From positions 1,741,914 to 1,805,913 of the forward strand of contig OZ244786.1 of NCBI GenBank assembly GCA_965219675.1: a stretch of 64,000 bases of DNA, read 5' to 3'. The notes under the pieces are model-generated. The model did no database searches and was not told the DNA's origin. It worked only from the letters and a program-made list of their open reading frames with translations. This DNA comes from Candidatus Multivorans sp. (GTDB lineage: Bacteria > Acidobacteriota > Thermoanaerobaculia > Multivoradales > Multivoraceae). The position numbers were made by a program, and so were the translations under genes. Numbering within the stretch: the stretch's first letter is position 1; each line of letters opens with the position of its first letter. Of the stretch, positions 1 to 64,000 are shown one piece after another.

Positions 1-77
1 AGCAAGCACTGGAGCGTCTTCCACCGAGCAGGGGCGGAGTCGAGGCGGAGTACTGGCGTGCCCGACTGGGTGCGGCC

Positions 78-1577
78 ATGGAGGCTCTTTCACGCTGTGT
101 CGTGCGTCTCGATTCCCACGAAGTGGAGGAAGTGCTGGAACTTGCAAAGCGCCTCTACGGTGACGCTCGAGTGACGGCCGATCTGAGCTTCTGGGATGCC
201 CTGCGGAATCTCCTCCAGAGATCGTGGGAGGCTCTGCCTCGTACAACCCAGGAGCGACACGTACTCGATCTGCTAGGGCTACCTATCGTCGGGCTCGACG
301 ACTTCTCGGTGGGCCGGCCAGTTGCCAAGTTCCGGGAACCTGCCTGGATACTGGAGCGGCCCTCGGACGATAGGCGATGTCCTGCTCCCGAGCGCTCCGA
401 AGAGAATGCGCAACAGTGGCGAGCAGTAGTAGACCTTCTGATCCGAGCCTTGGAGGCCGGCGGCGAGGCCCGGGAACGAGCCTCGGGACGACTTTCGGTG
501 ATGGCGTCATGGAAGCGGTTCACAGTCGCAGAAGAGATTGGGCTAGCGGCCGCATTGTGGGGGTCGAGTTGGCAGCAGACTTCCATGCTCCCGGAGAACA
601 CGAAGCTCCGGCCGTGGGTGTTCGCCAAGCTGCCTGAGCCCAAGCCGGGTGTCGCGCTGGAGCGGCTTCGTGCCTCATGGGGCGACCGGCTCGACTGGAG
701 CCAGGTGGGGCAGGAGGCCCACGAGAAGCTGCTCGCGAATGCAGGAGATGCCCTCGCTGCGCTTCGGCAGCGCGGTGTTCGACTCGCGCTCACGAGCGAC
801 GAAGTGGAAGTCTTGCGTATGGCCGTGGAGCGCTGGGCAGAGTCGGATCTGCATCCGATCCTGCCCTGGGAAGCGTCTGAGAAGGCCCGCCCGCGAGCCG
901 AGGCACTGTACGGTGTAGCGACGTTGCTGCTCAAGTTTGAGGTGTCGCCGGTCGCCGCTCGGGCTTTGGGGCAGCGCGTGCGACAGGAACGCGACGCAGA
1001 GACTCCAGCCTACCAACTGACGCCCGGGATTCTGCGCTCGGATGGTGCGCAGCTTGATGCGCTCGCCTCGCTGCTCCGGACCGGGCTCGCCAGCACGGTC
1101 AGAGCTGCGCTTGACAGTGCCGCCAGTGGTCTGTTCCTCTGGCTTCGGGAAGCGAGGCGATCTGAGCCATTTGTCCCGGCGGTCCCAGAGGAGGTGCTTG
1201 CCGAGATTGGCGTCATTCTCGCCAATCGAAGGTGGCCTTCTATCTCTAGTGCTCTGCAAATCGCTGCCTGGGTCTACGGGGACGGGAGTGCCGAGCAACG
1301 CGCTGTTCTAAGGGCGCCCCTGTTGGAGAGCCTCGGGCAGTTCATCGAAGAGCTCGTGTACGAGGAAGACTTCGACCAGCACCCTTTCTTCAAGCGACCG
1401 TGGGTCGATCACGAGGAGGTCGATGTGCCGCTGCTTCGCTGGCGCTGCGCCAAGCTGGCGATGGCGATGGAGGCCGCTGGTCTGGGGGAGGAGCCAGTCG
1501 TAGCGAGGTGGATTAGAGAGGCGGAGAGGGATCCATTACCTGAGATGCGGTACATCGCGGAGGGATGGGAGGGCTAG
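78..1577 (+). CDS. Hypothetical protein, predicted all-alpha-helical and about 500 aa. The reading frame stays open to position 1, so the gene may start upstream of the window.
   Basis: 499-aa ORF with no recognisable catalytic motifs. There is no in-frame stop between nt 3 and the first ATG at 78. It is convergent with the TIR gene. Confidence 0.5.
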   Translation: MEALSRCVVRLDSHEVEEVLELAKRLYGDARVTADLSFWDALRNLLQRSWEALPRTTQERHVLDLLGLPIVGLDDFSVGRPVAKFREPAWILERPSDDRRCPAPERSEENAQQWRAVVDLLIRALEAGGEARERASGRLSVMASWKRFTVAEEIGLAAALWGSSWQQTSMLPENTKLRPWVFAKLPEPKPGVALERLRASWGDRLDWSQVGQEAHEKLLANAGDALAALRQRGVRLALTSDEVEVLRMAVERWAESDLHPILPWEASEKARPRAEALYGVATLLLKFEVSPVAARALGQRVRQERDAETPAYQLTPGILRSDGAQLDALASLLRTGLASTVRAALDSAASGLFLWLREARRSEPFVPAVPEEVLAEIGVILANRRWPSISSALQIAAWVYGDGSAEQRAVLRAPLLESLGQFIEELVYEEDFDQHPFFKRPWVDHEEVDVPLLRWRCAKLAMAMEAAGLGEEPVVARWIREAERDPLPEMRYIAEGWEG

Positions 1578-1822
1578 CACGGAGCCGATGGCGACGTGCG
1601 AAACGGGACTCCCCCGTGCGCGCCACAATGCCAAGTCTCAACGCGCCCCCGCGGACCGCCGTTGCAGAAGAGAAGAACCCGAAGGAGCAACGCCTCTACT
1701 GCGATCCTCGAGTGCGAGGACGATTGCCACCGGCCACAGTGTTCCGAGGTCGATGTCGTGGGCCACCGCGTATCGGTTGTCGAAGCGAGGAAGAACCTCT
1801 TGGAGGTGTTGGAGATTGGCGA

Positions 1823-2719
1823 TCACTTTCCCGTCGGCGACTCGCCGTCCTCTCGGATGATCTGAATGCGCCCGTTCCCAAGGTGCAGGACACAACTGGG
1901 TTCGCCACGTACTACAACCACGGTCGCCATCGGCCAGTCGACTAGCTCTCCCCCTATCGTGCGCTGTAACTCCTCAGGACGTCCATGCACCGTCCAGCCC
2001 TGCACGCGAAGCTCCTCAAGCTGCTCCGAGAGTTGACTGGCAGCCTCCGCTCGCTGAAGTGGGCCAAGCTCGTCCCAAATGTCCGACCAGTCGGTCAGAT
2101 CCTGCTGGAAGCCGCCGATAAGGCTCACGTCCTCGTCGCGCGGCTCGTCCTTGAAGAAGAAGAAAGCGCATCGACCCAGCAGCTCCGCGAGTTCAGCTCC
2201 TGTCGTGATACGAGCAACTTCGGCCTTCTGGAGGTCTTCCGCTAGTTCCTGAACATGTGTGATTGCCTGCTGAAGAAGATCAGGCGCGATGACTCTCAGC
2301 AATCCCGTAACGACCACGGAGATTCCGTCCTGCCACTTTAGAGCTACACGATCCGCTAAGCGCGGCGAGTGGCGACGCACGTCTTCCGCGTCAACGTCAT
2401 GCCAAACAGGAAGGATGAGATTCTGTCCGTCTTGCTCCCGCTGCGCCAACCCGTCGAGTTCCGACTCCGGATAGTGCTTCCCGAAGAAGCTCTCGGAGAG
2501 TATGACTACACCGAACTTGCATCGCGTCAGCCCGGCATCGACCTTCCTCCGTAGGCGATCTCCGACACGGAGTTCCATCTCGTCGTACCACACTCGAAGC
2601 CCCAGGTCGCGGAGGAAGGTGGCCAAGGGCCGAGCCACTTCTTCTTGATCTTCCCACGCATAGCATACGAAGACATCCCATTCCTTGGTTTCTTCGCTGG
2701 TGGTTTCGGCTTTCGGCAT
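1823..2719 (-). CDS. TIR-domain protein: an N-terminal TIR domain plus an uncharacterised C-terminal domain of about 140 aa.
   Basis: The track ORF is 1823..2815. I chose the internal ATG at 2719, which gives MPKAETTSEETKEWDVFVCYAWEDQEEVARPLATFLRDLGLRVWYDEMELRVGDRL...VVILSESFFGKHYPESELDGL...ILPVWHDVD. These are the classic bacterial TIR box motifs, including the SxxFxxSxxxxxEL glutamate region. Confidence 0.8.
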   Translation of the reverse strand: MPKAETTSEETKEWDVFVCYAWEDQEEVARPLATFLRDLGLRVWYDEMELRVGDRLRRKVDAGLTRCKFGVVILSESFFGKHYPESELDGLAQREQDGQNLILPVWHDVDAEDVRRHSPRLADRVALKWQDGISVVVTGLLRVIAPDLLQQAITHVQELAEDLQKAEVARITTGAELAELLGRCAFFFFKDEPRDEDVSLIGGFQQDLTDWSDIWDELGPLQRAEAASQLSEQLEELRVQGWTVHGRPEELQRTIGGELVDWPMATVVVVRGEPSCVLHLGNGRIQIIREDGESPTGK

Positions 2720-2971
2720 GGCGGGCTGTGTCCTAGATGATGGTTCGCCGCGGGTGCTCGTTGATCTGGCAGGCGACGGGCCGACGCTGTCTTTGTAGGC
2801 GGGCGGGAGCTGCACCCCATCGCCGGAGCGCTGAGAGGGCCTTCAGGAGCGTCCCAGACGCCCCGGCCCGGCAGATCCCGTCCGTAACTGGCGACCTGGA
2901 TACTGCCACAGGACCGTGCTCCGGGCGCCGCTGCGTCGGTAGTAGCCGGCTCTCATAGGCTACGCGCCGTC

Positions 2972-5236
2972 GTGGAGTTCCGTATCGCCGACACGTTCAC
3001 CGCCAGCCTCGCTCGCCTGCGGGCGGACGAGCAGAAGGCCGTCAAGACGACGGCGTTCGACCTGCAGGTGAATCCGGCGCGGCCGGGGCATCGCCTGCAT
3101 CGGGTCGAGTCGGCGCGGGACAGGAAGTTCTGGTCGGTGCGGGCGGGCCGGGACCTGCGGATCATCGTCCATCGGACGGCGGCGGACTTCCTGCTCTGCT
3201 ATGTGGATCATCACGACCGGGCGTACCGCTGGGCAGAGCGGCGACGCCTGGAGCGGCATCCGCGCACGGGCGCGGCGCAGTTGGTGGAGATTCGGGAGGT
3301 CGTTCGGGAAGTCACTCTAGAGGTAGAGGTGCCGTTCCCCGTGCCGTCGCAGCCGGAGGCGACGGCCCTCGAAGACGCGGTAGAGGCGTCGCCGGCGCCT
3401 GTGTCTGCGCCCGTCGAGGTGCCTTCCGGGGGTCCTGCTGCGTCTGCTGCCGCAGCGCCGCCGGCCGAACCGGCGAAGCTGGCCGGGCCGCCTCTGTTCG
3501 CCAACCGGACGGACGAGGAGTTGTCGAGCTACGGTGTGCCGGCCGACTGGATCGGCGAGGTGCGGACGGCCACGGAGGAGTCGCTGCTCGAGACGGCGGA
3601 GCACCTGCCGGCGGAAGCCGCCGAGGCGCTCTTGGAACTGGCTAAGGGGGGCACGCCGGCGATTCCGCCGCCATTGCCTCCGGCCGCGGACCCATTCGAT
3701 CACCCCGACGCCGGGCGGCGGTTCCGGACGATGGCCGACCGCGAGGAACTCGAACGGGCCCTGGACGCGCCGTGGGAGAAGTGGACGGTCTTCCTGCATC
3801 CGACGCAGCGGGAACTGCTCGAGCGGGACTACGGTGGCCCGGCGCGGGTCGCGGGGTCGGCGGGGACCGGCAAGACGATCGTGGCGTTGCACCGGGCGGT
3901 GCATCTTGCGTCGGAGGATCCGGATTCCCGCGTGCTGCTCGCGACGTTCTCGACGCCCCTGGCCAACGCGTTGCAACGGCGATTGAGGCTGCTGCTCGGC
4001 AGTCGACCGCGTCTGGGCGAGCGAATCGAGGTCCACTCGATGGCCGGTCTTGCGGAGCGCCTCTACCGACTCAACCTCGGATCGCTCAGCCAGGCGTCCG
4101 AAGAGCAGCAGCGCGAGTTGCTCCGCAGCGCGGCCGCGAACGTCGCGGACGACGGCTTCTCGCACCGCTTCCTCTGGGCGGAGTGGAGCGGCGTGGTGGA
4201 CGCCTGGCAGCTCGGGAACTGGGAGGAGTACCGGGCCGTGCCGCGTCTCGGTCGTCGGACCCGGCTGGCCGAAGCTCGCCGGGAGGTTCTTTGGAGGATC
4301 TTCGCCAAGGTGCGGGACGAACTGGAGAGACAGGATTTCCTGACGACCGCCGGCATGTTCCGCAGGCTGGAGGACCACTTCAATCACGCTCGGAAACCGC
4401 CCTTCGACTACTGCGTGATCGACGAGGCGCAGGACATCAGCGTCGCCGAGCTGCGGTTCCTGGCGGCGCTCAGCGAGGATCGGCCGAACAGCCTGTTCTT
4501 CGCCGGCGACCTGGGCCAGCGCATCTTCCGCGCGCCGTTCTCGTGGCGGAAGCTGGGCGTCGATGTGCGGGGCAGGTCGCACACGCTGCGGGTCAACTAC
4601 CGCACGTCGCACCAGATTCGCCGGCAGGCGGATCGCCTGCTGCCGGCCAGGATCGCGGACGTCGACGGCATCGAGGAGGAACGGCGGGGCACGGTGTCCG
4701 CGTTCAACGGACCGGCGCCGGAGATTCGGGTTGTCGAGTCCGAGGAAGCGGAGATTGCGGACGTGAGCGAATGGCTTCGCGATCTGCTGCAGGCGGCGGG
4801 AACGTCCTTTTCGGAGGCAAGGCCCGATGACGCCGATGAAGACGCAGGCGGACTGCGCCCTGGAGAGACCGCTGTCTTCGTCCGGTCGTCACGCAAGGTC
4901 GAACGTGCGCTTCGGGCAGTGGCGGCGGTGGGACTTGACGCTGCCCCATTGGACGCGGGCGAGACCACGGGGCCGGGCTTTGTGGGTGAGGCGGTCGTCG
5001 TGGGCACGATGCACCGCGCCAAGGGTCTGGAGTTCCGCGCCGTTGCGGTCATGGCATGCGACGACGAGGTGTTGCCGCTCCAGGCGAGGATCGAGAACGT
5101 TGTGGACGAGGCGGACCTGGAGGACGTCTACAACACGGAACGCCATCTGCTGTACGTGGCTTGCACCCGTGCCCGCGAACATCTCCTGGTAACCGGCGTC
5201 AAACCGGCCTCTGAGTTCTTGGACGACCTGACGTAG
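2972..5236 (+). CDS. Superfamily-1 UvrD/Rep-like DNA helicase with an N-terminal RelE/ParE-like toxin-fold domain and an Ala/Pro-rich linker.
   Basis: GTG start. The N-terminal ~100 aa read ...RKFWSVRAGRDLRIIVHRTAADFLLCYVDHHDRAY, a RelE/ParE-like pattern. Helicase motifs are present: Walker A GSAGTGKT, motif II VIDEAQD, motif IV-like NYRTS and motif VI TMHRAKGLEF. Confidence 0.85.
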   Translation: MEFRIADTFTASLARLRADEQKAVKTTAFDLQVNPARPGHRLHRVESARDRKFWSVRAGRDLRIIVHRTAADFLLCYVDHHDRAYRWAERRRLERHPRTGAAQLVEIREVVREVTLEVEVPFPVPSQPEATALEDAVEASPAPVSAPVEVPSGGPAASAAAAPPAEPAKLAGPPLFANRTDEELSSYGVPADWIGEVRTATEESLLETAEHLPAEAAEALLELAKGGTPAIPPPLPPAADPFDHPDAGRRFRTMADREELERALDAPWEKWTVFLHPTQRELLERDYGGPARVAGSAGTGKTIVALHRAVHLASEDPDSRVLLATFSTPLANALQRRLRLLLGSRPRLGERIEVHSMAGLAERLYRLNLGSLSQASEEQQRELLRSAAANVADDGFSHRFLWAEWSGVVDAWQLGNWEEYRAVPRLGRRTRLAEARREVLWRIFAKVRDELERQDFLTTAGMFRRLEDHFNHARKPPFDYCVIDEAQDISVAELRFLAALSEDRPNSLFFAGDLGQRIFRAPFSWRKLGVDVRGRSHTLRVNYRTSHQIRRQADRLLPARIADVDGIEEERRGTVSAFNGPAPEIRVVESEEAEIADVSEWLRDLLQAAGTSFSEARPDDADEDAGGLRPGETAVFVRSSRKVERALRAVAAVGLDAAPLDAGETTGPGFVGEAVVVGTMHRAKGLEFRAVAVMACDDEVLPLQARIENVVDEADLEDVYNTERHLLYVACTRAREHLLVTGVKPASEFLDDLT

Positions 5237-5265
5237 AGCCACAGCCTGCCGATAGTCTCAGCCGC

Positions 5266-6306
5266 ATGGCAATCACCCGACTCCGGCTGCAGCGCTTTAG
5301 CGCCTTCGACGACTTCGACTTCGAACCCTCACCGGGCATCAACGTCCTGATCGGCGCCAACGGCACGGGCAAGACCCACCTGATGAAGGTCGCCTATGCC
5401 GCGTGCGATGTCAGCAAGACGGGCACCTCATTCGCTGAGAAGCTCATCCGGGTGTTCCTTCCGTCCGGCGGCGCTCTGGGCCGCTTGGTCAAACGGCAGC
5501 AGGGCAGCTCTCGGTGTGGGATCGAGATCCATCGGCGCCGGGGGCGGGGTTCTGCGAAGCTGACGGCGTCCTTCTCGAATCACGCGTCGGTGCCGAAGTC
5601 CGCGACGGTCAGGGGCACCAAGAACTGGTACGGCGCGCCGCTTGAGAGCGTCTTCATTCCCGTCAAGGAGATGCTGGCCAACGCGCCAGGATTCCGCTCT
5701 CTCTACTCCCAGCGAGAAGTTCACTTTGAGGAGGTGTATGCGGACATCCTCGATCGCGCCTACCGGCCGGCGTTGCGGGGCGCGCCCGATCAGTACCGGA
5801 AGCGGCTCATGGAGATCCTGCAGCGCGCGATGGCGGGCACGGTCACCGTGCGCAACGAGGAGTTCTTTCACTACAGCAGGCAGGGCCGTTTGGAGTTCTC
5901 GCTCCTTGCGGAAGGTATGCGGAAGCTGGGGCTGCTCTGGCTGCTGGTTCAGAACGGGACCTTGCTCAAGGGATCGGTGCTCTTCTGGGACGAGCCCGAG
6001 ACGAATCTTCATCCCAAGCTCTTCGGTGGGCTCGCCGACATCTTCGGCCAACTCCAGCAGGCGGGCATCCAGATCTTCCTCGCCACGCACGACTACACGA
6101 TGCTGAAGGAACTCGACCACAGGGTTGCGGGGCGAAGGGAGAGCGAGATCACGTTCCATTCTCTGTACCGCGAATCCGATAGCGGAAGGGTCCTTTGCAA
6201 GGGTTCAAGGAGTTACGCCGCCATTGCTCCGAACACGATCGCGGATGTCTTCTCCGATCTCTACGACAGGGAGGTCGCGCGCAGCCTAAAGGACCTCGGC
6301 CGATGA
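5266..6306 (+). CDS. ABC-type ATPase of the AAA_21/AAA_15, OLD/SMC-like class. It has the ATPase domain only, with no fused nuclease.
   Basis: Walker A LIGANGTGKTHL, Walker B/D-loop LFWDEPETNLHP and H-loop FLATHD. It starts 30 nt after the helicase stop. Confidence 0.8.
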   Translation: MAITRLRLQRFSAFDDFDFEPSPGINVLIGANGTGKTHLMKVAYAACDVSKTGTSFAEKLIRVFLPSGGALGRLVKRQQGSSRCGIEIHRRRGRGSAKLTASFSNHASVPKSATVRGTKNWYGAPLESVFIPVKEMLANAPGFRSLYSQREVHFEEVYADILDRAYRPALRGAPDQYRKRLMEILQRAMAGTVTVRNEEFFHYSRQGRLEFSLLAEGMRKLGLLWLLVQNGTLLKGSVLFWDEPETNLHPKLFGGLADIFGQLQQAGIQIFLATHDYTMLKELDHRVAGRRESEITFHSLYRESDSGRVLCKGSRSYAAIAPNTIADVFSDLYDREVARSLKDLGR

Positions 6307-6716
6307 TCAACCTGCAGGAGGGCGATCTGCGCGTCACGCTTCCAGGGTTGGGACGGGCGAGGAAGTTCGACGACTCGGCGAACCACGGCTTGAGCCACTG
6401 CATGAAGGCCGTCGACTTCGTCGTGGAGTTCGAGCGGAGCCGGCTGTTCCTGGAGATCAAGGATCCGGGGCATCCTCGGGCACGGTCGTCGGACCGGGCC
6501 TCCTTCGTGCAGAGGTTCCAGTCCAGTCGGCTGGACGGCGACCTCGTCCAGAAGTATCGCGACTCGTTTCTCTACGAGTGGGCTTGCGAGAACCTCGAGA
6601 AGCCGATTCACTATTGGGTTCTCGTGGGCATCGACAGCCTCGGCCCGCCCGACCTCCTCGCTAGGACCGACGCGCTCAAGAGGAGGCTGCCGGTCGGGAA
6701 GGCAACGGGGTCGTAG
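6303..6716 (+). CDS. Small hypothetical protein of about 137 aa, probably a partner of the upstream ATPase and possibly a nuclease-like module.
   Basis: ATG at 6303 overlaps the ATPase stop (ATGA), which suggests translational coupling. Sequence features are MINLQEGDL... and VDFVVEFERSRLFLEIKD, a D..E.K arrangement reminiscent of PD-(D/E)xK. The ORF-track start at 6195 has an arginine-rich extension that is probably not real. Confidence 0.5.
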   Translation: MINLQEGDLRVTLPGLGRARKFDDSANHGLSHCMKAVDFVVEFERSRLFLEIKDPGHPRARSSDRASFVQRFQSSRLDGDLVQKYRDSFLYEWACENLEKPIHYWVLVGIDSLGPPDLLARTDALKRRLPVGKATGS

Positions 6717-6945
6717 CTTCGGCCGATCGTGTCGGACTGTCGCGTGTTCACACCGGGAAGCTGGAACCGAACGCTTCCTGACGGCTACACGGTCACTCGG
6801 GTCTCGGTCTAGGCAGGCGGACCTCGGTGGGCCGAGCGGCGGGGCGTGGAGCGGCATCCGCGGACCGGGGTCGGACCGACGTCGGAGTTTCTGGACCACC
6901 TGGCGTGAGGTGCGCGGAAGGCTCCGGTTGTAGGCTGTCGCGGTC

Positions 6946-8061
6946 ATGTCGGCGATCAGCAACCTCACGATCGAGGGGTTCAAGAGCTTCCGGCGCCTGG
7001 AGCGGCTGGAACTTGGTCCGCTGAACCTTCTGATCGGCGCCAACGGTTCGGGCAAGTCGAACCTCCTCGCGGCCTTCGACCTGCTCGCGAGGGCGTGCAG
7101 CGCTCAGCAGCTCTCGGTCTATGTGGGGAAGGCGGCCGGCGCCGACCGCCTGCTGCACTACGGCCCCAAGATGACGCAGAGCATCCGCTTCCAAGTCGGT
7201 TTTGAGGACGGGCTGGCTGGTTTCACTCTCCTCCTGCGGCACGCTGCCGAGAACCGTCTCTTCTCGAGTTTGAGTATCGAGGGAGGCGAGTTGCCGAGAG
7301 ACTTCGTCGACCAACTTGAGGTGGAGGCCGGCGTTGCCCCGCTCAGTGAGTTTCTCGACCTGAGGCTGGCGGGCTGGCAGGCGTATCACTTCGCCGACAC
7401 GGGTCGGGCTTCGCCCATTAAGACGACGGCGAACCTCAACGACAACCGGCGCCTGCGGCCCGACGGCGCCAATCTCGCCGCGTTCCTGCACCTGCTGCAG
7501 GTGAGGCACAGGATCGCCTATGGCCAGATCCGCCGGACGGTCCAGTTGGCGGCGCCCTTCTTCGATGACTTCGTTCTCGCGCCGCTGGCCCTCAATCCGG
7601 AGACCATCCAACTCGAGTGGCGGCACGTCCGCTCCGACGCCCACTTTGGCGCGTCCTCGTTGTCGGACGGAACCTTGCGGTTCATGGCGCTCGCGACACT
7701 GCTTCTTCAGCCAGCCCAACTCCGGCCCAAGCTGATCCTGCTCGACGAGCCGGAACTTGGCCTGCATCCGTATGCGGTCACCCTCCTCGCAGCCATGCTC
7801 AGAGAGGCGTCGGTGGAGTCGCAGCTCGTTGTGGCGACTCAGTCGCCATTGCTTCTCGACCATTTCGAGCCGGAAGAGGTGCTGGTGACGGACCGCCAAG
7901 ACGGCGCCACGACCGTCCGAAGGCTGTGCAGCGAGAGTCTGAAGGTGTGGTTGGACGAGTACAGCCTGGGTGAACTCTGGGAGAAGAACGAGTTCGGCGG
8001 CCGGCCCGTTCCCGAAACTTCCGGCGAAGGTGCACAGGCCCGGCTCACCGCGAGCGTTTGA
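6946..8061 (+). CDS. Second ABC-type ATPase of the AAA_21 class, a paralogous fold to the 5266 gene.
   Basis: Walker A LLIGANGSGKSNLL, signature-like SDGTLRFMALATLL, Walker B LILLDEPELGLHP and VVATQSP. The 371-aa ORF is separated from upstream genes by 230 bp. Confidence 0.8.
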   Translation: MSAISNLTIEGFKSFRRLERLELGPLNLLIGANGSGKSNLLAAFDLLARACSAQQLSVYVGKAAGADRLLHYGPKMTQSIRFQVGFEDGLAGFTLLLRHAAENRLFSSLSIEGGELPRDFVDQLEVEAGVAPLSEFLDLRLAGWQAYHFADTGRASPIKTTANLNDNRRLRPDGANLAAFLHLLQVRHRIAYGQIRRTVQLAAPFFDDFVLAPLALNPETIQLEWRHVRSDAHFGASSLSDGTLRFMALATLLLQPAQLRPKLILLDEPELGLHPYAVTLLAAMLREASVESQLVVATQSPLLLDHFEPEEVLVTDRQDGATTVRRLCSESLKVWLDEYSLGELWEKNEFGGRPVPETSGEGAQARLTASV

Positions 8062-8172
8062 ACGGGTCGGGTCGGGACCGCGGAGAACCGCGTCTGGCAT
8101 AAGCTCCCCGCCGCCCCGCGGCCGGAGGAGCGGACGTCACTCCTGTTCCGGTCTGACCTGAGGAGACCCTTC

Positions 8173-8592
8173 ATGGCACTGAACACCTACCTGACCTTCG
8201 ACGGCAACTGCCGGGAGGCCTTCGACTTCTACCGTTCCGTCTTCGGCGGCGAGTTCTCGGACTTCAACACGTTCGGCGAAGGCCCGGAAGGCCTGCCGCT
8301 CGCCGAGGGCCAGGAGGACCAGATCATGCACGTGGCCCTGCCGGTCGGTGACAGCGTGCTATTGGGGAGCGACAGCACGACGTTCGGGCCGCCGCTTGAG
8401 GTCGGCAACAACTTCTCGATCTCGGTGGAGGCCGAGAGCCGGGAACGGGCCGACGAACTGATCGCGAAGCTGTCGGACGGCGGCGCGGTGACGCTGCCGA
8501 TGGAGGACCAGTTCTGGGGCGCCTACTTCGGCATGTGCGTGGACCGCTTCGGCGTGAACTGGATGCTGGTGTACGCACCGCCGCAGGAGTAG
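8173..8592 (+). CDS. VOC-family protein of the PhnB-like type (glyoxalase/bleomycin-resistance fold).
   Basis: 139-aa ORF ...DQIMHVALPVGDSVLLGSDS...DQFWGAYFGMCVDRFGVNWML. A Shine-Dalgarno GAGGAG lies 7 nt upstream. Confidence 0.8.
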   Translation: MALNTYLTFDGNCREAFDFYRSVFGGEFSDFNTFGEGPEGLPLAEGQEDQIMHVALPVGDSVLLGSDSTTFGPPLEVGNNFSISVEAESRERADELIAKLSDGGAVTLPMEDQFWGAYFGMCVDRFGVNWMLVYAPPQE

Positions 8593-8624
8593 GAGGAAAG
8601 CAGGGCTTTCGCCAACACGGAGCC

Positions 8625-8630
8625 AAAGGA
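8625..8630 (+). promoter_or_regulatory. Shine-Dalgarno sequence AAGGAG for the epimerase gene.
   Basis: 9-nt spacing to the ATG at 8640. Supports the internal start. Confidence 0.55.
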
Positions 8631-8639
8631 GCCATCACG

Positions 8640-9740
8640 ATGTCCGCCATCTCACCCAACGACGGTCCGGTCGCCGTCACCGGCGTCTCCGGTTTCACCG
8701 GCGGCCACATGGTGCGTGATCTCGTCCTCCAGGGTTATGCGGTCCGGGCCTGCCTGCGCAACGCGGATTCCTGGCGCGGCCGGGACTGCGTCGAGTACCT
8801 GAACGGGCTGCCCAACGTCGAGATCGTGGACGGCTGCGATCTGTTCGTGCCCGGTTCGTACGACGAGGCCTTCGCCGGTTGCTCGGGCGTGTTCCACGTC
8901 GCAGCGGTGCTCGGCAACTCGGCGGACGGCAAGTCCCAGCCGCTCGGCTCGGGCAACGTGTCGACGGACGTCTACGAGGGCGGCATGGCCGGGACGCGGA
9001 ACGTGATCGACTCGGTCAACCGGAGCGACAGCGTGAAGCGGGTCGTGTACACGAGTTCCCTCGCGGCGGTCGCCGGCCTGGGGGCGCCGGCGATGCCTCC
9101 GGGCTACGCGTGGACCGAGACGGACTGGGCTTCCGGCAACTTCCCGGAGGAGGTCTGGAACCACCCGCGGATGGCCTATGCCCGCAGCAAGGTCGATACC
9201 GAGCGGCTGCTGAACCAGGCCGCGGACGACAGCGGCGGCACCTGGGACGTGGTGACGGTGAACCCCGCGATGATCTGCGGGCCGATCCTGTTCAAGGCCC
9301 AGGTCGGCCAGTGGATCGAGCAGATCGGCCGCCTGGCCGCGGGACAGGCAACGTCTTGGCCGACGCCGTACGACATGTACTACAACATCATCGACGTGCG
9401 CGACCTGGTCAAGGCGGAACGGCTGGCGGCCGAGTCGGACGTGGACCACCGGGCGTCGAACGGCGGCAGCCGATACCTCCTGCACGGCAGCGGCGGCCGT
9501 TCCGCTCTCCGGCTCGGCACGGAAGTGCGCGGGATCATCCAGCAGCTCTTCCCGGGCTTCGTGGTCGGCGAGCCGGAAGTGCCCGAAGGGGGCACGCCGC
9601 CCCCGGCGGCCATCAACCACAGCAAGAAGGCGGAGTCGGTGCTGGGCGCCACCCTTCGGCCCGTGGAAGACACGATCCGGGCCGTCGTGGAGACGTCGGT
9701 CGAGCTGGGCATCATCGAGCCGCGGTTGCGGGGGGCCTGA
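8640..9740 (+). CDS. NAD-dependent epimerase/dehydratase (extended SDR family).
   Basis: Rossmann motif VTGVSGFTGGHMV and catalytic YARSK (YxxxK). The internal ATG at 8640 is preceded by the Shine-Dalgarno AAGGAG. The track ORF's 5' part from 8535 is arginine-rich junk. Confidence 0.85.
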   Translation: MSAISPNDGPVAVTGVSGFTGGHMVRDLVLQGYAVRACLRNADSWRGRDCVEYLNGLPNVEIVDGCDLFVPGSYDEAFAGCSGVFHVAAVLGNSADGKSQPLGSGNVSTDVYEGGMAGTRNVIDSVNRSDSVKRVVYTSSLAAVAGLGAPAMPPGYAWTETDWASGNFPEEVWNHPRMAYARSKVDTERLLNQAADDSGGTWDVVTVNPAMICGPILFKAQVGQWIEQIGRLAAGQATSWPTPYDMYYNIIDVRDLVKAERLAAESDVDHRASNGGSRYLLHGSGGRSALRLGTEVRGIIQQLFPGFVVGEPEVPEGGTPPPAAINHSKKAESVLGATLRPVEDTIRAVVETSVELGIIEPRLRGA

Positions 9741-9763
9741 TCGCGGTTCCGGGGCTGAGGCCA

Positions 9764-11131
9764 TTGAGGATTCTCCTCGTCGTTCCCCTGTTCGCGCTCG
9801 TGTGGGGCGGTGCGCTCCGGGCCGACGATCCGAATCCCGGGCGGAATCGGGTGGCCGAGGCGGAGAGCCTGCCGGTCACCTGGGACATCTCGTCCGGCGA
9901 TGGCGTGCTCTGGACGGCCAAGCTCGGTACGGTGACCTACGGCGGGCCGACGATCGCCGGCGATCTGATCGTCGTCGGCACGAACAACGAGCGGCCCCGC
10001 GACCCGGCGGTTGTCGGCGACCGTGGCGTGGTGATGGCCTTCGACCGCCGTGACGGCGGGTTCCGCTGGCAGATCACCCACGAGAAGCTGGAAGCCGGGG
10101 ACGCGAACGACTGGCCGCTCCAGGGCGTGTGCTCGACGCCGTCGTTCGACGGCGAGCGGCTCTACTACGTCTCGAACAGGGGGGAGGTCGTGGCCGCGGA
10201 TCTCGCCGGTAGCGTCGACTGGTCGTTCGACATGGTGACCGAGTGGGGGGTCTTCCCGAAGCACATGGCGGCGTCGACCCCGCTCGCCGTGGGCGATCTG
10301 GTCTTCGTGTCGACCAGCAACGGCGTCACGGACGACGGCCGGGTGCCGGCGCCGGAAGCGCCGAGCTTCGCGGCGTTGGAGCGTGCGACGGGCCGGCCGG
10401 TATGGCGCGACGGCAGTCCCGGCGCGGCGCTGATCGACGGCCAGTGGGGGAGCCCGTCCCACGGTCGCGCCGGCGGTCGGGACCACGTCGTCTTCCCGGG
10501 CGGTGACGGCTGGCTCTACGGATTCGAGCCGGGGACGGGACGGCCGCTCTGGCGGTTCGACGGCAACTCGGCGCTCGCCGCCGACGAGTTGGATCGAAGC
10601 GAGTCGCGGCACGTCTTCGTGGCCACGCCGGTACTGCACGATGGCACCGTCTACATCGCGGCCGGCCGGGACCCGGAGGCGTCGCTCCGGGCCGGCGTCC
10701 TGTGGGCCGTCGACACGGCAGGCGACGACGACGTGACGGGGAGCGGGGTGCGGTGGCGATTCGAGGATCCGGACTTCGGGCGCGCGATCGCCACCGTGGC
10801 GGTGGACGGCGGCATCGCCTACGCCGCGGACCTGAACGGCTTCCTCTTCGCGCTCGACGCGGCGAGCGGCGAGAAGCTCTGGACATACGACGCGCTGGCG
10901 CCGTTCTGGAGCTCGCCCCTGGTCGCCGACGGCAAGGTCTACGCCGCCGACACGGAGGGCGATGTTGCCGTGCTCCGGGCCGGCCCAACCCTAGAGATCC
11001 TTGCTGAGAACGAGTTCCCGGGAGCGGTGTACACTTCGCCGTCCACGGATGGCTCGGTCGTCTACCTTGCGACCAGCGAAACGCTATATGCGCTGGTCGC
11101 CCGAGCTTCGGGCGGCGGCACGGACGGTTGA
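9764..11131 (+). CDS. Secreted PQQ-like beta-propeller repeat protein (BamB/PQQ-repeat family), paralog 1.
   Basis: The C-terminal part of the 8879..11131 track ORF. The start is probably TTG at 9764 (or CTG at 9755), giving a signal peptide LRILLVVPLFALVWGGALRA. Repeats include NDWPLQGVCSTPSFDGERLYYVSNRGEVVAADL. Confidence 0.7.
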   Translation: MRILLVVPLFALVWGGALRADDPNPGRNRVAEAESLPVTWDISSGDGVLWTAKLGTVTYGGPTIAGDLIVVGTNNERPRDPAVVGDRGVVMAFDRRDGGFRWQITHEKLEAGDANDWPLQGVCSTPSFDGERLYYVSNRGEVVAADLAGSVDWSFDMVTEWGVFPKHMAASTPLAVGDLVFVSTSNGVTDDGRVPAPEAPSFAALERATGRPVWRDGSPGAALIDGQWGSPSHGRAGGRDHVVFPGGDGWLYGFEPGTGRPLWRFDGNSALAADELDRSESRHVFVATPVLHDGTVYIAAGRDPEASLRAGVLWAVDTAGDDDVTGSGVRWRFEDPDFGRAIATVAVDGGIAYAADLNGFLFALDAASGEKLWTYDALAPFWSSPLVADGKVYAADTEGDVAVLRAGPTLEILAENEFPGAVYTSPSTDGSVVYLATSETLYALVARASGGGTDG

Positions 11132-11151
11132 CAGCTCAAGGACCCCGACCC

Positions 11152-12591
11152 ATGAAGACTCGAATCTCCCTGCACCTTTCCTGCATCCTGGCGGCGGTCC
11201 TCGCTGCCGGCTCCGCGGCATCAGCGAACGATCCACCGGCGATGTTCGGCAACACGCCGGCCCGCAACATGGTGTCCGATGCCAGCAACCTGCCCACGGA
11301 GTGGGACGTCCGATCCGGTCAGAACATCATCTGGCAGGCGAAGGTCGGTTCGCAGACCTACGCCGGTCCGGTGGTGCATGGCGGTCGGGTGTACGCCGGG
11401 ACGAACAACGAGGGGCTGCGCCGGCCCGGCATCGAGGGCGACAAGGGCGTCGTGATCGCCCTGGACAAGGAGACGGGCCAGCTTCTTTGGCAGGCCACCC
11501 ACGACAAGCTCGGCGCCGGCCGGGTCAACGACTGGCCGCTCCAGGGCGTCTGTTCGACCCCCTTCGTCGACGACGAGCGCGTCTACTACATCTCGAACCG
11601 CGCGACAGTGGTCGCCGTGGATGTGGATGGCTTCCGGGACGGCACGAACGACGGCATGACGGATGAGCAGTACAGGGAGGAACTCGACGCCGACATCGTG
11701 TGGGAGTACGACATGATCGCGGAGCTCGACGTGTTCCCGCACAACCTGGCCGCGGGTTCGCCCCTGGTCATCGGCGACCTCCTGTTCACGGTCACCGGAG
11801 CCGGCGTCGACGAGGGACACATCAATCTCCCCTCGCCGGCGTCGCCGGCCTTCATCGCCCTGGACAAGAACACCGGCGAGCTCGTGTGGGAGAGCATCGA
11901 CAGCAGTGATGCGGTCCTGCATGGTTCGTGGTCGAACCCGGCGTACGGCGTCGTGGACGGCCAGCCGCAAGTCTCCTTCCCTGGCGGCGACGGCTGGCTC
12001 TACACGTACGAGCCCGCGACCGGCAAGCTGCTGTGGAAGTTCGACCTGAACCCCAAGGACTCGGTCTGGGAACTGGGCGGCGCCGGCACCCGGAACAACA
12101 TCATCTCGACGCCGGTCTTCTACAACAACCGTTTCTACCTCGGCGTCGGCCAGGATCCGGAGCACGGCGAGGGGCCGGGCCACTTCTATGCCCTCGACGC
12201 GGGCGTGGAAGGAGACGCGACGGACAGCGCCGCTCTCTGGCACTTCGGCAACGACGACTTCAACCGCACGATCTCGACCGCGGCCATCGCCGACGGCCTG
12301 CTCTACATTCCGGACCTGAGCGGCTTCCTCTACGTGCTGGACGTCGAGACCGGTGAGCACCTCTGGACCCACGACACCTTCGCGGCGGTCTGGGGTTCTG
12401 CGTTCGTGGCGGACGGCAAGGTCTACCTTGGCGACGAGGACGGCGACATCGTCGTGCTCGAGGCGGGCCGCGAAGAGAAGGTGATCGCGGAGCAGAACAT
12501 GGGTTCCGCCGTGTACACGACGCCGGTGGCCGAGGACGGCCGGATCTACGTGGCCACCCGTTCCGACGTCTTCGCGATCGGGTCGAAGTAG
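11152..12591 (+). CDS. Secreted PQQ-like beta-propeller repeat protein, paralog 2 and a tandem duplicate of the previous gene.
   Basis: ATG at 11152 gives MKTRISLHLSCILAAVLAAGSAASA, a signal peptide. Motifs such as NDWPLQGVCSTPFVDDERVYYISNRATVVAVDV are shared with paralog 1. Confidence 0.8.
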   Translation: MKTRISLHLSCILAAVLAAGSAASANDPPAMFGNTPARNMVSDASNLPTEWDVRSGQNIIWQAKVGSQTYAGPVVHGGRVYAGTNNEGLRRPGIEGDKGVVIALDKETGQLLWQATHDKLGAGRVNDWPLQGVCSTPFVDDERVYYISNRATVVAVDVDGFRDGTNDGMTDEQYREELDADIVWEYDMIAELDVFPHNLAAGSPLVIGDLLFTVTGAGVDEGHINLPSPASPAFIALDKNTGELVWESIDSSDAVLHGSWSNPAYGVVDGQPQVSFPGGDGWLYTYEPATGKLLWKFDLNPKDSVWELGGAGTRNNIISTPVFYNNRFYLGVGQDPEHGEGPGHFYALDAGVEGDATDSAALWHFGNDDFNRTISTAAIADGLLYIPDLSGFLYVLDVETGEHLWTHDTFAAVWGSAFVADGKVYLGDEDGDIVVLEAGREEKVIAEQNMGSAVYTTPVAEDGRIYVATRSDVFAIGSK

Positions 12592-12611
12592 GGGGACGCG
12601 CCGAAGCAGTC

Positions 12612-13838
12612 GTGGTCATCAAGCGAGGTCAGCGACCCCTCGAAACGGAGGACTCATGGGGCGTCGACGCGACGCCCGGCCGGGTTCTCTACGGCGCTGG
12701 CGCAGTCGATCTCGCAGGCGAAGTCGCCCGGGATCTCGGCGGTCGACGGGTCCTCGTGGTGACCGATCCGGGCGTGGCCGCGGCGGGTCACGTGCACCGG
12801 GCTTCCGTTTCGTTGCGAGACGCTGGTCTCGACATCGCGGTCTTCTACGGCGTGGGAGAGAACCCCGGGGAGCGCCACGTGGCGGCGGCCGCGGCCGCGG
12901 CTCGTGCCCACGATGCGGACTTCCTGATCGGTCTGGGCGGCGGTTCGGCGATGGACTGCGCGAAGGGCGCGAACTTCATCTTCACGAACGGCGGCCGCAT
13001 GGAGGACTACTGGGGCTTCGGGAAGGCCTCCAGGCCAATGCTGCCGTCCATCGGAGTGCCCTGCACGGCGGGCACCGGTAGCGAAGCGCAGTCCTTTGCC
13101 GTGATCTCGCGCGAGGACGACCACCGGAAGATGGCCTGCGGCGATCCGAAGGCGCGGTTTGCCGCCACCCTGCTCGATCCGGAGCTGGTGCGTACCGCGC
13201 CCCCCGAGGTCATGGCGGCTACTGGCCTCGACGCGCTGTCCCATGCACTCGAGAGCTTCGTCACGACCGCGGCGAATCCGTACTCGCGGATGTTCGCTGC
13301 GGAGGGCTTCGCCCGCCTGCTGCGAGGGTTCGATGCGGTCGTGGAGGCGCAGCGGGAGAACGGTCCGAGCGCGGGGAGCGCAAGGTCGGAGGCCGAAGTG
13401 ACGGAGCTGTGGGGCGAGATGCTTCTTGGCGCCCACTTCTCGGGCGCGGCGATCGAGGCCTCCATGCTCGGCGCCGCCCATGGTCTGGCGAACCCGCTGA
13501 CCGCGCGCTACGACATCACGCACGGCGTCGCGGTTGCCGTGATGCTGGATCACGTCGTGCGGTTCAACGGTGGAGCCCCGGACGTCCGCTATGGAGGTCT
13601 GGCGCGGCTCGCCTTCGGCGGCGCCGCGGCGAACGGCCTGGCAAGCGAGCGACTGGCCGAACTCTGGGTCGGCCTTCGGCGAGGGGCGGGGGTCGCCGGC
13701 AGATTGCGGGATCTCGGAGTCCGCGAGGAGGATCTGGACCTGCTCTCGGCGCAGGCGACCGAGCAGTGGACATCGCAGTTCAATCCGCGTTCAGCCGCCG
13801 CCTCCGATATGCTCGCGCTCTACCGGGCGGCGTTCTGA
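12612..13838 (+). CDS. Iron-containing alcohol dehydrogenase (Fe-ADH family).
   Basis: GTG start. ...RVLYGAGAVDLAGEVARDLGGRRVLVVTDPGV..., GLGGGSAMDCAKG and metal-binding His region LGAAHGLANPL. Confidence 0.8.
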   Translation: MVIKRGQRPLETEDSWGVDATPGRVLYGAGAVDLAGEVARDLGGRRVLVVTDPGVAAAGHVHRASVSLRDAGLDIAVFYGVGENPGERHVAAAAAAARAHDADFLIGLGGGSAMDCAKGANFIFTNGGRMEDYWGFGKASRPMLPSIGVPCTAGTGSEAQSFAVISREDDHRKMACGDPKARFAATLLDPELVRTAPPEVMAATGLDALSHALESFVTTAANPYSRMFAAEGFARLLRGFDAVVEAQRENGPSAGSARSEAEVTELWGEMLLGAHFSGAAIEASMLGAAHGLANPLTARYDITHGVAVAVMLDHVVRFNGGAPDVRYGGLARLAFGGAAANGLASERLAELWVGLRRGAGVAGRLRDLGVREEDLDLLSAQATEQWTSQFNPRSAAASDMLALYRAAF

Positions 13839-13938
13839 GGCGGGCGTTTCGACGTTCCTCGAGTCTCACGAAAGGCCGCCAGCAGTGGAGCCTGTCGTGC
13901 CGCAAACTCGAGACTCAGGATACGGCGCAGATCGCCGG

Positions 13939-15141
13939 ATGCGTTCGGGCCGCGGGCAGCCTTCCGGTTGGCGGACGCCTCGCCTGATCGTCCTGGCCGC
14001 TCTGGCTGCCGCGTTCACCCTGCCGCTTCTGTTCGGGGCGGCCGCCACCGCTGGCGACGGGGAGGATCAGGAATCGGCGACCTCAACGTCGTTGTTCCGT
14101 CCCTCCGCCAATGCCTGGCCGGTGTTCCGCGGCAACCTGCTGGGCACGGGCGTGGCCGGGACAACCCTGCCTGAGGATCCGAAACTGCTCTGGACCTTCG
14201 ATACCGGAAGCGAGATCGAGAGCACGGCCGCGATCGTGGGCGGCGTCGTCTTCTTCGGGGACTACGAGGGCCGGGTGTACGCCGTGACCCTTGAAGAAGG
14301 AAAGGAACTCTGGCGATTCGACGCGGGAACGCCAATCAAGGCGCCCCTGTCGGTCTTCGACGGCGTCGTCTACATCGGCGACGAGTACGGTCTCATCCAC
14401 GCCCTCGACGCGAAGAGCGGCGAGGAGAAGTGGCAGTTCGAGACGCTGGGGGAAATCTACGCCGGCGTCTCGCTGCACGGCGACCGGCTGCTCGTCGGTT
14501 CCTACGACAACTCGCTCTACTGCCTGGATCGCGAGAGCGGCGAGAAGCTGTGGCAGGTGGAGACGGAGGGCTACGTGCATGGCACGCCGGCGGTCGCCGA
14601 CGGGTTGACCACGGTGTCCGGCTGCGACGGCTACATGTGGCTGATCGACATCGAAACCGGTGAGACGATTCACAAGATCAACCTGCGCGGCCAGGCGGCC
14701 TCGAGCCCGGCCGTGATCGGCGAGATGGCCTACGTCGCGACCTACGAGAACGAGGTCCTGGGCATCGACCTCGGGCGGCGTGAGGTCGCCTGGGCATACG
14801 AGCACGAGGTGCGCAAGTTTCCGTTCTATGCGTCGGCCGCCGCGGACGACGAGATCGTCGTCATCGGTGGTCGGGACAAGATCGTCCATGCCCTGGATCC
14901 GCGGACCGGCGAACGAAAATGGGAGTGGAACAGCGGCGCCCGGCTCGACTCCTCCCCGGTCATCGTCGGCGACCGCGTGTTCCTGGGCTCGAAGCGGGGG
15001 CCCGTCCTCGCGCTGGACAAGGCGACGGGGGAACCGGTGTGGGAGTTCGACACCGGTTCGGCAATCATGGCTTCGCCGGCCGTGGCGTCGGAACGCCTCG
15101 TGATCGGCAGCCTCGACGGCATCCTGTACTGCTTCGGGTGA
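13939..15141 (+). CDS. Secreted PQQ-repeat beta-propeller protein with canonical PQQ-enzyme repeats.
   Basis: The internal ATG at 13939 gives a signal peptide MRSGRG...LIVLAALAAAFTLPLLFGAAATA. There are repeated LW.FDTG..I.S.P..V.GVV.FG blades. Confidence 0.8.
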   Translation: MRSGRGQPSGWRTPRLIVLAALAAAFTLPLLFGAAATAGDGEDQESATSTSLFRPSANAWPVFRGNLLGTGVAGTTLPEDPKLLWTFDTGSEIESTAAIVGGVVFFGDYEGRVYAVTLEEGKELWRFDAGTPIKAPLSVFDGVVYIGDEYGLIHALDAKSGEEKWQFETLGEIYAGVSLHGDRLLVGSYDNSLYCLDRESGEKLWQVETEGYVHGTPAVADGLTTVSGCDGYMWLIDIETGETIHKINLRGQAASSPAVIGEMAYVATYENEVLGIDLGRREVAWAYEHEVRKFPFYASAAADDEIVVIGGRDKIVHALDPRTGERKWEWNSGARLDSSPVIVGDRVFLGSKRGPVLALDKATGEPVWEFDTGSAIMASPAVASERLVIGSLDGILYCFG

Positions 15142-15151
15142 AGCCATCCGG

Positions 15152-16501
15152 ATGAGTGAACGCACCGCCACGCTGGCGGAGCCGGCAACCGGCCTGCTCG
15201 ATCTCGAAGCGACCGACATCGGGTCGGTCTTCGTGTCGAACTATCCGCCGTACTCGGCCTGGAACGAGGCTTCGGTGAACGAGGCGGCCGCGGCGCTCGA
15301 CCGGGAGCCCGTCCCCGGCACCTCGCTCGGCCTCTACATCCATATCCCGTTCTGCCGAAAGCGCTGCAAGTTCTGCTACTTCCGGGTCTACATCGACAAG
15401 AACCACGAGCAGATCGGGCGTTACCTGGACGCCCTCGGCGTGGAGTTCGAGCGCTATGCGGACCAGCGGTCGATCAGGGGCCGGAAGCTCGACTTCGTCT
15501 ACTTCGGCGGCGGTACTCCCTCCTACATCGCGGCCAAGCAACTGATTCCCCTGGCAGAGCGGCTGCAGAGCGTGATGCCGTGGGACAGCGCCGAAGAGGT
15601 GGCGTTCGAGTGTGAGCCGGGGACGCTGACCCAGTCCAAGCTGGAGGCGATCCGGAGCATCGGTGTGACCCGTCTCAGCCTCGGGGTGGAGAACTTCGAC
15701 GACAGGATTCTGGAGGAGAACGGCCGCGCCCACGTGTCGAAGGAGATCTACCGGGTGCGCGACTGGATCCGCGCCCAGGGGTTCCGGCAACTGAACGTCG
15801 ACCTGATCGCCGGCATGGTCGGCGAGACCTGGGAAAGCTGGAAGCGAACCGTCGACCTGACGATCGAGTACGACCCGGACTCGATCACGCTCTACCAGAT
15901 GGAGCTGCCGTTCAACACGGTGTACTCGAAGGCCAAACTGCGCGGCGATGCCGACGCGCCGGCCTTTGCCGACTGGCGTACGAAGCGGGAATGGCACGCC
16001 TACGCCTTCGAGCGGTTCGAGCGCGCCGGTTTCGAGCGCTGGAGCGCCTACACGATGATGCGGCGTGACCGGGGCTGCAAGTTCGTCTACGCCCGGGAAG
16101 TCTGGAGCGGCGCCGACATGATCCCGATCGGGGTCTCATCGTTCGGTCACATGGGCGGCGTCCATCTGCAGAACCACGACCGCTGGGACGACTACCTGGC
16201 GGCGATCGAGGGCGGCGGTCTGGCGACCCGAAGAGCGCTCGCCACCACTTCCCGCGAGCGCCTGACCCGCGAGCTCATCCTGCAGTTGAAGCGGGGCTGG
16301 CTGGAGCGCGGCGCCTTCGAGCGGAAGTTCGGCGTCGACGTGGTGGAGGACTACGCCGAGGCCTTCCGCAGCCTGACCGACCAGGGGCTGGCAACGGTCG
16401 GGCCGGAACGCGTCGAACTCAGCGAGGGAGGACTCCTGCGCGTCGACCAGCTCCTGCCGCGGTTCTACGACGAGCAGTACCGGGGCGCGCGCTACACCTG
16501 A
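15152..16501 (+). CDS. Radical SAM protein of the HemN/HemW/HutW (coproporphyrinogen-III oxidase-like) family.
   Basis: CxxxCxxC cluster motif in LYIHIPFCRKRCKFCYF. HemN-like length of 449 aa. SNYPPYSAW near the N-terminus. Confidence 0.85.
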   Translation: MSERTATLAEPATGLLDLEATDIGSVFVSNYPPYSAWNEASVNEAAAALDREPVPGTSLGLYIHIPFCRKRCKFCYFRVYIDKNHEQIGRYLDALGVEFERYADQRSIRGRKLDFVYFGGGTPSYIAAKQLIPLAERLQSVMPWDSAEEVAFECEPGTLTQSKLEAIRSIGVTRLSLGVENFDDRILEENGRAHVSKEIYRVRDWIRAQGFRQLNVDLIAGMVGETWESWKRTVDLTIEYDPDSITLYQMELPFNTVYSKAKLRGDADAPAFADWRTKREWHAYAFERFERAGFERWSAYTMMRRDRGCKFVYAREVWSGADMIPIGVSSFGHMGGVHLQNHDRWDDYLAAIEGGGLATRRALATTSRERLTRELILQLKRGWLERGAFERKFGVDVVEDYAEAFRSLTDQGLATVGPERVELSEGGLLRVDQLLPRFYDEQYRGARYT

Positions 16502-16521
16502 GGTCCTGGAAACCCGGGGTC

Positions 16522-18915
16522 CTAGAAGTCGATCCCGAACTGGACGCCGACCTCTGCCGGCGGCGCCCAGACCGCGAGCGACCCGGTGTAGTTCACGAAG
16601 AACTGGCTGAGCCGGTACTCCTCGCCGCCGAGGTTGCGGCCGTAGGCGGCCAGGAAGAGGCGTCCCTGCGCCGAAGTCCAGCGCAACTGGGCGTGGAGCA
16701 GGCCGTAGGAGGGTTGCACGAAGCGCTCGAAGGCGTCGAAGGCCACGTCGTCGGTGTACTGGTACTCGCCGCGCGCGATCAGCGAACCGCTACTGCCCAG
16801 GTCGAACGTGTAGCTCAACGCCGTGCTGGCGGAGAAATCGGGCGCCCGGGGCAGTCCGTTGCCGGAGAGGTCGGTGGGCGGAATCGGGAGAGCGCCGCCG
16901 CCCCCCTGAAGCACCTGGGCCGGATCGATCAGACCAGCGGCGAGCAGTTGCTCCACGAACTGCGCCTGCAGCACGGGATCGAGTGACGTGAAGCTCACGA
17001 ACTCGTCGTCCAGGAGTTCGAGCGACAGGTCGAAGGTGAACTGGCGGTTGGGCCTGGCCGAGAGCTCGAAATCGAGACCGCGAATGCGGGCATTCGCCGC
17101 GTTCTCGACGATGGAGCGATCCGGGTAGAGCACCGCCACCTGCAGGTCGTCGTAGTCGTAGTGGAAGGCGGACGCGTTGATTCGCACCTTGCGGTCGGCG
17201 AGGGACGACTTGACGCCGATCTCGTAACTGGTCACGGTCTCTTCATCGAAGGCCGGCTGCAGTGAAAGGGAGTTGTAGCCGCCGCTCTTGTAGCCGGCGG
17301 TTACCGCGCCGTAGAGCATCACGTTGTCGCTCGGTCGAACCTCGAGGCCCAGCTTGGGGGTCAGCGCGCTCCAGCTGTCGCTCTGGGTCTGGCGCTCCGG
17401 CATGAAGGTCGCGAAGTTCAGCGAAGCCTGGTCCTGCTCCTTCTCGTCGGCCGTGTAGCGGGCGCCGGTGGTCAGCGTCACCCGGTCACTCAGCGTCCAG
17501 TCGACCTGACCGTACGCGGCGTAGAGCGAGGCGTCGAGGCTCGTCTCGAACGGAAGCGGAGTCGCGACTCCCGGCACGGGAAGGCCGATGAACGGCGCGA
17601 TGGCGTTGTAGTACTGCGGCCCGCACAGGAACGGGGGCGCCAGAAAACCAAGGGAGCAGTAGGTCGTCGGGTCGAACAGGAACGTCTGCGGACTGTTCGC
17701 GAACAGCCAGACGCTGAGCAGGGCGAGGTCGGTCACGTTGTTGACCTGCATCCCGCTCTCCTCGTTGAAGGCGTAGGCCCCGGCCACCCAGTTGGTGCGC
17801 TCGCTGCCGCCGTGGAGTTGGAACTCCTGCGACCACCACTCGGAATCGAACGTGCCCCTGTTGGTGATCAGGGCGTTCGGGGAGCCGTCGATGTCCGTGT
17901 CGCGCATCGAGTCGAACGCGCGCGAACTGCTGATCGAAGTGAAGCTCGTGCCGCCACCCATCGCCTTGTTCACGGTCAGCGAGAAGCCGGTCTCCTCGTA
18001 CCGGGACAGCGGCGTGGTGTCGGTCGAGATGCGGTGGACATCGTCCGGATCGGAGTAGCCGTAGAACCGGTTCAGGGTCCCCACCGTGCTGTAGGGCGAC
18101 ACGTCGAAAGGCTTGAAGGGGAAGTTCGCGTGGGCGTCGTCGTCCGTGCTGTCGGCGCGGATCGTGAAGGTCAGAGAGTCGGAGGGCAGGAAGGTGAGCG
18201 AGCCCCGGAGCGTGACGCCGTCGAAGTTGTCCGCGCTGGCGCCCAGGAAGTCGTTGTAGGTGGGGTCCTCGACCTGGGCCGTGGCGCCGGTCAACCGGGC
18301 CCAGACCTTGCTCGACACGGGACCCGTCAGGGTCAGACCGTAGCGGCGTCCCTCGGCCGGCTCGCTCGAGTCGAACTCGGAGACGGACGTGAAGAGGCGG
18401 CCATGGAACTCGCTTTCCGGCGCCCGCGTGATCACGTTGACCGCTCCGGCCGTCGAGTTCCGGCCCCAGAGCGTGCCCTGGGGGCCGCGCAGGACCTCGA
18501 TGCGCTCCAGGTCGAGGAAGGGGTTCACGGCCGCCTGCGGACGCGGCATGTAGACCCCGTCCACGTAGTAGCCGACCGTCGGCTCGGTGCCGATGCCGAG
18601 CGTGCTCGACCCGACGCCGCGGATATAGATGGCGACTTCGCCCGTGGTGGGGCTCTGGCCCGAGATGACCACGCCGGGCGAGGCCTCGGCCAGCGCCTGT
18701 ACGTCGCCTATCGCCTGCTGCTCGAGCTCTTCGCCCGAACGGGTGACGATCGAGATCGGCACGTCCTGAATGGCCTCCTCGACGCGTTGGGCGGTCACGG
18801 TGATTTCCTCGGTGACTGTCGAGTCCGGCTCATCCGGTTCCTGCCCGATCGCGGCGACGGCGACGAGAGGCAACAGGAGGCAAGCGACCAACGGAGCGGC
18901 GGAAATTGAGCGCAT
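16522..18915 (-). CDS. TonB-dependent outer-membrane receptor.
   Basis: Plug-domain motif RVEVLRGPQGTLWGRNSTAGAVNVITR and a C-terminal terminal-Phe barrel ending ...GVQFGIDF. The start is probably the internal Met giving signal peptide MRSISAAPLVACLLLPLVAVAA. The track ORF extends to 18975. My nucleotide count and the track disagree by 1 nt here. Confidence 0.85.
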   Translation of the reverse strand: MRSISAAPLVACLLLPLVAVAAIGQEPDEPDSTVTEEITVTAQRVEEAIQDVPISIVTRSGEELEQQAIGDVQALAEASPGVVISGQSPTTGEVAIYIRGVGSSTLGIGTEPTVGYYVDGVYMPRPQAAVNPFLDLERIEVLRGPQGTLWGRNSTAGAVNVITRAPESEFHGRLFTSVSEFDSSEPAEGRRYGLTLTGPVSSKVWARLTGATAQVEDPTYNDFLGASADNFDGVTLRGSLTFLPSDSLTFTIRADSTDDDAHANFPFKPFDVSPYSTVGTLNRFYGYSDPDDVHRISTDTTPLSRYEETGFSLTVNKAMGGGTSFTSISSSRAFDSMRDTDIDGSPNALITNRGTFDSEWWSQEFQLHGGSERTNWVAGAYAFNEESGMQVNNVTDLALLSVWLFANSPQTFLFDPTTYCSLGFLAPPFLCGPQYYNAIAPFIGLPVPGVATPLPFETSLDASLYAAYGQVDWTLSDRVTLTTGARYTADEKEQDQASLNFATFMPERQTQSDSWSALTPKLGLEVRPSDNVMLYGAVTAGYKSGGYNSLSLQPAFDEETVTSYEIGVKSSLADRKVRINASAFHYDYDDLQVAVLYPDRSIVENAANARIRGLDFELSARPNRQFTFDLSLELLDDEFVSFTSLDPVLQAQFVEQLLAAGLIDPAQVLQGGGGALPIPPTDLSGNGLPRAPDFSASTALSYTFDLGSSGSLIARGEYQYTDDVAFDAFERFVQPSYGLLHAQLRWTSAQGRLFLAAYGRNLGGEEYRLSQFFVNYTGSLAVWAPPAEVGVQFGIDF

Positions 18916-19068
18916 GGCGGGGTACCTCTGGAACTCTGGGGGCGGCGCGCCTGGAACCTCGCGTTCGCCGATCAAGTTGACATCTCAGGCTACAACAACG
19001 GCACTACGTGCAGGAAGCCACCCGGGTTGCGGTAGTCGGCGGCGGTCCCCTGCCGTAGACTTCCGGCG

Positions 19069-20361
19069 GTGTTCGCGGCTTCTTCCTACGATCTGATCGT
19101 GATCGGCGCCGGACCGGGCGGCTCGGCGGCTGCCGCCATCGCCTCGCGCGGAGGCCTGCGCACGCTTCTGCTCGAGCGCGAGCCGGCGCCGAACTTCAAG
19201 ATCGGCGAATCCCTGATGCCGGACACGCACGGCGTGTTCGAGAAGATGGGCGCGTTGGAGCGGATGAAGAGCAGCCACTTCGTGGAAAAGCACTCGGTTC
19301 AGTTCTTCACCAGGACGGGCAAGGCGTCCATGCCGTTCTACTTCGAGAAGGAAAGGCCGGGGGACGACAGCGCTCGGACCTGGCAGGTGCGCCGCTCGGA
19401 GTTCGATCAGCTCCTGATGGAAACGGCCGCCGAGCAGGGCGCGGAGGTGCACAGGGGGGTCAATGTACGCGACGTGCTGTTCGAGGACGGTCGGGCGATC
19501 GGCGTGCGTGCCGCGGCCGCGGACCACGGCGACCCGGTTGAGCTCGCGAGCCGGGTCGTCATCGACGCCACCGGCCAGAGCGCGCTGCTGTCGCGACGCC
19601 TCAACCTTGGTCGGGTGGACTACGGTCTAAGGCACGCCTCGATCTACACCCATTTCCGCGGCGCGCTCCGGGACGAAGGAAAGGACGAGGGCGCGACCCT
19701 GATTCTGCACACGGAGTCCGGTGAGTGCTGGTTCTGGTACATCCCGCTGGCCGGGGATGTGGTCAGCGTCGGGGTCGTCGGACCGATGGACGCCCTGATT
19801 CGGAACCGTGACGGAAGACCGCACGAGATCTTCTTCGAGGAGGTCGGGAACTGCGCCGAGATCGAGCGGCGGATCGGGCCAGCCCGCCAGTGCCGTCCGG
19901 TATCGGTGATGAAGGACTTCTCCTACCGGATCGAGGAGATGGCCGGTAACGGCTGGATCGCGATCGGCGACGCGTTCTCCTTCATCGATCCCGTGTACTC
20001 ATCCGGCGTGTTCCTGGCTCTCAAGTCCGGCGAGATGGCGGCGGAGGCCGCGATCGACGCGATTGCCGCCGGCGATGCCTCGGGTGAGCGTCTGGGAGCG
20101 TTCCAGCCGCTGCTGATGCGGGGCGTCGAGGCGGTGCGTCAGTTGGTCAACGTCTTCTACGACCCGAACTTCAGCGTCGGCGCCTTTCTGCGGCTGTATC
20201 CGCAGCACCAGAGCAAGGTGACGCGCATTCTGATCGGCGACGTGTTCGAACTGGACTTCACCTCCATGTTCGAGGACATGGCGACCTTTGCCGCAGCGGG
20301 GGGTGGCCGAATCGCTCAGCCGGCGGCGGGCGAGACGGCCCGGGCCGTACCCGTGTCCTGA
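19069..20361 (+). CDS. Flavin-dependent halogenase-like FAD oxidoreductase (tryptophan-halogenase / geranylgeranyl-reductase superfamily).
   Basis: FAD-binding GxGxxG in LIVIGAGPGGSAAA. WxWxIP motif (CWFWYIPL). FxxPxxSxG-like GDAFSFIDPVYSSGV. Confidence 0.8.
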   Translation: MFAASSYDLIVIGAGPGGSAAAAIASRGGLRTLLLEREPAPNFKIGESLMPDTHGVFEKMGALERMKSSHFVEKHSVQFFTRTGKASMPFYFEKERPGDDSARTWQVRRSEFDQLLMETAAEQGAEVHRGVNVRDVLFEDGRAIGVRAAAADHGDPVELASRVVIDATGQSALLSRRLNLGRVDYGLRHASIYTHFRGALRDEGKDEGATLILHTESGECWFWYIPLAGDVVSVGVVGPMDALIRNRDGRPHEIFFEEVGNCAEIERRIGPARQCRPVSVMKDFSYRIEEMAGNGWIAIGDAFSFIDPVYSSGVFLALKSGEMAAEAAIDAIAAGDASGERLGAFQPLLMRGVEAVRQLVNVFYDPNFSVGAFLRLYPQHQSKVTRILIGDVFELDFTSMFEDMATFAAAGGGRIAQPAAGETARAVPVS

Positions 20362-20393
20362 CCGGCGTCTGAACGGGGAACGGAACGGAATCC

Positions 20394-20678
20394 ATGGCGG
20401 CGACGGTAGTTCGGCGGCTGGCGTACGCGACCCTGGCGGTTCTGTACGTGCTCCACAACGATCTCTGGTTCTGGTCCGACGGTGACCGCTTTCTCGGGCT
20501 GCCGATCGGATTGACTTACCACATCCTCTTCACGGCGGCGGTCGTTCTGGCCATGTGGTGGCTGGTTCGAGAGGCATGGCCCGCCGCCAGCCTGGATCGC
20601 CTGGCGGCCGGCGCCGGAACCGAGCCGGCCGCGGACATCGGCGTAGGGCACGGCGGGTCTCCCGAAGGTTCCGGATGA
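20394..20678 (+). CDS. Small two-TM membrane protein of the DUF3311-like type that typically precedes sodium:solute symporters.
   Basis: 94-aa hydrophobic ORF ...LAYATLAVLYVLHNDLWFW...LTYHILFTAAVVLAMWWL. Its stop overlaps the start of the symporter (ATGA). Confidence 0.6.
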   Translation: MAATVVRRLAYATLAVLYVLHNDLWFWSDGDRFLGLPIGLTYHILFTAAVVLAMWWLVREAWPAASLDRLAAGAGTEPAADIGVGHGGSPEGSG

Positions 20679-22132
20679 CTCTGGCCATCATCTTCGTCTA
20701 TCTGCTCGCGGTGCTTCTGATCGGTGCCTGGAGCAGCCGGCGGCTCGCCGCGACGGGCGAGGACTTCTTCGTCGCCGGGCGGACGATCGGTCCGTTCGTG
20801 CTCCTGATGACCCTGTTCGGCACCCACATGACCTCGTTCGCCCTGCTCGGCGCCTCGGCGGAGTCGTACCGGGTAGGGATCGGCGTCTTCTCCCTGATGG
20901 CGTCGTCGTCGGCCCTGATGGTGCCCGTCGTGTTCTTCTTCGTCGGCACCCGGGTCTGGGCGGTCGGCAGCCGCCTGGGGCTTCTCACCCAGGTCCAGTT
21001 CGTGCGCGCGCGCTGGGGCTCGGACACGGTCGGCCTGCTGCTGTTCATCGTGCTCGTCCTGCTGCTCGCCCCCTACCTGCTGATCGGCGTGATGGGCGGC
21101 GGCATCACGCTCCAGCAGATCACCGACGGCGGAGCGCCGCCGTGGCTCGGCAGCCTGCTGATTTCCGGCGTCGTGATCGGCTACGTGACGAGCGGCGGTC
21201 TACGTGGAACGGCCTGGGTGAACACCTTCCAGACGGCGATGTTCATGCTGCTCGGCGCGGTGACGGCGATCCTGATCGTCACGAAGCTGGGGGGCGTGGG
21301 GAAGGCGCTCGACCAGGTCGCCGCGACGCGGCCGGAGCTGTTGATACGCGGCGACGCGATCCACCCGCTGCGGCTGCTCAGCTACACCCTGATCCCGTTG
21401 TCCGTCGGGACGTTCCCCCACATCTTCTCGCACTGGCTTTCCGCACGGCGGGCATCCACGTTCAAGGCCCCGATCGTGCTCTACCCGGTTTGCATCGCCA
21501 TGGTGTGGATCCCAAGCGTGCTGTTGGGTCTGTTCGGGAACATCGACTTTCCCGGGCTCGCCGGACCAGCCTCCAACTCGGTCCTGATTCGAATGATCAC
21601 CCTGTACGCTCCCGATCTTCTCGCCGGTTTGCTCGGTGCGGGGGTCTTCGCCGCGATCATGTCGTCGCTCGACTCGCAGTCGCTGTCCCTGGGGACGATG
21701 TTCACCCAGGACATCGTGCGCCACTACCGCTGGGGAGGCGACCTGAGCGACTCCCGCCAGGTTCTGCTTGGCCGGCTGTTCGTGGTCGGCGTCGTGGCTG
21801 CCGTCTTCCTCCTTTCCCTGGTCGCCGAGCGGAGCATCTTCGCGCTGTCGGTATGGTCCTTCACGGGCTTTGCCTCGCTGTTGCCCATCATCGTCGCGGC
21901 GCTCTACTGGCGCCGCAGCACGGCCGCGGGGGCCGCCGCCGCGATCGTCACCGTGATCGTGCTCTGGATCTGGTTCTTCGTTCGCGGGTTCGGTCAGCCG
22001 GACTACAGCGTGGGCGGCAGCGGCGTGATGCCGGTGGCCGTGATCTTTGCCGGCTCGGTCGCGGCTCTGGTCGTCGGTTCCCTGTCCAGCAGGCCGCCCG
22101 GTGCCGAGCGGGTGGCACGTTTCATCCCATGA
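20675..22132 (+). CDS. Sodium:solute symporter (SSS family).
   Basis: The internal ATG at 20675 gives MTLAIIFVYLLAVLLIGAWSSRRLAATGEDFFVAGR... with multiple TM segments. The 5' part of the track ORF from 20555 is arginine-rich junk. Confidence 0.85.
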   Translation: MTLAIIFVYLLAVLLIGAWSSRRLAATGEDFFVAGRTIGPFVLLMTLFGTHMTSFALLGASAESYRVGIGVFSLMASSSALMVPVVFFFVGTRVWAVGSRLGLLTQVQFVRARWGSDTVGLLLFIVLVLLLAPYLLIGVMGGGITLQQITDGGAPPWLGSLLISGVVIGYVTSGGLRGTAWVNTFQTAMFMLLGAVTAILIVTKLGGVGKALDQVAATRPELLIRGDAIHPLRLLSYTLIPLSVGTFPHIFSHWLSARRASTFKAPIVLYPVCIAMVWIPSVLLGLFGNIDFPGLAGPASNSVLIRMITLYAPDLLAGLLGAGVFAAIMSSLDSQSLSLGTMFTQDIVRHYRWGGDLSDSRQVLLGRLFVVGVVAAVFLLSLVAERSIFALSVWSFTGFASLLPIIVAALYWRRSTAAGAAAAIVTVIVLWIWFFVRGFGQPDYSVGGSGVMPVAVIFAGSVAALVVGSLSSRPPGAERVARFIP

Positions 22133-23463
22133 CCGGCACCGACCGACCGCTGCGGATCGCCTACCTGGCGGCTGGCGCCGGCGGCATGCTCTGCGGAAGC
22201 TGCATTCACGACAATGCCCTCGTTCGCGCGCTCCAGCAGCGTGGCCACAACGCGCTCCTGCTGCCGATCTACACGCCTCTGAGGACCGACGAGGAGAACG
22301 TCAGCTACGACCGGGTCTTCTACGGCGCCGTGAACATCTACCTGGAGCAGAAGCTGCCGCTCTGGAGCCGGGCGCCCGCGAGTCTGCGCCGGCTGCTGGA
22401 CAATCCGCGTCTCCTGGCGCGACTCACGCGTTCGGCCGCCGCGACCGACGCCCGCCAGTTGGGCGAACTGGCCCTCTCCATGGTGCGCGGCGAGGCGGGA
22501 CGCCAGCTCGCGGAACTCCAGAGTCTCGCCACGTGGCTAGCCGGCGAGTTCCAGCCGGATGTCGTCCATCTGACGAACTCCATGCTCCTCGGAATGGTCC
22601 ATCACCTCCGCGAAGTCCTGCCCCGGACACTGATCGTCTGCGGCCTCCAGGGCGAGGACATCTTCCTCGAGGACCTGGAGGATCCGCACAGGTCGGAGGT
22701 CCTTGCCGAAATGCGGACCAGGGTTCGCGAGGTCGACGTCCTCGTCGCGCCGAACGAGTACTACGCGGCGACGATGACCGAGTTGCTCGACCTGCCGCCG
22801 TCACGCATCGATGTCGCTCGCCTCGGGATCGACCTCGAGGGACACGGAGGCCGTGACGCGGAACCCGGCGAACAGCAACTGGTCATGGGCTACCTGGCAC
22901 GGATGTGTCCCGAGAAGGGCTTCCATCTCGCGGCCGAGGCGTTCAAGGAACTGAGCGATCGTCTGGGCCCCGGTCGCGTCCGCCTCCGTGCCGCCGGCTA
23001 CCTGGGCGGCCGCGACCGGACCTACTTCGAACTCCAGCGTCGTCGGATTGCCAACTGGGGCCTGGAGCCGCACTTCGAGTGGCTCGGGGAGGTGGACCGG
23101 CAGCAGAAGATCGATCTCCTCCACAGTTTGCATGTGCTCGTCCTGCCGACGGTCTATCGGGAGGCAAAGGGACTGCCCGCGCTCGAAGCGATGGCGAACG
23201 GCGTACCGGCCGTTCTGCCGGACCACGGTGCGTTTCCCGAGATGCTCGAGATGACCGGAGGCGGCACGCTGGTGCCGGCCGGCGACGTGTCGGCGTTGGC
23301 GAGCGCTGTCGAGGAGCTGGGCGCCGATGCGGACCGCAGGGCGCAGCTCGGACGTTCCGGCCTCCAGGGCGTGCGGAGGCACTACACGGCCCAGCTGATG
23401 GCCTCGGACACGCTCGAGTCGTACCGTCGTGGTCTGAGAGCACGAGCGACCGGAGCCGGTTAG
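22129..23463 (+). CDS. Glycosyltransferase family 4 (GT4, GT-B fold).
   Basis: The C-terminal part of the 21142..23463 track ORF. The ATG at 22129 overlaps the symporter stop. EX7E-type motif in VLPTVYREAKGLPALEAMANGVPAV. Confidence 0.85.
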   Translation: MTGTDRPLRIAYLAAGAGGMLCGSCIHDNALVRALQQRGHNALLLPIYTPLRTDEENVSYDRVFYGAVNIYLEQKLPLWSRAPASLRRLLDNPRLLARLTRSAAATDARQLGELALSMVRGEAGRQLAELQSLATWLAGEFQPDVVHLTNSMLLGMVHHLREVLPRTLIVCGLQGEDIFLEDLEDPHRSEVLAEMRTRVREVDVLVAPNEYYAATMTELLDLPPSRIDVARLGIDLEGHGGRDAEPGEQQLVMGYLARMCPEKGFHLAAEAFKELSDRLGPGRVRLRAAGYLGGRDRTYFELQRRRIANWGLEPHFEWLGEVDRQQKIDLLHSLHVLVLPTVYREAKGLPALEAMANGVPAVLPDHGAFPEMLEMTGGGTLVPAGDVSALASAVEELGADADRRAQLGRSGLQGVRRHYTAQLMASDTLESYRRGLRARATGAG

Positions 23464-23513
23464 CAACCCGCGCGGCGGAACTGGGTCGCCGGCCGCGCTA
23501 GCATCTCGCCGCG

Positions 23514-24215
23514 ATGACTGACGCTCTCCGCTTCGATTCCGTCACGAAGTCCTACGACACGGAGGCCGGGACCGTCGAGGTCTTGCGGGGAATCTCCCTG
23601 GCGCTGGACGCGGGAGAGGCTCTGGCGGTAACCGGTCCCTCGGGCAGTGGCAAGAGCACTCTCCTGCACCTCGCCGCGACGCTCGAGGCGCCGACGTCGG
23701 GGAGCATCCGGATAGCGGGAGAGCTCGCCCACGACCTGCCCGAACGGGAACTGGCCGCGTTCCGCAGCCGGAGTGTCGGTCTGGTGTTCCAGGATCACTA
23801 TCTGCTGCCGCAATACACGATGCTGCAGAACGTGCTTCTTCCCACCGTGGCGGCCGGGGCCGGCGGGAACGGGGCAGGGGAGCGGGCCCGGCGCCTGCTC
23901 CAGGCCGTCGGGCTCGGAGCGCGGGTCGACCACCGGCCTGCCCAGCTGTCCGGGGGAGAGAGGCAGCGGGCGGCGATCGTGCGGGCACTGATCAACCGGC
24001 CGAACCTGCTCCTTTGCGACGAACCGACCGGGAATCTGGACGCGGAGACGGCCGCGTCCGTGGCCGACCTCCTGCTCGACCTCCACACCGAAGGCGACAG
24101 CGCCCTGATCGTGGTCACCCACAGCCTGGAGCTGGCCGCGCGGCTGCCGCGGCGGATCGAGTTGCGGGGCGGCCTGCTCACCGAGGCGCCGCCAGGACGG
24201 GCGGCGGGAGGCTGA
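23514..24215 (+). CDS. ABC transporter ATP-binding protein (MacB/LolD-like).
   Basis: Walker A GPSGSGKST, signature LSGGERQR and Walker B LLLCDEPTGNLD. Confidence 0.9.
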   Translation: MTDALRFDSVTKSYDTEAGTVEVLRGISLALDAGEALAVTGPSGSGKSTLLHLAATLEAPTSGSIRIAGELAHDLPERELAAFRSRSVGLVFQDHYLLPQYTMLQNVLLPTVAAGAGGNGAGERARRLLQAVGLGARVDHRPAQLSGGERQRAAIVRALINRPNLLLCDEPTGNLDAETAASVADLLLDLHTEGDSALIVVTHSLELAARLPRRIELRGGLLTEAPPGRAAGG

Positions 24216-24219
24216 AGTC

Positions 24220-27200
24220 GTGAGTGCGTCCAGGCCCGGCGGAACTCTGCCCAGTCTGCGGCACTACTGGCGCTCGAACGTCGCCGTCGTGATGACTGCC
24301 GCCGTCGCGGCGTCCGTGCTCACCGGCGCCCTGATGGTTGGCGACTCGGTGCGAGGAAGCCTGCGGGATCTGACCCTGGACCGTCTTGGCGGCATCGACC
24401 ATGCACTCCTCGGCGCCGGCTTCTTTCGCGAGGCGTTGAGGGACGACCTGACGGATGATCCCGAGTTCGCTTCCCGATACGGCCCCGTGTCGGCGGCGAT
24501 CCTGATGCAGGGGAACGTGGTAGAGCCCGAGAGCGGCCGGCGCGCGGCGCGCGTCAATGTCCAGGGGATCGACGACAGCTTTGCCGCCTTCTTTCCGGGA
24601 ATGGAGGAGACCCTCGACCTGTCCCGGCGGGACGGTCAACTGTTCGCGTCGCTGGCGATCAACCGGTCGCTCGCCTCGGCTCTTGCCGTCGAGCCCGGTG
24701 ACTCCGTTCTGCTCCACCTGGAGCGTCCGAGCGAGGCGCCGCGCGCCAGCCTGATGGGGGAGAAGGATCCCGAAGACCAGTTGGAGAGCGTGCGGCTGAG
24801 CGTGGTCACCGTGCTGGAAGACGTTGGCGCGGGACGGTTCCAGCTCGCCCAGCACCAGAGCCAGCCGCTGGTTGCCTATCTCCGCCTGCGCGACCTGCAG
24901 CGGGAACTCGATCGCCGCGGCCTCGCCAACGCGTTGTTGGTGGGCGAGCGGGCGAGCACCGGGTCCGGTCCGGTTGCCGACCCGGAGGCCGCGATAGAGG
25001 ACGTCGAGCGCCGCATCCGCACCCACGCCGAGGTGGCCGACTTCGGACTCACGCTCGAGGCGACAGACGATCACCTGCTCGTGACGACGTCCCAGATCAT
25101 TCTCGGCGCCGAGTTGGCCGGGGAGCTCCAGGCTGCGGCCTCGGCGGCTGGCGCCGAAGCGATCGAGGTCTCGACCTACCTCGCCAACCTGGCGGCGGCG
25201 GACAGCGGCGCGGCCGCACCGTACTCGACGATCACGGCACTCGACACGGCGCGCGCTGGCCGACTTGGCGCCCTGCGGCTCACGGACGGCCGACCGGCTC
25301 CCGGGCTCGGGCCGGGTGAGGTGCTCGTCAACTCCTTTCTGGCCGAAGATCTCGCGGTCGGAACGGGCGACCGACTGGCGATCGACTATTTCCAGCTTGG
25401 CGACCGGGAGCAGTTGATCGAACGGACGGTCGAGACCAGGGTCGCCGGAGTCGTCGAGATGACGGGCTGGGGCGTCGACCGAACGTTGACGCCGGACTTT
25501 CCCGGGGTCGCCGACGCGGACAACATGAGCGACTGGGATCCGACCTTTCCGGTCGATCTGAGCCGGATCCGGGATCAGGACGAGGCCTACTGGGACGAGT
25601 TCCGCGCCACCCCCAAGCTGTTCGTCGGTCTGGACTACGGGGCCGGGCTCTGGTCGAGCCGCTTCGGCCACCTGACCTCCCTGCGGCTTCTGCCGCCGGA
25701 AGGCACGACACCGGCAGAACTCCGGGAGAGGCTCGAAGAGGGGTTGCCGGACCGGGTCGCGCTCCACGCGGCAGGTCTCGCGGTGGAACCGGTCAAGGCC
25801 AGGGGCCTGCGCGGCGCGTCGGGGGCTACGGACTTCGGCGGCCTCTTCGTGGGCTTCAGCCTCTTTCTCATCGTGTCGGCGGCGTTGCTGGTAGGTCTTT
25901 TCTTCCGGCTGGGAACCGAGAGCCGCGCGAACGAGATGGGACTCCTGCTTGCGCTTGGCTACGGTGTCGCAAGGGTCCGGCGCCGCTTCCTGCTCGAAGG
26001 AGCCCTTCTGGGCGGCGCTGGCGTGCTCCTCGGCCTGGGCGGCGCGGTGCTCTATGCGGGCGCCATGATGACCGCGCTGCGGACCCTGTGGCGCTCCGCG
26101 GTCGGCTCGAGTCACCTCTACCTGCACGTCGAACCCCTGACGCTGGTCTTGGGCGGCGCGGCGTCCATTCTGGTCGTGCTGTTCGCGATCCGGGGTGCCG
26201 TCGGCCGCCTTGCCGCGGTCTCGCCGATCCGGCTGCTGCGCGGAGAGACGTCGGACCGGCCGGCCGCGGCGCGGACGCGGGGGCGACGGGCCCGCTGGAC
26301 CGCGAGCGTTGGCGGCGGGGTCGCCGCGGTGCTCCTCGGGGCCTCGGCGGTGGCGCCGGCGTCCATCGCTGCCTACCTGTTCTTCGGTGGCGGCGCCTGC
26401 CTCCTGATCGCCGGCCTGGCCGGCTTCACCCTCTGGCTCCGAAGGCGGCCCCCGGCGCCGCTCGAGAGCTGGTCCTTGCGGGCCGGTTCAAGAATGGCCG
26501 CGGCCAACGCCTCTCTCAATCCGGGCCGGAGTCTGCTTTGTGCGGCCCTGGTAGCCAGCGCATCGTTCGTGATCGTGGCCGTAGGCGCCTATGGCTTGCG
26601 CTTCGGCGAGGAGACGCGCGATCTCGACTCGGGCGCCGGCGGCTTCGACCTGGTCGCGGAAGCGGACGTTTCGATTCTCGCCGATCTCACCACGGTGAAT
26701 GGACGCTACGAGCTGGGGTTCGGCGAGGAAGGGTCCGGGCTCATCGGACAGAGTCAGGTCATCGCCTTCCGTACCGTGCCCGGTGACGACATCAGTTGCC
26801 TGAACCTGTTCCAGCCGGAACGACCGCGGTTGCTGGGGGCGCCGCCGGAACTCATCGAACGGGGCGGCTTCCGGTTCCAGGCGCTCGCGGAGAACGCCGG
26901 GGATGAGCCGTGGAAACTGCTGGAGGAGGATCTCGGGCCGGGAGTCGTCCCCGCGATCGGCGACTTCAACTCGGTCATGTGGATCCTGCACTCGGGACTG
27001 GGGCAGGGGATCGAGATCGAAACCGAACGGGGCGACACGCTGGAGCTCAGACTGGTCGGATTGCTTCGCAAGAGCGTGTTCCAGAGCGAACTCGTGATTT
27101 CGGAAGCGAACCTGGCAAGGCACTTTCCGAGCCGCACCGGAGCCTCGTACTTCCTGCTGCGGACGCCGCCGGGCGAACGGGACCGGACGTTGGAGGAACT

Positions 27201-27660
27201 GGAACGGACGCTCGGCGGCTTCGGTCTGGACGCGGTCCCCACGGCCGAGCGGCTGCAAGCCTTCCAGGCGGTCGAGAACACCTATCTCGGCACTTTCCAG
27301 ACCCTGGGCGGACTCGGCCTGCTGCTGGGGACGCTGGGGCTCGCGGTCGTCCTGCTCCGGAACCTGCTCGAACGCCGCGGCGAACTCGCCACCCTGCAGG
27401 CGATCGGCTTCTGGCGGCGAGCGCTCGCCTGGCTGGTGGTGGCCGAGAACGGCCTGGTCCTGACCGCGGGAGTCGCGGTCGGCGCCGCCTCGGCGCTGGT
27501 CGCGGTGAGCCCGCACCTGCTCGGAGGTCACGCACTGGTGCCATGGCTCTCCCTAGCCCTCACACTGGCCCTGGTCATGGCGGCCGGAACCCTGGCCAGC
27601 CTGGCCGCGGTTCGCCGGGTCACGCGCGAGGAGCTGCTACCGGCACTCCGGGGCTCCTAG
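24220..27660 (+). CDS. Large ABC transporter permease of the FtsX/MacB-like type with duplicated FtsX domains.
   Basis: 1146-aa ORF with a GTG start 5 nt after the ATPase stop. It has an N-terminal TM, large periplasmic regions and two C-terminal 4-TM FtsX-like blocks. Confidence 0.8.
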   Translation: MSASRPGGTLPSLRHYWRSNVAVVMTAAVAASVLTGALMVGDSVRGSLRDLTLDRLGGIDHALLGAGFFREALRDDLTDDPEFASRYGPVSAAILMQGNVVEPESGRRAARVNVQGIDDSFAAFFPGMEETLDLSRRDGQLFASLAINRSLASALAVEPGDSVLLHLERPSEAPRASLMGEKDPEDQLESVRLSVVTVLEDVGAGRFQLAQHQSQPLVAYLRLRDLQRELDRRGLANALLVGERASTGSGPVADPEAAIEDVERRIRTHAEVADFGLTLEATDDHLLVTTSQIILGAELAGELQAAASAAGAEAIEVSTYLANLAAADSGAAAPYSTITALDTARAGRLGALRLTDGRPAPGLGPGEVLVNSFLAEDLAVGTGDRLAIDYFQLGDREQLIERTVETRVAGVVEMTGWGVDRTLTPDFPGVADADNMSDWDPTFPVDLSRIRDQDEAYWDEFRATPKLFVGLDYGAGLWSSRFGHLTSLRLLPPEGTTPAELRERLEEGLPDRVALHAAGLAVEPVKARGLRGASGATDFGGLFVGFSLFLIVSAALLVGLFFRLGTESRANEMGLLLALGYGVARVRRRFLLEGALLGGAGVLLGLGGAVLYAGAMMTALRTLWRSAVGSSHLYLHVEPLTLVLGGAASILVVLFAIRGAVGRLAAVSPIRLLRGETSDRPAAARTRGRRARWTASVGGGVAAVLLGASAVAPASIAAYLFFGGGACLLIAGLAGFTLWLRRRPPAPLESWSLRAGSRMAAANASLNPGRSLLCAALVASASFVIVAVGAYGLRFGEETRDLDSGAGGFDLVAEADVSILADLTTVNGRYELGFGEEGSGLIGQSQVIAFRTVPGDDISCLNLFQPERPRLLGAPPELIERGGFRFQALAENAGDEPWKLLEEDLGPGVVPAIGDFNSVMWILHSGLGQGIEIETERGDTLELRLVGLLRKSVFQSELVISEANLARHFPSRTGASYFLLRTPPGERDRTLEELERTLGGFGLDAVPTAERLQAFQAVENTYLGTFQTLGGLGLLLGTLGLAVVLLRNLLERRGELATLQAIGFWRRALAWLVVAENGLVLTAGVAVGAASALVAVSPHLLGGHALVPWLSLALTLALVMAAGTLASLAAVRRVTREELLPALRGS

Positions 27661-27718
27661 CGCGGCAGATCCTCACGAGCCGGCGCACCCGGTTCCTGCC
27701 GCTCAACTCTCCTGGCTG

Positions 27719-30103
27719 TCAGGGCTTCAGGTGAGTCTCGAACAGCTTGAGAACGCGGCGGTACTCGTCGAGCCAACTGGACGGCTCGACGAAGCCGTGG
27801 GCTTCGGCCGGGTAGACCGCGAGTTCCCAGTCCTCCTTGCCGAGTTCGATCAGGCGCTGGACGAGGCGGACGGAGTCCTGGAAGAGCACGTTGTCGTCCA
27901 GCATGCCCGTGCAGATCAACAGGGGCTTCTCGAGGCCCTCGGCGAACTCGATCGGTGAACTGCGCTCGTAGGCCTCGGGGTCTAGCTCCGGCGTGTTCAG
28001 GATGTTCGAGGTGTAGCCGTGGTTGTAGTGGGCCCAGTCGGTGACCGGGCGCAGCGCGGCGCCCGCGGCGAACAGTTCGGGCCGGCGGAACATCGCCATG
28101 AAGGTGACGAAACCACCGTAGGAGCCGCCGTAGACGCCGATCCGCTCGCGGTCGACGCCGTGCTCGGCGACCAGGTAGTCGATGCCGTCCGCCAGGTCCT
28201 CGAGCTCCGGCGTTCCCATCTGCCGGTAGATCGCGGTTCGCCAGTCTCTCCCGTAGCCGGCGGACGCGCGGTAGTCCATGTCCAGCACGACGTAGCCTCG
28301 ACGGGTGAGCAGGGTGTGGAACATGAACTCGCGGAAGTAGGAGGACCAGCCCTGGTGGGCGTTCTGCAGGTATCCCGCACCGTGCACGAAGACGACCGCG
28401 GGGCGGGGGCCGCCGGCCGGTTCGGCTGGCAGATAGAGCCGAGCGTGAATCGGGCGGTCCACATGGGCTGACGGCACTTCGATGAACCGGGGCGCCGCCC
28501 ACTCGATGTCCGTGAACTCCCTGGACACCGTGTCGGTCAGGCGAACGGGGTCGCTTCCGGGCGTGCTTGCCTGGAGCCACAGTTCCGGCGGCCGGGTGGC
28601 GGTGGAGTGGACGACGAGAAGCCTGTTGCCGTCGGGGGAGAGGCGGAAGGAACTCAGCCCTCCGAGGTCGGTGACCTGTTCGATCCCGGAGCCGTCGACG
28701 CCGGACGCGGCTGTCCGGTGGACCTCGAAGACGCCGGGATGGCCGCGGTTCGCCTCGAAGTAGAGGAACTCTCCGTTCGGAGCCACCTGGGGCGAGCGAA
28801 CGACGAACGGCCCCTGGGTCACCTGCACGCGCTCCGAGGTCGCCGTGTCCATCAGGAAGAGGTGGGAGTAGCCCGTCTCTTCCGACAGGAAGAAGATCGT
28901 CTCGTCGTCCGGCATCCAGCCGAGGTCGCGGAAGGCGTAGTTGATCCAGGCCGGATCGCTGATCCTGTGGAGCGGCCGCAGGGTTCCCTGGTCCAGGTCG
29001 ATCGCCGCGATCCAGCGGTCCTTGTTGTCCGTGGAGTAGACCTGCACGACGGCCCGGGAGCCGTCACGGTTGAACAGGACGGGGCCGAAGCGCAGCGGCC
29101 GCGGTTCCGGTTCGGCCTTCTCTCCGTCTTCGGGGACCTCATCTCCGTTCTGGTCGACGCTTTCCCGCTCCGACCCGGTCGGGGCCGCCGCCGCCCTGCG
29201 CTGGCGCTCCCGCTCCCGAGCGGCCTCGCGCAGCGCCGCCAGGGGATCGTCGGCGATGCCCGGCAGGATGGAGACGTCCAGGATGATCGGTTCCGGGTCG
29301 CCGCGACGGAGCAGCGCCAGGGACTCGCCGGTCGGCTCGGCGGTACCGACCTTCATGCGGACCTCTTCCAACTCGACCAGGCCGCTGCGGGTCACGTAGT
29401 TCGGCATCTTGTCCTTGAGTCCCTCGTCCCGCTCGCTGGGTCGCTGCCGTACGACGAGGTGGTCCAGCGCCGGCGAGAGCGAGGAACCCGCGACCTCGAC
29501 GTGCTTGCCGAGGTAGTGGGGCGGCGCCGTGCGGCTGGCGTCGGCGGCCCGGCGTTCCCTGGACACTTCCTCGCGCCTCTCTTCGCGCTGGCGCCGCAAC
29601 CGGACGATCTCGAGCAACCGCGGCTGCTGGCGTTCCAGGTAACCGGCCTCCAGATCCCCGTTCTCGCGAGCGGCTTCGGGATCCTCGTCCGCAACGACCT
29701 CGAAGGGCTGCCACACGAGATCCGTGCTCCGGTCGCGTACGAACCAGGTGGCAGCGCGTCGAAACGCGACGTCTCCGTCGACCGTGAAGAAAGGCGCACT
29801 CTCCGCGGCGGCGGTGCGAGTGATCTGGGTCAGGCCGCCGTTCGCACCCAGATCGCGAAGGAAGATGTCGCCCGCCTTGACGAAGGCACGGTGTTCTCGC
29901 TTGCGATCCCAGTTGCCCCCGGGCGCCTCCGCCACGCCCCGGTCGCCGTCAGCGACCAGGCTCGTCTGCCGGGTGTCGAGGTCGATCCGGTAGAGATCGC
30001 GGGCGTCTTCGCCCGCCCGCTTGCGCAGAAAGTAGACGCTGCCGCTGTCACTGCTCCAGTACGGTCCCTCCGGCTGGCGCCCGAGCCAGTCCGGGTGGGC
30101 CAT
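27719..30103 (-). CDS. S9 family peptidase (prolyl oligopeptidase / dipeptidyl-peptidase type) with an N-terminal beta-propeller.
   Basis: Catalytic Ser in GVYGGSYGGFVTF and catalytic His in YPAEAHGF. The N-terminal region resembles TolB-like propeller repeats. See the finding on its start site. Confidence 0.85.
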   Translation of the reverse strand: MAHPDWLGRQPEGPYWSSDSGSVYFLRKRAGEDARDLYRIDLDTRQTSLVADGDRGVAEAPGGNWDRKREHRAFVKAGDIFLRDLGANGGLTQITRTAAAESAPFFTVDGDVAFRRAATWFVRDRSTDLVWQPFEVVADEDPEAARENGDLEAGYLERQQPRLLEIVRLRRQREERREEVSRERRAADASRTAPPHYLGKHVEVAGSSLSPALDHLVVRQRPSERDEGLKDKMPNYVTRSGLVELEEVRMKVGTAEPTGESLALLRRGDPEPIILDVSILPGIADDPLAALREAARERERQRRAAAAPTGSERESVDQNGDEVPEDGEKAEPEPRPLRFGPVLFNRDGSRAVVQVYSTDNKDRWIAAIDLDQGTLRPLHRISDPAWINYAFRDLGWMPDDETIFFLSEETGYSHLFLMDTATSERVQVTQGPFVVRSPQVAPNGEFLYFEANRGHPGVFEVHRTAASGVDGSGIEQVTDLGGLSSFRLSPDGNRLLVVHSTATRPPELWLQASTPGSDPVRLTDTVSREFTDIEWAAPRFIEVPSAHVDRPIHARLYLPAEPAGGPRPAVVFVHGAGYLQNAHQGWSSYFREFMFHTLLTRRGYVVLDMDYRASAGYGRDWRTAIYRQMGTPELEDLADGIDYLVAEHGVDRERIGVYGGSYGGFVTFMAMFRRPELFAAGAALRPVTDWAHYNHGYTSNILNTPELDPEAYERSSPIEFAEGLEKPLLICTGMLDDNVLFQDSVRLVQRLIELGKEDWELAVYPAEAHGFVEPSSWLDEYRRVLKLFETHLKP

Positions 30104-30195
30104 GATCCGCTCGAGGCTCAGATCGTCCTGAGCCGCGGCGGGAAGGGCGAGCAGGAGTCCCGCCCCGAGGATCGAACGGAAGAACGACCGAGCCC

Positions 30196-31245
30196 CTACT
30201 CGAGGTATTGCAGCATCTCCTTCGCGGTGGGCGCGTCGGCGTGGTCCGGCGCGATGCTCAGGAACTTCTCGAACTGGACCTTCGCCTTGGCGGGATCGGT
30301 TCCGGCGTAGCAGATGCCGAGCATGTAGTTCGCCTCGGGGTGATTCGGATCCGCCGCCAGGAGCTTCTCGAGCGCTTCCTGGGCCTCGGGAATCTGACCC
30401 GAATTGAACAGGTCGGCGGCCTTGTTGAACATGTTCTTGCCGGCCTTGCCCATATCGGTGGCCTGGAGCGCCTTGAGCGCCGCTTCGGCCTTGTCGTCCA
30501 TGCCGAGAGCGTCATAGCCCGCGTAGAGGATCTGGTTCATGTTCTCGAGGTCTTCGCCTTCCGCCGCGACCTTCTCGGCGTACTCGACCGCTCTGACGTG
30601 GTCACCCCGGTGAGAGTAGACGCGCGCCAGTCCGCCCATGGCGGAAGCCAGGTCAGCCTTCTTCTCGAGGGCATTCACGAACATCAGTTCGGCGGTGTCG
30701 TAGTCGCCGGAGTTCAGGGCGTTGCTACCCTGGTTGTAGAGCTTGATCGCACTGCCGCGCGCCTGCGCCTCGAGGTCGATTTCCGGTGCCGCGCCGAGAT
30801 CGCCACCCAAAGCGGTCTGGGCCTGCTGGGCGTCCTCGATCGACGTGAGGTTCCAGTCGCCGCCCCCTGAAAGCTGGCTGAGTCTCGTCTCCTGTCGCGC
30901 GGGAATCCGTACATTGCCGACCCGCCGGGTCACATACCCTTCCTTCTTCAACTCGACGCTGAAGCCGGACCGCTCGTGCTTGACGACGTTCTTCAGCATG
31001 ATCCGGAAGCGACCGTTCTTGCCCGACTGGTGCACCTCGCGGAAACTCGGCGCCTCCGGGTCGGTGAAGATGATCTCGACCCCTTCGATCGTTTCGCCAG
31101 TCTTGGCGTCGAAAATCTGGCCGTACACGGTGCCCGGCAACTGCGCCGCCGCCGGTGTAACAAGGACCAGGGCGAGGCCCGTCGCAAGCACGATGACAGC
31201 CCGCGCCGTCGGCTCCATGGTCCACGATTCGCGAATCGACTTCAT
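30196..31245 (-). CDS. Secreted TPR-repeat protein with an N-terminal carboxypeptidase-regulatory-like (CarD/PEGA-like) beta domain.
   Basis: Signal peptide AVIVLATGLALVLVTPAAAQ. ...TVYGQIFDAKTGETIEGVEIIF.... Multiple TPR-like repeats (AIKLYNQGSNALNSGDYDTAELMF...). Confidence 0.75.
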   Translation of the reverse strand: MKSIRESWTMEPTARAVIVLATGLALVLVTPAAAQLPGTVYGQIFDAKTGETIEGVEIIFTDPEAPSFREVHQSGKNGRFRIMLKNVVKHERSGFSVELKKEGYVTRRVGNVRIPARQETRLSQLSGGGDWNLTSIEDAQQAQTALGGDLGAAPEIDLEAQARGSAIKLYNQGSNALNSGDYDTAELMFVNALEKKADLASAMGGLARVYSHRGDHVRAVEYAEKVAAEGEDLENMNQILYAGYDALGMDDKAEAALKALQATDMGKAGKNMFNKAADLFNSGQIPEAQEALEKLLAADPNHPEANYMLGICYAGTDPAKAKVQFEKFLSIAPDHADAPTAKEMLQYLE

Positions 31246-31319
31246 GGCTTCCTCCTTCGCCCGCTCGGTTGCTGGCGGAATCTCTGGCCACCAGTAGCGG
31301 GACTTAGAATAACAGAGCC

Positions 31320-32732
31320 GTGGTGCAGGATCCTGGCTCAGGCTTCGAGCAAAATCCGGCCTGGCCGAGGGTACTGGAGATCTGCCAGGCCGCGGCGGCG
31401 GGAGGCGGCTTGGTGCACCTGGTCGGAGGCTGCGTTCGAGACGCGCTGCTGGGTCGCCGGTTCGAGGAGTTCGACCTGGAGGCGTTCCGGCTCCCGCCGG
31501 ATGCCCTGCTCCGCCTGCTGGAAGGTCTCGGCTACCACGTCGACCAGGTGGGACGCGCGTTCTCCGTTGCCAAGCTGCGCGGTTTCTCGATCGACATTGC
31601 CCTGCCGCGGCGGGAGCGGAAAGTGGGGAAGCGTCACCGGGACTTCGTCATCGACGCGGATCCGCAGATGAGCGTGGAGGAGGCTGCGGAGCGCCGCGAC
31701 TTCACGATCAACGCCATCTCCTACGATCCCCTGGCCGGCCGCACCATCGACCCCCTGAACGGACTGGCGGATCTGGAGAGGCGGCGGCTCCGTCACGCCT
31801 CCCACCGCTTCGCGGAGGATCCGCTGCGGGTGTTGCGCGGCATGCAGTTCATCGCTCGCCTGGGGCTGGAGTCCGACCCGGAAACGGAGGACCTCTGCGC
31901 GCGCATCGACTGGAACGACCTGAGCATCGAGCGCGTGTTCGAAGAGTGGCGCAAGATGCTCGTCTACGGCGTCGAGATCGGACGCGGACTCCGTTTCCTG
32001 CAGGCGGTGGGCTGGCTGGTCGCCTACCCCGAGCTCGAAGCCCTGGTCGGCTGCGAACAGGACCCGGAGTGGCACCCGGAGGGCGATGTCTGGATCCATA
32101 CCGGGCATGTCCTCGACGCCTTCGCCCGGGACCGGCTGGATGACGAGGAGGAGGACCTCGTGGTCGGACTCGCCTGCCTCTGTCACGACCTCGGGAAGCC
32201 GGCGACCACCCGCTTCGTGGACGGTCGGGTGCGGTCCCGGGGACACGAGGCCGCCGGGGAGAGGCCGACCCGGACCTTCCTCGGGCGGCTGACGAAACGG
32301 TCCGGGCTCGTGGACGATGTGGTGCGGCTGGTCGTCGATCACCTGAAGCCGCGCCAGCTCTATCAGGGCGGCGCGGGCGACGCCGCCGTCCGCCGTCTTG
32401 CCCACAGGGTCAAGCGAATCGATCGGCTGGTGCGGGTGGCGCGCGCGGATGCCCGGGGCCGTCCGCCTCTGACGTCGGCGGACTGCGACGATTGTGACTG
32501 GCTTCTTGCCCGCGCGGAAGCGCTGAGGATCAAGGATCAGGCGCCACGACGCCTCGTCCTTGGCCGTGACCTGATCGACCGCGGTCTGACACCCGGACCC
32601 GAGATCGGGGACCTGGTCGATCGCTGCTATCAGGCACAACTCGACGGCGCCTTCGAGGGCCGGACCGCGGGTTTGCGGTTCCTCGATTCGCTCCTGCGGC
32701 GCCGGGTCGCTTCCGGGCGGGCGGAACCATGA
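31320..32732 (+). CDS. CCA-adding tRNA nucleotidyltransferase / poly(A) polymerase family protein with an HD domain.
   Basis: GTG start. Head-domain motif GGCVRDALLG...DFDLE. HD motif LCHDLGK. Confidence 0.8.
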   Translation: MVQDPGSGFEQNPAWPRVLEICQAAAAGGGLVHLVGGCVRDALLGRRFEEFDLEAFRLPPDALLRLLEGLGYHVDQVGRAFSVAKLRGFSIDIALPRRERKVGKRHRDFVIDADPQMSVEEAAERRDFTINAISYDPLAGRTIDPLNGLADLERRRLRHASHRFAEDPLRVLRGMQFIARLGLESDPETEDLCARIDWNDLSIERVFEEWRKMLVYGVEIGRGLRFLQAVGWLVAYPELEALVGCEQDPEWHPEGDVWIHTGHVLDAFARDRLDDEEEDLVVGLACLCHDLGKPATTRFVDGRVRSRGHEAAGERPTRTFLGRLTKRSGLVDDVVRLVVDHLKPRQLYQGGAGDAAVRRLAHRVKRIDRLVRVARADARGRPPLTSADCDDCDWLLARAEALRIKDQAPRRLVLGRDLIDRGLTPGPEIGDLVDRCYQAQLDGAFEGRTAGLRFLDSLLRRRVASGRAEP

Positions 32733-33421
32733 CTGGCGCCTCCGGCGGCCGGCCGAGCGAAACAAGGGCCGCCGGCGGGTCGTCCCTGCACCGAGAGGAC
32801 GATGGCTTGCCAGCACAGAAACCGTCTGACCGGGGATCGACCCGCGAGTCGACCGGTCTTCCCGAAGACGCCGAACTCGTTCGACGTGCGTCGGCGGGTG
32901 ACGGCAGCGCGTTCGAAGCCCTGGTGCTTCGCTACGAGACGCCGCTCCGCAAGCTGGTCTACGGCTACGTGCTCAACTGGCAGGTCGCCGAGGACGTGGC
33001 GCAGGACGCTTTCCTGCTGGCCTATCGGAAGCTCGGCGACCTGGGAGAGTCGGCCGCGTTCAAGAGCTGGCTCTACCGGATCGCGATCAACCGGGCCCAC
33101 GACGAATTGCGCCGGTCGGCGCGCTGGGGCAGGCGGCTGGACCGGAACGTGGGGGAGGAGGCCCTCGCCGAGTTGCCGGCGGCCGGCGCGGAGTCGGCCG
33201 TCGAGTCGCGGCTGCTCCGGCGCGCCCTCGTGCGCGAACTGGCGCGGTTGCCGAAGAGCCAGCGGACGGCGGTCGTGCTGAAAGACGTGGCGGGAATGAA
33301 GTACGTGGAGATTGCGGAGCTTCTGGGCTGTCCGATCGGCACGGCGCAGATCCGGGTCCATCGGGGCCGGCAGAAGCTCCGCCGCCGGCTCGACGGGCCG
33401 GGCTCCGGCAGGAGGACGTAG
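32729..33421 (+). CDS. RNA polymerase sigma-70 factor, ECF subfamily.
   Basis: Region 2 ...LVYGYVLNWQVAEDVAQDAFLLAYRKLGDL...FKSWLYRIAINRAHDELRR. Region 4 ...QRTAVVLKDVAGMKYVEIAELLGCPIGTAQIRVHRGRQKL. The ATG overlaps the upstream stop. Confidence 0.85.
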   Translation: MTGASGGRPSETRAAGGSSLHREDDGLPAQKPSDRGSTRESTGLPEDAELVRRASAGDGSAFEALVLRYETPLRKLVYGYVLNWQVAEDVAQDAFLLAYRKLGDLGESAAFKSWLYRIAINRAHDELRRSARWGRRLDRNVGEEALAELPAAGAESAVESRLLRRALVRELARLPKSQRTAVVLKDVAGMKYVEIAELLGCPIGTAQIRVHRGRQKLRRRLDGPGSGRRT

Positions 33422-33433
33422 AGGAGGTACGTG

Positions 33434-33856
33434 ATGAGGGAGGAGAAGAGGTCGAGCCGACCGGGGGAGGCCGGAGGCAAGCTCGATGCGCTGTTCGACG
33501 GGTTGCGCGAGGAGTGCGCGGCGCCGCCGCGGGCGCCCGGTTTCCTGGCGGGTTTCAGAGCCCGTCGCGAGGCCTGGCTGGAGCGTGCGGACCAGGCCGC
33601 GCCATGGCGGCTTCTTGCCTTGCGCCTGTCGCCCGTCGGCGCGCTTGCGGCCGGCGCGGCTCTGGTCATGACGCTCGGCGGCGGGGCGCCGGCCATGTCG
33701 CCGGAGACTGTTCCGGAGCAGTCCGTCGCAGCGGAGTACCCTGACCCGTTCGCGGCGGGGCTGGAAGAGGCCGGTGTAGCGACCGCTGCCATGGCGGACG
33801 ATGACGCCGCCTATGAACTCGTGGCCGTGCTCTACGAGCCGATGGGGACACCGTGA
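33434..33856 (+). CDS. Putative anti-sigma factor (single TM segment).
   Basis: Sits immediately downstream of the ECF sigma. The ATG at 33434 is 6 nt after the Shine-Dalgarno GAGGAGG. Hydrophobic segment LLALRLSPVGALAAGAALVMTLGG. Confidence 0.55.
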   Translation: MREEKRSSRPGEAGGKLDALFDGLREECAAPPRAPGFLAGFRARREAWLERADQAAPWRLLALRLSPVGALAAGAALVMTLGGGAPAMSPETVPEQSVAAEYPDPFAAGLEEAGVATAAMADDDAAYELVAVLYEPMGTP

Positions 33857-34443
33857 TGGCCAACGGCTCCATGAAGATGTGGATGGGCCTCGCCCTGGGT
33901 TCGGCACTGGTCGTTGGGGTCTCGGCGGGTCTCGTGGCGGACCGGCTTCTTGCCGAACGGAGCGCCGTCGAAACGGAGCCGAAGGCCTCGTCGCGGACGC
34001 ACGACGATCGGCGGTCGAGGTTTCATTTCGACTGCCGGGGTTGGGAAGAGGAGCAGGCCGAAGGGACCGCGAGCCCGCCCGGGGAAGGGCAGCCCGCCGC
34101 GGCGAACTCGGATTCGTACGTCGAGTACAGGTCGAAGGTGACCCACCGCATGGCGGGCCGCCTGGAGCTGGATGCCGCACAGATCGAGGCGCTGGAGCCC
34201 ATCGTCGGCGAGGCGATGGAGCGTGGGCGGCTCTACTGGACCGGAGCACACGACGAGTTCTGCGCGATGCAGAAGGACTTCCACCGGCAGGTGGGCGCAC
34301 TCCTCCGTCCGGACCAGGCTGTCCGCTTCGACGAGATGAGCGAGGAGTTGTGGAAGCGGGGACGGCGTCATTACGGGAGAGGCCGTGACGGCAGCGGACG
34401 CGACCGCCATCAGGAAGACGGCTCGCCGGAGGCATGCCGATGA
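33853..34443 (+). CDS. Periplasmic Spy/CpxP-like (LTxxQ-motif family) protein.
   Basis: Signal peptide MWMGLALGSALVVGVSAGLVA. Helical region with LELDAAQIEALEPIV. The start overlaps the anti-sigma stop. Confidence 0.55.
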   Translation: MMANGSMKMWMGLALGSALVVGVSAGLVADRLLAERSAVETEPKASSRTHDDRRSRFHFDCRGWEEEQAEGTASPPGEGQPAAANSDSYVEYRSKVTHRMAGRLELDAAQIEALEPIVGEAMERGRLYWTGAHDEFCAMQKDFHRQVGALLRPDQAVRFDEMSEELWKRGRRHYGRGRDGSGRDRHQEDGSPEACR

Positions 34444-37400
34444 CGACCCCGGAGGAAGAGATGGACGAACAGAAGCGCGGTCTGCTCGCGGGGCCCGAGC
34501 AGCAGGAGGAGGCGCTGCAGGAGGCGGCGGCGCACGTCCCCGTCCACCCGCTCATACGCTTCGCCGTCGAGCGGCGCGTGACCATGTTCATGGCGACTCT
34601 GGGCGTGCTGGTGCTCGGCTGGCTGTCGCTCACGCGCCTGCCGCTGGAATTCCTGCCTCTCTTCCAGTCGTCCAACATCTCGGTCCGGGTGCCGTACCAG
34701 TCCTCCTCTCCGGAGGAGATCGCCCGGTCGATCATCTGGCCGCTGGAGGACAGCCTGGGGACGATCAACGGCGTCCGGCTGCTCCGCTCGCGGGCCAGCG
34801 GCAGCTCCGCCTCGGTGGACATCGAGTTCCAGGACGGGACGGACATGGAGCTGGCGGCCGTCGACGTACGCGACCGGATCGACCGGGTGCGCAACGAGCT
34901 GCCGAGCGACGTGGAGCAGATCTACGTCCGCCGTTTCGAGAGTACGGACATCCCGGTTCTCCGCAGCAGTCTCAGCGCGCCCTGGACCCAGGATGAGCTG
35001 AACGACTTCGTCGAGGATGTGCTCCTGCCCCGGATCGAGCGGCTGGAGGGCGTGGCGCAGGCGGAAGTCTGGGGCATGCTGAGCCGGGAGCTGCGGATCG
35101 AACTGCTGCCCGACCGCATGGCCGCCCACGGCGTGGATGTCCGCGAGTTGCGGCAGGTTCTGCAGAGCAACCACGTGAACGTCTCGGGCGGCTATCTGCG
35201 CGAAGGCAGCCGCCGCCTGCTGGTTCGCACCATCGGCGAGTTCCAGACTCCGGACGAGATCCGCGATCTGCCGATTCGTGGCGACGGCCTCCGTGTGGGC
35301 GATGTCGCCGACGTGAAGTTCGGCTACCCCGACAAGTACGAGTACAGCTTCCTGAACGGGTCGGAGGCGATCAGCCTGAGCGTGAACAAGGCCTCCGACG
35401 CGAATCTCCTGGACGTCGTCGGCCGGGTCAAGGCCGAACTCCAGGCCATCCAGCAGACGCCCGAGGGCGCGGGCCTCGAGTTCCGCCACTTCCACGACAC
35501 CTCGGTCGACGTGCGTCAGGGCCTGACCGAGCTCGGCCGCAGCGGGCTGATCGGCGGCGGTCTGGCGATCGTCTTCATGTTCCTCTTCCTGCGCAAGTTC
35601 CGGACCACGCTGCTGGTGGCTCTGGCGGTGCCGTTATCGCTGGTCATGACCTTCGTGATGATGTACCTCGGCCGCCAGGCGGGCGTCACCGAGATCACGC
35701 TGAACGTGATGAGTCTGATGGGTTTGATGCTCGCGATCGGGATGCTGCTCGACAACTCCATCGTCGTCATCGAGTCGATCTTCCGGCACCGCCAGGATCT
35801 CGGCGCCAGTGCGAAGTACGCCGCCCTGGGCGGCGCCAGCGACGTGGCAATGCCGATCATCTGCTCGACGATGACCACGATGTGCGTGTTCGTGCCGCTC
35901 ATCTTCTTCGGCAGCGGCGGCGGCGGACCGGGCAGCTTCTCGCGCTTCATGGGGGACATCGGCACGACGGTCTGCGTGGTCATGCTCGGTTCCCTGGTCA
36001 TCTCCCTGACCGTGGTGCCGATGATCGCGGCGATCCTGCTCAGGTCGGAGAGCAAGCGCCGGTTCAAGCTGCTCGACCGGATCAGCGAGCTCTACGGGGC
36101 GACTCTGGCCTTCACCCTGCGCCACCGCTTCATCTTCACCATGGTGATCGGCGCGCTGCTCTACGGTTCCTGGGAGCTGTACAACAGCATCGAACGGAGC
36201 TTCAACCAACCGTCCCAGGGCCGGGCGCTGACCATCTTCGTCGAGACGCCGCGGCAGATGGGAATGGACGACCGCCTGGCTCTCTATGACGAGGTCTACG
36301 CGTTGCTCGACTCCAGGCGGGACGAGTGGGAGATCGCCGACATCGCCCACCAGGTGCGCCGGGGCGGCGGCCGCAGCCGGGGGTACGGCGGCGGCAACCG
36401 TTTCGAGGTCTATCTGAAGCCCGAGGAGGTTTCGGAGCTCTCCACGGACGAGGTCACGGAACTCGTCCGGGAGGCAATGCCGCAGAAGGTCGGCGTGCTC
36501 TTCAAGCTCGCCCGGACCGAGTTCGGGCCTCCGGGTTCCGGAAGCTCCGGGATGGACGTGGAACTGATCGGCGACGACATGGGCACCCTCGAACTCCTCG
36601 TGCCGCGGATCACGGACCGGCTGCGTCAGCTCCCCATGGTGGGCGACATCGACAACTCGTTCGAGAGCGGCGACGACGAGATCCGGGTTTCCGTGAACCG
36701 TGAGCGGGCACTCCAGGGCGGCCTGTCGAGCCAGGCCGTGGCGATGACGGTGAACGGCGCGCTCTCGAGCCGCTCGCTGGCGTACTTCAAGACGGCGGAG
36801 CGCGAAATCGGCATGGTCATGCAGTACCGGGAGGAGGACCGGGAGACGCTCGATCAGTTGAAGAAGATGCCGGTCCTCGTGTCGGACCCGAACGAGGAGT
36901 CGGGAGCGGTCACCCTGCCGATCTCCAGCCTCGCCTCGTTCCAGCTTCAGAGCGGACCGTCCGAGGTCGAGCGGGAGAATCGCCGTTCCAAGGTGGAGAT
37001 CGACATCACGGCCGCGGGCGGCACGCCAGGCTTCATGCTGCGGCGGCCGGTCCAGATGGCGCTCGCGGACGTTCCGCTGCCGCCAGGCTACGAGTGGTCT
37101 CTCGGCAGGAGGTTCATGGAGGCCGAGGAGGACGCGTCGCGCGCCGTCCTGGCGATGATCCTGGCTGTCGTGCTGATCTACATGATCATGGCGGCCCTGT
37201 TCGAGGACTTCCTCCAGCCGTTCACGATCATGCTGTCGATTCCCTTCGCCTTCATCGGCGTCGGCCTGATCATGTACCTGGCGGGCCAGCCGCGGTCCGA
37301 CTCGTCGAACATGGGACTCCTCATCCTGGCCGGGATCGTGGTGAACAACGCGATCGTCCTGATCGACCACATCAACCGGTTGCGGCGCGAAGGCATCGCC

Positions 37401-37709
37401 CGCGACAAGGCGATCGTCCTCGGCGGCAAGAATCGCCTGCGGCCCATCCTGATGACGGCCGTGACGACGATTCTCGGCCTGTCGCCGATGGTCGCTCCCT
37501 TCTTCCTGCCCCAGGTGTTCGGCCAGCCCGAGGGCCGTGCCGCCTTCTGGGCGCCGGTGGGCCTCGTCATCCTGGGCGGGCTCACGACATCCACATTTCT
37601 GACCCTGCTTGTGATTCCGACGGTCTATTCCCTGGTCGACGACGTGAAGCTCTTCGTCCAGCGGGTTGTGCGGGCGGTCACGACCGTTCCGCGGAGAAAG
37701 ATGGCATGA
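34434..37709 (+). CDS. Efflux RND transporter permease subunit (AcrB/CzcA family).
   Basis: 1091-aa ORF. Canonical N-terminus IRFAVERRVTMFMATLGVLVLG preceded by a ~40-aa acidic extension. 12-TM RND topology. Confidence 0.9.
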   Translation: MPMTTPEEEMDEQKRGLLAGPEQQEEALQEAAAHVPVHPLIRFAVERRVTMFMATLGVLVLGWLSLTRLPLEFLPLFQSSNISVRVPYQSSSPEEIARSIIWPLEDSLGTINGVRLLRSRASGSSASVDIEFQDGTDMELAAVDVRDRIDRVRNELPSDVEQIYVRRFESTDIPVLRSSLSAPWTQDELNDFVEDVLLPRIERLEGVAQAEVWGMLSRELRIELLPDRMAAHGVDVRELRQVLQSNHVNVSGGYLREGSRRLLVRTIGEFQTPDEIRDLPIRGDGLRVGDVADVKFGYPDKYEYSFLNGSEAISLSVNKASDANLLDVVGRVKAELQAIQQTPEGAGLEFRHFHDTSVDVRQGLTELGRSGLIGGGLAIVFMFLFLRKFRTTLLVALAVPLSLVMTFVMMYLGRQAGVTEITLNVMSLMGLMLAIGMLLDNSIVVIESIFRHRQDLGASAKYAALGGASDVAMPIICSTMTTMCVFVPLIFFGSGGGGPGSFSRFMGDIGTTVCVVMLGSLVISLTVVPMIAAILLRSESKRRFKLLDRISELYGATLAFTLRHRFIFTMVIGALLYGSWELYNSIERSFNQPSQGRALTIFVETPRQMGMDDRLALYDEVYALLDSRRDEWEIADIAHQVRRGGGRSRGYGGGNRFEVYLKPEEVSELSTDEVTELVREAMPQKVGVLFKLARTEFGPPGSGSSGMDVELIGDDMGTLELLVPRITDRLRQLPMVGDIDNSFESGDDEIRVSVNRERALQGGLSSQAVAMTVNGALSSRSLAYFKTAEREIGMVMQYREEDRETLDQLKKMPVLVSDPNEESGAVTLPISSLASFQLQSGPSEVERENRRSKVEIDITAAGGTPGFMLRRPVQMALADVPLPPGYEWSLGRRFMEAEEDASRAVLAMILAVVLIYMIMAALFEDFLQPFTIMLSIPFAFIGVGLIMYLAGQPRSDSSNMGLLILAGIVVNNAIVLIDHINRLRREGIARDKAIVLGGKNRLRPILMTAVTTILGLSPMVAPFFLPQVFGQPEGRAAFWAPVGLVILGGLTTSTFLTLLVIPTVYSLVDDVKLFVQRVVRAVTTVPRRKMA

Positions 37710-39250
37710 AACTCAAGAGACGATTGGGCAAGGCGCGGTCGGCCGGCGCCCTCCTGTTGATGGCGGCCGTGGCCGCCGCGGGCATCGGCTGCGGGCAGTC
37801 CAACGCCGAAGCGGGCGGAGAGAACCCCCGCGCCGGCCGGGGCGGACCCGGCGGCGGTCCCGGGGGCCGGGGCGGCGGACCGCCGGGCGGCTTCCCTGGG
37901 GGCTTCCCGGGCTTCGGAGGCCCTGCGGCCACTGCCGTGATTCCGGTCGCGGTGACGAGCGTCATCCGACGCGACATCGCGGACTACCTGGAGACGAACG
38001 GTTCGCTCGAGGCCGAGAACGAGGTCGACATCGTGGCCCGCACGACCGGTCCGATCGTCGAACTGAACGTGGAGGAAGGCGACTTCGTGCGGGAAGGCCA
38101 GGTGCTGGCACGCATCGACGCCGCGGAGATCGAGGCGCAGTTGGGCATTGCCCGGGTCAACCTGGCCGAGGCGGAACTGTCCTGGAAGCGGGCGCAGTCG
38201 TCCTATCGCGAGGAAGTGATCAGCCAGGAGGCCTACGACCTCGCCAGGTCGACCTTCGAGAGCGCTGCCGCCCAGATCGTCGGCACCGAGATCCTGCTCG
38301 ACTACACCGTGATCCGGGCGCCGTTCGACGGCTTGATCATCGAGCGCGTGATCAAGAACGCGGAGCATGTTCCGACCAACGCGAGGCTGTTCCGGATCTC
38401 CGACTTCGATCCGCTGCTCTGTCCGATCCAGCTTCCGGAGAAGGACCTGCCGCGCCTCAAGCTGGACCAGCCCGCCCACCTGACGGTCGAGGCCTACCCC
38501 GGGGCCCGCTTCCCGGCGCGGGTGCTGCGGATCAGCCCGGTCGTCGACGCGGCGACCGGTACGGTCAAGGTCACGCTCGAAGTGCAGGCCCAGGGCCGCC
38601 TGCGGCCCGGAATGTTCGCCAGCGTGTTCGTCGAGACGGACGTTCACGAGAACGCGATCGTCGTGCCGAAGCAGGCCCTGGTACTCGAAAGCACGTCCGA
38701 CACCGTGTACGTGGCGGTGGAGGACGGACAGGGCGGCACGGTCGCCCAGCGCCGCGAACTCGAGCTCGGCTACGAGGAGAGCGACAGTCTGGAAGTGCTC
38801 TCCGGCCTCCGCGAGGGCGAGGATGTCGTGATCATCGGGCAGGACGGCCTCTCGGACCAGACGCCGATTTCGGTCGATGAGCGGGAGGGGCCGGCCGCGG
38901 CGCCCACGATGTTCACTTCCATGCCGGCGGCCGGCGCCGAAGGCGCGGCCGGTCGGTCGCCTGCCGCGGCTGGTGGCGCGGATGGCGCCGCGCAGGCTGC
39001 GCCGGCGCGGCCCGGGCCGGGCGGCCCCGGAGGCTCTCGCGGCGGACCTCCCGGCGGCTTCGATCCCAGCCAGATGACGCCCGAACGGATGGAGATGATC
39101 CGGGCCCGCATGAAGGAGCAGGGCATGAGCGACGAGCAGATCGACCAGATGATGGAACGCATCCGGAGCGGCCAGGGACCGCCGGGAAGGCCGCCTGGTG
39201 CTCCGGCCGGCAGGCAGCAGGGCGGACCGCCCGGACGACCGCAGGGTTGA
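37706..39250 (+). CDS. Efflux RND transporter periplasmic adaptor subunit (MFP/HlyD family) with Gly/Pro-rich low-complexity N- and C-terminal tails.
   Basis: The ATG at 37706 overlaps the RND stop (ATGA). Lipoprotein-like MKLKRRLG...AAAGIGCGQ. Biotinyl/lipoyl-like and beta-barrel segments (VIRAPFDGLIIERV). Tails GGPGGGPGGRGGGPPGGFPGGFPGFGG and GPGGPGGSRGGPPGGFDP...GPPGRPPGAPAG. Confidence 0.85.
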   Translation: MKLKRRLGKARSAGALLLMAAVAAAGIGCGQSNAEAGGENPRAGRGGPGGGPGGRGGGPPGGFPGGFPGFGGPAATAVIPVAVTSVIRRDIADYLETNGSLEAENEVDIVARTTGPIVELNVEEGDFVREGQVLARIDAAEIEAQLGIARVNLAEAELSWKRAQSSYREEVISQEAYDLARSTFESAAAQIVGTEILLDYTVIRAPFDGLIIERVIKNAEHVPTNARLFRISDFDPLLCPIQLPEKDLPRLKLDQPAHLTVEAYPGARFPARVLRISPVVDAATGTVKVTLEVQAQGRLRPGMFASVFVETDVHENAIVVPKQALVLESTSDTVYVAVEDGQGGTVAQRRELELGYEESDSLEVLSGLREGEDVVIIGQDGLSDQTPISVDEREGPAAAPTMFTSMPAAGAEGAAGRSPAAAGGADGAAQAAPARPGPGGPGGSRGGPPGGFDPSQMTPERMEMIRARMKEQGMSDEQIDQMMERIRSGQGPPGRPPGAPAGRQQGGPPGRPQG

Positions 39251-39284
39251 CCGGGCCCCGGGGCGCCTGACCAGGTAACGCGAC

Positions 39285-42200
39285 ATGCGGGTTGTTTCCT
39301 TCGCCACGCGGCGACCGGTCACCGTGTTCATCTTCGCCCTCGCGGCGGTGGTCTTCGGCGGCGTCGCCTTCCGGGACCTTGCGGTCGACCTGCTGCCGGA
39401 CATCACCTATCCGTCGCTGACCGTCCAGACGGGGTACGAAGGCGCCGCGCCGGTCGAGATGGAGACCCTGATCACGCGGCCGGTCGAGGACGCGGTAGGG
39501 GTGGTCAACGGGGTCAACCGGGTCATCTCGAGTTCCCGGGCGGACATCAGCGAGGTCACGCTGGAGTTCTCCTGGGGCACGAACATGGACTTCGCCTCGC
39601 TCGACGTGCGCGAGCGTCTGGATCAGGTGCGGTTGCCGATCGCGGCCGACAGGCCGGTCCTGCTGCGCTACGACCCGTCGCTCGACCCGATCCTGCGGAT
39701 GGGGCTATCCGGCGGCGGCGACGACCTGATCGCTCTGCGCCTCCTGGCCGAGGAGGATCTGAAGCGGAAGCTCGAGCGCCTGGAGGGCGTGGCGGCCGTC
39801 GTCGTGAGTGGCGGTCTCGAGGAGGAGATCCAGGTCGAGATCGACGAGCGGCGCCTGACCAGTCTGGGCCTCACGATGAACCAGGTGATGAACCGTCTGG
39901 CGCAGGAGAACGTGAATCTCACGGGCGGCCGGCTGCGCGACGGCCAGACCGACTACCTCGTGCGAACGATCAACGAACTGCTGCGGCCGGAAGAGATGCG
40001 GGAGATCGTGATCGATCGTTCCCAGGGGGCGATCGTGCGTCTCGAGGACATCGCCCGCGTCTACCAGGGCGCCCGGGAACGCGAGGTGATCACGCGGATC
40101 GACGGCCGGGAGGCCGTGGAGATCGCGGTCTACAAGGAGGGCGGCACGAACACGGTGACCGTCGCATCCGCCGTTCTCGACCGGGTGGAAGGACTCGTGG
40201 AGGAGATCAGACAGATCGATCCCCAGCTCGAATTGAGCGTCCTCACCGACCAGTCGCGCTACATCCGCGACTCCGTGTCGGCGGTGATCGAGACCGCCCT
40301 GATCGGCGGCTCGCTGGCGATCGTCGTCCTGTTCCTCTTCCTGCGCAGCGCGCCGAAGACGCTGATCATCGGGATCTCGATCCCGGTCTCCGTCGTCGCG
40401 ACCTTCTTCCTGATGTATGTCGCCGGCGTGTCGCTCAACATCATGTCGCTCGGCGGGATCACGCTCGGCATCGGTCTCCTGCTCGACAACTCGATCGTCG
40501 TCCTGGAGGCGATCCAGCGCCGTCGCGACCAGGGTCTGGGCGTCGTCGAGGCGGCCCGTGCCGGCGCTTCCGAAGTCGGCCGGGCGGTGATCGCCAGCAC
40601 GATCACGACCGTCTGCGTGTTCGTGCCGATCGTCTTCGTCGAGGGCGTCGCCGGTCAGATGTTCGGCGACCAGGCGTTGACCGTGACCTTCTCCCTGCTG
40701 GTGTCGCTCGGGGTCGCGCTGACCGTGATCCCGATGCTCGCGTCACGGAGGTTCTTCGCCGCCGGGGCGGAGGTCGAGGCCGTCGAGAGCGCGGGCCGCT
40801 CCAACCCGGTGACCCGAGCCATCTCGGGCTTGTTCAGCGCGTTGGGAGTCGGGATCGCCCTGGTCGTGAAGCATGTCTTCCGCGGCGTTGCCGCGATCAT
40901 GTCCGTGCTGCTCCGGCCGGTGCTCGCCGCCTTCGACGCGCTGCTCCAGGGCATCACGGCGGTCTACGCCCGCGTCCTTCGCGGGGCCCTGCGCCACCCC
41001 GTCCTGGTCGTCCTGGTGGCCGTGGCGCTGCTCGCGGGGAGCGTCCAGCTCGTGGGCTCGCTCGGCAGCGAACTCGTGCCGGAACTGATTCAGGGCGAGT
41101 TCTACGTCGACGCCGAACTGGCGCCCGGGAGCCGGCTGGAGGTCACGGATCGCCGGCTCGCGACGATCGACAAGCGCGTGCGCGAGTTTCCCGAGGAGTT
41201 CGGCGTGCAGTCGGTCTACACGGTGGTCGGTACCTCGAACGAGCAGGGAGGCGCGGCCGGCGAGAAACGGGAGAACATCGGCCAGGTCAACGTGCGGATG
41301 GAACCGCCGATCGATGCCGAGCGCGAGGAGCTGGTGATGAGCCGGATCCGGTCCCTGATCGATGCGGAGAACGCGTCCTTCGACCGCCAGGCGCCGCCGG
41401 TCGCCGGCGCGGCGTCTGCTCCGGTCGGAGCCGCCGGCGCCGGATCGCTGCTCGGCGACGATTCCCTGAAGTACCGCTTCGGCCGTCCGACCTACTTCAG
41501 TTTCCGGAGTCCGGTCGAGGTGCAGATCCGTGGCCACAACCTGGCGTTGCTGGAAGTGCTTGCCGATCAGGTCGCGGCCCGGATGCGCGAGGTCGAGGGG
41601 CTGGTCGACGTCAAGTCATCGACCGAAGGCGGCAACCCGGAACTTCAGATCATCTTCGACCGGGAGCGGCTGTCCACCTTGAACTACACGGTCGCGGAGC
41701 TTGGAGCCGTCATCCGGTCCAAGGTGCAGGGCGACATCGCGACGGACATCGTGCGCGAGGATCGGAACATCGAGGTCCGGATGCGGGCGGACGAGGGCTT
41801 CCGCGACTCGGTCCGCGATCTCCGCAACCTGAACGTCCGCCAGAGCGGTGCTGTGCCACTGCCTCTCTCGGCGGTGGCGGAAGTGATCGAGACGGAAGGG
41901 CCGGCCGAGATTCGCCGCAGCGACGGCGGCCGGGTCGCGCTGATCGAGGCGAACATCGTCGGCCGCGATCTGGGCAGCGTCTCCGACGACATTCAGGCCA
42001 TCCTGGACTCGACCCGGTTCCCGGTCGGCTTCGACTACTCGGTCGGCGGTCAGCGCCAGGAAATGGAGCGCTCCTTCGACAGCATGCGACTCGCGATCCT
42101 GCTCGCCGTGTTCATGGTCTACCTGGTCATGGCCTCCCAGTTCGAATCGCTGCTGCACCCATTCGTCATCCTGTTCGCCGTGCCGTTCTCGATCATCGGC

Positions 42201-42605
42201 GCGGTCGGCATCCTCTACCTGACCCGGACTCCGGTCAGCATCGTCGTCCTGATCGGCGGCATCCTGCTGGCCGGCATCGTGGTGAACAACGCGATCATCC
42301 TGATCGACTACACGAACCGTCTGCGCCGGGCCGGCAAGGCGAAGGTGGACGCCCTGCGCGAGGCCTGCCTGGTGCGGCTGCGGCCGATCCTGATGACGAC
42401 CTCGACCACGGTCCTGGGCCTCCTGCCGATGGCCCTGGGCCTGGGCGAAGGAGCGGAGCTCAGGACTCCCATGGCCCTGACCGTGGTCGGCGGACTGCTC
42501 ACTTCGACGCTCCTGACCCTGATCGTGATCCCGGCGCTCTATCTCCTGCTGGACATCCACAAGCACGACGCCGACCCCGAGACGGTCGCCGAACCGGCCG
42601 GGTAG
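39285..42605 (+). CDS. Second efflux RND transporter permease subunit.
   Basis: 1106-aa ORF starting MRVVSFATRRPVTVFIFALAAVVFGGVAF, with RND TM/periplasmic organisation. Confidence 0.9.
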   Translation: MRVVSFATRRPVTVFIFALAAVVFGGVAFRDLAVDLLPDITYPSLTVQTGYEGAAPVEMETLITRPVEDAVGVVNGVNRVISSSRADISEVTLEFSWGTNMDFASLDVRERLDQVRLPIAADRPVLLRYDPSLDPILRMGLSGGGDDLIALRLLAEEDLKRKLERLEGVAAVVVSGGLEEEIQVEIDERRLTSLGLTMNQVMNRLAQENVNLTGGRLRDGQTDYLVRTINELLRPEEMREIVIDRSQGAIVRLEDIARVYQGAREREVITRIDGREAVEIAVYKEGGTNTVTVASAVLDRVEGLVEEIRQIDPQLELSVLTDQSRYIRDSVSAVIETALIGGSLAIVVLFLFLRSAPKTLIIGISIPVSVVATFFLMYVAGVSLNIMSLGGITLGIGLLLDNSIVVLEAIQRRRDQGLGVVEAARAGASEVGRAVIASTITTVCVFVPIVFVEGVAGQMFGDQALTVTFSLLVSLGVALTVIPMLASRRFFAAGAEVEAVESAGRSNPVTRAISGLFSALGVGIALVVKHVFRGVAAIMSVLLRPVLAAFDALLQGITAVYARVLRGALRHPVLVVLVAVALLAGSVQLVGSLGSELVPELIQGEFYVDAELAPGSRLEVTDRRLATIDKRVREFPEEFGVQSVYTVVGTSNEQGGAAGEKRENIGQVNVRMEPPIDAEREELVMSRIRSLIDAENASFDRQAPPVAGAASAPVGAAGAGSLLGDDSLKYRFGRPTYFSFRSPVEVQIRGHNLALLEVLADQVAARMREVEGLVDVKSSTEGGNPELQIIFDRERLSTLNYTVAELGAVIRSKVQGDIATDIVREDRNIEVRMRADEGFRDSVRDLRNLNVRQSGAVPLPLSAVAEVIETEGPAEIRRSDGGRVALIEANIVGRDLGSVSDDIQAILDSTRFPVGFDYSVGGQRQEMERSFDSMRLAILLAVFMVYLVMASQFESLLHPFVILFAVPFSIIGAVGILYLTRTPVSIVVLIGGILLAGIVVNNAIILIDYTNRLRRAGKAKVDALREACLVRLRPILMTTSTTVLGLLPMALGLGEGAELRTPMALTVVGGLLTSTLLTLIVIPALYLLLDIHKHDADPETVAEPAG

Positions 42606-42691
42606 CACGAGACCCAACCAGAGGATCTCGAAGAGCTCCGCTTGCTGGCAGCCTCGCGCCCGGCGTCCCGCTGTAGCATGTCGGTCCACAG

Positions 42692-43774
42692 ATGTACAAG
42701 GCTCCGTGGCGTGTGAAAGCGACCTGGCTCTGCTGGTCCGGAGGGAAGGAGTCGGCATGGGCCCTTCGTCGGCTCCGGGCAGAGCCCACCTTCGACGTTC
42801 GCGGCTTGATCGCGCTCGTGAACGAGAAGAACGGTCGGGTGCTCCTTCACGGGATACGGCACACGCTGTTGGAGCATCAGGCGGCGGCAGTCGGATTGCC
42901 GTTGCGGCTGATTCCGCTGGATTGGACGGCGCCGTCAAGGGACAATGACGCTGTGATCGGGAAGGTGTTCGGCGAGTTGCACGGTGAGGGAGCGGGCTGC
43001 GTCGCCTTCGGCAACCTCTACTCGCCGGCCGACCGGCAGCGACGCCTGGGTACTACGGCAGGCACTGGCCTCGAACCGATCTTCCCGCTCTGGGACCTGA
43101 GCCCGTTGGATCACGTCTCAGCCCTGCTGGAAGCCGGTGTGACGGCCTGGGTGTGTTCGGTGGACACCGGAGTCCTTCCGGCGGGCCGCATCGGTAGCCG
43201 CTTGGTCGGTAGCTGTTTGGATTCGGAGTTTCTGGCCAACTTGCCGGAGGATGTCGACCCCAGCGGCGAGAACGGCGAGTACCATACCTTCGTGGAGTGG
43301 GCACCGGGGTGGGATCACTCCGTGTCCGTCAAACCGCTCCGGTCGATCGAGGTCTACGACTTCGCGTTCGCGGAGTTCGAGTTCGTGCCTGAGCACGCGA
43401 ACGCGAGAGCCGCCCGGCCCGGCGAGCTGGTTGCGGAAGCACGGGCGCTGGCGCCCTCGGGCCCTGACGAGCCGAGACCCGACCCGTTCCGCTACTTCGA
43501 GAGACTGGCGAGGGTGCGCAGCCATGTGGACGCCAACCTCGCCGACCAACTGAACACGGAATCCGTCGCACGAGTGGCCGCAATGTCGGCGGCTGGCTTC
43601 TCACGGTTCTTCCATCGGTACGTCGGACTGTCGTTCGGGACCTGGTTGGCCGAACGCCGCATTGAACACGCATGCCGGATGCTACGTGAGAGTAACTCCA
43701 ACGTCGCTGCCTACACCGAGCACAGGCCACGAAACCCGGCCTACCCACTCGCATTTCAAAGGAGGCCTCTGTAG
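42692..43774 (+). CDS. Fusion protein: an N-terminal PP-loop ATP pyrophosphatase domain (Dph6/MJ0570-like, DUF71) plus a C-terminal AraC-type HTH that is partial or degenerate.
   Basis: PP-loop CWSGGKESAWAL (an SGGKDS variant). C-terminal ...AAGFSRFFHRYVGLSFGTWLAERRIEHACRMLRESN, an AraC family HTH signature. Confidence 0.7.
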   Translation: MYKAPWRVKATWLCWSGGKESAWALRRLRAEPTFDVRGLIALVNEKNGRVLLHGIRHTLLEHQAAAVGLPLRLIPLDWTAPSRDNDAVIGKVFGELHGEGAGCVAFGNLYSPADRQRRLGTTAGTGLEPIFPLWDLSPLDHVSALLEAGVTAWVCSVDTGVLPAGRIGSRLVGSCLDSEFLANLPEDVDPSGENGEYHTFVEWAPGWDHSVSVKPLRSIEVYDFAFAEFEFVPEHANARAARPGELVAEARALAPSGPDEPRPDPFRYFERLARVRSHVDANLADQLNTESVARVAAMSAAGFSRFFHRYVGLSFGTWLAERRIEHACRMLRESNSNVAAYTEHRPRNPAYPLAFQRRPL

Positions 43775-43844
43775 TCAGCCATCTTCGCTTCACGGTGCGT
43801 TCGCTGACGTCAAGCACGAGAGTGCGGCGAGTGTCCCTGTTTGT

Positions 43845-43875
43845 CCGGTTCCGGCAAGAACCTGGCCGGAATCGG
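43845..43875. repeat. Imperfect inverted repeat: 11-bp arms ccggttccggc / gccggaatcgg (one mismatch) with a 9-nt loop. It lies in the intergenic region upstream of the Cys-rich protein gene.
   Basis: Read directly from the sequence. No downstream T-run, so it is more likely an operator or RNA structure than an intrinsic terminator. Confidence 0.3.
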
Positions 43876-43952
43876 TCGAATGTCGTCCGGTAATCGGCGG
43901 CGTTCTTTCCTAGAGTTGTTGCGAAGCTACCAACACATCATTGCTACTCTGA

Positions 43953-43960
43953 AAGGAGGC
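43953..43960 (+). promoter_or_regulatory. Shine-Dalgarno sequence AAAGGAGG for the Cys-rich protein gene.
   Basis: 5-nt spacing to the ATG at 43966. Confidence 0.6.
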
Positions 43961-43965
43961 AGGAG

Positions 43966-44415
43966 ATGACGAAGAAGAGAAGGTGGAACGAGACGACCGT
44001 CGGCCTCTCGTTGCTGCTGACTGTGGCGTTCGTCGCGACGCCAACTCTCGCGCAGGCCGAGCGGGACCGGGACGAGCTCGTTGAGCCTGCCATCGAGACG
44101 CCGCTCGATGCGTTCGACGAGCTTCCTGCCGCAGTCTCGTACGCCGAAGGGCCTGTGCCTGACCTGGCATTCGGGACCCCGAAGTGTCGCGCCGTTACGG
44201 CCGCGCTTTCCTCGGGCAACTCCGACGAGTGCCTCGAGTGTCAACGGTCCTGCATGGCGGAGTGGCGGGAGTGCCGCCGCGGCTGTGCGAGTGCGGATCC
44301 CGATGACTGGATCCCGTGTCATGAGGCATGCGCCGATGCGCTCGTTTGGTGCCAAAGCTCGGGCTGCAGTGGGGCATGCGGCTCGTCTTCCACTTCTTCA
44401 GGATCCACTAGGTGA
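43966..44415 (+). CDS. Small secreted cysteine-rich protein (149 aa).
   Basis: Strong Shine-Dalgarno AAAGGAGG 5 nt upstream. Signal peptide VGLSLLLTVAFVATPTLAQA. 10 Cys in the C-terminal 70 aa (CLECQRSCMAEWRECRRGCA...CHEACADALVWCQSSGCSGACG). Confidence 0.6.
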   Translation: MTKKRRWNETTVGLSLLLTVAFVATPTLAQAERDRDELVEPAIETPLDAFDELPAAVSYAEGPVPDLAFGTPKCRAVTAALSSGNSDECLECQRSCMAEWRECRRGCASADPDDWIPCHEACADALVWCQSSGCSGACGSSSTSSGSTR

Positions 44416-46217
44416 TCTTGTCCGGAGCGATGCGGCTCACGGCTGCGTCGTGGGTCCCGCTGCTGGGCTTTGGCCTGGCAGCGGGTCTCGCCGCCCAGTC
44501 GAAGCAGACTTTCTACGACGCGGTCGACGTCGAAGTAGTGGAGATCGATGTCGTGGTCGTGGATCGAAAGGGAGTGCCGGTCCTTGGCCTCAAGAAGGAC
44601 GACTTCAATCTCTACGTGGACGGCGAGGCCATCGAGATCAGCAACTTTCTCTCCTGGTCCGTGGTTACGGGCGGATCCCGATCGGTTCGTTCCGGTCGTT
44701 CTCCCGGCGGCGGCGCCGAATTGCCGGGGGCGGCAAGGGCCACCAGCGCGGTAGGTGGCGTGCCGCTCCTGATCGCAATCTACCTGGATGAGCTCAGCCT
44801 TCATCCGGCACGCCGCGACCGTGTGCTGGACCGTCTTCAAGCCGCGGCCGAGCCCTGGCACGGGCTGGGCGCGCAGTTCGTTCTCGCGGTCTTTGATGGT
44901 CGACTCGACATCGCGGTCGGCCCGACAAGGGATCTTTCGGCGGTTCTTCGAGCGGCCTCCCTTCGTGCCGCGGCGGCTCCAGCCAGGGCCTACGAGTTGG
45001 CTCGGGCGCGACGGCGCGCGTTCACCGAACTTGCCCTGAACGCCAGGGCTTCCTCCGGGACGGCGGGAGAGGACGCAGGGGACGGTGGAATCGCCCGCTG
45101 CGAACGGGAGAAGTGGTTCCATCTCCTTTCCATCGCTCGGAACCACGCGTACGAAACGGAAACTCGCAGCGCCGTGGCGATGGACGGACTGGCTGACCTG
45201 ATCAGTTCGCTGTCCGGCGTGGCTGGCAAGAAGGCAGTTGTGTACGTCAGCGATGGCCTGCCCCAGCGGCCCGGTGTGGACATCTTCACGTACCTCGTCG
45301 AACAGCTTTGCCCGGACGCTACGAATCTCCACCCGGAGGCCTACGCGGAGATGCTCCAGTTTGACGACGCGAGCGACGTGAATCGTATCGCGGCCCACGC
45401 AAATGCCAACCGGGTCACCTTCTACCCATTGGATGCCATGGGCCTGGATACGGGGCTCCATCTGGATCCGTCCTTCCGGAGCCTCGCCGAGGCGCCATCC
45501 GCCCGCAACGACGAGATCGCCCGGATGAACCGGCAGAACGGGCTGAACATGCTCGCGTCCGAGACGGGTGGAAAGGCGCTGCTCAACTCGAATGACATCC
45601 GTCCCCTGCTGGCCGAAGTTGCAGTCCAGCTTGAGGCTTCGTACTCGCTGGGTTTTTCTCCGGAGCCCTCTGAGCGTGCAAGAGTGCGCCAGGTCCGCGT
45701 GGAGCTGGCGCCACCGGCGGCCAAGCGCCGCAGAATCCAGTATCGGCGTTCCTATCGCGTCAAGTCGCTGGAGGAGCGTCTGGCCGAGCGCCTGTTCAGC
45801 GTCGCCCATTTGGAGGCGTCAGGGTGGAACCCGCTTCAGGTGGAAGTCGGCTTCGGCCCTACGGAGGGCGGTGGAGGGCAGGGAGTGAAGCGGGATAGCG
45901 GGATCGTGGTCGAGGTGGCGGTGCCCATCTCCGCTCTTCCATTCCTCACGAGTCGGGCCGATACGCAGGGCGAACTCCGGGTCTGGATGCTCGCCGTTGA
46001 TTCTGGCAAGGGCGTCCGCACGCGGATACGCCAGAAGTCCCTGACCGTTGGCGGAGACGGTGGAGTGGCGCCCAGAAACGGCTCGTTTCGGTTCGAGGTC
46101 GAAATGGACCTGCCTGAAGGCGTCTGGCAGGTCGCGGTAGGCGTCCGCGACGAACTCACTGGCGTCACCTCGCTCATGAGCGAGTCGCTGCCGATTCCCA
46201 TGATATCCATGCCCTGA
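44412..46217 (+). CDS. VWFA-related Acidobacterial-type domain protein (vWA fold), secreted.
   Basis: Signal peptide, then FYDAVDVEVVEIDVVVVDRKGVPVLGLKKDDFNLYVDGEAIEISNF. vWA-like LLIAIYLDELS...VVYVSDGLP. The GTG start overlaps the upstream stop. An alternative ATG lies at 44430. Confidence 0.8.
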   Translation: MILSGAMRLTAASWVPLLGFGLAAGLAAQSKQTFYDAVDVEVVEIDVVVVDRKGVPVLGLKKDDFNLYVDGEAIEISNFLSWSVVTGGSRSVRSGRSPGGGAELPGAARATSAVGGVPLLIAIYLDELSLHPARRDRVLDRLQAAAEPWHGLGAQFVLAVFDGRLDIAVGPTRDLSAVLRAASLRAAAAPARAYELARARRRAFTELALNARASSGTAGEDAGDGGIARCEREKWFHLLSIARNHAYETETRSAVAMDGLADLISSLSGVAGKKAVVYVSDGLPQRPGVDIFTYLVEQLCPDATNLHPEAYAEMLQFDDASDVNRIAAHANANRVTFYPLDAMGLDTGLHLDPSFRSLAEAPSARNDEIARMNRQNGLNMLASETGGKALLNSNDIRPLLAEVAVQLEASYSLGFSPEPSERARVRQVRVELAPPAAKRRRIQYRRSYRVKSLEERLAERLFSVAHLEASGWNPLQVEVGFGPTEGGGGQGVKRDSGIVVEVAVPISALPFLTSRADTQGELRVWMLAVDSGKGVRTRIRQKSLTVGGDGGVAPRNGSFRFEVEMDLPEGVWQVAVGVRDELTGVTSLMSESLPIPMISMP

Positions 46218-46302
46218 CGCCCTTGATCCGTGGCTTGGATCTTTCGTCACGTGCTCGGCGCCGCGAAGCGGCGGCCGTTGTGACCTCAGTCGGTTGGAGG
46301 CG

Positions 46303-48633
46303 CTACGGAAACGCTGATTCGAGTTCCGGGGCGGTCCAGGGGTCGATGCGGTCGCCGGTGCGTTCGCGGACGCCGGTGACGAGTTCGGGCGAAACCGGAT
46401 CGGCCGCGTTTCCCCAGCTTCGGCGGACGTAGGTGAGCAGAGCGGCGATGGCCGTGTCGGGGAGGCGGGGATCGGCGGCGAAGCCGGGCATGAGGTCGTC
46501 CCAGACTTCGCCGTGGACTTCGATCGGCCCCTCGATTCCCTGGAGGACGAGGGCGACCAGGCGTTCGGGGGAGCCGAGGACCCAGGAGGAGTCCACCAGG
46601 CTTGGGCCGAGACCTTCCAGGCCCTGTCCGTCGTTGCTGTGACAGGAGTTGCACGCGCGGTAGTGACGCCGGCCGCGGTTGAACCGGGCCGCTTCCTCGG
46701 CGGTCATCGCGGGAGCCGGTTCCACGGTCGGGACCTCCGCTGCCTCGGTCGGGCCGGCGCCATCGAGCTTCGCGGCCAGAGCCACCTGGCGGTGGAAGGG
46801 ATCGTCCGGGCGCGCCGCGACCCGTTCGGCCAGGGCGGTCCTGGCCCAGGTCGCTTCGGGGGCCATGCCGCCGAGGGTCAGCAGGGCCTGGGTGCGTACC
46901 TGGGCCGACGAGGAGTCGAGCAGCTCGGCGATGACTGCCTGGCCGGCGGCGCTCCCGGCGAGTTCGTCCTCGCCGGTGCGTAGGCCGTGGACGACCAGCC
47001 AGGGGTCGGCGTCGCGGAGAGCGGCCAGAGTCGTCGTCTCATCCAGTTCGCCGCGGCCGTGAAGGGTCCACAGGGCGTGGATGCGGGCCAGCGGATCGGC
47101 GCCTGAACGGGCAAGTTCGCGCAGTGCACCCCGGCCTGCGTCGTCGAGTTCGTTCTCGACCAGCAGACGCTGGGCGGTGTCCCGGCGCCAGCCGTTCGGG
47201 TGGGACAGGGAGGCGATTCGGTCGGATGCGGTATCGAGCTCTTGCGGGTCGCGGCGGACCGGAGCCGGGTCATCGGCGTCGCCTTCCCAGACGATCCGGT
47301 AGATGCGCCCCATGCCGATCGGGCGGTCGAGCCCGTGCTCGAGGATGTACTCGCGCAGATACGTCGTCACGTAGCGCACGTGCTGGAGGATTCCGCGATA
47401 CATGTCGATCACGTACAGGGCGCCGTCCGGGCCGACCTTCGCATCGACCGGGCGAAAGCGCTCGTCGGTCGAGGCCAGGAAGTCGCGTTCGACCCAGTCC
47501 GGATCGTCGTAGCGACGGTGCTCGGCGATCAGCGTGGGCACGCCGTCCCGTACTGGTCCCGGCGCGAGATCGAAGTGAGCAACGACGTTCCCGGCCGGCT
47601 CCGGCACGAAGACGTCACCGCGGAACGTGCTTGGGAACTGATCGCCCCGGTAAACCGTGAGGCCGCTGACCGAGGTGGTCACGGCAAGCCGGCCGTCCCC
47701 GCGCAGCATGCTGCCGACGTAGCCGCGGTTGATGCCCGGATTCACCCGGATCGAGTAGACCGTCTCGTCATGGACGAGGCGCTCGCTGGCGCCGATGCCC
47801 CCGCCCCGGGTCTGGTGCTCCGGGTCCGCGAGGGCGTAGTCCGCGGGAATCAGGTCGGCGAAGAGATAACGCGAGTTCGTGTTGTAGTAGAGGCGACCGA
47901 CGTCATCCTGGGCGATGCCCCACTGGCCGCGGAACAGGGTCGGGTCGACTTCGACGGAAACGCCATCCACACCGCGCCGCAACCGGAAGCGTCGGTCGGA
48001 CTTCGCGTTGTAGATCCAGTTGTCGAGCGCCCACAGCAGCCCGTTCTCCGTGTGCTCGAGCAGGTCGGGGTCCGGATCGCCGTAGTCGAGCAGCCGCTCC
48101 CGGCTCGCGCAACGGGGCAGGCCGCCGGCTTCCGCTTCACTCCGGCACAGCCACAGGTTCGGCGGTTCGCCGATCAGAACGCCGCCCGAGACGGCGGCGA
48201 TCGCGCGCGGGCTGACCAGGCCGTCCAGGTAAACCGCGCGCCGGTCCATCTCGCCGTCCAAGTCCGTGTCCTCGAGCACGACGACCCGGCCGACCGGCTC
48301 CTGCTCGCCGATGCCGTCCACGTTCGGCATGAAGCCGCGCATCTCGACGACGTAGAGGAGCCCTCGTTCGTCCCAGGCCATCGCCACCGGGTCTTCGACA
48401 AGCGGTTCCGCGGCCACGAGTTCAACGCGGAAACCCGGGGCCACGCGGAAACTCGCCATCGCCTCGGCCGGCGGGAGCGGCGGCGCCGGCGGCACCTCGA
48501 TGCCGCGCCAGACCTGTTCCATGACATGGCCTTCCCGATCGCCTCGCTGAGCTGTCGCCGGGCTTCCGGCTACGGCCAGGGTCAGGCTGGCAAGAAGGGT
48601 GGCGGCGGTTCGGGTTGCGGGTCGCAGGGGCAT
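46303..48633 (-). CDS. PVC-type heme-binding CxxCH protein: a glucose/sorbosone-dehydrogenase-like propeller, HEAT-like repeats and a C-terminal cytochrome c domain.
   Basis: Signal peptide ATLLASLTLAVAGSPATAQ. Heme motif CNSCHSNDGQG near the C-terminus. 776 aa. Confidence 0.8.
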   Translation of the reverse strand: MPLRPATRTAATLLASLTLAVAGSPATAQRGDREGHVMEQVWRGIEVPPAPPLPPAEAMASFRVAPGFRVELVAAEPLVEDPVAMAWDERGLLYVVEMRGFMPNVDGIGEQEPVGRVVVLEDTDLDGEMDRRAVYLDGLVSPRAIAAVSGGVLIGEPPNLWLCRSEAEAGGLPRCASRERLLDYGDPDPDLLEHTENGLLWALDNWIYNAKSDRRFRLRRGVDGVSVEVDPTLFRGQWGIAQDDVGRLYYNTNSRYLFADLIPADYALADPEHQTRGGGIGASERLVHDETVYSIRVNPGINRGYVGSMLRGDGRLAVTTSVSGLTVYRGDQFPSTFRGDVFVPEPAGNVVAHFDLAPGPVRDGVPTLIAEHRRYDDPDWVERDFLASTDERFRPVDAKVGPDGALYVIDMYRGILQHVRYVTTYLREYILEHGLDRPIGMGRIYRIVWEGDADDPAPVRRDPQELDTASDRIASLSHPNGWRRDTAQRLLVENELDDAGRGALRELARSGADPLARIHALWTLHGRGELDETTTLAALRDADPWLVVHGLRTGEDELAGSAAGQAVIAELLDSSSAQVRTQALLTLGGMAPEATWARTALAERVAARPDDPFHRQVALAAKLDGAGPTEAAEVPTVEPAPAMTAEEAARFNRGRRHYRACNSCHSNDGQGLEGLGPSLVDSSWVLGSPERLVALVLQGIEGPIEVHGEVWDDLMPGFAADPRLPDTAIAALLTYVRRSWGNAADPVSPELVTGVRERTGDRIDPWTAPELESAFP

Positions 48634-48792
48634 CCCAGCCGATGCTACTCAAGTGACCGCCGTGGTACCGTGCTGACCCTTTGGTGATCTGGGGACTCCG
48701 GTAACGAATTCTGGCCCGCAGGACAGGTGGGCCTTTCTCGGCGGCGTCGATTCAGATCGCTCCAACAAGGGGTGAAGAACTGATGAGGACGG

Positions 48793-51700
48793 TTGGATCC
48801 GTCGAAGCCGGGTCGGTCGTTCTCGCGGGCCTCCTGTTTCTCTCGGCGGGGGAGCAGCGCCTGTCCGGACAACCGGCCGGCGCCCAGGTCGAGGCGGCCG
48901 CCGCCTCTTCTCTGCTCGCCGCGCTTGAGGGCGAGTGGCGTCGGAACGAGAGGGTCAGCGAGGGATCCCGTCGCGAAAACGGCCGCGCTCTGGCGGAATC
49001 CGGACCGCACGTCGACGGTGCTCACCGGTTTGTCGGTGAGCCTCGCGGAACGGGTGGGCCATCTGGGCCTTGAAGTCGCGGATGACCGGATTCGCCTGCG
49101 GAACGCCCGGTTCGAGGTGCTGGACTTTCCGACCGACGGCTCGACCGTCACGGACCAGTTCGGAAACCGGCATCGCGCGAGGGTCCTTCCCGGGACGCTG
49201 GAGATCGAAACGGCGAGACCCGGCTGGCTGCTGATCGAGACGTTCTACCGGCAGGGGGAAGAACTCCACCGCGTCACCGAAGTCCAGAGCGAGTCGTTTC
49301 CGAACCTGCGGTTTCTCACGGTCTACGCTCGGTACAGCGGAGAACCTCCCCCGGTGAACCCGAAGCACCTGGAGGAGAGCAGGCTCGTTCGTCCGGCGGC
49401 CATCCGCATCGTGCCGCCCCGCGCGGGCCACCAGGAACTGCTTGCGGGCCGCGCCGAGGTGGAGACCCTGATTGTCGACGGGTCGATCCAGAGGGTCGAC
49501 TTCTTTCTCGACGGCCGACGGGTAAGGCAGGTCAGGAAGCTACCCTTCAACGCCCGGATCAGCCTTGCCGATCCCCCGCGAGAACAGACTCTGGAGGTGC
49601 GCGCCTACACCGGTCTCGGCGCCCTTGCCGGCAGTGACCGGATCACCCTGAATCGAGTGGATCTGCCGTTCGGGATTCGTATCCGCGCCGTCACGCCGAG
49701 AGGCGACGACGGCGACGCGGTCGAAGTCGAGACGCGCGTTGCCGTGCCAAGGGGCGCCACCCTGGAACAAGTGGACTTCTACCGGAACGAGGAGCTCGCG
49801 TGGACCGTGGACGACCTGTCGCGGTACGGCGCCGCGGGCGGCTTCAGAACGGTCAGGGGAACTCTCGCGACGCCCGATCTGTCCTCGAATGACTATGTCC
49901 GCGTGACCGCGGCTCTCGCCGACGGACGCGAGCTGGAGGACGCCCAGTTGATCGAAGGCGTCACCTTCAAGGGAGAGATTGACGTTCAGCTCATTCACCT
50001 GCAGGTCCTCGTCGTGGATGCGAACGGTGCGCCGGTCGACGGCCTCTCTCCCGCCGACTTCCGCATCCTTGAGAACGGTCAGCAACGGACGGTCGAAGCG
50101 GTGCAGCAGGCCGGCGAGGTGCCGTTGATCCTGGGTCTGGCGATCGATTCCTCGGCCAGCATGAGGCCGATATGGGGCCAGCTCCGATCCGTCGTCGGGG
50201 CGTTTCTGGAGAGCTCACTAGGCGGCGGGGACCGCGCCTTCCTCGTCGACTTCGACGAGAGCGTTCGCCTGCTTCAGCAGCCGACCGGCAGCATGCGGTC
50301 GCTTCGCACGAGTCTGGATCGCCTGGTCCCCAACGGCGGCACGGCCCTGAATGACGGCATCCTGTTCTCGCTCGTCCTGTACGGGGACCAACCCGGGAGA
50401 CGGGCCCTCGTGGTGGTGACGGACGGGGTCGACATCGACAGCCGCTCCGGACCGGAACTGGCGGCGTCCTTTGCCGTGCGGGTCGGCATTCCGCTCTACT
50501 TCATCGACCTGGGGAGGGATCGGATCGCCCTGACAGCTCCAGGGATCGCGGATGGCGGCGTTGCCGCCGCCCCGCTTATCCGGACGGCCCGATCCGCGGA
50601 CCACGTCCGGCGCATGGAGCAGCAGGCCCAGGAGAGCGGCGGGAGGGTGTTCCGGATCGACCCGGAGCTACCGCAGGCGGACTTCCTGGAACGGACTCAG
50701 CGGGTCTTCCAACGAATCAGGGAGGATCTTGGTCGCCAACAGGTGCTGACCTACTACACTGGCGGACCCGTTGGCGCCGCCATCGAGCCGGATGTCCTGG
50801 TGGTCCGACCGGGGCTTACGGTGAAGAGCGTTCTGCCGCTTGACCGGGTCGACTCGCCCGGGGAGTCGACAGAGCCGCTGCCGGCTGCGGCGCCGGAGGA
50901 CACGCACACGCCGGAGGACGCGCACACGGCGACGGAAACCGCCACGACGACGGCGACGCACGCCACTGCGGCGATGACCACGGCCACGGTGAGGAACACG
51001 GCCACCGCGGTGGAGAGGGCAGGCGAGGGGACGCCCTCGAGCCCTCTGGCGCCGAGAGATACGTCACCGCGGCAGGCGCCGGCCACGGCCGTTTCGGATC
51101 CGTCACCGACGGACGCCGCCGTGATCGTCTCGGTCTCCGGTCTTCCGTCGCAGATGGCGGCTGGCGGCGCGGCGACCGTGACCGTGACGGTGAGGAACAA
51201 CGGGTCCACTACCTGGACGCCTTTCGGCGGGTACAGTCTCGGCTCGCAGAGTCCGCAGGACAACGACACTTGGGGTTTGCGGCGGGCGCCGCTGTCCGGA
51301 ACCGTGGCCCCGAACGAGACGGCTGCTTTCGAGTTCCCGGTCACGGCCCCGGAGGAACCGGACAGTTACGTCTTCGCGTGGCGAATGGTGCGAGACCCCG
51401 GAGGCTGGTTCGGGTCGGGTACGGGGGACGTGCCGGTGATCGTGGAGAATCCGTCATTCGGCGACAGGTCGATCCCGAACCGGATCTGGATGCAACACGA
51501 GGAACTGACGCCGCTCGTGTTTCCCGCGGCGAGCGGCGGTGAGGGCGAGTTGAGCTATGGACTGACGCCCTCCCTGCCGGCTGGCCTGAGCTTCGATCTG
51601 GCGACGCGCACGCTCTGGGGAACGCCTTCGGCGCCGCAGTCGACCACGCGATACACCTACAGCGCGACGGACAGGAACGGCGACACCGCGGCAATCTCCT

Positions 51701-52074
51701 TCTCCATCACGGTGACTGCCGCGGACAGGGACGACGCGGCCGTCATGTCCATCCTGGGCCTTCCGTCGCGGATGGCCGCTGGCCGTCAGGCGACGGTGAC
51801 ATTGACCGTCATGAACACGGGTACGACGACCTGGACGCCATTCGGCGGCTACGCTCTCGGCCCGGAGAGTCCGCAGGACAACGACACCTGGGGTCTGCGG
51901 CGGGGGCCGCTGTCCGGCGCCGTGGCCCCGAACGAGACGACCACCTTCGAGTTCCTGATCACGGCGCCGGAGGAGCCGGGGAGCTACACGTTCTCCTGGC
52001 TAATGCTGCGGGACCCCGGTGGCTCATTCGGCTCGGGCACCGGGCACGTGCCGGTTACGGTGCTGAATCCGTGA
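48793..52074 (+). CDS. Large VWFA-related Acidobacterial-type protein with a central vWA domain, a putative Ig domain and two C-terminal NBR1-like Ig repeats. The 5' end is probably frameshifted.
   Basis: Core ...VQLIHLQVLVVDANGAPVDGLSPADFRILENGQQRTV... and vWA LILGLAIDSSASM...GGTALNDGI...LVVVTDGVD. The N-terminal signal peptide lies in a different frame (48783..49073). Confidence 0.7.
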   Translation: MDPSKPGRSFSRASCFSRRGSSACPDNRPAPRSRRPPPLLCSPRLRASGVGTRGSARDPVAKTAALWRNPDRTSTVLTGLSVSLAERVGHLGLEVADDRIRLRNARFEVLDFPTDGSTVTDQFGNRHRARVLPGTLEIETARPGWLLIETFYRQGEELHRVTEVQSESFPNLRFLTVYARYSGEPPPVNPKHLEESRLVRPAAIRIVPPRAGHQELLAGRAEVETLIVDGSIQRVDFFLDGRRVRQVRKLPFNARISLADPPREQTLEVRAYTGLGALAGSDRITLNRVDLPFGIRIRAVTPRGDDGDAVEVETRVAVPRGATLEQVDFYRNEELAWTVDDLSRYGAAGGFRTVRGTLATPDLSSNDYVRVTAALADGRELEDAQLIEGVTFKGEIDVQLIHLQVLVVDANGAPVDGLSPADFRILENGQQRTVEAVQQAGEVPLILGLAIDSSASMRPIWGQLRSVVGAFLESSLGGGDRAFLVDFDESVRLLQQPTGSMRSLRTSLDRLVPNGGTALNDGILFSLVLYGDQPGRRALVVVTDGVDIDSRSGPELAASFAVRVGIPLYFIDLGRDRIALTAPGIADGGVAAAPLIRTARSADHVRRMEQQAQESGGRVFRIDPELPQADFLERTQRVFQRIREDLGRQQVLTYYTGGPVGAAIEPDVLVVRPGLTVKSVLPLDRVDSPGESTEPLPAAAPEDTHTPEDAHTATETATTTATHATAAMTTATVRNTATAVERAGEGTPSSPLAPRDTSPRQAPATAVSDPSPTDAAVIVSVSGLPSQMAAGGAATVTVTVRNNGSTTWTPFGGYSLGSQSPQDNDTWGLRRAPLSGTVAPNETAAFEFPVTAPEEPDSYVFAWRMVRDPGGWFGSGTGDVPVIVENPSFGDRSIPNRIWMQHEELTPLVFPAASGGEGELSYGLTPSLPAGLSFDLATRTLWGTPSAPQSTTRYTYSATDRNGDTAAISFSITVTAADRDDAAVMSILGLPSRMAAGRQATVTLTVMNTGTTTWTPFGGYALGPESPQDNDTWGLRRGPLSGAVAPNETTTFEFLITAPEEPGSYTFSWLMLRDPGGSFGSGTGHVPVTVLNP
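51115..51453 (+). repeat. Intragenic tandem direct repeat, copy 1 (NBR1-like Ig domain).
   Basis: About 85% nucleotide identity with 51735..52071 by my alignment estimate. The protein repeats are ...TTWTPFGGYSLGSQSPQDNDTWGLRRAPLSGTVAPNETAAFEF... and ...TTWTPFGGYALGPESPQDNDTWGLRRGPLSGAVAPNETTTFEF... Confidence 0.7.
51735..52071 (+). repeat. Intragenic tandem direct repeat, copy 2 (NBR1-like Ig domain).
   Basis: See copy 1. The two copies are separated by a putative Ig domain of about 280 nt. Confidence 0.7.
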
Positions 52075-52078
52075 TGCG

Positions 52079-53575
52079 GTGACGCTATGCTCCCGGTGCG
52101 CTGCCTTCACCTCTGTCGCGCAACACGGGAGACCGAAACTGACACCGGCAGAACGGCCCGATCGCTTGTCCTCCGCCCAGCGGGACGACCTGAGGGTCGG
52201 CCTGCGGATGGCCCATCCCCCGGACCCGCAGGCGCTGGCCGACGAGCGACAGCGCCTCGCGAAGCTCGAGAATGAGCCCCGGACGACTCGCTGGCGAGCT
52301 TTCGCCGGACTGATAGGTCCCGGCTACATGCAGAGCGCGATGACGCTCGGCAGCGGTACGGCGGCTTCCGCCCTGTTCGCCGGGGCCGTGTTCGGCTACC
52401 AGTTGCTGTGGGTGGCGCCGCTCGCCATGCTCCTCGGACTGGTCATGCTCTCCGCGGTCGCCCACCAGACGCTGTCGACGGGAATGCGGCCGTTCGATGC
52501 GATGCGCCGGTTCGCGGGGGCGCCCCTCGCCTGGAGCTGGGCCCTGGGCGCGCTGATCGCGTCGATTGTCTGGCACTTCCCGCAGTACTCGCTGGCGTCC
52601 GCGGTGCTGGTGGACCTCGGCGAAGCGGCGGGGATCGAGGGGTTGCCGGCGGCGGGGCTGGGCTTCGTCGTTCTCGTCTGGGCCGTGCTCATTTCGTCGC
52701 TCTACGGTCGCCGGCCTGAGTTGATTCGGGTCTACGAGCGGCTCCTGCGCTACATGGTGTGGGGGATCGTCGTCTGTTTCGCCTGGGTCGTGATTCGCAC
52801 GGGAGTCTCGGACTGGGGCGGCCTCATTCGTGGATTCGTCGGTTTCGCGGTCCCCGGCGAGCGCAACGGCGTGCTTGGCGTGACGGTGATCCTGAGCGGC
52901 CTGTCGGCCGCGGTCGGGATCAACATGGTGTTCCTCTACCCGTACTCGCTGCTCGCCCGCGGCTGGTCGAGGGAGCACAGGTCCCTGGCCAGGTTCGACC
53001 TGTGGACCGGGACCTTCGTGCCCTACGTCCTGGCCGCGAGCTTGATGCTGATCGCCGCGGCGAACACGATTCACCTCGATCCGGCCTACGACGGCGTGCG
53101 GCTGAGCCCGGTCGAGGCGGCCCAGTCCCTGGCGGCGGTCGCGGGACCCGCGGTGGGACGCGTGGTGTTCGACCTGGGCGTGCTCGGCATGGCGCTGTCG
53201 ACGATCACCCTGCACATGCTGGCGACCGGCTTCGTCGCCTGCGAGCTCTTCGGCTGGCGGTTCGGCGGCCGCAAGCATCGTCTTGCCATGCTGCTGCCAG
53301 CGCCCGGTGTTCTGGGGCCCGTGTTCTGGGGCGATATCGCGGTGTGGCTCGCGGTGCCCACGAACATCGTCTGCGGCCTGTTCCTGCCGGCCGCCTATGT
53401 CGGCTTCGTGATCCTGCAGCGAAAGCGCGGATACCTGAAGGAAGACCGGCCGGACGGGGTCCGCGGGTGGCTGTGGTGGGGCGCGATGGTCGCCGTGACC
53501 GCCTTCCTTACCGGTTTCATGGCCTGGTACGTCTGGATGCAGGGACCGGGCTACTTCGGACGCCTTGCGGGTTGA
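52079..53575 (+). CDS. NRAMP-like divalent metal transporter (divergent).
   Basis: Multi-TM ORF with GPGYMQSAMTLGSGT, a degenerate NRAMP GPGxxxS motif. An alternative start is the ATG at 52208. Confidence 0.65.
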   Translation: MTLCSRCAAFTSVAQHGRPKLTPAERPDRLSSAQRDDLRVGLRMAHPPDPQALADERQRLAKLENEPRTTRWRAFAGLIGPGYMQSAMTLGSGTAASALFAGAVFGYQLLWVAPLAMLLGLVMLSAVAHQTLSTGMRPFDAMRRFAGAPLAWSWALGALIASIVWHFPQYSLASAVLVDLGEAAGIEGLPAAGLGFVVLVWAVLISSLYGRRPELIRVYERLLRYMVWGIVVCFAWVVIRTGVSDWGGLIRGFVGFAVPGERNGVLGVTVILSGLSAAVGINMVFLYPYSLLARGWSREHRSLARFDLWTGTFVPYVLAASLMLIAAANTIHLDPAYDGVRLSPVEAAQSLAAVAGPAVGRVVFDLGVLGMALSTITLHMLATGFVACELFGWRFGGRKHRLAMLLPAPGVLGPVFWGDIAVWLAVPTNIVCGLFLPAAYVGFVILQRKRGYLKEDRPDGVRGWLWWGAMVAVTAFLTGFMAWYVWMQGPGYFGRLAG

Positions 53576-53590
53576 CGAGCCGTTCGGACC

Positions 53591-54325
53591 ATGCTTGAAC
53601 TCCGGTCGGTCGGCATGCGGTTCGGCGCGGTCGAGGCGCTGCTCGGCGTCGATCTGGAAGTCGGCGCCGGCGAGGTCGTGGGACTCATGGGTGACAACGG
53701 CGCCGGCAAATCGACCCTGCTGAAGATCGTGGCCGGGAACTTCGCCCCGACGACGGGCCGGGTGCTGTGGGACGGGGCGGATGTCGAACTCTCGCCGCTG
53801 TCGGCGCGAGGGCGCGGCATCGAGGCGGTGTACCAGGACCTGGCGCTCTGCGACAACCTCTCGGCGGCCGCCAACGTGTTCCTGGGCCGCGAGTTGAGGC
53901 GCCGGCTGTTGGGAATCTTGCCGGTGCTGGATCACGGCGCCATGCGGCGGAGATCGACGGAGCTCTTCGAGGAACTCGGCTCGGACACCCGGGCGGACGA
54001 TCTCGTGCGGCAGATGTCCGGTGGTCAGCGCCAGGCCGTGGCCATCGCACGCGCGCGCTTGAGCTCTCCGCGGCTGATGCTGCTCGACGAACCGACCGCC
54101 GCGATCAGTGTCCGCCAGATCGCCGAGGTCCTCGAGCTGATTCGCGGATTGAAGGAGCAGGGCGTGGGCATCCTGCTCATCTCGCACCGCATGTCGGACG
54201 TGTTCGCGGTCGCGGATCGCGTCGCCGTTCTGCGGCGAGGGCGCAAGGTGGCGGACAAGGCGACAGCGGAGTCGTCGCCCGAGGAGGTGACGGCCCTGAT
54301 CACCGGCGCGCTCGAAGCCGCGTGA
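53591..54325 (+). CDS. Sugar-type ABC transporter ATP-binding protein (single domain).
   Basis: Walker A GDNGAGKST, signature MSGGQRQ and Walker B LMLLDEPTAAI. Confidence 0.9.
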   Translation: MLELRSVGMRFGAVEALLGVDLEVGAGEVVGLMGDNGAGKSTLLKIVAGNFAPTTGRVLWDGADVELSPLSARGRGIEAVYQDLALCDNLSAAANVFLGRELRRRLLGILPVLDHGAMRRRSTELFEELGSDTRADDLVRQMSGGQRQAVAIARARLSSPRLMLLDEPTAAISVRQIAEVLELIRGLKEQGVGILLISHRMSDVFAVADRVAVLRRGRKVADKATAESSPEEVTALITGALEAA

Positions 54326-55266
54326 AGAGCCTCCGGCGCACGCCTCAGTCGTTGTGGGTGATGCTGACCGTCGCCGCCCTGGCCGGCGTGATGAGCCTGG
54401 TCTCGGAGCCGTTCGCGAGCAGCGACAACATCTTCAACGTCAGCCGGAACTTTGCCTTCATCGGTCTGATCGCGCTCGGCCAGACAGCGGTGATCGCGAC
54501 CGGCGGGATCGACCTCTCCGTCGGGTCGGTGATGGGGCTCGCGGGGATCGTGACCGGACTCGTTCTGGGCGGCGGCCAGCCTCTGGTGCTGGCCGCGGCC
54601 GCCGGCCTGGGGTGCGCGCTTCTGTGTGGCCTCGTCAACGGCGTTCTCGTGGGGTATCTCCGGTTATCGCCCTTCGTCGTCACGCTCGGCATGCTGAGCA
54701 TCGCCCGGTCGCTGGCGCTGGTCATCTCGAACAACAGGATGATCCATGACTTCGGGCCGGACGAGGATCTCCTGCTTGCTCTTGGCGGAGGCCGTTTCCT
54801 GGGGTTGGCCAACCCGGTCTGGTTGCTGCTGTTTGCCGCGCTCGGCGCCGCGGCGTGGTTCCGGTACAGCCGGCTGGCCCGGCACGTGCTCGCGGTCGGC
54901 GGCAACGAGGTGTCGGCACGGCTGGCCGGCGTGCCGGTAGCGCGGGTCCGACTCACGGTCTACGTCCTGAGTTCCCTGCTCGCGGGCGCATCGGCGATCC
55001 TGATGATCGGCTGGCTGGGGGCGGTCACAAACGCGCTGGGGCAGGGTTACGAGCTGCGCGTGATCGCCTCGGCCGTGATCGGCGGCGCCAACCTGATGGG
55101 CGGGGAGGGCGGCGCCTTCGGGGCGGTCGCGGGCGCCGCGCTGATCGAGCTGATCCGGAACAGCCTGCTTCTGCTCGGCGTCGACCCGTACTGGCAGGGT
55201 GCTTTCGTCGGCGGCTCGATCGTCGTCGCTATGCTCGTCGAGCGAATGAGACGGGCCGGCCGATGA
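54322..55266 (+). CDS. ABC transporter permease (ribose/monosaccharide type, RbsC-like).
   Basis: GTG at 54322 overlaps the ATPase stop. TM-rich ...SIARSLALVISNNRMI...GGANLMGGEG.... Confidence 0.85.
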   Translation: MKSLRRTPQSLWVMLTVAALAGVMSLVSEPFASSDNIFNVSRNFAFIGLIALGQTAVIATGGIDLSVGSVMGLAGIVTGLVLGGGQPLVLAAAAGLGCALLCGLVNGVLVGYLRLSPFVVTLGMLSIARSLALVISNNRMIHDFGPDEDLLLALGGGRFLGLANPVWLLLFAALGAAAWFRYSRLARHVLAVGGNEVSARLAGVPVARVRLTVYVLSSLLAGASAILMIGWLGAVTNALGQGYELRVIASAVIGGANLMGGEGGAFGAVAGAALIELIRNSLLLLGVDPYWQGAFVGGSIVVAMLVERMRRAGR

Positions 55267-56267
55267 ATCGTGGCGTCGTGGTGGCTCTGGCCCTTGCCCT
55301 GTCGGTGGGAGGCTGTACCCGGGAAGACTCCGGCTACACCTTCGCCCTGGTGCCGAAGGCGATGAACAACCCGTTCTTCGACCTTGCCCGCGACGGCTGC
55401 ATGCAGGCGGCCGCGGACCTCGAGGACGTCGAATGCCTGTACATCGGGCCCAGCGAACACACGGAGGCGGACCAGATCCAGGTGGTCGAGGACCTGATCA
55501 CTCGCCGCGTGGACGGAATAGCGGTGTCTCCGTCGAACGCAACCGCGATGGCGCGCGCGCTCGCACGGGCAAGCGAGGTCGGCATTCCGGTGATCACGTG
55601 GGATTCCGACCTGCTCGCCGGGGACGCCGGCTTGCGCACGACCTACATCGGCACCGAGAACCGCGCCATGGGGGTGGAGCAGGCGAAGCTGCTGCAGAAC
55701 CTGAAACCGGAGGGGGGCACGATCTGCGTTCAGTCGGGCGGCGCCGCGGCGATGAACCACAACGAGCGGATGCAGGGACTGCGTGACACGCTCGCCGGCG
55801 CCGACTCGGGGGAGCCTCCGGGCGAGCGACTCGGAGGCGCGAACGGATGGACGGAAGTGGCGGCATGCCCGCTATACACCAACGACGACTTCCCGTTGGC
55901 TGTGCAGCAGATGGCCGACATCCTGGCCTCGGAGCCGGACCTCGACGTATTCGCGATCACCGGCGGATTCCCGCAGTTCGTCGATCAGGCCTATCGGCAG
56001 GCCGCGGAACCGTACCGGCAGCGGATCGACTCGAAGGACCTCGTGATCATCGGCGCGGACGTCCTGCCGATGCAGCTCGACCTCCTGGCCGAGGGTCTGA
56101 GCCACGGCCAGGTGGGGCAGCGGCCGTACGCCATGGGCTACCAGTCGATCGAGGTGCTCCTCCAGCTGGTTGCCGGCCAGAGCGTTGAGGACCCTATCTA
56201 CACCGGCCTGGACGTGCTGACCAGCGCCGAGGATGTAGAAGCGTTCAGGGCCCGGACCGGCGACTGA
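55263..56267 (+). CDS. Sugar ABC transporter substrate-binding lipoprotein (periplasmic-binding-protein type I).
   Basis: The ATG at 55263 overlaps the permease stop. Lipobox LALSVGGC. ...FALVPKAMNNPFFDLARDG...IPVITWDSD.... Confidence 0.8.
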   Translation: MNRGVVVALALALSVGGCTREDSGYTFALVPKAMNNPFFDLARDGCMQAAADLEDVECLYIGPSEHTEADQIQVVEDLITRRVDGIAVSPSNATAMARALARASEVGIPVITWDSDLLAGDAGLRTTYIGTENRAMGVEQAKLLQNLKPEGGTICVQSGGAAAMNHNERMQGLRDTLAGADSGEPPGERLGGANGWTEVAACPLYTNDDFPLAVQQMADILASEPDLDVFAITGGFPQFVDQAYRQAAEPYRQRIDSKDLVIIGADVLPMQLDLLAEGLSHGQVGQRPYAMGYQSIEVLLQLVAGQSVEDPIYTGLDVLTSAEDVEAFRARTGD

Positions 56268-56366
56268 ACCCGCGCGAGAGGGGAAACGCGGGGAATCGAC
56301 CGATCACGGCCAGCTTCGATCCGCTGCCGACGATCCGCTTTCCCCTGGACTCGTGCGGGGTTCCCT

Positions 56367-58175
56367 TCAGCCGCCCGGAAGCTCCACGACCGTCGCACGG
56401 ACGAGATAGCTGGCGCGGCCCGAGGCCTCATCCCGGATTCCGACCGCCACCTCGAACCGGCCGGGCGGTAGATCGACGTTCACGATCACGACGGCGTCGT
56501 CCTCGGGGGGCGGCAGTTGGGAACCGTTCAGGGTCAGCGTTTTCTGGCGCATCGGCGTGCGCCCTCCGTCTTCGTTCTCGGCGAAGAGGAAGATGCGTAC
56601 GGCGCCGGTCGGACCGGAGGGTCCCGGCAACAGGGTGACGGCGGATGCAGGTACGCGAACCTCCACCGGTAGCGTGGCTTGGCCCTTGCCTTCGCCGGAC
56701 GACGGCTCTCCGAACGCCACTTCGGCGCCGAGCGGGTTGGTCTGCTCGCCGAGCTGGAGCGCGGCGAAGAGGCGGTCGGCGAGGCGCTGCTCATCCGACT
56801 TGAAGATGTACGAGCGGCGATACCGCACCCGCCAGCCCTTCCCGGGCTTCGTCAGCCGGACGTCGATCTGGCGAATCGGGTGGCGCCGACGTGTCGGAGC
56901 GGCATAGCCGAGGGAGTAGTAGGAACCGAAATCGGCGGCGATCTCCTCCAGCGCCTTCGCGGGGCGCGCCTGGTTGAACACCGCGCGGCCTCCGGTCTCG
57001 TCCGCAAGCAGGCTCAATGCCGCTTGCAGGTTGTCGGTCCTCAGTCGGTCGTTCTGGTGGCTCGGCACCAGGACGTTGGCAAGGCGGAGGCCGCCGGCGC
57101 CGCCGCCGTCTTCGGCGCCAACCGGACCGCCGACGCTGGCGTCCGCCGACGAGGATGGACGAACGCCGGCGGCGTCCACGGGGTAGATCGTCACGCGGTT
57201 CGCGTTGCTGAAGGCGCTGAAGTGATTGAAACGAGTCGTCTCGTCCCGGTCGAACTGTCGCCTGTCCATTTCCTGCTGGCGCTCCGGACAGAGCTCGCCC
57301 AGAAAGTGAAACAGCTCGGCGCCCGGTCGCAGGGGAAGGCCGTCGCTAACGTGAACCAGCGCCTTGGGACCGGGCAGGCCCCCGAGCGCCGCCGCCAGCT
57401 CTCCGAGAGCCGAAAGCGAGTCCGCGGCCCGCAACTGCGTCTCCGCCGCGTACTCCTCCGCCGAACCGAAAAGGTCGGCCCACATGTCCAGACAGGGTTC
57501 GCAGTCCGGCACGAAGGCGCCGCTGCTTTCGGCGAGGGCGCAGTTCTCGTAACTGGTCCGGATCCTCCGGAGCGTCTGACGGCGAAGAAGCTCGGGGTCG
57601 TGGAGGGGCTTCAGGGCACGAAGCGCCACCGCGAGATCGCTCGGATCATCAGTGAACGGCACCCGGACGTTCAGGTCGGGGTCCCCGGTGGCGAGCAGAT
57701 AGCGGCGTCCTTCCGGACCATCCGCCCGGTCCCCCAGAAAGGCAGCGAAGTCGCTCTCGATCCGACGAAGGCTCCCCAGACTGGTCCGGTAGCGGTCGAC
57801 GTAAAGGGCCACCAACAGGGGTGCGCCGGTGGCTTCCGCGTCGGTGAGCGCCTCGCCGTCGTTCTCCACCCACTCCCTGTCCTCGGGCAGCCGGTCGCTT
57901 CGAGAGGCGGCGTTGAAGAAGTTCGTAATCGGCATCGGTTCGCCCTCTTCGAAGACCTCGAAGTCCTCGACAGAGAGGTCGGAGATCGGCCGGCCCTTGC
58001 GGTCCGTGACATGAACGTCGACGTTCACGACGTTGACCGTCACCCGTTCGACAATGGTCGCCGCCCGGGCTTCCGGCGCCTGTTCCTGGGCCCGCGCGCT
58101 CGTGACGACCAGGAGGCCGGATGCAGCCAGCACCGCAACGGCGAGCCGCGACGTTCGGTGGGCGAACGCGAACAT
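56367..58175 (-). CDS. VWFA-related Acidobacterial-type domain protein, secreted.
   Basis: Internal ATG at 58175. Signal peptide MFAFAHRTSRLAVAVLAASGLLVVTSARAQ. VERVTVNVVNVDVHVTDRKGRPISDLSVEDFEVFEEGEPMPITNF. vWA LLVALYVDRY...LVHVSDGLP. Confidence 0.8.
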   Translation of the reverse strand: MFAFAHRTSRLAVAVLAASGLLVVTSARAQEQAPEARAATIVERVTVNVVNVDVHVTDRKGRPISDLSVEDFEVFEEGEPMPITNFFNAASRSDRLPEDREWVENDGEALTDAEATGAPLLVALYVDRYRTSLGSLRRIESDFAAFLGDRADGPEGRRYLLATGDPDLNVRVPFTDDPSDLAVALRALKPLHDPELLRRQTLRRIRTSYENCALAESSGAFVPDCEPCLDMWADLFGSAEEYAAETQLRAADSLSALGELAAALGGLPGPKALVHVSDGLPLRPGAELFHFLGELCPERQQEMDRRQFDRDETTRFNHFSAFSNANRVTIYPVDAAGVRPSSSADASVGGPVGAEDGGGAGGLRLANVLVPSHQNDRLRTDNLQAALSLLADETGGRAVFNQARPAKALEEIAADFGSYYSLGYAAPTRRRHPIRQIDVRLTKPGKGWRVRYRRSYIFKSDEQRLADRLFAALQLGEQTNPLGAEVAFGEPSSGEGKGQATLPVEVRVPASAVTLLPGPSGPTGAVRIFLFAENEDGGRTPMRQKTLTLNGSQLPPPEDDAVVIVNVDLPPGRFEVAVGIRDEASGRASYLVRATVVELPGG

Positions 58176-58196
58176 CCGTTCACTATACTGCCGCGG

Positions 58197-59078
58197 ATGG
58201 TCTGTACGGGCGGGAGAGCCACGGTTCACGCGCTTCCTGCCAGGGCAGGGCTCCTTGCCGTCATCTGCTCCATGGGCATCGCGTTCACGGCCGCGGACGC
58301 CCAGGTGTCCCGCCCCGACCCGGAGTACGCGGGCTCCGACCAGATCGAGGAATGGTCCGACCGCCGCATCCTCGTCGTCACGCCGCATCCGGACGACGAG
58401 ACGTTCACGTCGGGCGGCACTCTGGCGATGCTGGCGGCGAACGGCAACGAGATTCAGATCGTCGTCTACACCACGGACAACGCCGGGTCCCGCGACCCGG
58501 AGATGACGAAGGACCGCCTGAAGGCGATCCGCCGCGCCGAGGAGGAGGAAGCCTGCCGCATCCTCGGCATTCCGAAGGAGAACATCCACTGGCTGGGCCA
58601 CGACGACGGCATGCTCGAGTACGTCGACCGCCGCGAACTGACCCGGCAGGTGGCCCGCGAGATCCGGCGCTTCAAGCCTCACGCGCTGTTCTCCGTCGAT
58701 CCGGGTTCGCCCTACGAGCAGTACCACAAGTCCGATCACCGCTCCGGGGCCATCATCACGGTCGACGCGATCCGGGCGGCGCGCTGGCGGTTGTACTTCC
58801 CGGAGCTCGAGGCGGAGGGCTTCGGCGCCTGGAGCGTCCCCCTGGTCTTCTTCTACTACAGCGCGAATCCGAACTACACGGTCGACATCACGGAGGTGGC
58901 GGAGAAGAAGGCGCGCGCTTCGGCGGCGCACATCAGCCAGTTCGGCTCCCTGGTCGACCGCTACGATCCCGCGATCGTGGACGAGCAGCGCAAGGTGTGG
59001 GCGGCCCGCCTGCTGGAGCGCGCGGAGCGCGAGAACGGCAGGGTAGTGGAGCGGTTCCGGCGCTCCGAGGCCTACTGA
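58197..59078 (+). CDS. PIG-L/LmbE family N-acetylglucosaminyl deacetylase.
   Basis: ILVVTPHPDDETFTSGGTLA (PDDE motif) and HxDH-like ...YHKSDHRSG. The putative signal peptide ends at ...AFTAADAQ. Confidence 0.8.
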   Translation: MVCTGGRATVHALPARAGLLAVICSMGIAFTAADAQVSRPDPEYAGSDQIEEWSDRRILVVTPHPDDETFTSGGTLAMLAANGNEIQIVVYTTDNAGSRDPEMTKDRLKAIRRAEEEEACRILGIPKENIHWLGHDDGMLEYVDRRELTRQVAREIRRFKPHALFSVDPGSPYEQYHKSDHRSGAIITVDAIRAARWRLYFPELEAEGFGAWSVPLVFFYYSANPNYTVDITEVAEKKARASAAHISQFGSLVDRYDPAIVDEQRKVWAARLLERAERENGRVVERFRRSEAY

Positions 59079-60134
59079 GTGCCGGCCGGACCGGCTTCGA
59101 GCCAGCAGCCTTCGGCCGAGCATTCCCCTCCGTCGCTCGCGCTGAGCGTTCTGGACCAGTGTCCGATACGGGCCGGCGCGACCGCGGCGGATGCCGTCCG
59201 GGAGGCGGTGCAACTGGCCCGCGCCGCGGACCGCCTCGGGTACCGGCGCTACTGGCTCGCCGAACATCACAACTCGGAGTCTCTGGCCTGTGCCGCCCCC
59301 GAAGCTCTGATCGGGCAGGTCGCCGCCGCAACGAAGCGGATGCGGGTCGGTTCCGGCGGCGTGATGCTGAGCCACTACAGCGCACTCAAGGTGGCCGAGG
59401 TCTTCAGGATGTTGGAAACCCTGTACCCCGGACGAATCGATCTTGGGATCGGCCGTGCGCCGGGTTCGGACCGTCTGACTGCCCGGATCCTCGCGCACGG
59501 TCCGGGGCGACTGGGCGTTCAGCACTACCCGGAGCAGGTCGCCGATCTGCTCGGTTACCTGGGCCGAGGTCACCAGGACGAACGGCTGAACGGGGTGCGC
59601 GCCATGCCGCAGGGCGACACGCAACCGGAGGTCTGGCTGCTCGGCTCCAGTCTCGGATCCGCCCGTTTCGCCGCCTGGTTCGGCTGTCCCTACAGCTTCG
59701 CTCACTTCATCCAGCCGCGCGATGCTGAAGCCGCGCTCGACCTCTACCGGAGCGAGTACCGGCCGTCCGAGAGGCATCCGGAACCTCGAGCAAGCGTCGG
59801 CGTCAGCGCAATGGTGGCCGAGACCGGCGAGGAAGCGAGACGGCAGTCGCTCAGCCGCTTCCTGTGGTGGATCCGGTTGACTCAGGGGCGCCCGGGACCC
59901 TTTCCGAGCCTGGAGGAGGCCGAGGCGTACGAGTTCACGGACCGGGACAGGAAGGTCAGGGAGAAGATGCAGGCCCGGAGCCTGATCGGTTCGCCGGACG
60001 CCGTACGGAAACGTGCGGAAGAACTCGCCGGACGTCTGGGCGTGCGGGAACTCGTCGTGCTGACGATCTGTCCCAGCTTCGAGGCCCGCGCTCGCTCGTA
60101 CGAACTGCTTGCGGAGGCGGTCGGACTGAGTTGA
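59079..60134 (+). CDS. LLM-class flavin-dependent oxidoreductase (luciferase-like monooxygenase).
   Basis: ...LALSVLDQCPIR... and LGYRRYWLAEHHNS.... GTG start adjacent to the upstream stop. Confidence 0.8.
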   Translation: MPAGPASSQQPSAEHSPPSLALSVLDQCPIRAGATAADAVREAVQLARAADRLGYRRYWLAEHHNSESLACAAPEALIGQVAAATKRMRVGSGGVMLSHYSALKVAEVFRMLETLYPGRIDLGIGRAPGSDRLTARILAHGPGRLGVQHYPEQVADLLGYLGRGHQDERLNGVRAMPQGDTQPEVWLLGSSLGSARFAAWFGCPYSFAHFIQPRDAEAALDLYRSEYRPSERHPEPRASVGVSAMVAETGEEARRQSLSRFLWWIRLTQGRPGPFPSLEEAEAYEFTDRDRKVREKMQARSLIGSPDAVRKRAEELAGRLGVRELVVLTICPSFEARARSYELLAEAVGLS

Positions 60135-60270
60135 CAGCCGCGCTCTCAGGCCTGAGTATCCTCCCCGGGCTGGCGAGAATGAACTCGCGATGTTCGGATC
60201 CCCCGGAGGTGTTCGACGATGGCGATTGTGGATAGGCGGACGGAAACCGACGCGGAGACCGGCAACCCCG

Positions 60271-60317
60271 GGCCGGAACGGAGCGGGCGAGCGAGTGTCT
60301 CGGAGCTGTTTCCGGCC
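60271..60317 (+). promoter_or_regulatory. Stable stem-loop in the ahcY 5' leader (8-bp arms ggccggaa / ttccggcc) ending about 10 nt before the start codon. Candidate cis-regulatory RNA.
   Basis: The leader between 60135 and 60326 is non-coding in the family-consistent frame, and the 3' arm abuts the ribosome-binding region. Confidence 0.3.
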
Positions 60318-60326
60318 TCAAGCGGG

Positions 60327-61769
<1,443 letters not shown>

Positions 61770-61851
61770 GCCCCTCGAGAACCCTCCGGACCTTCGGCGA
61801 ATGCCGGGGTGTGCTGCACAAGTCGTTGTTTCTCAGTAAGATAGGGCTCTC

Positions 61852-63645
61852 ATGAAGAAAACTCGTAGTAGCACACTCTGGATTCCTGCGCTCGTCTCCA
61901 GCGCCCTCATGACCGTCTGGGCGTCCGGGGTTCAGGCCCAGGAGCGCTACCACCCCGCGATCGACCCGGTGCTCTTCCCGGTGCCGGAGAGCCTGGAAGC
62001 GGCGGTGGAGTTCTGGAAGAAGGTGTTCACAACCTACTCCAGCGACCAGGTCGTCCTCCACGACGAGCGGCACCTGGACGTCATCTACAGCGTGGTCGAC
62101 ATGAGCGATCTGCGCACCCTGGGCTCTTCGGAGTTGCAGATCGACCGGGCCCGGATCAGGCGAGTCCGCGCCGAGATGAACCGGGTCGCCAAGGCTTTGC
62201 GTGACCTTGCGGCGGGGCAGCCGGTGATGAACCTGCCCGCGGACCTGCGGTCCATCCCCACGCAGATGGAGCACGTGTCGGGCGGCAGGTCGAAGTACCG
62301 GCGGGCCGCCGGGATGATCCGTTCCCAGCGGGGGCTGCGGGACCGCTTCGAGGAGGCGATCGAGATCTCCGGCATGTTCATGCCGGGCATCGAGCGGACG
62401 CTGGCGGAGTACGGTCTGCCGGTGGAGATCCGCTGCCTGCCCTTCGTGGAGTCCATGTTCAACTACCGCGCACGCTCGAAGGTCGGCGCTTCCGGTGCGT
62501 GGCAGTTCACGGCCTCGACCGGCCGCGCCTTCCTGCAGATGGACGAGGCGGTGGACGCGCGCTCGGACGTGCTCCTTGCCGCCGCCGGCGCGGCGCGCAA
62601 GCTACGGCGAGACTACGAATCGCTCGAAGCCTGGCCACTGGCCCTGACCGCGTACAACCACGGCGCCGGCGGCATGGCGCGGGCCGTGCGCCGCCTGGGG
62701 ACCAGGGACATCGCCATCGTCGTGGAGAAGTACAGGTCGCGGACGTTCGGCTTCGCATCGCGCAACTTCTACGCCGAGTTCGTCGCGGCCGTAATCTCCT
62801 ACGTCGAGCGCGAACGGCACTTTCCGAACGTCGAACCGCTTCCCGAGATCCGATTCGACGTCGCCCTTCGGGATCGCTACGTCGCCCTGACCGATCTGGC
62901 CGCCGCGACCGGCGTGGAGATGGACCGGCTAGCGGAACTCAACCCGGCGCTGGACCGGACCGTGCTTGCAGGTTCCTTGCTCGTGCCGCCGCGCTATCCG
63001 CTCCGCGTGCCGCAAGGAATGGCCGGACAGTTCGAGCAGGCGTACGCCGAACTGCCTCCCGAGCGCAAGCCCGACCGTCAGGCCGCGTTCGGCTACCGGG
63101 TGCGTCGGGGAGACACGCTGGGCGGGATCGCGCGACGATTCGGCTCCAGCGTCGCGGAGATCCAGCGCGCCAACCGGCTGCCGAGGGCGGACCGGATCTA
63201 CATCGGCCAGCGACTGCGGATTCCTCAGCAGGGTACAGGGCGGAGTGCACCGCCGCCGGTCCAGCGCGTCGCGCTCGTGCCGCCGGAAAGATCCGAAACG
63301 GCTTCGGCGCCGGAGCTGGCAAGCAGCCGTGACCAGACGCCGAGCGACACGGTTCACGTCGTCAGGAGAGGCGAGTCCCTTCACCGCATCGCCAGGAAGT
63401 ACGGCACTTCCGTCGAGGTCCTGACCGCGGCGAACAGCCTGCGTCGGCCGGAGTTGATCCACGCCGGACAGCGCCTGGTGATTCCGCTGAATCGCGAGGA
63501 GGTGCTGTACCGGGTGCGGCGGGGCGACACGCTGAGTCAGTTGGCGCGCACCTTCCGCACGTCCGCGGCAAAGATCCGTCAGGCCAACGGACTGCGCGGC
63601 AACCTGATCGTCGTGGGCCAGACGCTGCGCATTCCGGCAGGATGA
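61852..63645 (+). CDS. Membrane-bound lytic murein transglycosylase D-like protein (an SLT domain plus three LysM domains).
   Basis: Signal peptide. SLT motif CLPFVESMFNYRARSKVGASGAWQF. Three LysM blocks (YRVRRGDTLGGIARRF..., HVVRRGESLHRIARKY..., YRVRRGDTLSQLARTF...). Confidence 0.85.
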   Translation: MKKTRSSTLWIPALVSSALMTVWASGVQAQERYHPAIDPVLFPVPESLEAAVEFWKKVFTTYSSDQVVLHDERHLDVIYSVVDMSDLRTLGSSELQIDRARIRRVRAEMNRVAKALRDLAAGQPVMNLPADLRSIPTQMEHVSGGRSKYRRAAGMIRSQRGLRDRFEEAIEISGMFMPGIERTLAEYGLPVEIRCLPFVESMFNYRARSKVGASGAWQFTASTGRAFLQMDEAVDARSDVLLAAAGAARKLRRDYESLEAWPLALTAYNHGAGGMARAVRRLGTRDIAIVVEKYRSRTFGFASRNFYAEFVAAVISYVERERHFPNVEPLPEIRFDVALRDRYVALTDLAAATGVEMDRLAELNPALDRTVLAGSLLVPPRYPLRVPQGMAGQFEQAYAELPPERKPDRQAAFGYRVRRGDTLGGIARRFGSSVAEIQRANRLPRADRIYIGQRLRIPQQGTGRSAPPPVQRVALVPPERSETASAPELASSRDQTPSDTVHVVRRGESLHRIARKYGTSVEVLTAANSLRRPELIHAGQRLVIPLNREEVLYRVRRGDTLSQLARTFRTSAAKIRQANGLRGNLIVVGQTLRIPAG

Positions 63646-64000
63646 TCCGCAGATCCCGCCGCGCGCGCCGCGCCGCCACGATCGCGACGCTGGCGGTCGT
63701 CCTGGCCGGCTGCGGAGAGGAGGCGCAACGGGAGGCGGAGCTCGTTCTGTTGGGGGGCCGTGTCGTCACCCTGAGCGAAGACCCGGAACGGGCCCCCGCG
63801 GAAGCGGAGGCACTTGCCGCGAAGGACGGCCGCATCGTGTTCGTCGGATCCGACGAAGCGGCTGGGAGTTGGATAGGCCCCGACACGGAAGTGCTCGACC
63901 TCGAGGGTCGGCTGGCCGTGCCCGGTCTCATCGAGGGGCACGGACACTTCTGGGGACTCGGGGAGTCGAAGCTCCAGTTGGCCCTTGAATCGGCTGCGTC
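63642..64000 (+). CDS. Metal-dependent amidohydrolase family protein, 3'-truncated by the window edge.
   Basis: The ATG overlaps the upstream stop. Lipoprotein signal ...TLAVVLAGCG. Metal-binding HxH in PGLIEGHGHFWGLGE. Confidence 0.6.
   Translation, partial: MIRRSRRARRAATIATLAVVLAGCGEEAQREAELVLLGGRVVTLSEDPERAPAEAEALAAKDGRIVFVGSDEAAGSWIGPDTEVLDLEGRLAVPGLIEGHGHFWGLGESKLQLALESAA

Follow-up and report, generated by a model that had tools for sequence, protein, structure and literature searches.

Does the first 8.1 kb of this 64,000-nucleotide stretch of DNA (the window) encode one undescribed multi-gene anti-phage system, or does it hold several known systems side by side? The first-pass annotation had favoured a single new system. 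All six open reading frames that it named are present, and its domain classes hold: a TIR protein, a RelE-fold N-domain joined to an SF1/UvrD helicase, two AAA_21 ATPases and a small PD-(D/E)xK nuclease-like protein. The segment from 1 to 8100 is a genuine anti-phage defence island and is horizontally variable. It is a patchwork of catalogued defence modules around the helicase gene of a restriction-modification (R-M)-like operon, and two of these modules are visibly broken.

Extent and composition of the island

The GC content is 0.651 in positions 1-8100 versus 0.680 in the remainder of the window, the minimum among 560 sliding 8.1-kb segments, which bears out the proposal that the segment is less GC-rich than the flanking chromosome. 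Core genes have a GC3 of 0.89-0.93, the TIR and Dsr2 parts one of 0.67-0.70. The right end at about 8100 was also well placed, as core-chromosome synteny with relatives resumes there in blastn comparisons, and the defence reading stands against an explanation by conserved housekeeping synteny. A PADLOC search, as the annotation had suggested, did find defence genes, but the ATPase and nuclease genes fall into the catalogued HEC-02 (Hma-embedded candidate 02) and HEC-01A. The matches are strong for HEC-02A (PDLC04213, 1e-116; aa 1-341 against positions 1-334 of a 337-position profile), HEC-02B (1.9e-43) and HEC-01A (PDLC04175, 2.2e-119, full length), so the idea that no described system matches the combination is not supported.

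A helicase of the Res-Mod-helicase operon family

The helicase gene (2972..5236, plus strand) is full length with intact motifs, and its product matches Pfam UvrD-helicase (PF00580) and UvrD_C (PF13361). Its N-terminal 110 residues (2972-3300) are predicted to adopt the RelE-type alpha-alpha-beta4-alpha fold shared by RelE, YoeB and ParE, according to an AF2 model with a pLDDT of 72. All top Foldseek hits of this model (40 and more) are RelE-superfamily toxins with target TM values of 0.65-0.76. They include RelE, YoeB, YafQ, HigB and ParE, with the RelE chain 3bpq_B at E 1.2e-3 and TMt 0.76, and the RelE-like N-domain first proposed from the sequence is thus upheld. Profile searches gave no significant RelE match for the domain (Pfam HigB-like E 0.023; PDB profile YoeB E 1.3). 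No cognate antitoxin gene lies beside the helicase, and the 156 nt between it and the TIR gene contain no ORF. The best PADLOC matches of the helicase are defence helicases, namely GajB (2.6e-22, over partial stretches) and NERD+UvrD (1.3e-21).

The helicase family spans many phyla (80 loci, 54-88% identity), and in related loci its gene is the third and last of a Res (BPTD_3080 family)-Mod-helicase operon. Mod lies upstream in 49 of 50 informative loci and Res in 45 of 50. The Res protein matches NCBIfam NF046055 with 1398 bits, and on a Pseudomonas plasmid the three genes carry the curated names BPTD_3080 restriction endonuclease, site-specific DNA-methyltransferase and UvrD-helicase. The window helicase, 54-88% identical to these Mod-following helicases, fits the third position of the operon. 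Searches with tblastn found neither Res nor Mod in the 64-kb window, which begins within a cargo gene upstream of the helicase; both genes are expected immediately before position 1.

The space between Mod and the helicase exceeds 600 nt in 47 of 64 loci (73%) and forms a slot for varied defence cargo. In a census whose ORFs were called by a crude greedy method, this slot holds IetAS (seven times), AriA-like genes (five), PtuA (four) and HamB (three), as well as SIR2, Dsr2, AbiJ and HEC-01. Relatives at the same chromosomal site differ in their contents, with minus-strand genes marked (-): Res-Mod-TIR(-)-helicase-VOC in L083, Res-Mod-TIR(-)-helicase-HEC-02AB in L086, helicase-HEC-01A-HEC-01B-VOC in L001 and L003, Res-Mod-HEC-01AB-helicase in L004, and Res-Mod-Dsr2-AbiJ(-)-helicase in L005. 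Res and Mod are kept in L083, L086, L004 and L005, and the core has decayed in L003 and L029. Given this decay and the content of the 64-kb window, the helicase may be an orphan in this genome.

The proposed unit of helicase, ATPase and small protein does not withstand this neighbourhood check. HEC genes adjoin the helicase only in the closest relatives, which represent one lineage and one chromosomal site and are not independent observations, and at about 74 of the 80 loci no HEC gene occurs within 10 kb of the helicase.

Dsr2-family and TIR genes upstream of the helicase

At the left edge, positions 1..1577 (plus strand) belong to a Dsr2-family gene that is cut by the 5' edge of the window. 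What remains is its 3' part, roughly the last 40%, which encodes the C-terminal sensor region. This segment had been described as a large unknown helical protein (78-1577), but these 499 codons are not a complete gene: the Dsr2 reading frame, frame 3, has no stop back to nt 3 at the window edge, and the homology continues before the ATG at 78. The ORF aligns with aa 753-1253 of the 1261-aa Dsr2 of L005 at 37% identity (3e-78), including nine residues upstream of that ATG, and the L005 protein itself matches PADLOC Dsr2 at 5.4e-142 as well as Pfam SIR2_2. Compared directly with NCBIfam Dsr2, the window ORF gives 6.7e-10 over profile positions 737-1158, far under the model cutoff. Published accounts describe Dsr2 as depleting NAD+ once its C-terminal solenoid binds a phage tail-tube protein (PMC11087589, PMC10981675, PMC11850899).

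On the opposite strand, 1823..2719 (minus) encodes a 298-aa protein with a Pfam TIR_2 domain (8.5e-19) and a conserved C-terminal domain. This confirms the TIR assignment; the gene is single-gene defence cargo. An alternative GTG start exists at 2815, but the start at 2719 is likely the right one, since the nearest homologues are also 298 aa long. Residue E87 is invariant. PADLOC matches to ThsB (3.5e-29) and PDC-S66 (5.8e-53, profile positions 135-263 of 282) cover only the TIR part. The same gene lies between Mod and the helicase in L083 and L086, and within a type I R-M locus in L084. Thoeris was considered and rejected: the neighbour is of the Dsr2 type without SLOG, not a ThsA (SIR2/Macro + SLOG) gene, and the two genes also occur separately, the TIR gene without Dsr2 in L083, L086 and L084 and Dsr2 without the TIR gene in L005.

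HEC-02, a helicase relic and HEC-01A downstream

HEC-02A (5266..6306, plus strand) is an intact gene for a 346-aa ABC (AAA_21) ATPase with Walker A GANGTGKT and Walker B LFWDEPE (Pfam AAA_21, 3.9e-22). An ATGA overlap at 6303-6306 couples it to HEC-02B, in agreement with the translational coupling first noted. HEC-02B had been read as a whole gene for a 137-aa protein (6303..6716). It is in fact a 169-codon gene for a NERD-like PD-(D/E)xK nuclease (6303..6812, plus strand), broken by an in-frame amber at codon 138 (6714-6716), where orthologues have TGG for a conserved Trp. It carries a D...ExK motif, in line with the (D/E/Q)xK signature. The amber removes 32 conserved residues, comprising strands 139-141, 143-149 and 163-166 and helix 151-157. 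Past the TAG, 30 of 31 residues are identical to a homologue, which makes the lesion either very recent or an error, possibly one of sequencing. As it stands, HEC-02A is intact and HEC-02B interrupted; the published HEC-02 protects against phage and needs both genes to do so (Payne et al. 2024, bioRxiv 10.1101/2024.01.29.577857).

Between HEC-02 and HEC-01A lies an 87-nt relic of a second helicase copy (6825..6911, plus strand), in which codons ~86-100 are joined to the last ~15 codons and the stop. In blastn it matches 5' segments of the helicases of L001, L003, L004, L029, L083 and L086 at 80-91% identity (E down to 8e-12) and also their 3' ends (alignments A1 and A2; direct repeat D2). The first-pass operon, 2972..8061, contains this pseudogene relic. 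Helicase relics were also seen in L007, L009 and L043.

HEC-01A (6946..8061, plus strand) is an intact but orphaned gene for a 371-aa ABC (AAA_21) ATPase with Walker A GANGSGKS and Walker B DEPE (Pfam AAA_21, 2.7e-28). In L001, L002 and L003 it is followed by HEC-01B, a TOPRIM/DUF4276 gene whose L002 product matches HEC-01B at 1.1e-69 and DUF4276 at 2.7e-48. With a DUF4276 protein as query, tblastn gave no HEC-01B match in the window. Window positions 6863-8018 match L001 2516-3672, and 8100-9500 match L001 4460-5859 (blastn); the 81 nt between them (8019..8099) form a deletion scar that replaces the 787 nt holding HEC-01B in L001. The earlier label "OLD/AAA_21-type" is right about the AAA_21 ATPase fold, but TOPRIM is absent from both ATPases, so that "OLD-type" is limited to that fold. 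OLD-family nucleases were accordingly rejected for these two ATPase-only polypeptides.

Proposed organization and alternative explanations

Taken together, positions 1-8100 are probably the distal part of an island built on a type III-like Res-Mod-helicase operon, with independent cassettes nested in it and now decaying. The locus is called decaying because of the HEC-02B amber codon, the deleted TOPRIM partner of HEC-01 and the reduction of a second helicase copy to a relic. The core operon would comprise a BPTD_3080-family Res, an N6/N4 Mod and the RelE-fold/UvrD helicase, the last alone being inside the window (2972-5236). Around the helicase would sit self-contained cassettes: a Dsr2-family SIR2 NADase, visible only by its sensor end, and the opposite-strand TIR protein, followed downstream by HEC-02 (ATPase and nuclease) and HEC-01 (an ATPase normally paired with TOPRIM). 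Every module would be expected to act independently. Judging by family membership, the TIR protein may cleave NAD+ or turn it into a signal; the HEC-02 ATPase may sense infection and license its nuclease; and the family names suggest that the core restricts unmethylated DNA. That cassettes were gained and stacked through recombination within the helicase gene is suggested by the present relic and by those in L007, L009 and L043.

A single new system acting as a unit, made up of the helicase, HEC-02A, the small nuclease, the second ATPase and possibly the TIR protein, is highly improbable. The genes do share a strand and lie close together (29 nt separate helicase and ATPase, then comes the ATGA overlap), and the helicase most resembles defence helicases in PADLOC. 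The TIR-helicase-HEC-02AB block is also collinear in L086, but this sole other genome with the arrangement belongs to the same lineage and site. Neighbourhood conservation then defeats the proposal: most helicase loci do without HEC genes, and the real partners of the helicase are Res and Mod. A helicase relic separates HEC-02 from HEC-01A, and HEC-02AB stands on its own among metabolic genes in L087 and protects as a two-gene system (bioRxiv 10.1101/2024.01.29.577857).

A three-gene, split Gabija-like system of helicase, HEC-01A and HEC-01B, into which HEC-02 was inserted in this lineage, is very unlikely. It would fit the gene order in L001, L002 and L003, the placement of HEC-01AB immediately before the helicase gene in L004, and the GajB-like and GajA/OLD-like matches of helicase and HEC-01A. 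It might also explain why a published HEC-01 representative gave no phage protection on its own (Payne et al. 2024, bioRxiv 10.1101/2024.01.29.577857). However, the adjacency is limited to one lineage and site, HEC-01 in L004 fills an ordinary cargo slot as IetAS, Septu and Hachiman do elsewhere, about 74 other helicase loci lack HEC-01, and HEC-01 was defined from many genomes that lack this helicase. With its TOPRIM gene deleted, such a system could not work here. It is also unlikely that the helicase is a degenerate orphan of a lost R-M operon in a non-functional graveyard of defence genes. The three lesions, the lack of Res and Mod in the window and the core decay in L003 and L029 are consistent with this. 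Against it, four ORFs (helicase, TIR, HEC-02A and HEC-01A) keep their full length and their motifs, no stop interrupts the Dsr2 frame before the edge of the window, four same-site relatives retain Res and Mod, and the HEC-02B lesion either arose very recently or is an error.

Comparison with known systems

The components of the island are already known, and what is modestly novel is the platform in which they are embedded, together with the helicase relics. The first ORF aligns end to end with the C-terminal sensor region of the Dsr2-scoring L005 protein, but identity is only 37%, the direct Dsr2 profile match is weak, and the SIR2 effector part would fall upstream of position 1. Unlike PDC-S66, the TIR protein has its TIR domain first, followed by an unlike C-terminal domain. 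The helicase N-domain shares the fold of RelE/YoeB/ParE toxins, and its conserved ...H-H-D-x-A-Y C-terminal motif recalls YoeB; it differs in being fused to a helicase without an adjacent antitoxin gene.

The ATPase and small nuclease genes resemble HEC-02 in gene number, coupling and domains, with A matching at full length and B strongly. In contrast to HEC-02, the B gene stops at codon 138 of 169, and the cassette lies downstream of the UvrD helicase of another R-M-like operon rather than within an Hma locus. HEC-01A matches at full length, and complete A+B pairs occupy the same site in L001-L004, whereas the TOPRIM partner is deleted here. Gabija was rejected, as GajB and GajA (3.5e-16) matches are weak and only partial, and TOPRIM is nowhere in 1-8100. 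Relatives do bring together its three activities (UvrD-type helicase, ABC ATPase and TOPRIM), yet with ATPase and TOPRIM in separate genes, and the window-type helicase, which carries a RelE-fold N-domain, is a partner of Res and Mod.

As a platform, the Res-Mod-helicase operon recalls Hma, BREX, DISARM and type I R-M loci, in which defence cassettes lie between the genes of a conserved multi-gene core that includes a methylase. Cassettes occur in 63-67% of Hma loci versus 73% of Res-Mod-helicase loci (Payne et al. 2021/2024; Halomonas Hma study, PMC11232893), and the cargo overlaps in Septu, PARIS/AAA_21 ATPases and HEC-01. The core families are unrelated: the Hma core consists of HmaA (Snf2/DUF3883), HmaB (DUF1156) and HmaC (DUF499) (PMC11232893), whereas here it consists of ResIII/RE_endonuc (BPTD_3080), an N6_N4 MTase and the RelE-fold-UvrD helicase. 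Pfam and PADLOC gave no match of Hma domains or models to the helicase or to the Res and Mod of related loci. The Res-Mod-helicase platform is analogous to Hma but distinct from it.

Gene content and composition of the island

The first 8100 nt of the window are a genuine defence island composed of new representatives of known families and do not represent a new system. The first-pass annotation had read them as one multi-gene system whose combination of genes matched nothing described. This is wrong for the three downstream genes, which a search of the PADLOC profile library against the window proteins assigns to HEC-02A, HEC-02B and HEC-01A (HEC, Hma-embedded candidate) through near-complete and very strong matches. 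What looked like a system of five or six genes is a set of known cassettes, namely HEC-02, HEC-01A, Dsr2 and a ThsB-like TIR protein.

The six open reading frames themselves are all present, with unchanged coordinates. Pfam agrees on the TIR domain in the minus-strand gene and finds UvrD/SF1 helicase domains at 2972-5236 and AAA_21 domains in the ABC ATPases at 5266-6306 and 6946-8061. The stop codon of the first ATPase overlaps the start of the small ORF as ATGA (6303-6306), in line with the coupling proposed for them. The claimed lower GC content is also borne out, as a modest dip that is uneven along the segment: GC is 0.651 versus 0.680 in the remaining window, the minimum among 560 sliding 8.1-kb windows, and third-position GC rises from 0.67-0.70 in the first two genes through 0.82-0.88 in those for the helicase and ATPases to 0.89-0.93 in neighbouring core genes. 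A promoter and terminator scan returned no promoters and no more terminators than shuffled sequence. A tRNA search of the window found none, leaving no signature of tRNA-linked integration.

Core-chromosome synteny picks up again at 8100, beyond which the window is ordinary chromosome, with Fe-ADH, TonB receptor, FtsX, S9 peptidase, two AcrB pumps and LysM/SLT genes. Within it, AT skew is strongly negative (-0.2 to -0.31), far from values typical of the window, in several 1-kb bins of 20001-22000, 26001-27000 and 52001-55000. A 1136-aa minus-strand ORF at 56367-59777 has no Pfam match and overlaps long plus-strand ORFs at 56679-59078 and 58121-59728. At its longest, the epimerase ORF (GTG at 8535) overlaps the VOC/glyoxalase gene (8173-8592) at the latter's 3' end; comparison with relatives points to a start further in, near 8640.

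Dsr2-family and TIR proteins

The gene at 78-1577, previously described as encoding a large unknown helical protein, turns out to be the end of a longer one. Frame 3 has no stop codon upstream of the ATG as far back as nt 3, and homology reaches into this stretch. A PDB sequence search with the 78-1577 protein returned no match. The frame-3 translation aligns with residues 753-1253 of a 1261-aa protein from a relative carrying other genes at the same chromosomal site (L005; 37% identity, 3e-78), taking in nine residues upstream of that ATG. The L005 protein contains a SIR2 domain and matches the Dsr2 model at 5.4e-142. Judged from these alignments, the window starts inside a Dsr2-family gene, and the visible part, to which the assignment applies, is the C-terminal sensor region only. 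According to PMC11087589, PMC10981675 and PMC11850899, binding of phage tail-tube protein at the C-terminal solenoid of Dsr2 leads to NAD+ depletion; the module at this locus would respond in the same way.

In the PADLOC library, the TIR protein hits ThsB-type TIR models and, over the TIR part only, the candidate PDC-S66. Its nearest homologues are 298 aa long, which favours the ATG at 2719 as its start. Besides a conserved C-terminal domain, it has an invariant Glu87, within ...YPESELDGL.... This glutamate suggests that the protein acts on NAD+.

HEC-02 and HEC-01

HEC-02 consists of an ABC ATPase and a NERD-like PD-(D/E)xK protein; it lowered plaquing in E. coli, an effect that needed both genes (Payne et al., bioRxiv 10.1101/2024.01.29.577857). 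The ATPase would govern the nuclease, a control logic that is our proposal, whereas the two-gene requirement comes from that paper. Here, HEC-02A lies at 5266-6306 (PADLOC, 1e-116) and HEC-02B at 6303-6716 (PADLOC, 1.9e-43). Foldseek on the HEC-02B protein is weak on its own; an invariant D38...E51-x-K53 in its family independently supports the earlier description of the small protein as nuclease-like.

The same protein had been described as 137 aa long; it is truncated relative to homologues of about 169 aa. Its PADLOC match ends at profile position 136 of 171, and the frame runs on for 31 codons past the TAG at 6714-6716 to a natural stop at 6810-6812. These codons are identical at 30 of 31 positions to a homologous protein (P0241), and the codon orthologous to the TAG is TGG in L086, a same-site relative. 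The lost segment holds nearly invariant residues and forms three strands and one helix in the model. The TAG either arose by nonsense mutation recently or reflects a base-call error. By sequence the pair belongs to HEC-02 but falls short in gene integrity, and because of the amber codon HEC-02 is probably inactive in this genome.

HEC-01 combines an ABC ATPase with a TOPRIM protein and gave no protection in the assay (Payne et al., bioRxiv 10.1101/2024.01.29.577857). HEC-01A is found at 6946-8061 (PADLOC, 2.2e-119). In the related loci L001, L002 and L003, it is followed by a DUF4276 gene matching HEC-01B at 1.1e-69, and 81 nt at window 8019-8099 stand in place of the 787 nt that hold this partner in L001. 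HEC-01 is certainly incomplete here, and with its partner gene absent the window locus does not qualify as HEC-01. With two cassettes broken, the locus in its present state is ill suited to cloning.

Variable contents and possible cassette exchange at one chromosomal site

Same-site relatives, defined by shared downstream VOC-epimerase-PQQ-PQQ-Fe-ADH genes, show with unusual clarity how cassettes have been gained, lost and degraded at one spot. Window 1830-6819 is collinear, at 86% identity, with L086, which reads Res (restriction endonuclease)-...-Mod (methyltransferase)-TIR(-)-helicase-HEC-02A-HEC-02B and then retains only a 3' scrap of HEC-01A. L083 carries Res-DUF4160-DUF2442-Mod-TIR(-)-helicase-VOC, and L001 and L003 carry helicase-HEC-01A-HEC-01B-VOC. 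The order is Res-Mod-HEC-01A-HEC-01B-helicase-VOC in L004 and Res-Mod-Dsr2-AbiJ(-)-helicase in L005, while L029 has AbiJ(-) at the TIR position. Neither Res nor Mod lies within the window; by analogy with L005, L083 and L086, both are probably located just upstream of position 1. In L086, Mod (2045-5088), the helicase (6624-8932) and HEC-02A (8962-10001) are each split into two frames, reflecting either real decay or long-read assembly indel errors.

Between HEC-02B and HEC-01A, a second helicase copy survives as a relic at window 6825-6911, in which codons ~86-100 are joined to the last ~15 codons and stop. It is 80-91% identical to several orthologous helicases (E down to 8e-12), and the sequence from its stop to HEC-01A is collinear with the helicase-stop/HEC-01A junction in L001 and L003. 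Helicase 5' fragments, each beginning at residue 1, also occur within the Mod-helicase cargo region of L007 (8593-8717), L009 (5233-5695) and L043 (10001-10132). These three loci are unrelated, their fragments resemble the window relic, and that of L009 lies directly 3' of the IetS stop. Because the relic and the fragments sit at cargo boundaries, they suggest a concrete route for cassette exchange, in which cassettes are added by recombination inside the helicase gene and remnants of the displaced copy are left behind.

A helicase with a RelE-like N-terminal domain

The helicase family is very large and highly conserved, with more than 8000 matches at 54-88% identity across Acidobacteriota, Proteobacteria, Planctomycetota, Verrucomicrobiota, Chloroflexota, Actinomycetota and other phyla. 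Column-wise identity over the N-terminal 110 residues is 83% among 26 phylum-diverse homologues. PDB sequence searches with the N-terminus gave chance-level matches only, making a fold search necessary, and sequence profiles were without significance (HigB-like, E 0.023; YoeB family profile, E 1.3). The AlphaFold model (pLDDT 72) has an alpha-alpha-beta4-alpha topology, and the best PDB matches to it (40 and more) are without exception RelE, YoeB, YafQ, HigB or ParE toxins, so that the toxin-fold N-domain initially proposed is supported at the level of predicted fold. The domain has 2,287 relatives in a representative library of 1.84 billion. It sits at the N-terminus of longer proteins; among the best 150 of the 2,287 there is no stand-alone version of ~95 aa, and many are fragments. 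Its invariant polar residues are H43, D50, R63, H67, H80, H81, D82 and Y85.

The Res-Mod-helicase operon as a carrier of cassettes

Among 80 genome loci, HEC genes adjoin the helicase in the nearest five or six relatives and nowhere else. Fifty loci extend far enough upstream to show its neighbours: 49 have a large N6/N4 methyltransferase (PADLOC MTase_III, E 0) upstream on the same strand, and 45 have a ResIII + RE_endonuc protein, likewise upstream and on the same strand, which NCBIfam assigns to the BPTD_3080 family of restriction endonucleases (1398 bits versus a cutoff of 800). A Pseudomonas plasmid is annotated exactly as BPTD_3080 Res, Mod and helicase, with the Mod stop overlapping the helicase start. 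The core would restrict unmethylated DNA, as its family assignment suggests.

The Mod-helicase gap is at most 150 nt in 16 of 64 loci and exceeds 600 nt in 47 (73%); the larger gaps have a median of 2.3 kb and reach 9.9 kb. Their ORFs include IetA/IetS, AriA-like ATPases, Septu PtuA, Hachiman HamB, SIR2, Dsr2, AbiJ and HEC-01. IetA/IetS (AAA ATPase + S8 protease) is the commonest cargo, occurring in seven sampled loci: L062 (6468-10001) and six more, among them L006, L009, L012, L065 and L069. A possible second insertion slot, between Res and Mod, holds a DUF4160 + DUF2442 pair in L083 (13924-14554) and L086 (1412-2042) and a small hypothetical gene on the Pseudomonas plasmid (L085, 7025-7231).

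Tentatively, and with more doubt than conviction, the BPTD_3080-type operon could be a phylum-spanning docking platform on which cassettes stack through helicase-gene recombination. If so, the invariant RelE-like domain of the helicase would be a functional part of a restriction-modification-like system, possibly directed at RNA or the ribosome, and unannotated slot genes would offer fresh defence candidates. A literature search of limited coverage turned up no paper on BPTD_3080 or this helicase family, and the widespread embedding platform marked by the RelE-fold/UvrD helicase is apparently undescribed.

Comparison with known defence systems

Since contents vary among relatives, HEC-02 stands as a lone two-gene pair amid metabolic genes in L087, and the TIR gene occurs within a type I R-M locus lacking the helicase in L084, the cassettes are autonomous. 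Independent modules nested around an R-M-like core are the best-supported reading. A Thoeris-like pairing of the TIR protein with Dsr2 is ruled out because each occurs without the other in relatives, and the defining features of Thoeris are missing. Reading the helicase and HEC-01AB as a split Gabija has a low probability; the locus does not show the defining features of Gabija or of OLD.

Hma is built from a Snf2/DUF3883 helicase together with a DUF1156 methyltransferase and a DUF499 ATPase (PMC11232893). Identity of the core with Hma is ruled out, as these families are absent and no Hma model matches. The docking platform, itself a guarded proposal, may differ from Hma, BREX, DISARM and type I R-M, with cargo in about three-quarters of loci. 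The Res-Mod-helicase core nevertheless shows the same embedding behaviour as described for Hma, and as an Hma-like carrier it extends "guilt-by-embedding" to another core.

Follow-up and report, generated by a model that had tools for sequence, protein, structure and literature searches.

A probable anti-phage NAD-cleaving TIR protein with an undescribed C-terminal domain in a mosaic defence island of Candidatus Multivorans

The window, meaning the whole stretch of 64,000 nucleotides that was analysed, contains close to its start a gene on the (-) strand at 1823..2719. It encodes a protein of 298 aa, beginning at ATG 2719 and ending with the stop codon at 1823-1825. Its delimitation is supported by the list of open reading frames, by full-length homologues and by dN/dS values below 1. 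All four peptide strings quoted in a preliminary description of the locus are present in the translation. The protein consists of an N-terminal TIR domain (aa 14-140, 2300..2680 (-)), a linker (aa 141-167, 2219..2299 (-)) and a C-terminal domain, or CTD (aa 168-290, 1850..2218 (-)). The gene is referred to here as TIR-CTD, and the CTD occurs once in the window.

The neighbouring genes lie on the (+) strand. The Dsr2 (SIR2) defence gene (3..1577 (+)) is convergent with TIR-CTD and is cut by the window start, leaving its C-terminal 524 aa. Its frame runs open as far as the window start, and the translation shares 96% identity with a 1260-aa protein of the related locus L002, which matches the PADLOC Dsr2 model at 2.8e-133. 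On the other side, the intergenic region 2720..2971 is shared with a gene for a UvrD-type helicase of 754 aa with an extra N-terminal region (2972..5236 (+)). The helicase matches Pfam UvrD-helicase and UvrD_C, as well as the GajB-like and NERD+UvrD models of PADLOC. It is followed by HEC-02A (5266-6306 (+), PADLOC E 1e-116) and HEC-02B (6303-6716 (+), PADLOC E 1.9e-43), a candidate defence pair, then by the HEC-01A ATPase (6946..8061 (+), PADLOC E 2.2e-119). Beyond HEC-01A are housekeeping genes. On present evidence all of these neighbours are context for TIR-CTD and not parts of a system with it.

The HEC-01A gene stands without its HEC-01B (DUF4276) partner. A DUF4276 gene of L002 matches HEC-01B at 8.7e-68, and it is unmatched anywhere in the window. 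HEC-02A and HEC-02B have no counterpart at the matching position in L002 or in a second related locus, L001. The composition of the island thus varies even between close relatives. The preliminary description had placed the TIR gene beside a single ‘helicase/ATPase operon’; the region is instead a helicase, then HEC-02A/B, then HEC-01A without a partner. The defence-island setting itself is supported, with Dsr2 and the HEC systems flanking the gene. The locus is a mosaic defence island of Dsr2, TIR-CTD, helicase, HEC-02 and a partnerless HEC-01A, and this annotation replaces that of a TIR-helicase system.

The reading frame of TIR-CTD remains open 5′ of ATG 2719, as far as a GTG at 2815. ATG 2719 is favoured by the start-matched homologues P0001 and P0005. 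An AGGA (2731-2734 (-)) lies within the intergenic region, 11 nt from the ATG, and is kept upstream of the gene in L001 and L002. From the sequence, ATG 2719 is likely to be the true start. Full-length homologues are of 283-300 aa and cover 93-100% of the 298-aa protein. The closest relatives of about 405 aa carry an N-terminal DUF2513 domain; a remnant of this upstream of TIR-CTD was considered and rejected, none being present. A consensus scan around the gene gave no sigma-70-like promoter or terminator-like sites.

The composition of the gene differs from that of its surroundings. Its GC content is 59.1% vs 67.6% for the window, and the lowest-GC sliding windows of 897 nt in the 64 kb all overlap it, in agreement with the earlier statement that this gene has the lowest GC. 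The GC3 of TIR-CTD is 0.66 vs 0.89-0.93 in three flanking non-defence genes. In comparison with L001, the TIR part has a dN/dS of 0.12 and the CTD one of 0.31, so both halves belong to an expressed protein under selection. Judged by these ratios, the gene, CTD included, is under purifying selection.

The N-terminal half was identified as a TIR domain in the preliminary description, and this is borne out by a Pfam TIR_2 match of 69.6 bits (cut-off 28) over aa 16-127. A profile of 39 family members matched AbTIR, TcpB/BtpA and PdTIR in the PDB at E 1e-49 to 1e-55, with 3.9e-55 for AbTIR and similar values for TcpB and PdTIR. The predicted catalytic glutamate, E87, lies in the sequence YPESEL and is encoded at 2459..2461 (-), where ttc on the + strand reads as GAA. 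This residue is invariant among the 39 homologues (alignment A1), and its counterpart in the aligned AbTir and BtpA/TcpB chains is the glutamate of their ELDGL motif. In TIR NADases a glutamate at this position serves as the catalytic residue. The domain has the flavodoxin-like TIR fold. A degenerate fold had been named as a finding that would overturn the TIR prediction; the profile matches, together with an invariant E87 aligned to the AbTir/BtpA residue, indicate that the fold is not degenerate and that the conserved glutamate is intact. By sequence comparison the protein begins with a conventional enzymatic TIR domain belonging to the AbTir/BtpA/PdTIR clade, and cleavage of NAD+ by the protein is strongly predicted.

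The arrangement of the protein differs from that of its closest TIR relatives. In AbTir, BtpA (TcpB) and PdTIR the TIR domain is C-terminal, behind a coiled-coil-type N-terminal region. The TIR-CTD protein, though of the same clade, does not have this coiled-coil-then-TIR architecture: its TIR domain (aa 14-140) comes first and is followed by an alpha/beta region of 150 aa that those proteins lack. The best PADLOC model, PDC-S66, is matched by aa 4-128 at its positions 139-263 of 282, covering the TIR part only. In PDC-S66 and in the PHROG profiles the TIR domain is at the C-terminal end, the reverse of the order found here. Among the papers found, PDC-S66 is merely listed in surveys and DUF2513 appears in none.

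The linker is mostly one long helix (aa 146-166) in the AlphaFold2 (AF2) full-length model. A fold search with this model returned TIR and flavodoxin-like matches only, and the C-terminal region was modelled separately for this reason. The AF2 model of aa 149-298 alone, built with 27 homologues, has a pLDDT of 92.8 and a pTM of 0.84. It opens with a long helix, and the predicted order of CTD elements is beta, alpha, beta, helical hairpin and four-stranded antiparallel sheet. The first strand is short, the helical hairpin is long, and the sheet is built around a 14-residue hairpin. The conserved motifs of the CTD are GGFxQxLxDWxDIW and GWxVxGR. The full-length model has a pTM of 0.66, at which the placement of the TIR domain and the CTD relative to each other is uncertain.

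The preliminary description had recognised no family in the C-terminal part, and the searches agree: its last ~150 aa have no match in Pfam, NCBIfam, PADLOC or PHROGs. Structure prediction, which had been proposed as a check, gave a confident fold with no neighbour in the PDB or in the viral structures searched. The SAVED, STING, CARF and cNMP-binding domains are not matched by the CTD in sequence (Pfam, PADLOC), and there is no resemblance to them in fold. No paper describing the domain was found in the literature. As judged from these library searches, the CTD is outside any described family. It is also a real, independent domain by prediction, because its stand-alone model is confident and its profile extends over 960 protein clusters.

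The divergent placement of TIR-CTD and the helicase was as first described, and a functional link between them had been suggested on that basis. One such link would be a lineage-specific two-gene system, in which the helicase senses foreign DNA and signals to or from the TIR protein. The helicase adjoins the TIR-CTD gene in three close relatives only, namely L001, L002 and L003, where the TIR protein is 72%, 98% and 98% identical to that of the window, respectively. The divergent pairing is thus kept even though the L001 protein has diverged to 72%, with a spacer of 252-313 bp across the window and the three relatives, and the helicase is matched by GajB-like and other defence helicase models. 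These linked loci are, however, syntenic with the window and share its flanking core genes. The co-occurrence search proposed at the outset gave no linkage beyond them. Homologues of the helicase, of Dsr2 and of the HEC proteins were absent (tblastn) from the 14 other full-length family loci, up to 10 kb on each side. The hosts of these 14 loci include Longimicrobiales, Latescibacterota, Bacteroidota/Hymenobacter and Anaerolineaceae, a family of Chloroflexota. Clustering of the ORFs within 6 kb across 17 TIR-CTD loci likewise gave no shared neighbour of whatever kind beyond the three relatives.

The histories of the two genes are also decoupled, and a shared history is not upheld. When the window is compared with L002 as DNA, the TIR gene is 98.8% identical, the intergenic region 98.4%, the Dsr2 part 97.3% and the core glyoxalase gene 95.0%, vs 88.4% for the helicase. 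The GC3 of the helicase is 0.84 vs 0.66 for TIR-CTD. A two-gene system with the helicase is therefore considered very unlikely. As the linkage is not conserved and the histories are decoupled, TIR-CTD is treated as a stand-alone module, and from these comparisons it appears to act alone, without the neighbouring helicase.

Membership of Thoeris, CBASS or Pycsar-like immunity had also been raised, and it is not supported, as no ThsA, cyclase, SAVED, STING or cNMP domain was found. Thoeris ThsB is likewise a TIR protein of defence islands, and the PADLOC ThsB models match the TIR part of the protein (3.3e-29, 1.1e-17) but leave the CTD uncovered. AbTir-clade TIR domains are said, in work by Manik et al. 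of 2022, to make cADPR isomers. In a ThsB-like role the TIR domain would then produce a cyclic ADPR isomer to activate another protein as effector, such as the adjoining Dsr2, a SIR2 protein whose SIR2 part resembles that of ThsA. The ThsA models, however, match Dsr2 over its initial ~234 residues only, which are its SIR2 part, with no ThsA-type sensor, and no ThsA with a SLOG or Macro sensor was found among the window neighbours or as a conserved neighbour in the 17 loci. Neither L001 nor any of the distant loci has Dsr2 beside the gene and, because the two genes are convergent, TIR-CTD and Dsr2 do not form an operon. Direct activation of Dsr2 by a phage tail tube protein has also been reported (PMC11087589). 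Such a signalling role is given slightly less weight than the pairing with the helicase.

The TIR effectors of CBASS and type III CRISPR systems carry a SAVED, STING or CARF sensor, from which the CTD differs by sequence and fold. Neither a cyclase nor CD-NTase or cas genes were found near the gene in the window or at related loci. There is nevertheless a likeness in organisation, as TIR-SAVED, TIR-STING and Cat1 (CARF-TIR) all join a TIR domain to a sensor that controls oligomerisation, and the partners of the CTD mirror those of SAVED and CARF.

These partners were identified from an exhaustive search of 1.84 billion representative proteins with the CTD profile, which matched 960 protein clusters at a threshold of E<=1e-3, with 550 of them reaching E<=1e-10. 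A word-indexed search of proteins by the same profile gave just 2 matches, and it was the exhaustive search that proved informative. Among the best 143 CTD matches, the Pfam partner domains were an Xre-type HTH (36), HNH_2 (34), TIR (10) and AbiJ_NTD4 (1). Further partners were read by eye, and comprise a single N-terminal TM helix, other HNH variants and, in one protein, a nuclease-like N-terminus. The HNH partner is of the type found in the CBASS Cap5 (SAVED-HNH) effectors (PADLOC 4.8e-28), so the CTD occupies the place that SAVED takes in known effectors. The HNH-CTD family by itself comprises 882 clusters, and its genes were solitary at each of the four loci examined, three of them chromosomal and one on a plasmid. 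Since the CTD is exchanged among alternative toxic N-terminal modules and HTH domains, it probably behaves as a sensor or switch domain, as SAVED, CARF, STING and cNMP-binding domains do in immune effectors.

The same fusion set raises the possibility that the CTD is a small-molecule or nucleotide receptor comparable to those four domains. TIR-CTD would then be an effector activated by a messenger from another source, which could be the product of an unlinked host enzyme or of the phage, or else a metabolite induced by infection. The SAVED and CARF sensors are fused to a similar repertoire of effectors and HTH domains, and the CTD set (TIR, Cap5-type HNH, nuclease-like, TM helix and Xre HTH) corresponds to theirs, with the Cap5 type of the HNH partner pointing the same way. 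The N-terminal position of the TIR domain is that of the solved TIR-SAVED chain 7qqk, and in TIR-STING the TIR domain is likewise N-terminal. Conservation across the broad family extends to a small number of polar residues, for example D57, which is invariant in alignment A4, and R118, which is at least 90% conserved. A receptor of this kind is judged rather unlikely, and it is weighted well above the helicase pairing and the ThsB-like role.

The HTH domain is the commonest partner among the best 143 matches, and this suits a CTD that simply dimerises or binds a ligand in regulators as well as it suits an infection sensor. A further alternative is that the protein is a non-immune, AbTir/BtpA-like consumer of NAD that acts in regulation, stress or interbacterial interactions, and its CTD a constitutive dimerisation domain common to many Xre-type regulators. 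Plasmid genes resembling HTH-CTD are annotated as ordinary regulators, and the closest TIR relatives, AbTir and BtpA, carry a simple coiled-coil region and have an unsettled role inside bacteria. On the other hand, the CTD is also fused to modules of the toxic defence type (Cap5-type HNH, TM helix), and some family members add AbiJ N-terminal domains. Genes of the family are repeatedly found among RM, TA, Abi and ICE genes, and their composition and patchy phyletic spread suggest a mobile accessory gene. A non-immune role is thus regarded as improbable, a little less so than the helicase pairing or the ThsB-like role.

The flanks of other family members include type I and type III restriction-modification genes, PIN/PhD and HepT/MNT toxin-antitoxin pairs, AbiJ-type genes, the conjugative-element genes of an ICE, and IS elements. 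The GC content of the TIR-CTD gene is below that of the surrounding locus in all the family loci that were examined. The family was unmatched on the phage and plasmid records searched (tblastn, with the CTD of the window as query). The viral contigs examined carry TIR-domain relatives only, with the CTD absent from them. Horizontal mobility of the gene is accordingly argued from its composition and patchy distribution, and these suggest that it is mobile.

The two halves of the protein differ in their rate of change. Over 741 pairs within the TIR-CTD family, mean pairwise identity is 35% in the CTD vs 63% in the TIR domain, and TIR identity is above CTD identity in 98.7% of the pairs. Homologue P0003 is 94% identical in the TIR domain and 64% in the CTD. 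From these identities the CTD appears to evolve at about twice the rate of the TIR domain. A domain with no catalytic role would be expected to change faster even if no arms race were involved.

The same pattern of a conserved effector and a faster-evolving sensor has been reported for a prokaryotic Schlafen, pSlfn5, a nuclease with a variable, faster-evolving C-terminal domain that senses phage (PMC13056530). The components of pSlfn5, a tRNA nuclease effector and a sensor of Ig-like fold, are unlike those of TIR-CTD. The model proposed for TIR-CTD is closest to SpbK of the Bacillus subtilis element ICEBs1, a TIR protein whose TIR domains are brought together when its four-helix sensor domain docks on a phage portal (PMC12847820). 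SpbK is likewise one gene on mobile DNA that joins a TIR NADase to a small non-catalytic domain (PMC12847820). The CTD has no homology to the sensors of SpbK-type systems, and the proposed likeness is functional only. In that functional sense TIR-CTD also resembles SpbK in having no obligatory partner gene, as it has no recurrent neighbour and its flanks vary.

The mechanism proposed for TIR-CTD joins an N-terminal, AbTir-type NAD+-cleaving TIR module to a CTD that would serve as a sensor or assembly switch. In the uninfected cell the TIR domains would be held apart or mis-oriented. During infection the CTD would bind a trigger, most likely a phage component, and the protein would cluster. Adjacent TIR domains could then build a composite active site around E87, where NAD+ would be hydrolysed or cyclised. 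The resulting depletion of NAD+ would stop the infected cell, an abortive infection. The adjacent helicase, the HEC ATPases and Dsr2 would be dispensable for this activity.

From the features described we infer NADase activity, sensing by the CTD, activation driven by oligomerisation and a defence phenotype. The sequence of sensing, assembly and NAD+ loss is the best supported account because the CTD is modular and fast-evolving, with precedents in Schlafen and SpbK. That TIR-CTD encodes an anti-phage, NAD-cleaving TIR enzyme is probable. The fuller proposal is of a self-contained and mobile abortive-infection protein encoded by one gene, with the CTD as the element that senses infection and brings about both TIR assembly and NAD+ cleavage. 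It is our favoured reading and is held to be somewhat likelier than not to be correct.

The familiar part of this protein is its TIR enzyme half. The unfamiliar part is the CTD, which is unclassified in the four libraries searched and extends over about a thousand clusters. A broader proposal, put forward tentatively and with distinctly less confidence, is that the CTD is an undescribed sensor without a solved fold relative. It would define a large class of one-gene immune proteins with TIR, Cap5-type HNH, nuclease-like and membrane effectors, together with Xre HTH regulators that answer the same cue. If this is true, a new infection cue or mode of recognition would operate across many phyla. 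The study of SAVED, CARF and STING, domains that behave in a comparable way, has in each case uncovered a new mechanism of signalling or sensing in the immunity of bacteria. Being small and encoded by a single gene, with a loss of NAD+ that is easily assayed, TIR-CTD would be a practical system for finding the cue of the CTD. In public annotation the proteins of the family appear simply as ‘TIR domain-containing protein’, ‘HNH endonuclease’ or ‘helix-turn-helix transcriptional regulator’.

The TIR gene (1823-2719, minus strand), whose 298-aa product joins an N-terminal TIR domain to a C-terminal domain (CTD), is followed on the plus strand by the gene of a 754-aa UvrD-type helicase (2972-5236; PHROG 1967 ‘DNA helicase’, 4e-71). 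The N-terminus of this helicase carries an additional region of ~100 aa that weakly resembles HigB/RelE (Pfam E 0.023), and an Ala/Pro-rich linker comes after it. When the DNA was compared with L002, a locus of a close relative which also has a helicase beside the TIR gene, the identity was 88% across the helicase and 95% across the flanking core gene. As the helicase is the more diverged of the two, it too may be a defence gene undergoing diversification.

Downstream is the candidate two-gene defence system HEC-02 (5266-6716, plus strand), in which the ATG of HEC-02B at 6303 lies in a 4-nt overlap with the stop of HEC-02A (5266-6306). Neither gene is present at the corresponding position in L002 or in L001, a second such relative. 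The HEC-01A ATPase (6946-8061, plus strand) is partnerless. In L002 a HEC-01B (DUF4276) gene follows HEC-01A; this gene has no match in the whole window, and the gap from the ATPase gene to the next gene is only 111 bp.

The window opens with the C-terminal 524 aa of Dsr2 (3-1577, plus strand), a SIR2 anti-phage gene truncated by the window start. The fragment shares 96% identity with its 1260-aa counterpart in L002, a protein that PADLOC matches to Dsr2 at 2.8e-133. The ORF listing gives an ORF of 499 aa from position 78, yet the reading frame runs without a stop back to base 3. The GC3 of the fragment is low (0.70), as is that of the TIR gene.

The closest non-identical relatives of the TIR-CTD protein, P0004-P0027 (~405 aa; loci L010, L011 and L012), contain an extra DUF2513 domain before TIR-CTD, called at a Pfam E of 3e-6, slightly under the cut-off. 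The window gene lacks this domain and its upstream DNA shows no remnant of it. AbiJ N-terminal domains were also seen repeatedly around the CTD family (P0042 and P0128; L007, 9027-9869; L109, 4875-5801). In some proteins AbiJ_NTD4 is fused N-terminal to TIR-CTD, an AbiJ_NTD3 gene is immediately upstream of TIR-CTD in L007-L009, and in L109 an AbiJ_NTD4+Abi_C gene immediately precedes an HNH-CTD gene. The recurrence may be a genuine association, or it may be chance co-location inside defence islands.

An HTH protein (L095, 467-1138) matches the broad CTD profile weakly (E 2.4e-6). It is encoded on small ColE1-type plasmids (3,062 bp; Enterobacter and E. coli) that carry just five genes. Should this match prove genuine, the protein would be a handy model for the HTH-CTD class.

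Elsewhere in the window, AT skew is strongly negative (-0.19 to -0.31) in several 1-kb blocks (20001-22000, 26001-27000, 40001-41000, 44001-45000 and 52001-55000), against a background near zero.

Follow-up and report, generated by a model that had tools for sequence, protein, structure and literature searches.

What is encoded at positions 5266 to 6716 of this 64,000-nucleotide stretch of DNA (hereafter the window), where an ABC ATPase gene runs directly into the gene of a 137-aa protein with D..E.K and EG.D motifs? The original prediction saw an unusual pair, possibly a split OLD/GajA- or AriAB-like ATPase-nuclease. Judged by its profile matches, the pair is instead one that is already known, the catalogued and experimentally tested HEC-02 system (Hma-embedded candidate 02; PADLOC-DB v2): the two proteins match the PADLOC profiles of HEC-02A (PDLC04213, E = 1e-116) and HEC-02B (PDLC04229, E = 1.9e-43, on the 137-aa ORF). 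We consider it very probable that the locus is a copy of HEC-02, a mobile two-gene cassette that has probably been inactivated by a nonsense change. The features of the pair are as follows:

5266..6306, plus strand: HEC-02A, a 346-aa ABC ATPase, identified from its ORF and profile matches; it appears intact.
5353-5376, plus strand: Walker A motif of HEC-02A (G30-T37).
5989-5994, plus strand: Walker B motif of HEC-02A (D242-E243).
6088-6090, plus strand: H-loop of HEC-02A (H275).
6303..6716, plus strand: HEC-02B, a putative PD-(D/E)xK (NERD-like) nuclease cut to 137 aa, identified from profile, motif and homologues.
6414-6416, 6453-6455 and 6459-6461, plus strand: codons of the predicted catalytic motif of HEC-02B (D38, E51 and K53, respectively).
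6714..6716, plus strand: premature TAG at codon 138 of HEC-02B, replacing Trp TGG, identified from homologue conservation and DNA alignment.
6717..6812, plus strand: stranded C-terminus of HEC-02B, 31 codons (LRPIVSDCRVFTPGSWNRTLPDGYTVTRVSV) and the ancestral TAG at 6810-6812, identified from the shared frame and the profile.

HEC-02 was described as an ABC ATPase associated with a NERD-like PD-(D/E)xK protein (Payne et al., bioRxiv 10.1101/2024.01.29.577857). According to the account of the system given in that preprint, HEC-02 lowered phage plaquing and both genes were needed, and the legend of its Fig. S6C-D presents HEC-02B superposed on a NERD model. The NERD link of HEC-02B comes solely from this published superposition. 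The tested system, from Dickeya dianthicola NCPPB 3534 (WP_024108366.1 and WP_024108365.1; 342 aa for A and 169 aa for B), was assayed in E. coli. A literature search on the name HEC-02 returned this preprint only and no mechanistic follow-up. The window pair conforms to the HEC-02 organization, in which the gene of an ABC ATPase (about 345 aa) precedes, on the same strand, that of a D...(D/E/Q)xK protein of about 169 aa with a predicted PD-(D/E)xK NERD-like fold, and its two proteins give full-length matches to the profiles of HEC-02A and HEC-02B, provided that the codons following the premature TAG are joined to HEC-02B. It departs from the tested member, the Dickeya pair, in belonging to a divergent subfamily (PDLC04213/PDLC04229) and in having its B protein stopped by a nonsense codon at position 138. 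Furthermore, whereas HEC-02 is named as an Hma-embedded candidate, the window cassette lies between a UvrD-like helicase gene and a HEC-01 ATPase gene without partner. PADLOC Hma is not among the matches listed for the neighbouring genes in the window or for the upstream genes of its relatives.

The ABC ATPase announced at position 5266 is readily recognized. Its ORF matches Pfam AAA_21 (E = 3.9e-22) and, more weakly, AAA_15, AAA_23, and SMC_N, and the HEC-02A profile covers residues 1-341 (profile positions 1-334 of 337). Its motif set is intact in the window. The protein shares 36% identity with the tested Dickeya HEC-02A (E = 2e-58). In PADLOC, the HEC-02A profile outscores any OLD-family profile by about 90 orders of magnitude for this ATPase. 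In structure, the protein resembles Smc, Rad50, and PtuA more closely than AriA or OLD. Its profile similarity to PtuA is weak and limited to the N-terminus (E = 9e-9 in PADLOC; 22 bits in NCBIfam vs a cut-off of 500).

The TGA stop codon of HEC-02A (6304-6306) overlaps the ATG of HEC-02B (6303-6305), forming ATGA at 6303-6306. Among 83 homologous loci that we analysed, an ATPase homologue lies directly upstream on the same strand in all 83, and a 4-nt overlap, ATGA or GTGA, is found in 59. As the order and the overlap are so widely shared, the overlap in the window is not a matter of chance, and the translational coupling that had been read from the ATGA holds. The A-then-B adjacency is strict and the 4-nt overlap is conserved across many phyla. 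A start of HEC-02B at the upstream TTG (6195), which the original prediction had kept in view as a possible objection to its ATG at 6303, can be rejected. The homologues align from the Met encoded by the ATG at 6303, and in the longer ORF starting at TTG 6195, the HEC-02B profile begins only at residue 39.

The HEC-02B ORF reads MINLQEGDLRVTL... and its residues 37-54, VDFVVEFERSRLFLEIKD, contain the motif VD...EIK. D38, E51, and K53 are invariant among 120 HEC-02B homologues and present in the window protein, in which the D and ExK positions align with those of the tested Dickeya HEC-02B. The resemblance of D..E.K to a PD-(D/E)xK motif that had been noted from the single sequence is thus borne out, and the acidic residues D38 and E51 proved to be conserved throughout the homologues. 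The protein has ten PADLOC matches, all within HEC-02: nine to HEC-02B models and a weak one to HEC-02A. AriB, GajA, and Old are not among them. By hhalign, the B family profile is matched to the tested Dickeya HEC-02B with 95.9% probability, the identity of the window subfamily with the Dickeya protein being about 26% over the N-terminal 96 columns only. The structural model shows a restriction-endonuclease-like alpha/beta core with the D on one strand and the (D/E)xK on the next, preceded by an N-terminal three-stranded beta-meander that replaces the usual first helix. On the basis of sequence and model, the fold of HEC-02B is predicted to be PD-(D/E)xK and not TOPRIM, and a nuclease function is predicted. 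Foldseek against the PDB gave no significant match (best E = 0.077), the top matches still being PD-(D/E)xK enzymes. The B-family profile had no match among all PDB chains even at E up to 10, and a Pfam scan of the 120 homologues gave chance-level matches only. Pfam NERD did not match the window protein and matched one of the 120 homologues (E = 0.28). HEC-02B therefore resembles the NERD (Pfam PF08378) and other PD-(D/E)xK proteins by its D...ExK motif on a restriction-endonuclease-like alpha/beta core, but its family falls below the Pfam NERD threshold and is distinguished by the beta-meander.

The small size of the partner, which had been taken for a miniaturised protein ending at 6716, results from a change of TGG to TAG, a single G-to-A substitution at position 6715. 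The median length of the HEC-02B homologues is 169 aa. All 83 loci have a B protein of at least 160 aa, and we found no naturally truncated one in them or in two further loci, L084 and L085. W138 is conserved in at least 90% of the 120 homologues, and DNA alignment shows TGG at codon 138 in the six closest loci examined, among them L001, L002, L003, L084, and L085. The 31 codons that follow the TAG (6717-6809) are in frame with 6303..6713. When they are joined to the ORF, the match to the HEC-02B profile extends from positions 2-136 to positions 2-168 of 171, and the score rises from 146 to 166 bits (+20; E from 1.9e-43 to 1.2e-49). Six further PADLOC HEC-02B models also score higher with this segment, which indicates that it is conserved across HEC-02B subfamilies. 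The missing part carries the conserved residues W138, V143, C146, V148, N150, W154, N155, and R166, all of which except V143 are invariant or conserved in at least 90% of the homologues. In the model, it contributes a strand (145-149), a helix (151-157), and a strand (163-166) to a single globular domain. Within the 137-aa product, the catalytic motif is kept, as are the first four strands of the core.

The TAG removes 32 of the 169 residues of HEC-02B, and therefore only one gene of the pair, HEC-02A, is intact. As the lost residues comprise two beta-strands and a helix with several highly conserved positions, this HEC-02 is, to judge from its sequence, most likely a non-functional pseudogene of recent origin, barring an error of sequencing or assembly at this base. 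The argument for inactivity is one from the conservation of the missing C-terminus.

The main competitor of inactivation, unlikely in our view yet a serious one, is that HEC-02 is intact in the organism and makes the 169-aa nuclease, the TAG at 6714-6716 having arisen by mistake during sequencing or assembly, or being a minority allele picked up in assembling a metagenome. The 31 codons beyond the TAG are undamaged relative to L001, with three differing codons (two synonymous and the conservative D160E) and no indel. Such a lack of decay is compatible with a mutation of very recent date as well as with an error in base calling. HEC-02A is fully intact, and the close relatives are all metagenome-assembled genomes, so the window is probably of the same kind. 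The window sequence as given, however, has A at 6715. Moreover, large deletions nearby (those that left the helicase relic at 6816-6909 and removed HEC-01B, both described below) cannot be base-call errors, and L001 is also disrupted, with a frameshift in HEC-02A and a split helicase gene. Given these deletions in the island and the disrupted genes of relatives, gene loss is the local norm.

It is improbable, more so than an erroneous base, that the truncated HEC-02B still works, be it alone, with a separate C-terminal peptide or via read-through of the stop codon. The 137 aa do retain D38...E51-x-K53 together with the N-terminal sheet, three strands (39-42, 47-53, and 102-108) and two helices (62-94 and 115-128), and PD-(D/E)xK proteins can have a minimal core of about 100-130 aa, as in Hjc and XisH, both recovered as Foldseek matches. 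Against this, the highly conserved residues listed above and the two strands and helix of the globular domain are lost with a segment that is conserved between HEC-02B subfamilies, and natural truncations are absent from the 83 loci and from L084 and L085. Furthermore, TAG serves as an ordinary stop codon in the window, for example in the helicase gene (5234-5236). We therefore return to a recently inactivated HEC-02 as the preferred reading, and consider its surroundings, which comprise these features:

2972..5236, plus strand: UvrD-like SF1 helicase of 754 aa, about 270 of which form an additional N-terminal region, identified by Pfam and PADLOC; context and not part of the module.
5247..5265, plus strand: conserved leader moving with HEC-02AB, the left edge of the mobile unit, identified by collinearity.
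6816..6909, plus strand: relic of a second UvrD-like helicase gene, a 5' fragment joined to the last 12 codons and stop.
6946..8061, plus strand: HEC-01A, a second ABC ATPase of 371 aa, without partner (PADLOC HEC-01A, E = 2.2e-119).

The helicase matches Pfam UvrD-helicase (E = 1.3e-15) and UvrD_C (E = 1.7e-14), and in PADLOC it scores best with GajB, though no better than E = 2.6e-22. The original prediction had called the position of the partner downstream of a helicase unusual. Among the 83 loci, helicase homologues within 8 kb of HEC-02B occur only in L001-L005; in L084, outside the 83, a UvrD gene lies directly upstream of HEC-02A. The helicase is thus a neighbour specific to the closest, Candidatus Multivorans-like relatives, and we rejected it as a third component of the module.

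Positions 5247-6806 of the window are collinear with L002 8945-10504 and L003 2233-3792 at 82% identity, and in these two loci the upstream gene is that of a type III methyltransferase and not of a helicase. The upstream genes of the relatives encode MTase_III (E = 0) and a ResIII protein, the latter having no more than weak matches to REase_III (E = 2e-5). The HEC-02 cassette has a patchy distribution across unrelated phyla, changes place between close relatives and is surrounded by TIR, type III restriction-modification, HEC-01, and UvrD-like genes. HEC-02AB is a self-contained, horizontally mobile cassette in a variable and eroding defence island.

Erosion is visible immediately downstream of the cassette. 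Positions 6816-6868 align to window 3220-3270 and L002 13523-13566. Positions 6864-6909 align both to window 5192-5238 and to L002 15440-15538; the HEC-01A leader comes next, an order also seen in L002. This segment, which could be mistaken for a duplicated helicase 3' end, is instead what an internal deletion of about 2 kb left of a second helicase gene. In L002, HEC-01A is followed by the gene of a 233-aa DUF4276 protein (HEC-01B, E = 5e-67). This TOPRIM/DUF4276 partner is missing in the window, where L002 16608-17564 is replaced by 154 bp at 8007-8160. The ATPase that is normally paired with a TOPRIM (DUF4276) protein is thus HEC-01A, the next gene, whose partner is deleted here.

This arrangement might also be read as the insertion of HEC-02AB into a split Gabija-like system, in which it would replace the lost effector, the 137-aa protein acting as a minimal nuclease possibly shared by HEC-02A and HEC-01A. 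We give this proposal very little credence; if true, an effector would have been swapped and miniaturised naturally within an embedded defence island.

Still less plausible is a role in housekeeping DNA repair, with a RecF/SbcC/Rad50-like ATPase and a nuclease, or in a toxin-antitoxin system, rather than in immunity. The name of Pfam AAA_21, "AbiEii toxin, Type IV TA", might suggest a toxin-antitoxin function, and NCBIfam gives weak RecF and Rad50 N-terminal matches to the ATPase, but these are all far below the family cut-offs (29.7 bits vs 172 for RecF). The patchy occurrence of the cassette, its changing position, and its TIR, type III restriction-modification, HEC-01, and UvrD-like neighbours argue against such a role, as does the experimental protection against phages conferred by a homologous pair in the account of Payne et al.

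Finally, the split OLD/GajA- or AriAB-like pair with a miniaturised TOPRIM partner and EG.D as its TOPRIM glutamate motif is hardly credible and is refuted at the fold and family levels: E6 and G7 of the partner are indeed conserved in at least 90% of homologues, but they lie in the model at the end of the N-terminal beta-hairpin and not in a Rossmann-like TOPRIM core, Pfam finds no TOPRIM, DUF4276, DUF4435, or RloB in the window protein or the 120 homologues at E up to 0.1-1, structural comparison likewise shows no resemblance to TOPRIM, DUF4276, or DUF4435, the PADLOC matches of the partner are all HEC-02, and the ATPase is by profile a HEC-02A, with a structure less like AriA or OLD than like Smc, Rad50, and PtuA.

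The comparison with known ATPase-nuclease systems leads to the same distinction. PARIS (AriA ABC ATPase and AriB TOPRIM/DUF4435; PMC11464382) has a TOPRIM effector, whereas that of HEC-02 is predicted to be PD-(D/E)xK, and the window ATPase, with 346 aa, is smaller than AriA (about 55 kDa) as well as structurally closer to Smc, Rad50, and PtuA. PARIS is further distinguished by a hexameric scaffold, tRNA cleavage and an Ocr-type trigger, none of which is known for HEC-02. With Gabija (GajA ATPase-TOPRIM and GajB UvrD helicase) and class 1/2 OLD proteins, the window pair shares an ABC ATPase of the same superfamily and an adjoining UvrD-like helicase. However, it lacks a TOPRIM domain, fused or separate, and the helicase association is limited to its closest relatives. 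The Gabija-like trio of the island is made up of UvrD, HEC-01A, and HEC-01B (DUF4276), intact in L002 and degraded in the window. In Septu and retron type I-A, PtuA is associated with the HNH protein PtuB, in contrast to the putative PD-(D/E)xK partner of HEC-02A.

By analogy with PARIS (PMC11464382) and other AAA15/21 ABC-ATPase defence systems, HEC-02A, a SMC/Rad50/PtuA-like protein, would be an ATP-dependent sensor or regulator that restrains the nuclease. Upon detection of an infection cue, the ATPase would license or release HEC-02B, which would then cut nucleic acid, most likely DNA, and stop the phage or the infected cell.

As the pair that had been flagged as unusual is a known defence system, it has little import beyond annotation. 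The locus adds a view of a strictly two-gene, coupled cassette that occurs across many phyla and shifts position between close relatives, and it shows clearly how the defence island of an uncultured Acidobacteriota lineage is losing its genes one after another. The conserved C-terminus of HEC-02B and a conserved but low-confidence loop of the ATPase (139-152) are pointers for studies of the HEC-02 mechanism.

Direct and inverted repeats, which might reveal a mobile element, were sought in the flanks, where only short repeats at chance level emerged. The promoter and terminator scan gave nothing above shuffled expectation, and the entire window gave no match to Rfam and no tRNA. Two minus-strand ORFs over the locus (5428..6159 and 6261..7055), neither of which matches Pfam, are regarded as shadow ORFs of high-GC DNA. 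At about 0.63-0.64, the GC content of the cassette is only slightly lower than that of its flanks (about 0.67-0.72), a difference that is not diagnostic.

The gene pair corresponds to HEC-02, an already known system, of which this copy is probably inactivated. The genes concerned, together with the remnants immediately downstream, are the following.

5266–6306, + strand: HEC-02A, the upstream ABC ATPase, 346 aa
6303–6716, + strand: HEC-02B as it stands, the downstream nuclease ORF, 137 aa
31 codons from the TAG to the ancestral stop at 6810–6812, + strand: continuation of HEC-02B with the reading frame kept, LRPIVSDCRVFTPGSWNRTLPDGYTVTRVSV
6816–6909: relic of a second UvrD-like helicase gene, between HEC-02B and HEC-01A
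6946–8061: HEC-01A, a second, intact ABC ATPase of 371 aa (PADLOC E = 2e-119)

The original prediction described a real gene pair, although in part incorrectly. The ATGA overlap at 6303–6306 is confirmed, the TGA stop of HEC-02A lying at 6304–6306 and the ATG of HEC-02B at 6303–6305, and the sequence contains both of the quoted peptides, MINLQEGDLRVTL... and VDFVVEFERSRLFLEIKD. The pair lies in a region of about 64% GC within a GC-rich window; minus-strand ORFs covering it matched no family and were regarded as shadow ORFs of the high GC content. Pfam places the first protein among the ABC-type ATPases (AAA_21, 3.9e-22, with weaker matches to AAA_15, AAA_23, and SMC_N). It matches the PADLOC-DB HEC-02A profile over its full length (E = 1e-116), and the second protein matches that of HEC-02B (E = 1.9e-43). 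Nine of the ten PADLOC matches of the latter are HEC-02B models, the remaining one being a weak HEC-02A match. HEC-02 is a "Hma-embedded candidate" system of Payne et al., composed of an ABC ATPase and a NERD-like PD-(D/E)xK protein with a (D/E/Q)xK signature; it lowers phage plaquing in Escherichia coli, and both genes are needed (bioRxiv 10.1101/2024.01.29.577857). The pair tested experimentally is that of Dickeya dianthicola NCPPB 3534 (342 and 169 aa). The window ATPase is 36% identical to Dickeya HEC-02A (E = 2e-58), and Dickeya HEC-02B is matched by a profile built from 120 relatives of the window nuclease (probability 95.9%, E = 6e-9), the two being aligned at D and ExK. These profile matches and the similarity to the Dickeya pair place the window pair, though divergent, unambiguously within a catalogued system, and not a novel one.

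All motifs conserved among 76 HEC-02A homologues are intact in the window protein: GxNGTGKTH (Walker A), IPVKEML, LLAEGxRKL (signature-like), LFWDEPE (Walker B), and TH (H-loop). This ATPase belongs to the same radiation as those of OLD, Gabija, and PARIS, with which the pair had been tentatively compared, without being specifically one of them. Residues 139–152 (NAPGFRSLYSQREV; window 5680–5721) are among its best-conserved parts and form the only internal stretch modelled with a pLDDT below 50. In view of the model, they may constitute a flexible interaction loop, a candidate for binding of the nuclease or of a trigger.

The fold of HEC-02B was modelled with AlphaFold2 on P0001, an intact homologue 91% identical to the window protein, using 120 sequences. 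The model is confident (pLDDT 91.3, pTM 0.89) and comprises, by residue:

2–6, 9–13, and 18–21: N-terminal three-stranded meander, followed by a less confident conserved loop
39–42 and 47–53: catalytic strands, with D38 just before the first and E51 and K53 on the second
62–73 and 78–94, helices; 102–108, strand; 115–128, helix: middle part
145–149, strand; 151–157, helix; 163–166, strand: C-terminus

D38, E51, and K53 are invariant among the 120 homologues. Of the two nuclease folds initially considered, PD-(D/E)xK is thus retained and TOPRIM abandoned; the conserved E6-G7 is located in the N-terminal hairpin. The initial interpretation was half right: the pair is an ATPase associated with a PD-(D/E)xK nuclease, but it has no TOPRIM member and does not belong to OLD, Gabija, or PARIS. 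The window subfamily also carries a nearly invariant HGLSHC in the less confident loop that precedes the catalytic Asp (H28, H32, and C33; window 6384–6404) and a conserved Cys146 (6738–6740) on a C-terminal strand. Together these four residues, which Dickeya HEC-02B lacks, could form a metal (Zn) site.

By analogy, the HEC-02A ATPase would act as a sensor or regulator and the HEC-02B nuclease as the effector, a scheme also put forward by Payne et al. (bioRxiv 10.1101/2024.01.29.577857). AAA15/21 ABC ATPases occur with many effector domains and are probable infection sensors (PMC11464382). The best-understood analogue is PARIS, where the AriB nuclease is kept sequestered by a scaffold of the ABC ATPase AriA and is set free once a phage protein has been detected, a step that depends on ATP (PMC11464382).

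The 137-aa length of HEC-02B, previously seen as miniaturisation, results from truncation at a TAG replacing a conserved Trp codon. Searching with the 137-aa ORF joined to the in-frame codons downstream of the TAG returned 705 homologues. Among the best 120, nearly all are 165–180 aa long and most cover 92–100% of the joined query. At least 90% of the homologues have Trp at position 138, where the window has TAG (6714–6716). As the codon is TGG in the closest loci (L001, L002, L003, L084, and L085), the difference is a single G-to-A transition at position 6715. With the downstream codons joined, the match to the HEC-02B profile (171 positions) covers 2–168 instead of 2–136, and its score increases from 146 to 166 bits; gains are also seen with six further models of HEC-02B subfamilies. 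In 83 homologous loci the median length of the HEC-02B gene is 169 codons, and none is below 160. The nonsense codon removes the three C-terminal elements of the P0001 model (145–149, 151–157, and 163–166) and the conserved W138, C146, V148, N150, W154, N155, and R166. This loss probably destroys folding or function, and the system is probably inactivated in this genome.

The segment beyond the TAG differs from that of L001 by only three codons (two synonymous, one D-to-E) without indels, and the change is therefore either recent or a base error. A genuine nonsense mutation is the more likely, since it fits the decay pattern of the surrounding island. The helicase relic joins about 50 nt of a 5' part (like window 3220–3270) to the last 12 codons and stop (like 5192–5238) at an ACCGG microhomology, which implies that about 2 kb was lost from within the gene. 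The leader of HEC-01A follows the relic, as in L002. In the HEC-01 region (window 6946–8160; L002 15547–17318), the usual partner of HEC-01A, the DUF4276/TOPRIM protein HEC-01B, is present in L002 (E = 5e-67) and gone from the window, where 154 bp replace about 960 bp of L002. In L001 (6624–10004), HEC-02A is frameshifted, the helicase is in pieces of 153 and 633 aa, and HEC-01A is nearly all deleted. In L084 (4409–5713), HEC-01A (200 aa) and the DUF4276 HEC-01B (136 aa) are fragments upstream of the helicase. In these relatives, the island is decaying independently. The L002 order, UvrD helicase, HEC-01A, HEC-01B, resembles a split Gabija, GajB plus a GajA divided into ATPase and TOPRIM; HEC-01AB alone gave no defence (Payne et al., bioRxiv 10.1101/2024.01.29.577857).

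A scan with one genome per species identified 80 loci encoding HEC-02B homologues, in Acidobacteriota, Pseudomonadota, Chloroflexota, Nitrospirota, Desulfobacterota-like, Latescibacterota, Omnitrophota, and other lineages. HEC-02A lies directly upstream on the same strand in 83 of 83 loci, and 59 of the 83 share the four-base overlap (ATGA in 47, GTGA in 12). The mobile unit corresponds to window 5247–6806. Only in the closest relatives, the Candidatus Multivorans/Thermoanaerobaculia MAGs of L001–L005 and L084, do the helicase, methyltransferase, TIR, and HEC-01 genes again lie nearby. The islands of these relatives occupy the same chromosomal site, upstream of VOC, epimerase, and PQQ-repeat genes, with shuffled content. 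The cassette follows a UvrD-like helicase in the window, L001, and L084, and a type III methyltransferase in L002 and L003 (PADLOC MTase_III, E = 0). Because this neighbour varies, the position downstream of a helicase is a local accident and does not characterise the system.

The 754-aa UvrD-like helicase has an extra N-terminal part of about 270 aa (window 2972–3780) before its core. Residues 37–81 give a sub-threshold HigB/RelE-like toxin match (E = 0.023), followed by a proline/alanine-rich linker; the protein may combine an SF1 helicase with an N-terminal toxin-like or sensor domain. Further upstream, a 499-aa protein (78–1577, + strand) weakly matches the non-catalytic part of PADLOC Dsr2 (E = 6e-6, profile positions 744–1127 of 1222). 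Its gene, missing from L001, is convergent with that of a 330-aa TIR-domain protein (1823–2815, − strand; PDC-S66, 6e-53; ThsB, 3.5e-29; Pfam TIR_2, 8.5e-19). The two could represent a TIR effector with a separately encoded Dsr2-like sensor.

Follow-up and report, generated by a model that had tools for sequence, protein, structure and literature searches.

The window analysed here, a 64,000-nucleotide stretch of DNA, carries a single ORF of 360 aa (42692..43774, plus strand, as are all features given below) in which a DUF71-type PP-loop domain is joined through a disordered linker to an AraC DNA-binding domain that is truncated. An earlier note on this sequence had seen in it either an unusual one-component regulator, an artefact of gene fusion, or a regulator in decay. 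The locus thus raises the question of what a nucleotide-binding domain joined to a broken DNA-binding domain represents, and whether the answer is the same for this gene and for its relatives. The ORF product is 100% identical to a protein, P0001, encoded on a 4.5-Mb contig, and we refer to it as the window copy.

The N-terminal part of the protein belongs to the N-type ATP pyrophosphatases (PF01902/DUF71; aa 14-226, 42731..43369), an assignment on which Pfam, profile and Foldseek comparisons agree and which bears out the earlier reading of this region. The Pfam match to Diphthami_syn_2 over aa 14-226 scores 76.8 bits against a gathering cutoff of 23.2 (E=2.2e-21), and the family profile matches PF0828, an N-type ATP pyrophosphatase of solved structure (3rjz, E=4.5e-23). 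In an AF2 model of the 360-aa protein (mean pLDDT 80.5), the N-domain is modelled mostly at pLDDT 85-97 and shows the two-domain fold of PF0828 and PH1257, with target-normalised TM-scores of 0.82-0.84 to PH1257 (2d13) and PF0828 (3rk1) at E about 1e-12 in Foldseek. The PP-loop itself, SGGKES (aa 16-21, 42737..42754), was located by alignment and motif census and corresponds to residues S12-S17 in PF0828, with D conservatively replaced by E. The residues that contact the ATP phosphates in PF0828 are S12, G13, G14, K15, D16, H48 and T189 (PMC3541065); a profile alignment to 3rjz finds these contacts kept in S16, G17, G18, K19, E20 (the D-to-E change), S21, H53 and T199.

The domain had also been called Dph6-like. 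This holds for the fold and for the ATP-binding PP-loop, both shared with Dph6 and with the PF0828, PH1257 and MJ0570 structures at the TM-scores given above, but not for Dph6 function. Read directly from the sequence, the motif GENGEYHT (aa 192-199, 43265..43288) contains E193, N194, G195, E196, Y197 and H198 followed by the conserved T, which is the ENGE[FY]H signature of bacterial DUF71 'cluster 2' in place of the EGGE/DxE motif of Dph6 (PMC3541065). A histidine, H198, stands where Dph6 has its catalytic E188, and the archaeal Dph6 model of NCBIfam (TIGR03679) scores 57.6 against a cutoff of 197.3. Bacteria are also without diphthamide (PMC3541065).

Stand-alone cluster 2 proteins ('DUF71-B12', COG2102, TIGR00290) are ~40% identical to the fused form across the 220-aa domain and share with it the PP-loop, the H and the ENGE[FY]H-T signature that sets both apart from Dph6. 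Unlike these proteins, the fused forms carry a DNA-binding domain and make up a separate similarity group: identity among the 64 full-length fused N-domains is 44-97%, against no more than 47% between these and the stand-alone proteins, and the commonest fused variant of the C-terminal motif is GGNDEFHT. A role in B12 salvage has been predicted for bacterial DUF71 cluster 2 (de Crecy-Lagard et al. 2012, PMC3541065), and, as that link predicts, a cobalamin riboswitch precedes the gene in one of seven stand-alone DUF71 loci (L016). For the fusion genes we rejected a B12 link because no cobalamin riboswitch was found near them: Rfam gave no hit of any kind at the gathering threshold in the window or in L002, L004, L005 and L006. 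No B12 genes lie nearby in the window and the four loci scanned; the neighbors of fusion genes encode RND transporters, VWA proteins and uncharacterized secreted proteins.

The fusion is not peculiar to this locus. The same one-ORF architecture, with a complete AraC domain, recurs in Thermoanaerobaculia and other Acidobacteriota as about 95 protein clusters (at 90% identity); the named members are all from Acidobacteriota, mostly Thermoanaerobaculia, and genomes encode 2-3 paralogues each. The AraC domain is complete (HTH_18 profile positions 1-80 plus HTH_AraC) in P0003, P0016, P0023 and P0083, and the last two are paralogues from the same 4.5-Mb contig as P0001. Exact-sequence look-ups of P0001, P0023 and P0083 returned no record. 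Positions 266-367 of the family profile match the DNA-binding domains of AraC, AdpA, SoxS, MarA, RamA and Rob, and members of the family have kept the PP-loop, H53 and the ENGE[FY]H-T motif. In no relative were the two domains seen as separate adjacent genes, which refutes a gene-fusion artefact, while the idea of an unusual one-component regulator appears, from these sequences, to hold at the level of the family. A literature search found no PP-loop/AraC fusion and no AraC regulator with a PP-loop ATP pyrophosphatase as its effector domain. Judged by sequence, the family is an undescribed AraC sub-family with a putative enzyme-derived sensor, so far confined to Acidobacteriota.

In the window copy the AraC domain is broken. 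It follows a variable, disordered linker (about aa 232-262, 43385..43477, from pLDDT and alignments) whose modelled confidence falls below pLDDT 50 at aa 236-262 and whose length varies among aligned relatives. What remains of the domain (aa 265-339, 43484..43707) consists of helix 1, HTH1 and the long linker helix, as delimited by HTH_18, the AF2 helices (aa 270-343) and DNA alignments. Pfam and NCBIfam confirm that this region is AraC-like: PF12833 (HTH_18) matches aa 293-339, covering profile positions 2-48 of 80 only (E=7.4e-9), and several NCBIfam models of AraC-family DNA-binding domains match, each ending at aa ~340. PF00165 has no Pfam match in the window protein. Homology to relatives stops where the first HTH2 helix begins, at aa 339 (nt 43707), and the two-HTH domain of ~100 aa that is found in AraC and XylS is not present. 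The estimate in the earlier note, that the AraC signature ends after about 1.5 helix-turn-helix units, was right in seeing an incomplete AraC-type domain; because HTH2 is wholly missing and only HTH1 and the linker helix are left, the figure of 1.5 is wrong.

The cause is visible in a comparison with the syntenic orthologue (L087/L001, about 96% nucleotide identity), which served as the reference for the lesion; L001 and L087 come from the same population and are not independent. In the window, a 59-nt filler (43708..43766) has taken the place of the orthologue's 134-nt HTH2-coding segment, and the flanks are ~96% identical to the orthologue on both sides. The net change of -75 nt keeps the reading frame, and the gene ends at the same TAG stop codon as in L087 (43772..43774). 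The final 21 residues, AYTEHRPRNPAYPLAFQRRPL, are encoded almost wholly by this unrelated DNA and are disordered in the AF2 model. The filler has no similarity beyond chance to the 134 nt it replaced, in either orientation, and neither of its strands significantly matches the remainder of the window or of L087; we accordingly rejected a small inversion or a local copy as its source. A remnant of HTH2 past the breakpoint (CSQPSSLHGAF in frame 2, RVRRVSLFVRFRQE in frame 3) was likewise rejected after tblastn, in which 95 family C-termini searched against the tail gave a score no better than 87% of shuffles. A second change lies in the sensor domain, where a 15-nt tandem duplication (TCGGTAGCCGCTTGG / TCGGTAGCTGTTTGG, 43191..43220) inserts 5 aa. 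It is unique to the window copy, missing from L001/L087 and from every family member, and pLDDT around it is about 60.

Constraint on the gene is also relaxed. Between the window copy and its orthologue, dN/dS is about 0.5 (0.50; 24 non-synonymous and 16 synonymous changes), a value below 1 that rests on 40 substitutions. The neighboring RND genes have dN/dS values of 0.05-0.08, and constraint on the fusion gene is 6-10 times weaker than on these neighbors. They include an AcrB-family RND transporter directly upstream (39285..42605, Pfam E=2.7e-238), a context that the fusion gene shares only with its close orthologue (synteny with L001/L087). Values of dS are lower in the fusion gene (0.066) than in the RND genes (0.18-0.28); sliding nucleotide identity of 85-98% gave no clear boundary of a recombination tract. 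The orthologue has a frameshift of its own in the N-domain, at the equivalent of window position 42962, which may be an assembly error, and other family members are decayed as well (P0067, P0089, P0093, P0061 and P0095). The window paralogue has probably ceased to work as an activator and entered decay. The suggestion of a decayed regulator was thus right for this copy, in which the 134-to-59-nt replacement removed HTH2 and constraint has relaxed.

A truncated protein may nevertheless have taken on a new role, as a stand-alone ligand-binding or adenylating protein, or as a DNA-binding-deficient anti-activator that works by ligand titration or by forming mixed oligomers with intact paralogues. 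Since the replacement is in frame, the native stop is used and the motifs of the sensor domain (PP-loop, H53, GENGEYHT) are intact, some function may persist in the window copy. The high confidence with which the N-domain is modelled, a dN/dS of 0.5 instead of 1, and public records that annotate a normal 360-aa product are consistent with this. An in-frame result, however, has a 1-in-3 chance, the 5-aa duplication in the sensor domain is unique, constraint is 6-10 times weaker than on neighboring genes, and in the sister lineage it is the other half of the gene that is disabled; there is also no sign that the family oligomerizes through its N-domain. We regard a new role as possible but improbable, and decay as the better account of the window copy.

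How would an intact member of the family work? AraC/XylS activators are known with enzyme-derived and other sensors, among them AdpA and FtrA (both DJ-1/PfpI-like), Rob (GyrI-like) and AraC (cupin). Intact fusion proteins resemble them in having a C-terminal two-HTH domain of ~100 aa, an N-terminal effector domain and a flexible linker between the two, and differ from them in the nature of the effector, a PP-loop N-type ATP pyrophosphatase. One explanation is that the PP-loop domain is a working enzyme that adenylates a carboxylate substrate, so that the enzyme-bound acyl-adenylate or substrate turnover, and not reversible binding of a ligand, switches DNA binding. Fused and stand-alone forms share all the residues reported to contact the ATP phosphates as well as the C-terminal motif, a conservation that would be unexpected in a purely vestigial sensor. 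Against this, many enzyme-derived sensor domains retain binding residues without turning over a substrate, the E of ENGE is replaced by G in the commonest fused variant, GGNDEFHT, and our literature search found no biochemistry on any bacterial DUF71 protein. A working enzyme is in our estimation unlikely. BirA (biotin protein ligase and bio repressor) and NadR are adenylating enzymes fused to HTH domains, and the fusion family is like them in combining an ATP-using, adenylate-forming-type domain, here with putative enzymatic activity, and a DNA-binding domain in one polypeptide. Unlike BirA, it pairs a PP-loop HUP domain, not a class II aaRS-like one, with a C-terminal AraC domain in place of an N-terminal winged HTH. 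By analogy, the DUF71 cluster 2 domain of intact members might adenylate a small carboxylate, and the bound adenylate might then license AraC activation at triple repeats; we offer this as a speculative and rather doubtful version of the mechanism.

A candidate for the DNA site lies downstream of the fusion gene. Three direct repeats with a 21-bp period (GTCCGGT.. / GGCCGGA.. / GTCCGGT.., 43843..43905), built on the core GKCCGGW (G[G/T]CCGG[T/A]), are followed by a -10-like hexamer, TAGAGT (43911..43916). The hexamer begins 26 nt beyond the first base of the third repeat, which places that repeat at the -35 position. Repeats and -10-like box (43843-43916) are upstream of an operon whose probable first gene encodes a small secreted Cys-rich protein of 149 aa (43966..44415), with a GGAGG ribosome-binding site and synteny in L087-L089. 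It overlaps the next gene by 4 nt, and its protein has homologues in five clusters only, the best 78% identical. The next gene encodes a 601-aa TIGR03436 'acidobact_VWFA' protein (44412..46217, NCBIfam E=3e-39), whose homologues adjoin fusion genes in L005, L006, L008, L014, L084 and L085. More generally, the neighbors of fusion genes encode secreted proteins typical of Acidobacteria, namely the TIGR03436 VWA proteins, a ~800-aa family and a 345-aa/SPM pair.

The repeat signal came from periodicity; k-mer sharing alone was not statistically significant, and a consensus scan of 42400-44600 for sigma-70 promoters and terminators returned nothing. The triple occurs once in the window against 0.02 matches expected. 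Triples lie beside fusion genes in seven independent loci, the window (together with its orthologue L087), L005, L007, L008, L084, L085 and L086, and L010 has a repeat pair beside its fusion gene. The repeats were discovered in the very loci that were counted, which makes this test post hoc, but the control loci are independent: 69 of them, totalling 1.10 Mb, contain no triple despite 2958 single core matches. TAGNNT is found at a fixed offset in 8/8 triples, although the search did not demand it. An exact-triple scan of metagenomes gave at least 120 matches, mostly generic perfect 21-nt tandem repeats, and no triple beside a fusion gene was among the matches listed. In araI1-I2 and in XylS sites, direct repeats at 21-bp spacing overlap the -35 element. 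The candidate repeats have the same spacing and position, and differ in numbering three instead of two. Comparative genomics offers the triple as a likely operator.

The repeats could still be bound by some other factor. OmpR/PhoB-type regulators, too, typically bind direct repeats of 10.5/21-bp period, and a different regulator, such as a response regulator or another type of AraC paralogue, might be found near fusion genes through shared control of the VWA and secreted-protein genes. The genes downstream of the element differ between loci, and several fusion loci (L002, L004, L009 and L011-L013) have no clear repeats, as such a regulator would allow. Yet no gene other than the fusion gene is shared by every repeat-bearing locus. 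In L005 and L007 the fusion gene itself belongs to the operon downstream of the element, and in L010 and L086 the element occupies the divergent intergenic region adjoining the fusion gene. With a spacing that fits AraC and XylS sites, we consider control by a different regulator doubtful. An error of assembly or consensus at the 3' end, hiding an intact gene, is very improbable: the source is probably a metagenome-assembled genome, as related records suggest, but the clean replacement of 134 by 59 nt between ~96% identical flanks is unlike a homopolymer or collapse error, and the window flanks are collinear with three other assemblies.

We thus favor, with moderate confidence, a model in which the PP-loop/AraC proteins of Acidobacteriota are a family of activators that bind 21-bp repeats, and in which the window copy is decaying next to a promoter that is still intact. 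Intact members would be class-II AraC-type activators, one 21-bp unit fitting one two-HTH domain. The PP-loop domain would control their activity through its ligands, ATP and a small molecule, probably one bearing a carboxylate. If anything still acts on the intact operator by the Cys-rich/VWA operon, it is probably the two complete paralogues encoded in the same genome, because the recognition helices are largely conserved among the paralogues compared.

The window locus itself is the more ordinary part of this picture, one paralogue caught during loss. The family has wider implications, since it is largely the signal sensed by the N-terminal domain that defines an AraC-family regulator, and bacterial DUF71 proteins have gained no experimentally supported function since the B12-salvage prediction of 2012. 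The putative targets, among which are the TIGR03436 VWA proteins and further secreted families characteristic of Acidobacteria, are uncharacterized as well. A DUF71-based regulator would provide a simple read-out, promoter activation, for finding the ligand of the domain, and for this purpose our analysis yields a defined candidate operator with target genes beside it. Should the BirA-like reading be true, the co-activator would reveal the substrate class of bacterial DUF71 proteins.

The open reading frame at 42692-43774 on the forward strand of the window encodes a protein of 360 aa. In a Pfam scan of this protein, PF01902 (Diphthami_syn_2, formerly DUF71/ATP_bind_4) was matched at aa 14-226 (E=2.2e-21) and PF12833 (HTH_18) at aa 293-339, the latter over profile positions 2-48 of 80 only, and a match to PF00165 was absent. 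NCBIfam returned Dph6_archaeal below threshold and several AraC-family DNA-binding-domain matches ending near aa 340. The PP-loop, SGGKES, can be read at aa 16-21 and a second motif, GENGEYHT, at aa 192-199. A profile of the family matches PF0828 (3rjz), an N-type ATP pyrophosphatase, with E=4.5e-23, and its positions 266-367 match the DNA-binding domains of AraC, AdpA, SoxS, MarA, RamA and Rob. With 18 homologues as input, AlphaFold gave a model (mean pLDDT 80.5) that has a confident N-domain, a disordered linker (aa 236-262), helices to aa 343 and a disordered tail (aa 345-360); superposition of this N-domain on PH1257 and on PF0828 gives TM 0.82-0.84. Together, these results bear out the earlier note's description of a PP-loop ATP pyrophosphatase fused to an AraC-type helix-turn-helix (HTH).

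The same fusion is conserved in relatives. A search of 5.8 billion proteins identified ~95 clusters in which one polypeptide of 349-380 aa has this architecture, with PF01902, PF12833 and PF00165 in the precomputed Pfam annotations. All named members come from Acidobacteriota MAGs, and the AraC domain has both HTH units, with a complete HTH_18 match (1-80) plus HTH_AraC in each of the members that we re-scanned (4/4). Among species-representative genomes, the full-length fusion was found only in Thermoanaerobaculia (including Ca. Multivorans), one Vicinamibacteraceae MAG and unclassified Acidobacteria (loci L004-L014), and stand-alone TIGR00290 proteins of 220 aa occur in many phyla. When 64 full-length fused proteins were compared, identity among their N-domains was 44-97% and identity to stand-alone forms did not exceed 47%, a pattern consistent with a single fusion event followed by duplication. 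Genomes carry several paralogues: the 4,507,104-bp contig with the window protein also encodes P0023 (56% identical) and P0083 (45%), whose AraC domains are intact. No relative examined has the two domains as separate adjacent genes, which refutes the suggestion that the fusion is a frameshift artefact. A literature search found no paper on a PP-loop/AraC fusion, and in public records the proteins carry generic names ('helix-turn-helix domain-containing protein' or, at JGI, 'diphthamide synthase/AraC-like DNA-binding protein'). AraC sensors are notoriously diverse. The family belongs with the AraC/XylS regulators, and we class its members as one-component AraC regulators whose enzyme-derived sensor is new; the window copy departs from that group in lacking the second of the two HTH units.

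DUF71 proteins form two groups, Dph6, with the motif EGGE/DxE188, and a bacterial 'cluster 2', with ENGE[F/Y]H188, which has been tied to B12 salvage through gene clustering (de Crecy-Lagard et al., PMC3541065). The second motif of the window protein reads E193-N-G-E-Y-H198, and the conserved ATP-phosphate contacts of PF0828 (S12, G13, G14, K15, D16, H48 and T189; PMC3541065) correspond, in a profile alignment to 3rjz, to S16, G17, G18, K19, E20, H53 and T199. These residues place the window protein in the bacterial cluster-2 type of the DUF71/N-type ATP-PPase superfamily, with D-to-E as a conservative substitution, and outside Dph6, so the earlier 'Dph6-like' label does not hold as a statement of identity. 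Members of the fused family have SGGK[DE]S, TGGKDS or [ST]SGKDS as their PP-loop, and E[FY]HT closes the second motif without exception. The ATP site looks preserved, an argument that the domain has kept nucleotide binding and perhaps also the adenylation of some substrate. Neither B12 genes nor cobalamin riboswitches were found near fusion genes, in a riboswitch scan of the window and four loci and among the neighbouring genes. Separately, in locus L016, from a Hyphomonadaceae MAG, a cobalamin riboswitch (4833-5052, +, 118 bits) precedes a stand-alone DUF71 gene by 5 kb on the same strand, a position consistent with the 2012 'DUF71-B12' prediction.

The closest relative of the window protein, P0002 (90% identical), is encoded on scaffold L001, which shares upstream RND-MFP-RND genes with the window. 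A second locus, L087 (GCA_022822945.1), was reached through a homologue of the downstream Cys-rich protein and is collinear with the window across the MFP, RND, fusion, Cys-rich, VWA and DUF7133 genes. The fusion-gene sequences of L001 and L087 are identical, and the two therefore represent one population. Compared with this orthologue, the window retains ~96% identity as far as nt 43707, where 59 nt (43708-43766) stand in for 134 nt encoding ...ARVGETAGFQNERSFRRTFREKTGCSPSQYRKAFLEEGGVSRDDTA; ~96% identity is back from CTCTGTAGTCAGCC, including the same TAG stop. The change in length, 75 nt or 25 codons, keeps the reading frame. As the breakpoint is the start of the first HTH2 helix, the window protein has HTH1 and the linker helix without any HTH2. 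The AraC domain thus stops early, as its partial HTH_18 match had indicated, but HTH2 is wholly gone rather than half retained as first described. The 59-nt filler has no above-chance similarity to the lost 134 nt in either orientation and no match elsewhere in L087 or the window. A candidate relic of HTH2 in later frames after the breakpoint was rejected by a shuffle test.

Other changes accompany this replacement. A 15-nt tandem duplication (43191-43220), found in no relative, adds five residues to the sensor domain. Window and orthologue differ at 24 non-synonymous and 16 synonymous positions in the fusion gene (dN/dS 0.50), and the two flanking RND genes have dN/dS of 0.05 and 0.08. The orthologue itself has a 1-nt deletion, at the equivalent of 42962, that frameshifts the N-domain and causes its gene call to start internally; this may be an error of assembly. 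P0067, P0089, P0093, P0061 and P0095 likewise have frameshifted AraC domains or internal PP-loop-domain deletions, through either frequent paralogue decay or errors from metagenome assembly. Taken together, the HTH2 replacement, the duplication, the dN/dS, the frameshifted orthologue and the damaged family members lead us to conclude that the window paralogue is probably being lost, in line with the 'decayed regulator' alternative of the earlier note for this copy. The main reservation is an uninterrupted reading frame with intact sensor motifs.

Upstream of the fusion gene is an operon-like block (32729-42605, +), collinear and ~94% identical with L001/L087. It consists of an ECF-type sigma factor (32729-33421), two small ORFs, an RND transporter (34434-37709), a membrane-fusion protein (~37718-39250) and a second RND transporter (39285-42605), which is separated from the fusion gene by 86 nt on the same strand. 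This RND context is common to the window and its close orthologue only. Against the orthologue, dS is 0.066 for the fusion gene (42692-43707) and 0.18-0.28 for the adjacent RND genes (34434-42605), at similar overall nucleotide identity; recent recombination over this tract could account for the low value, as could differences in mutational or codon constraint. On the other side, a small secreted Cys-rich protein (43966-44415, +) is translationally coupled, through a GTGA overlap, to a ~600-aa TIGR03436 'acidobact_VWFA' protein (44412-46217; NCBIfam E=3e-39). The Cys-rich protein has only five homologue clusters among 1.84 billion representatives and, among the fetched loci, is confined to the window lineage (window, L087-L089). 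The VWA gene is followed by a gene for a 776-aa protein (46303-48633, -) that combines DUF7133 with a cytochrome c domain at its C-terminus and keeps this position in L087-L089. Some neighbors recur among divergent family members. TIGR03436 VWA genes adjoin the fusion gene in the window, L005, L006, L008, L014, L084 and L085. An ~800-aa protein family is found nearby in L005, L006, L010, L014 and L084, and a 345-aa protein with an SPM-domain protein in L002/L003 and L086, L004 having the 345-aa gene only, in partial form. In L005, three VWA-family genes lie in tandem beside the fusion gene (13390-18672, -), and in L084 the copies are fragmented, which suggests that these putative target genes turn over rapidly.

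By comparing intergenic regions in front of recurrent neighbor genes, we found a candidate operator in which the core GTCCG[G/C]T is directly repeated at exactly 21 bp. The window repeats start at 43843, 43864 (GGCCGGA) and 43885; next come TAGAGT (43911-43916), GGAGG as ribosome-binding site and, at 43966, the Cys-rich start codon, ATG. With a relaxed core (G[GT]CCG[GCA][TA], spacing 20-22 nt), triples were present in the window, in its orthologue L087, and in L005, L007, L008, L084, L085 and L086, with a repeat pair in L010 and degenerate versions in L006 and L014. There were no triples in 69 stand-alone control loci (1.10 Mb, 2958 single core hits), and the exact pattern was found once in the window versus 0.02 expected. 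All sites are intergenic and <2 kb from the fusion gene. In L005 and L007, the element is upstream of an operon comprising a small membrane-protein ORF and then the fusion gene; in L010 and L086, it lies in the divergent region adjoining the fusion gene. Every triple has TAGNNT (TAGAGT, TAGTGT, TAGCAT or TAGCCT), which was not a search criterion, 26-27 nt downstream of the third-repeat start, an offset that places this repeat at -35 in a plausible promoter. The association between element and fusion gene is a post hoc finding; several fusion loci lack a recognizable element. The matches listed from a metagenome scan for the triple repeat were mainly generic 21-nt tandem repeats, which say nothing either way about the association. 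The window has a second TIGR03436-type VWA paralogue (56403-58001, -; 34% identical to 44412-46217), beside which no element was detected. The small ORFs between element and fusion gene (L005 9744-9917, L007 ~1288-1509; 57-73 aa) share the motif QRDLRR...WSRWGDPLLAGALLAL.AWAIV and one predicted transmembrane helix; they may encode a co-transcribed partner of the regulator and are absent at the window locus.

A 21-bp unit is the footprint expected of a single two-HTH AraC domain, and the araI1-I2 and XylS sites are likewise direct repeats with 21-bp spacing. On this basis, intact family members would be class-II AraC-type activators in which the PP-loop domain serves as the effector module, binding ATP and a second ligand. 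The sensor may simply bind this ligand or may adenylate it in a BirA-like manner. Without HTH2, the window protein should not occupy the full site. An alignment of 18 paralogues shows the recognition helices of HTH1 and HTH2 to be conserved for the most part (consensus AAMSPxGFSRFFR ... GFxSERTFRRAF), so paralogues could share operators, and loss of one copy would then be tolerable. The window copy itself is defective; the family as a whole offers a practical way into what bacterial DUF71 proteins do and into the secreted proteins specific to Acidobacteria.
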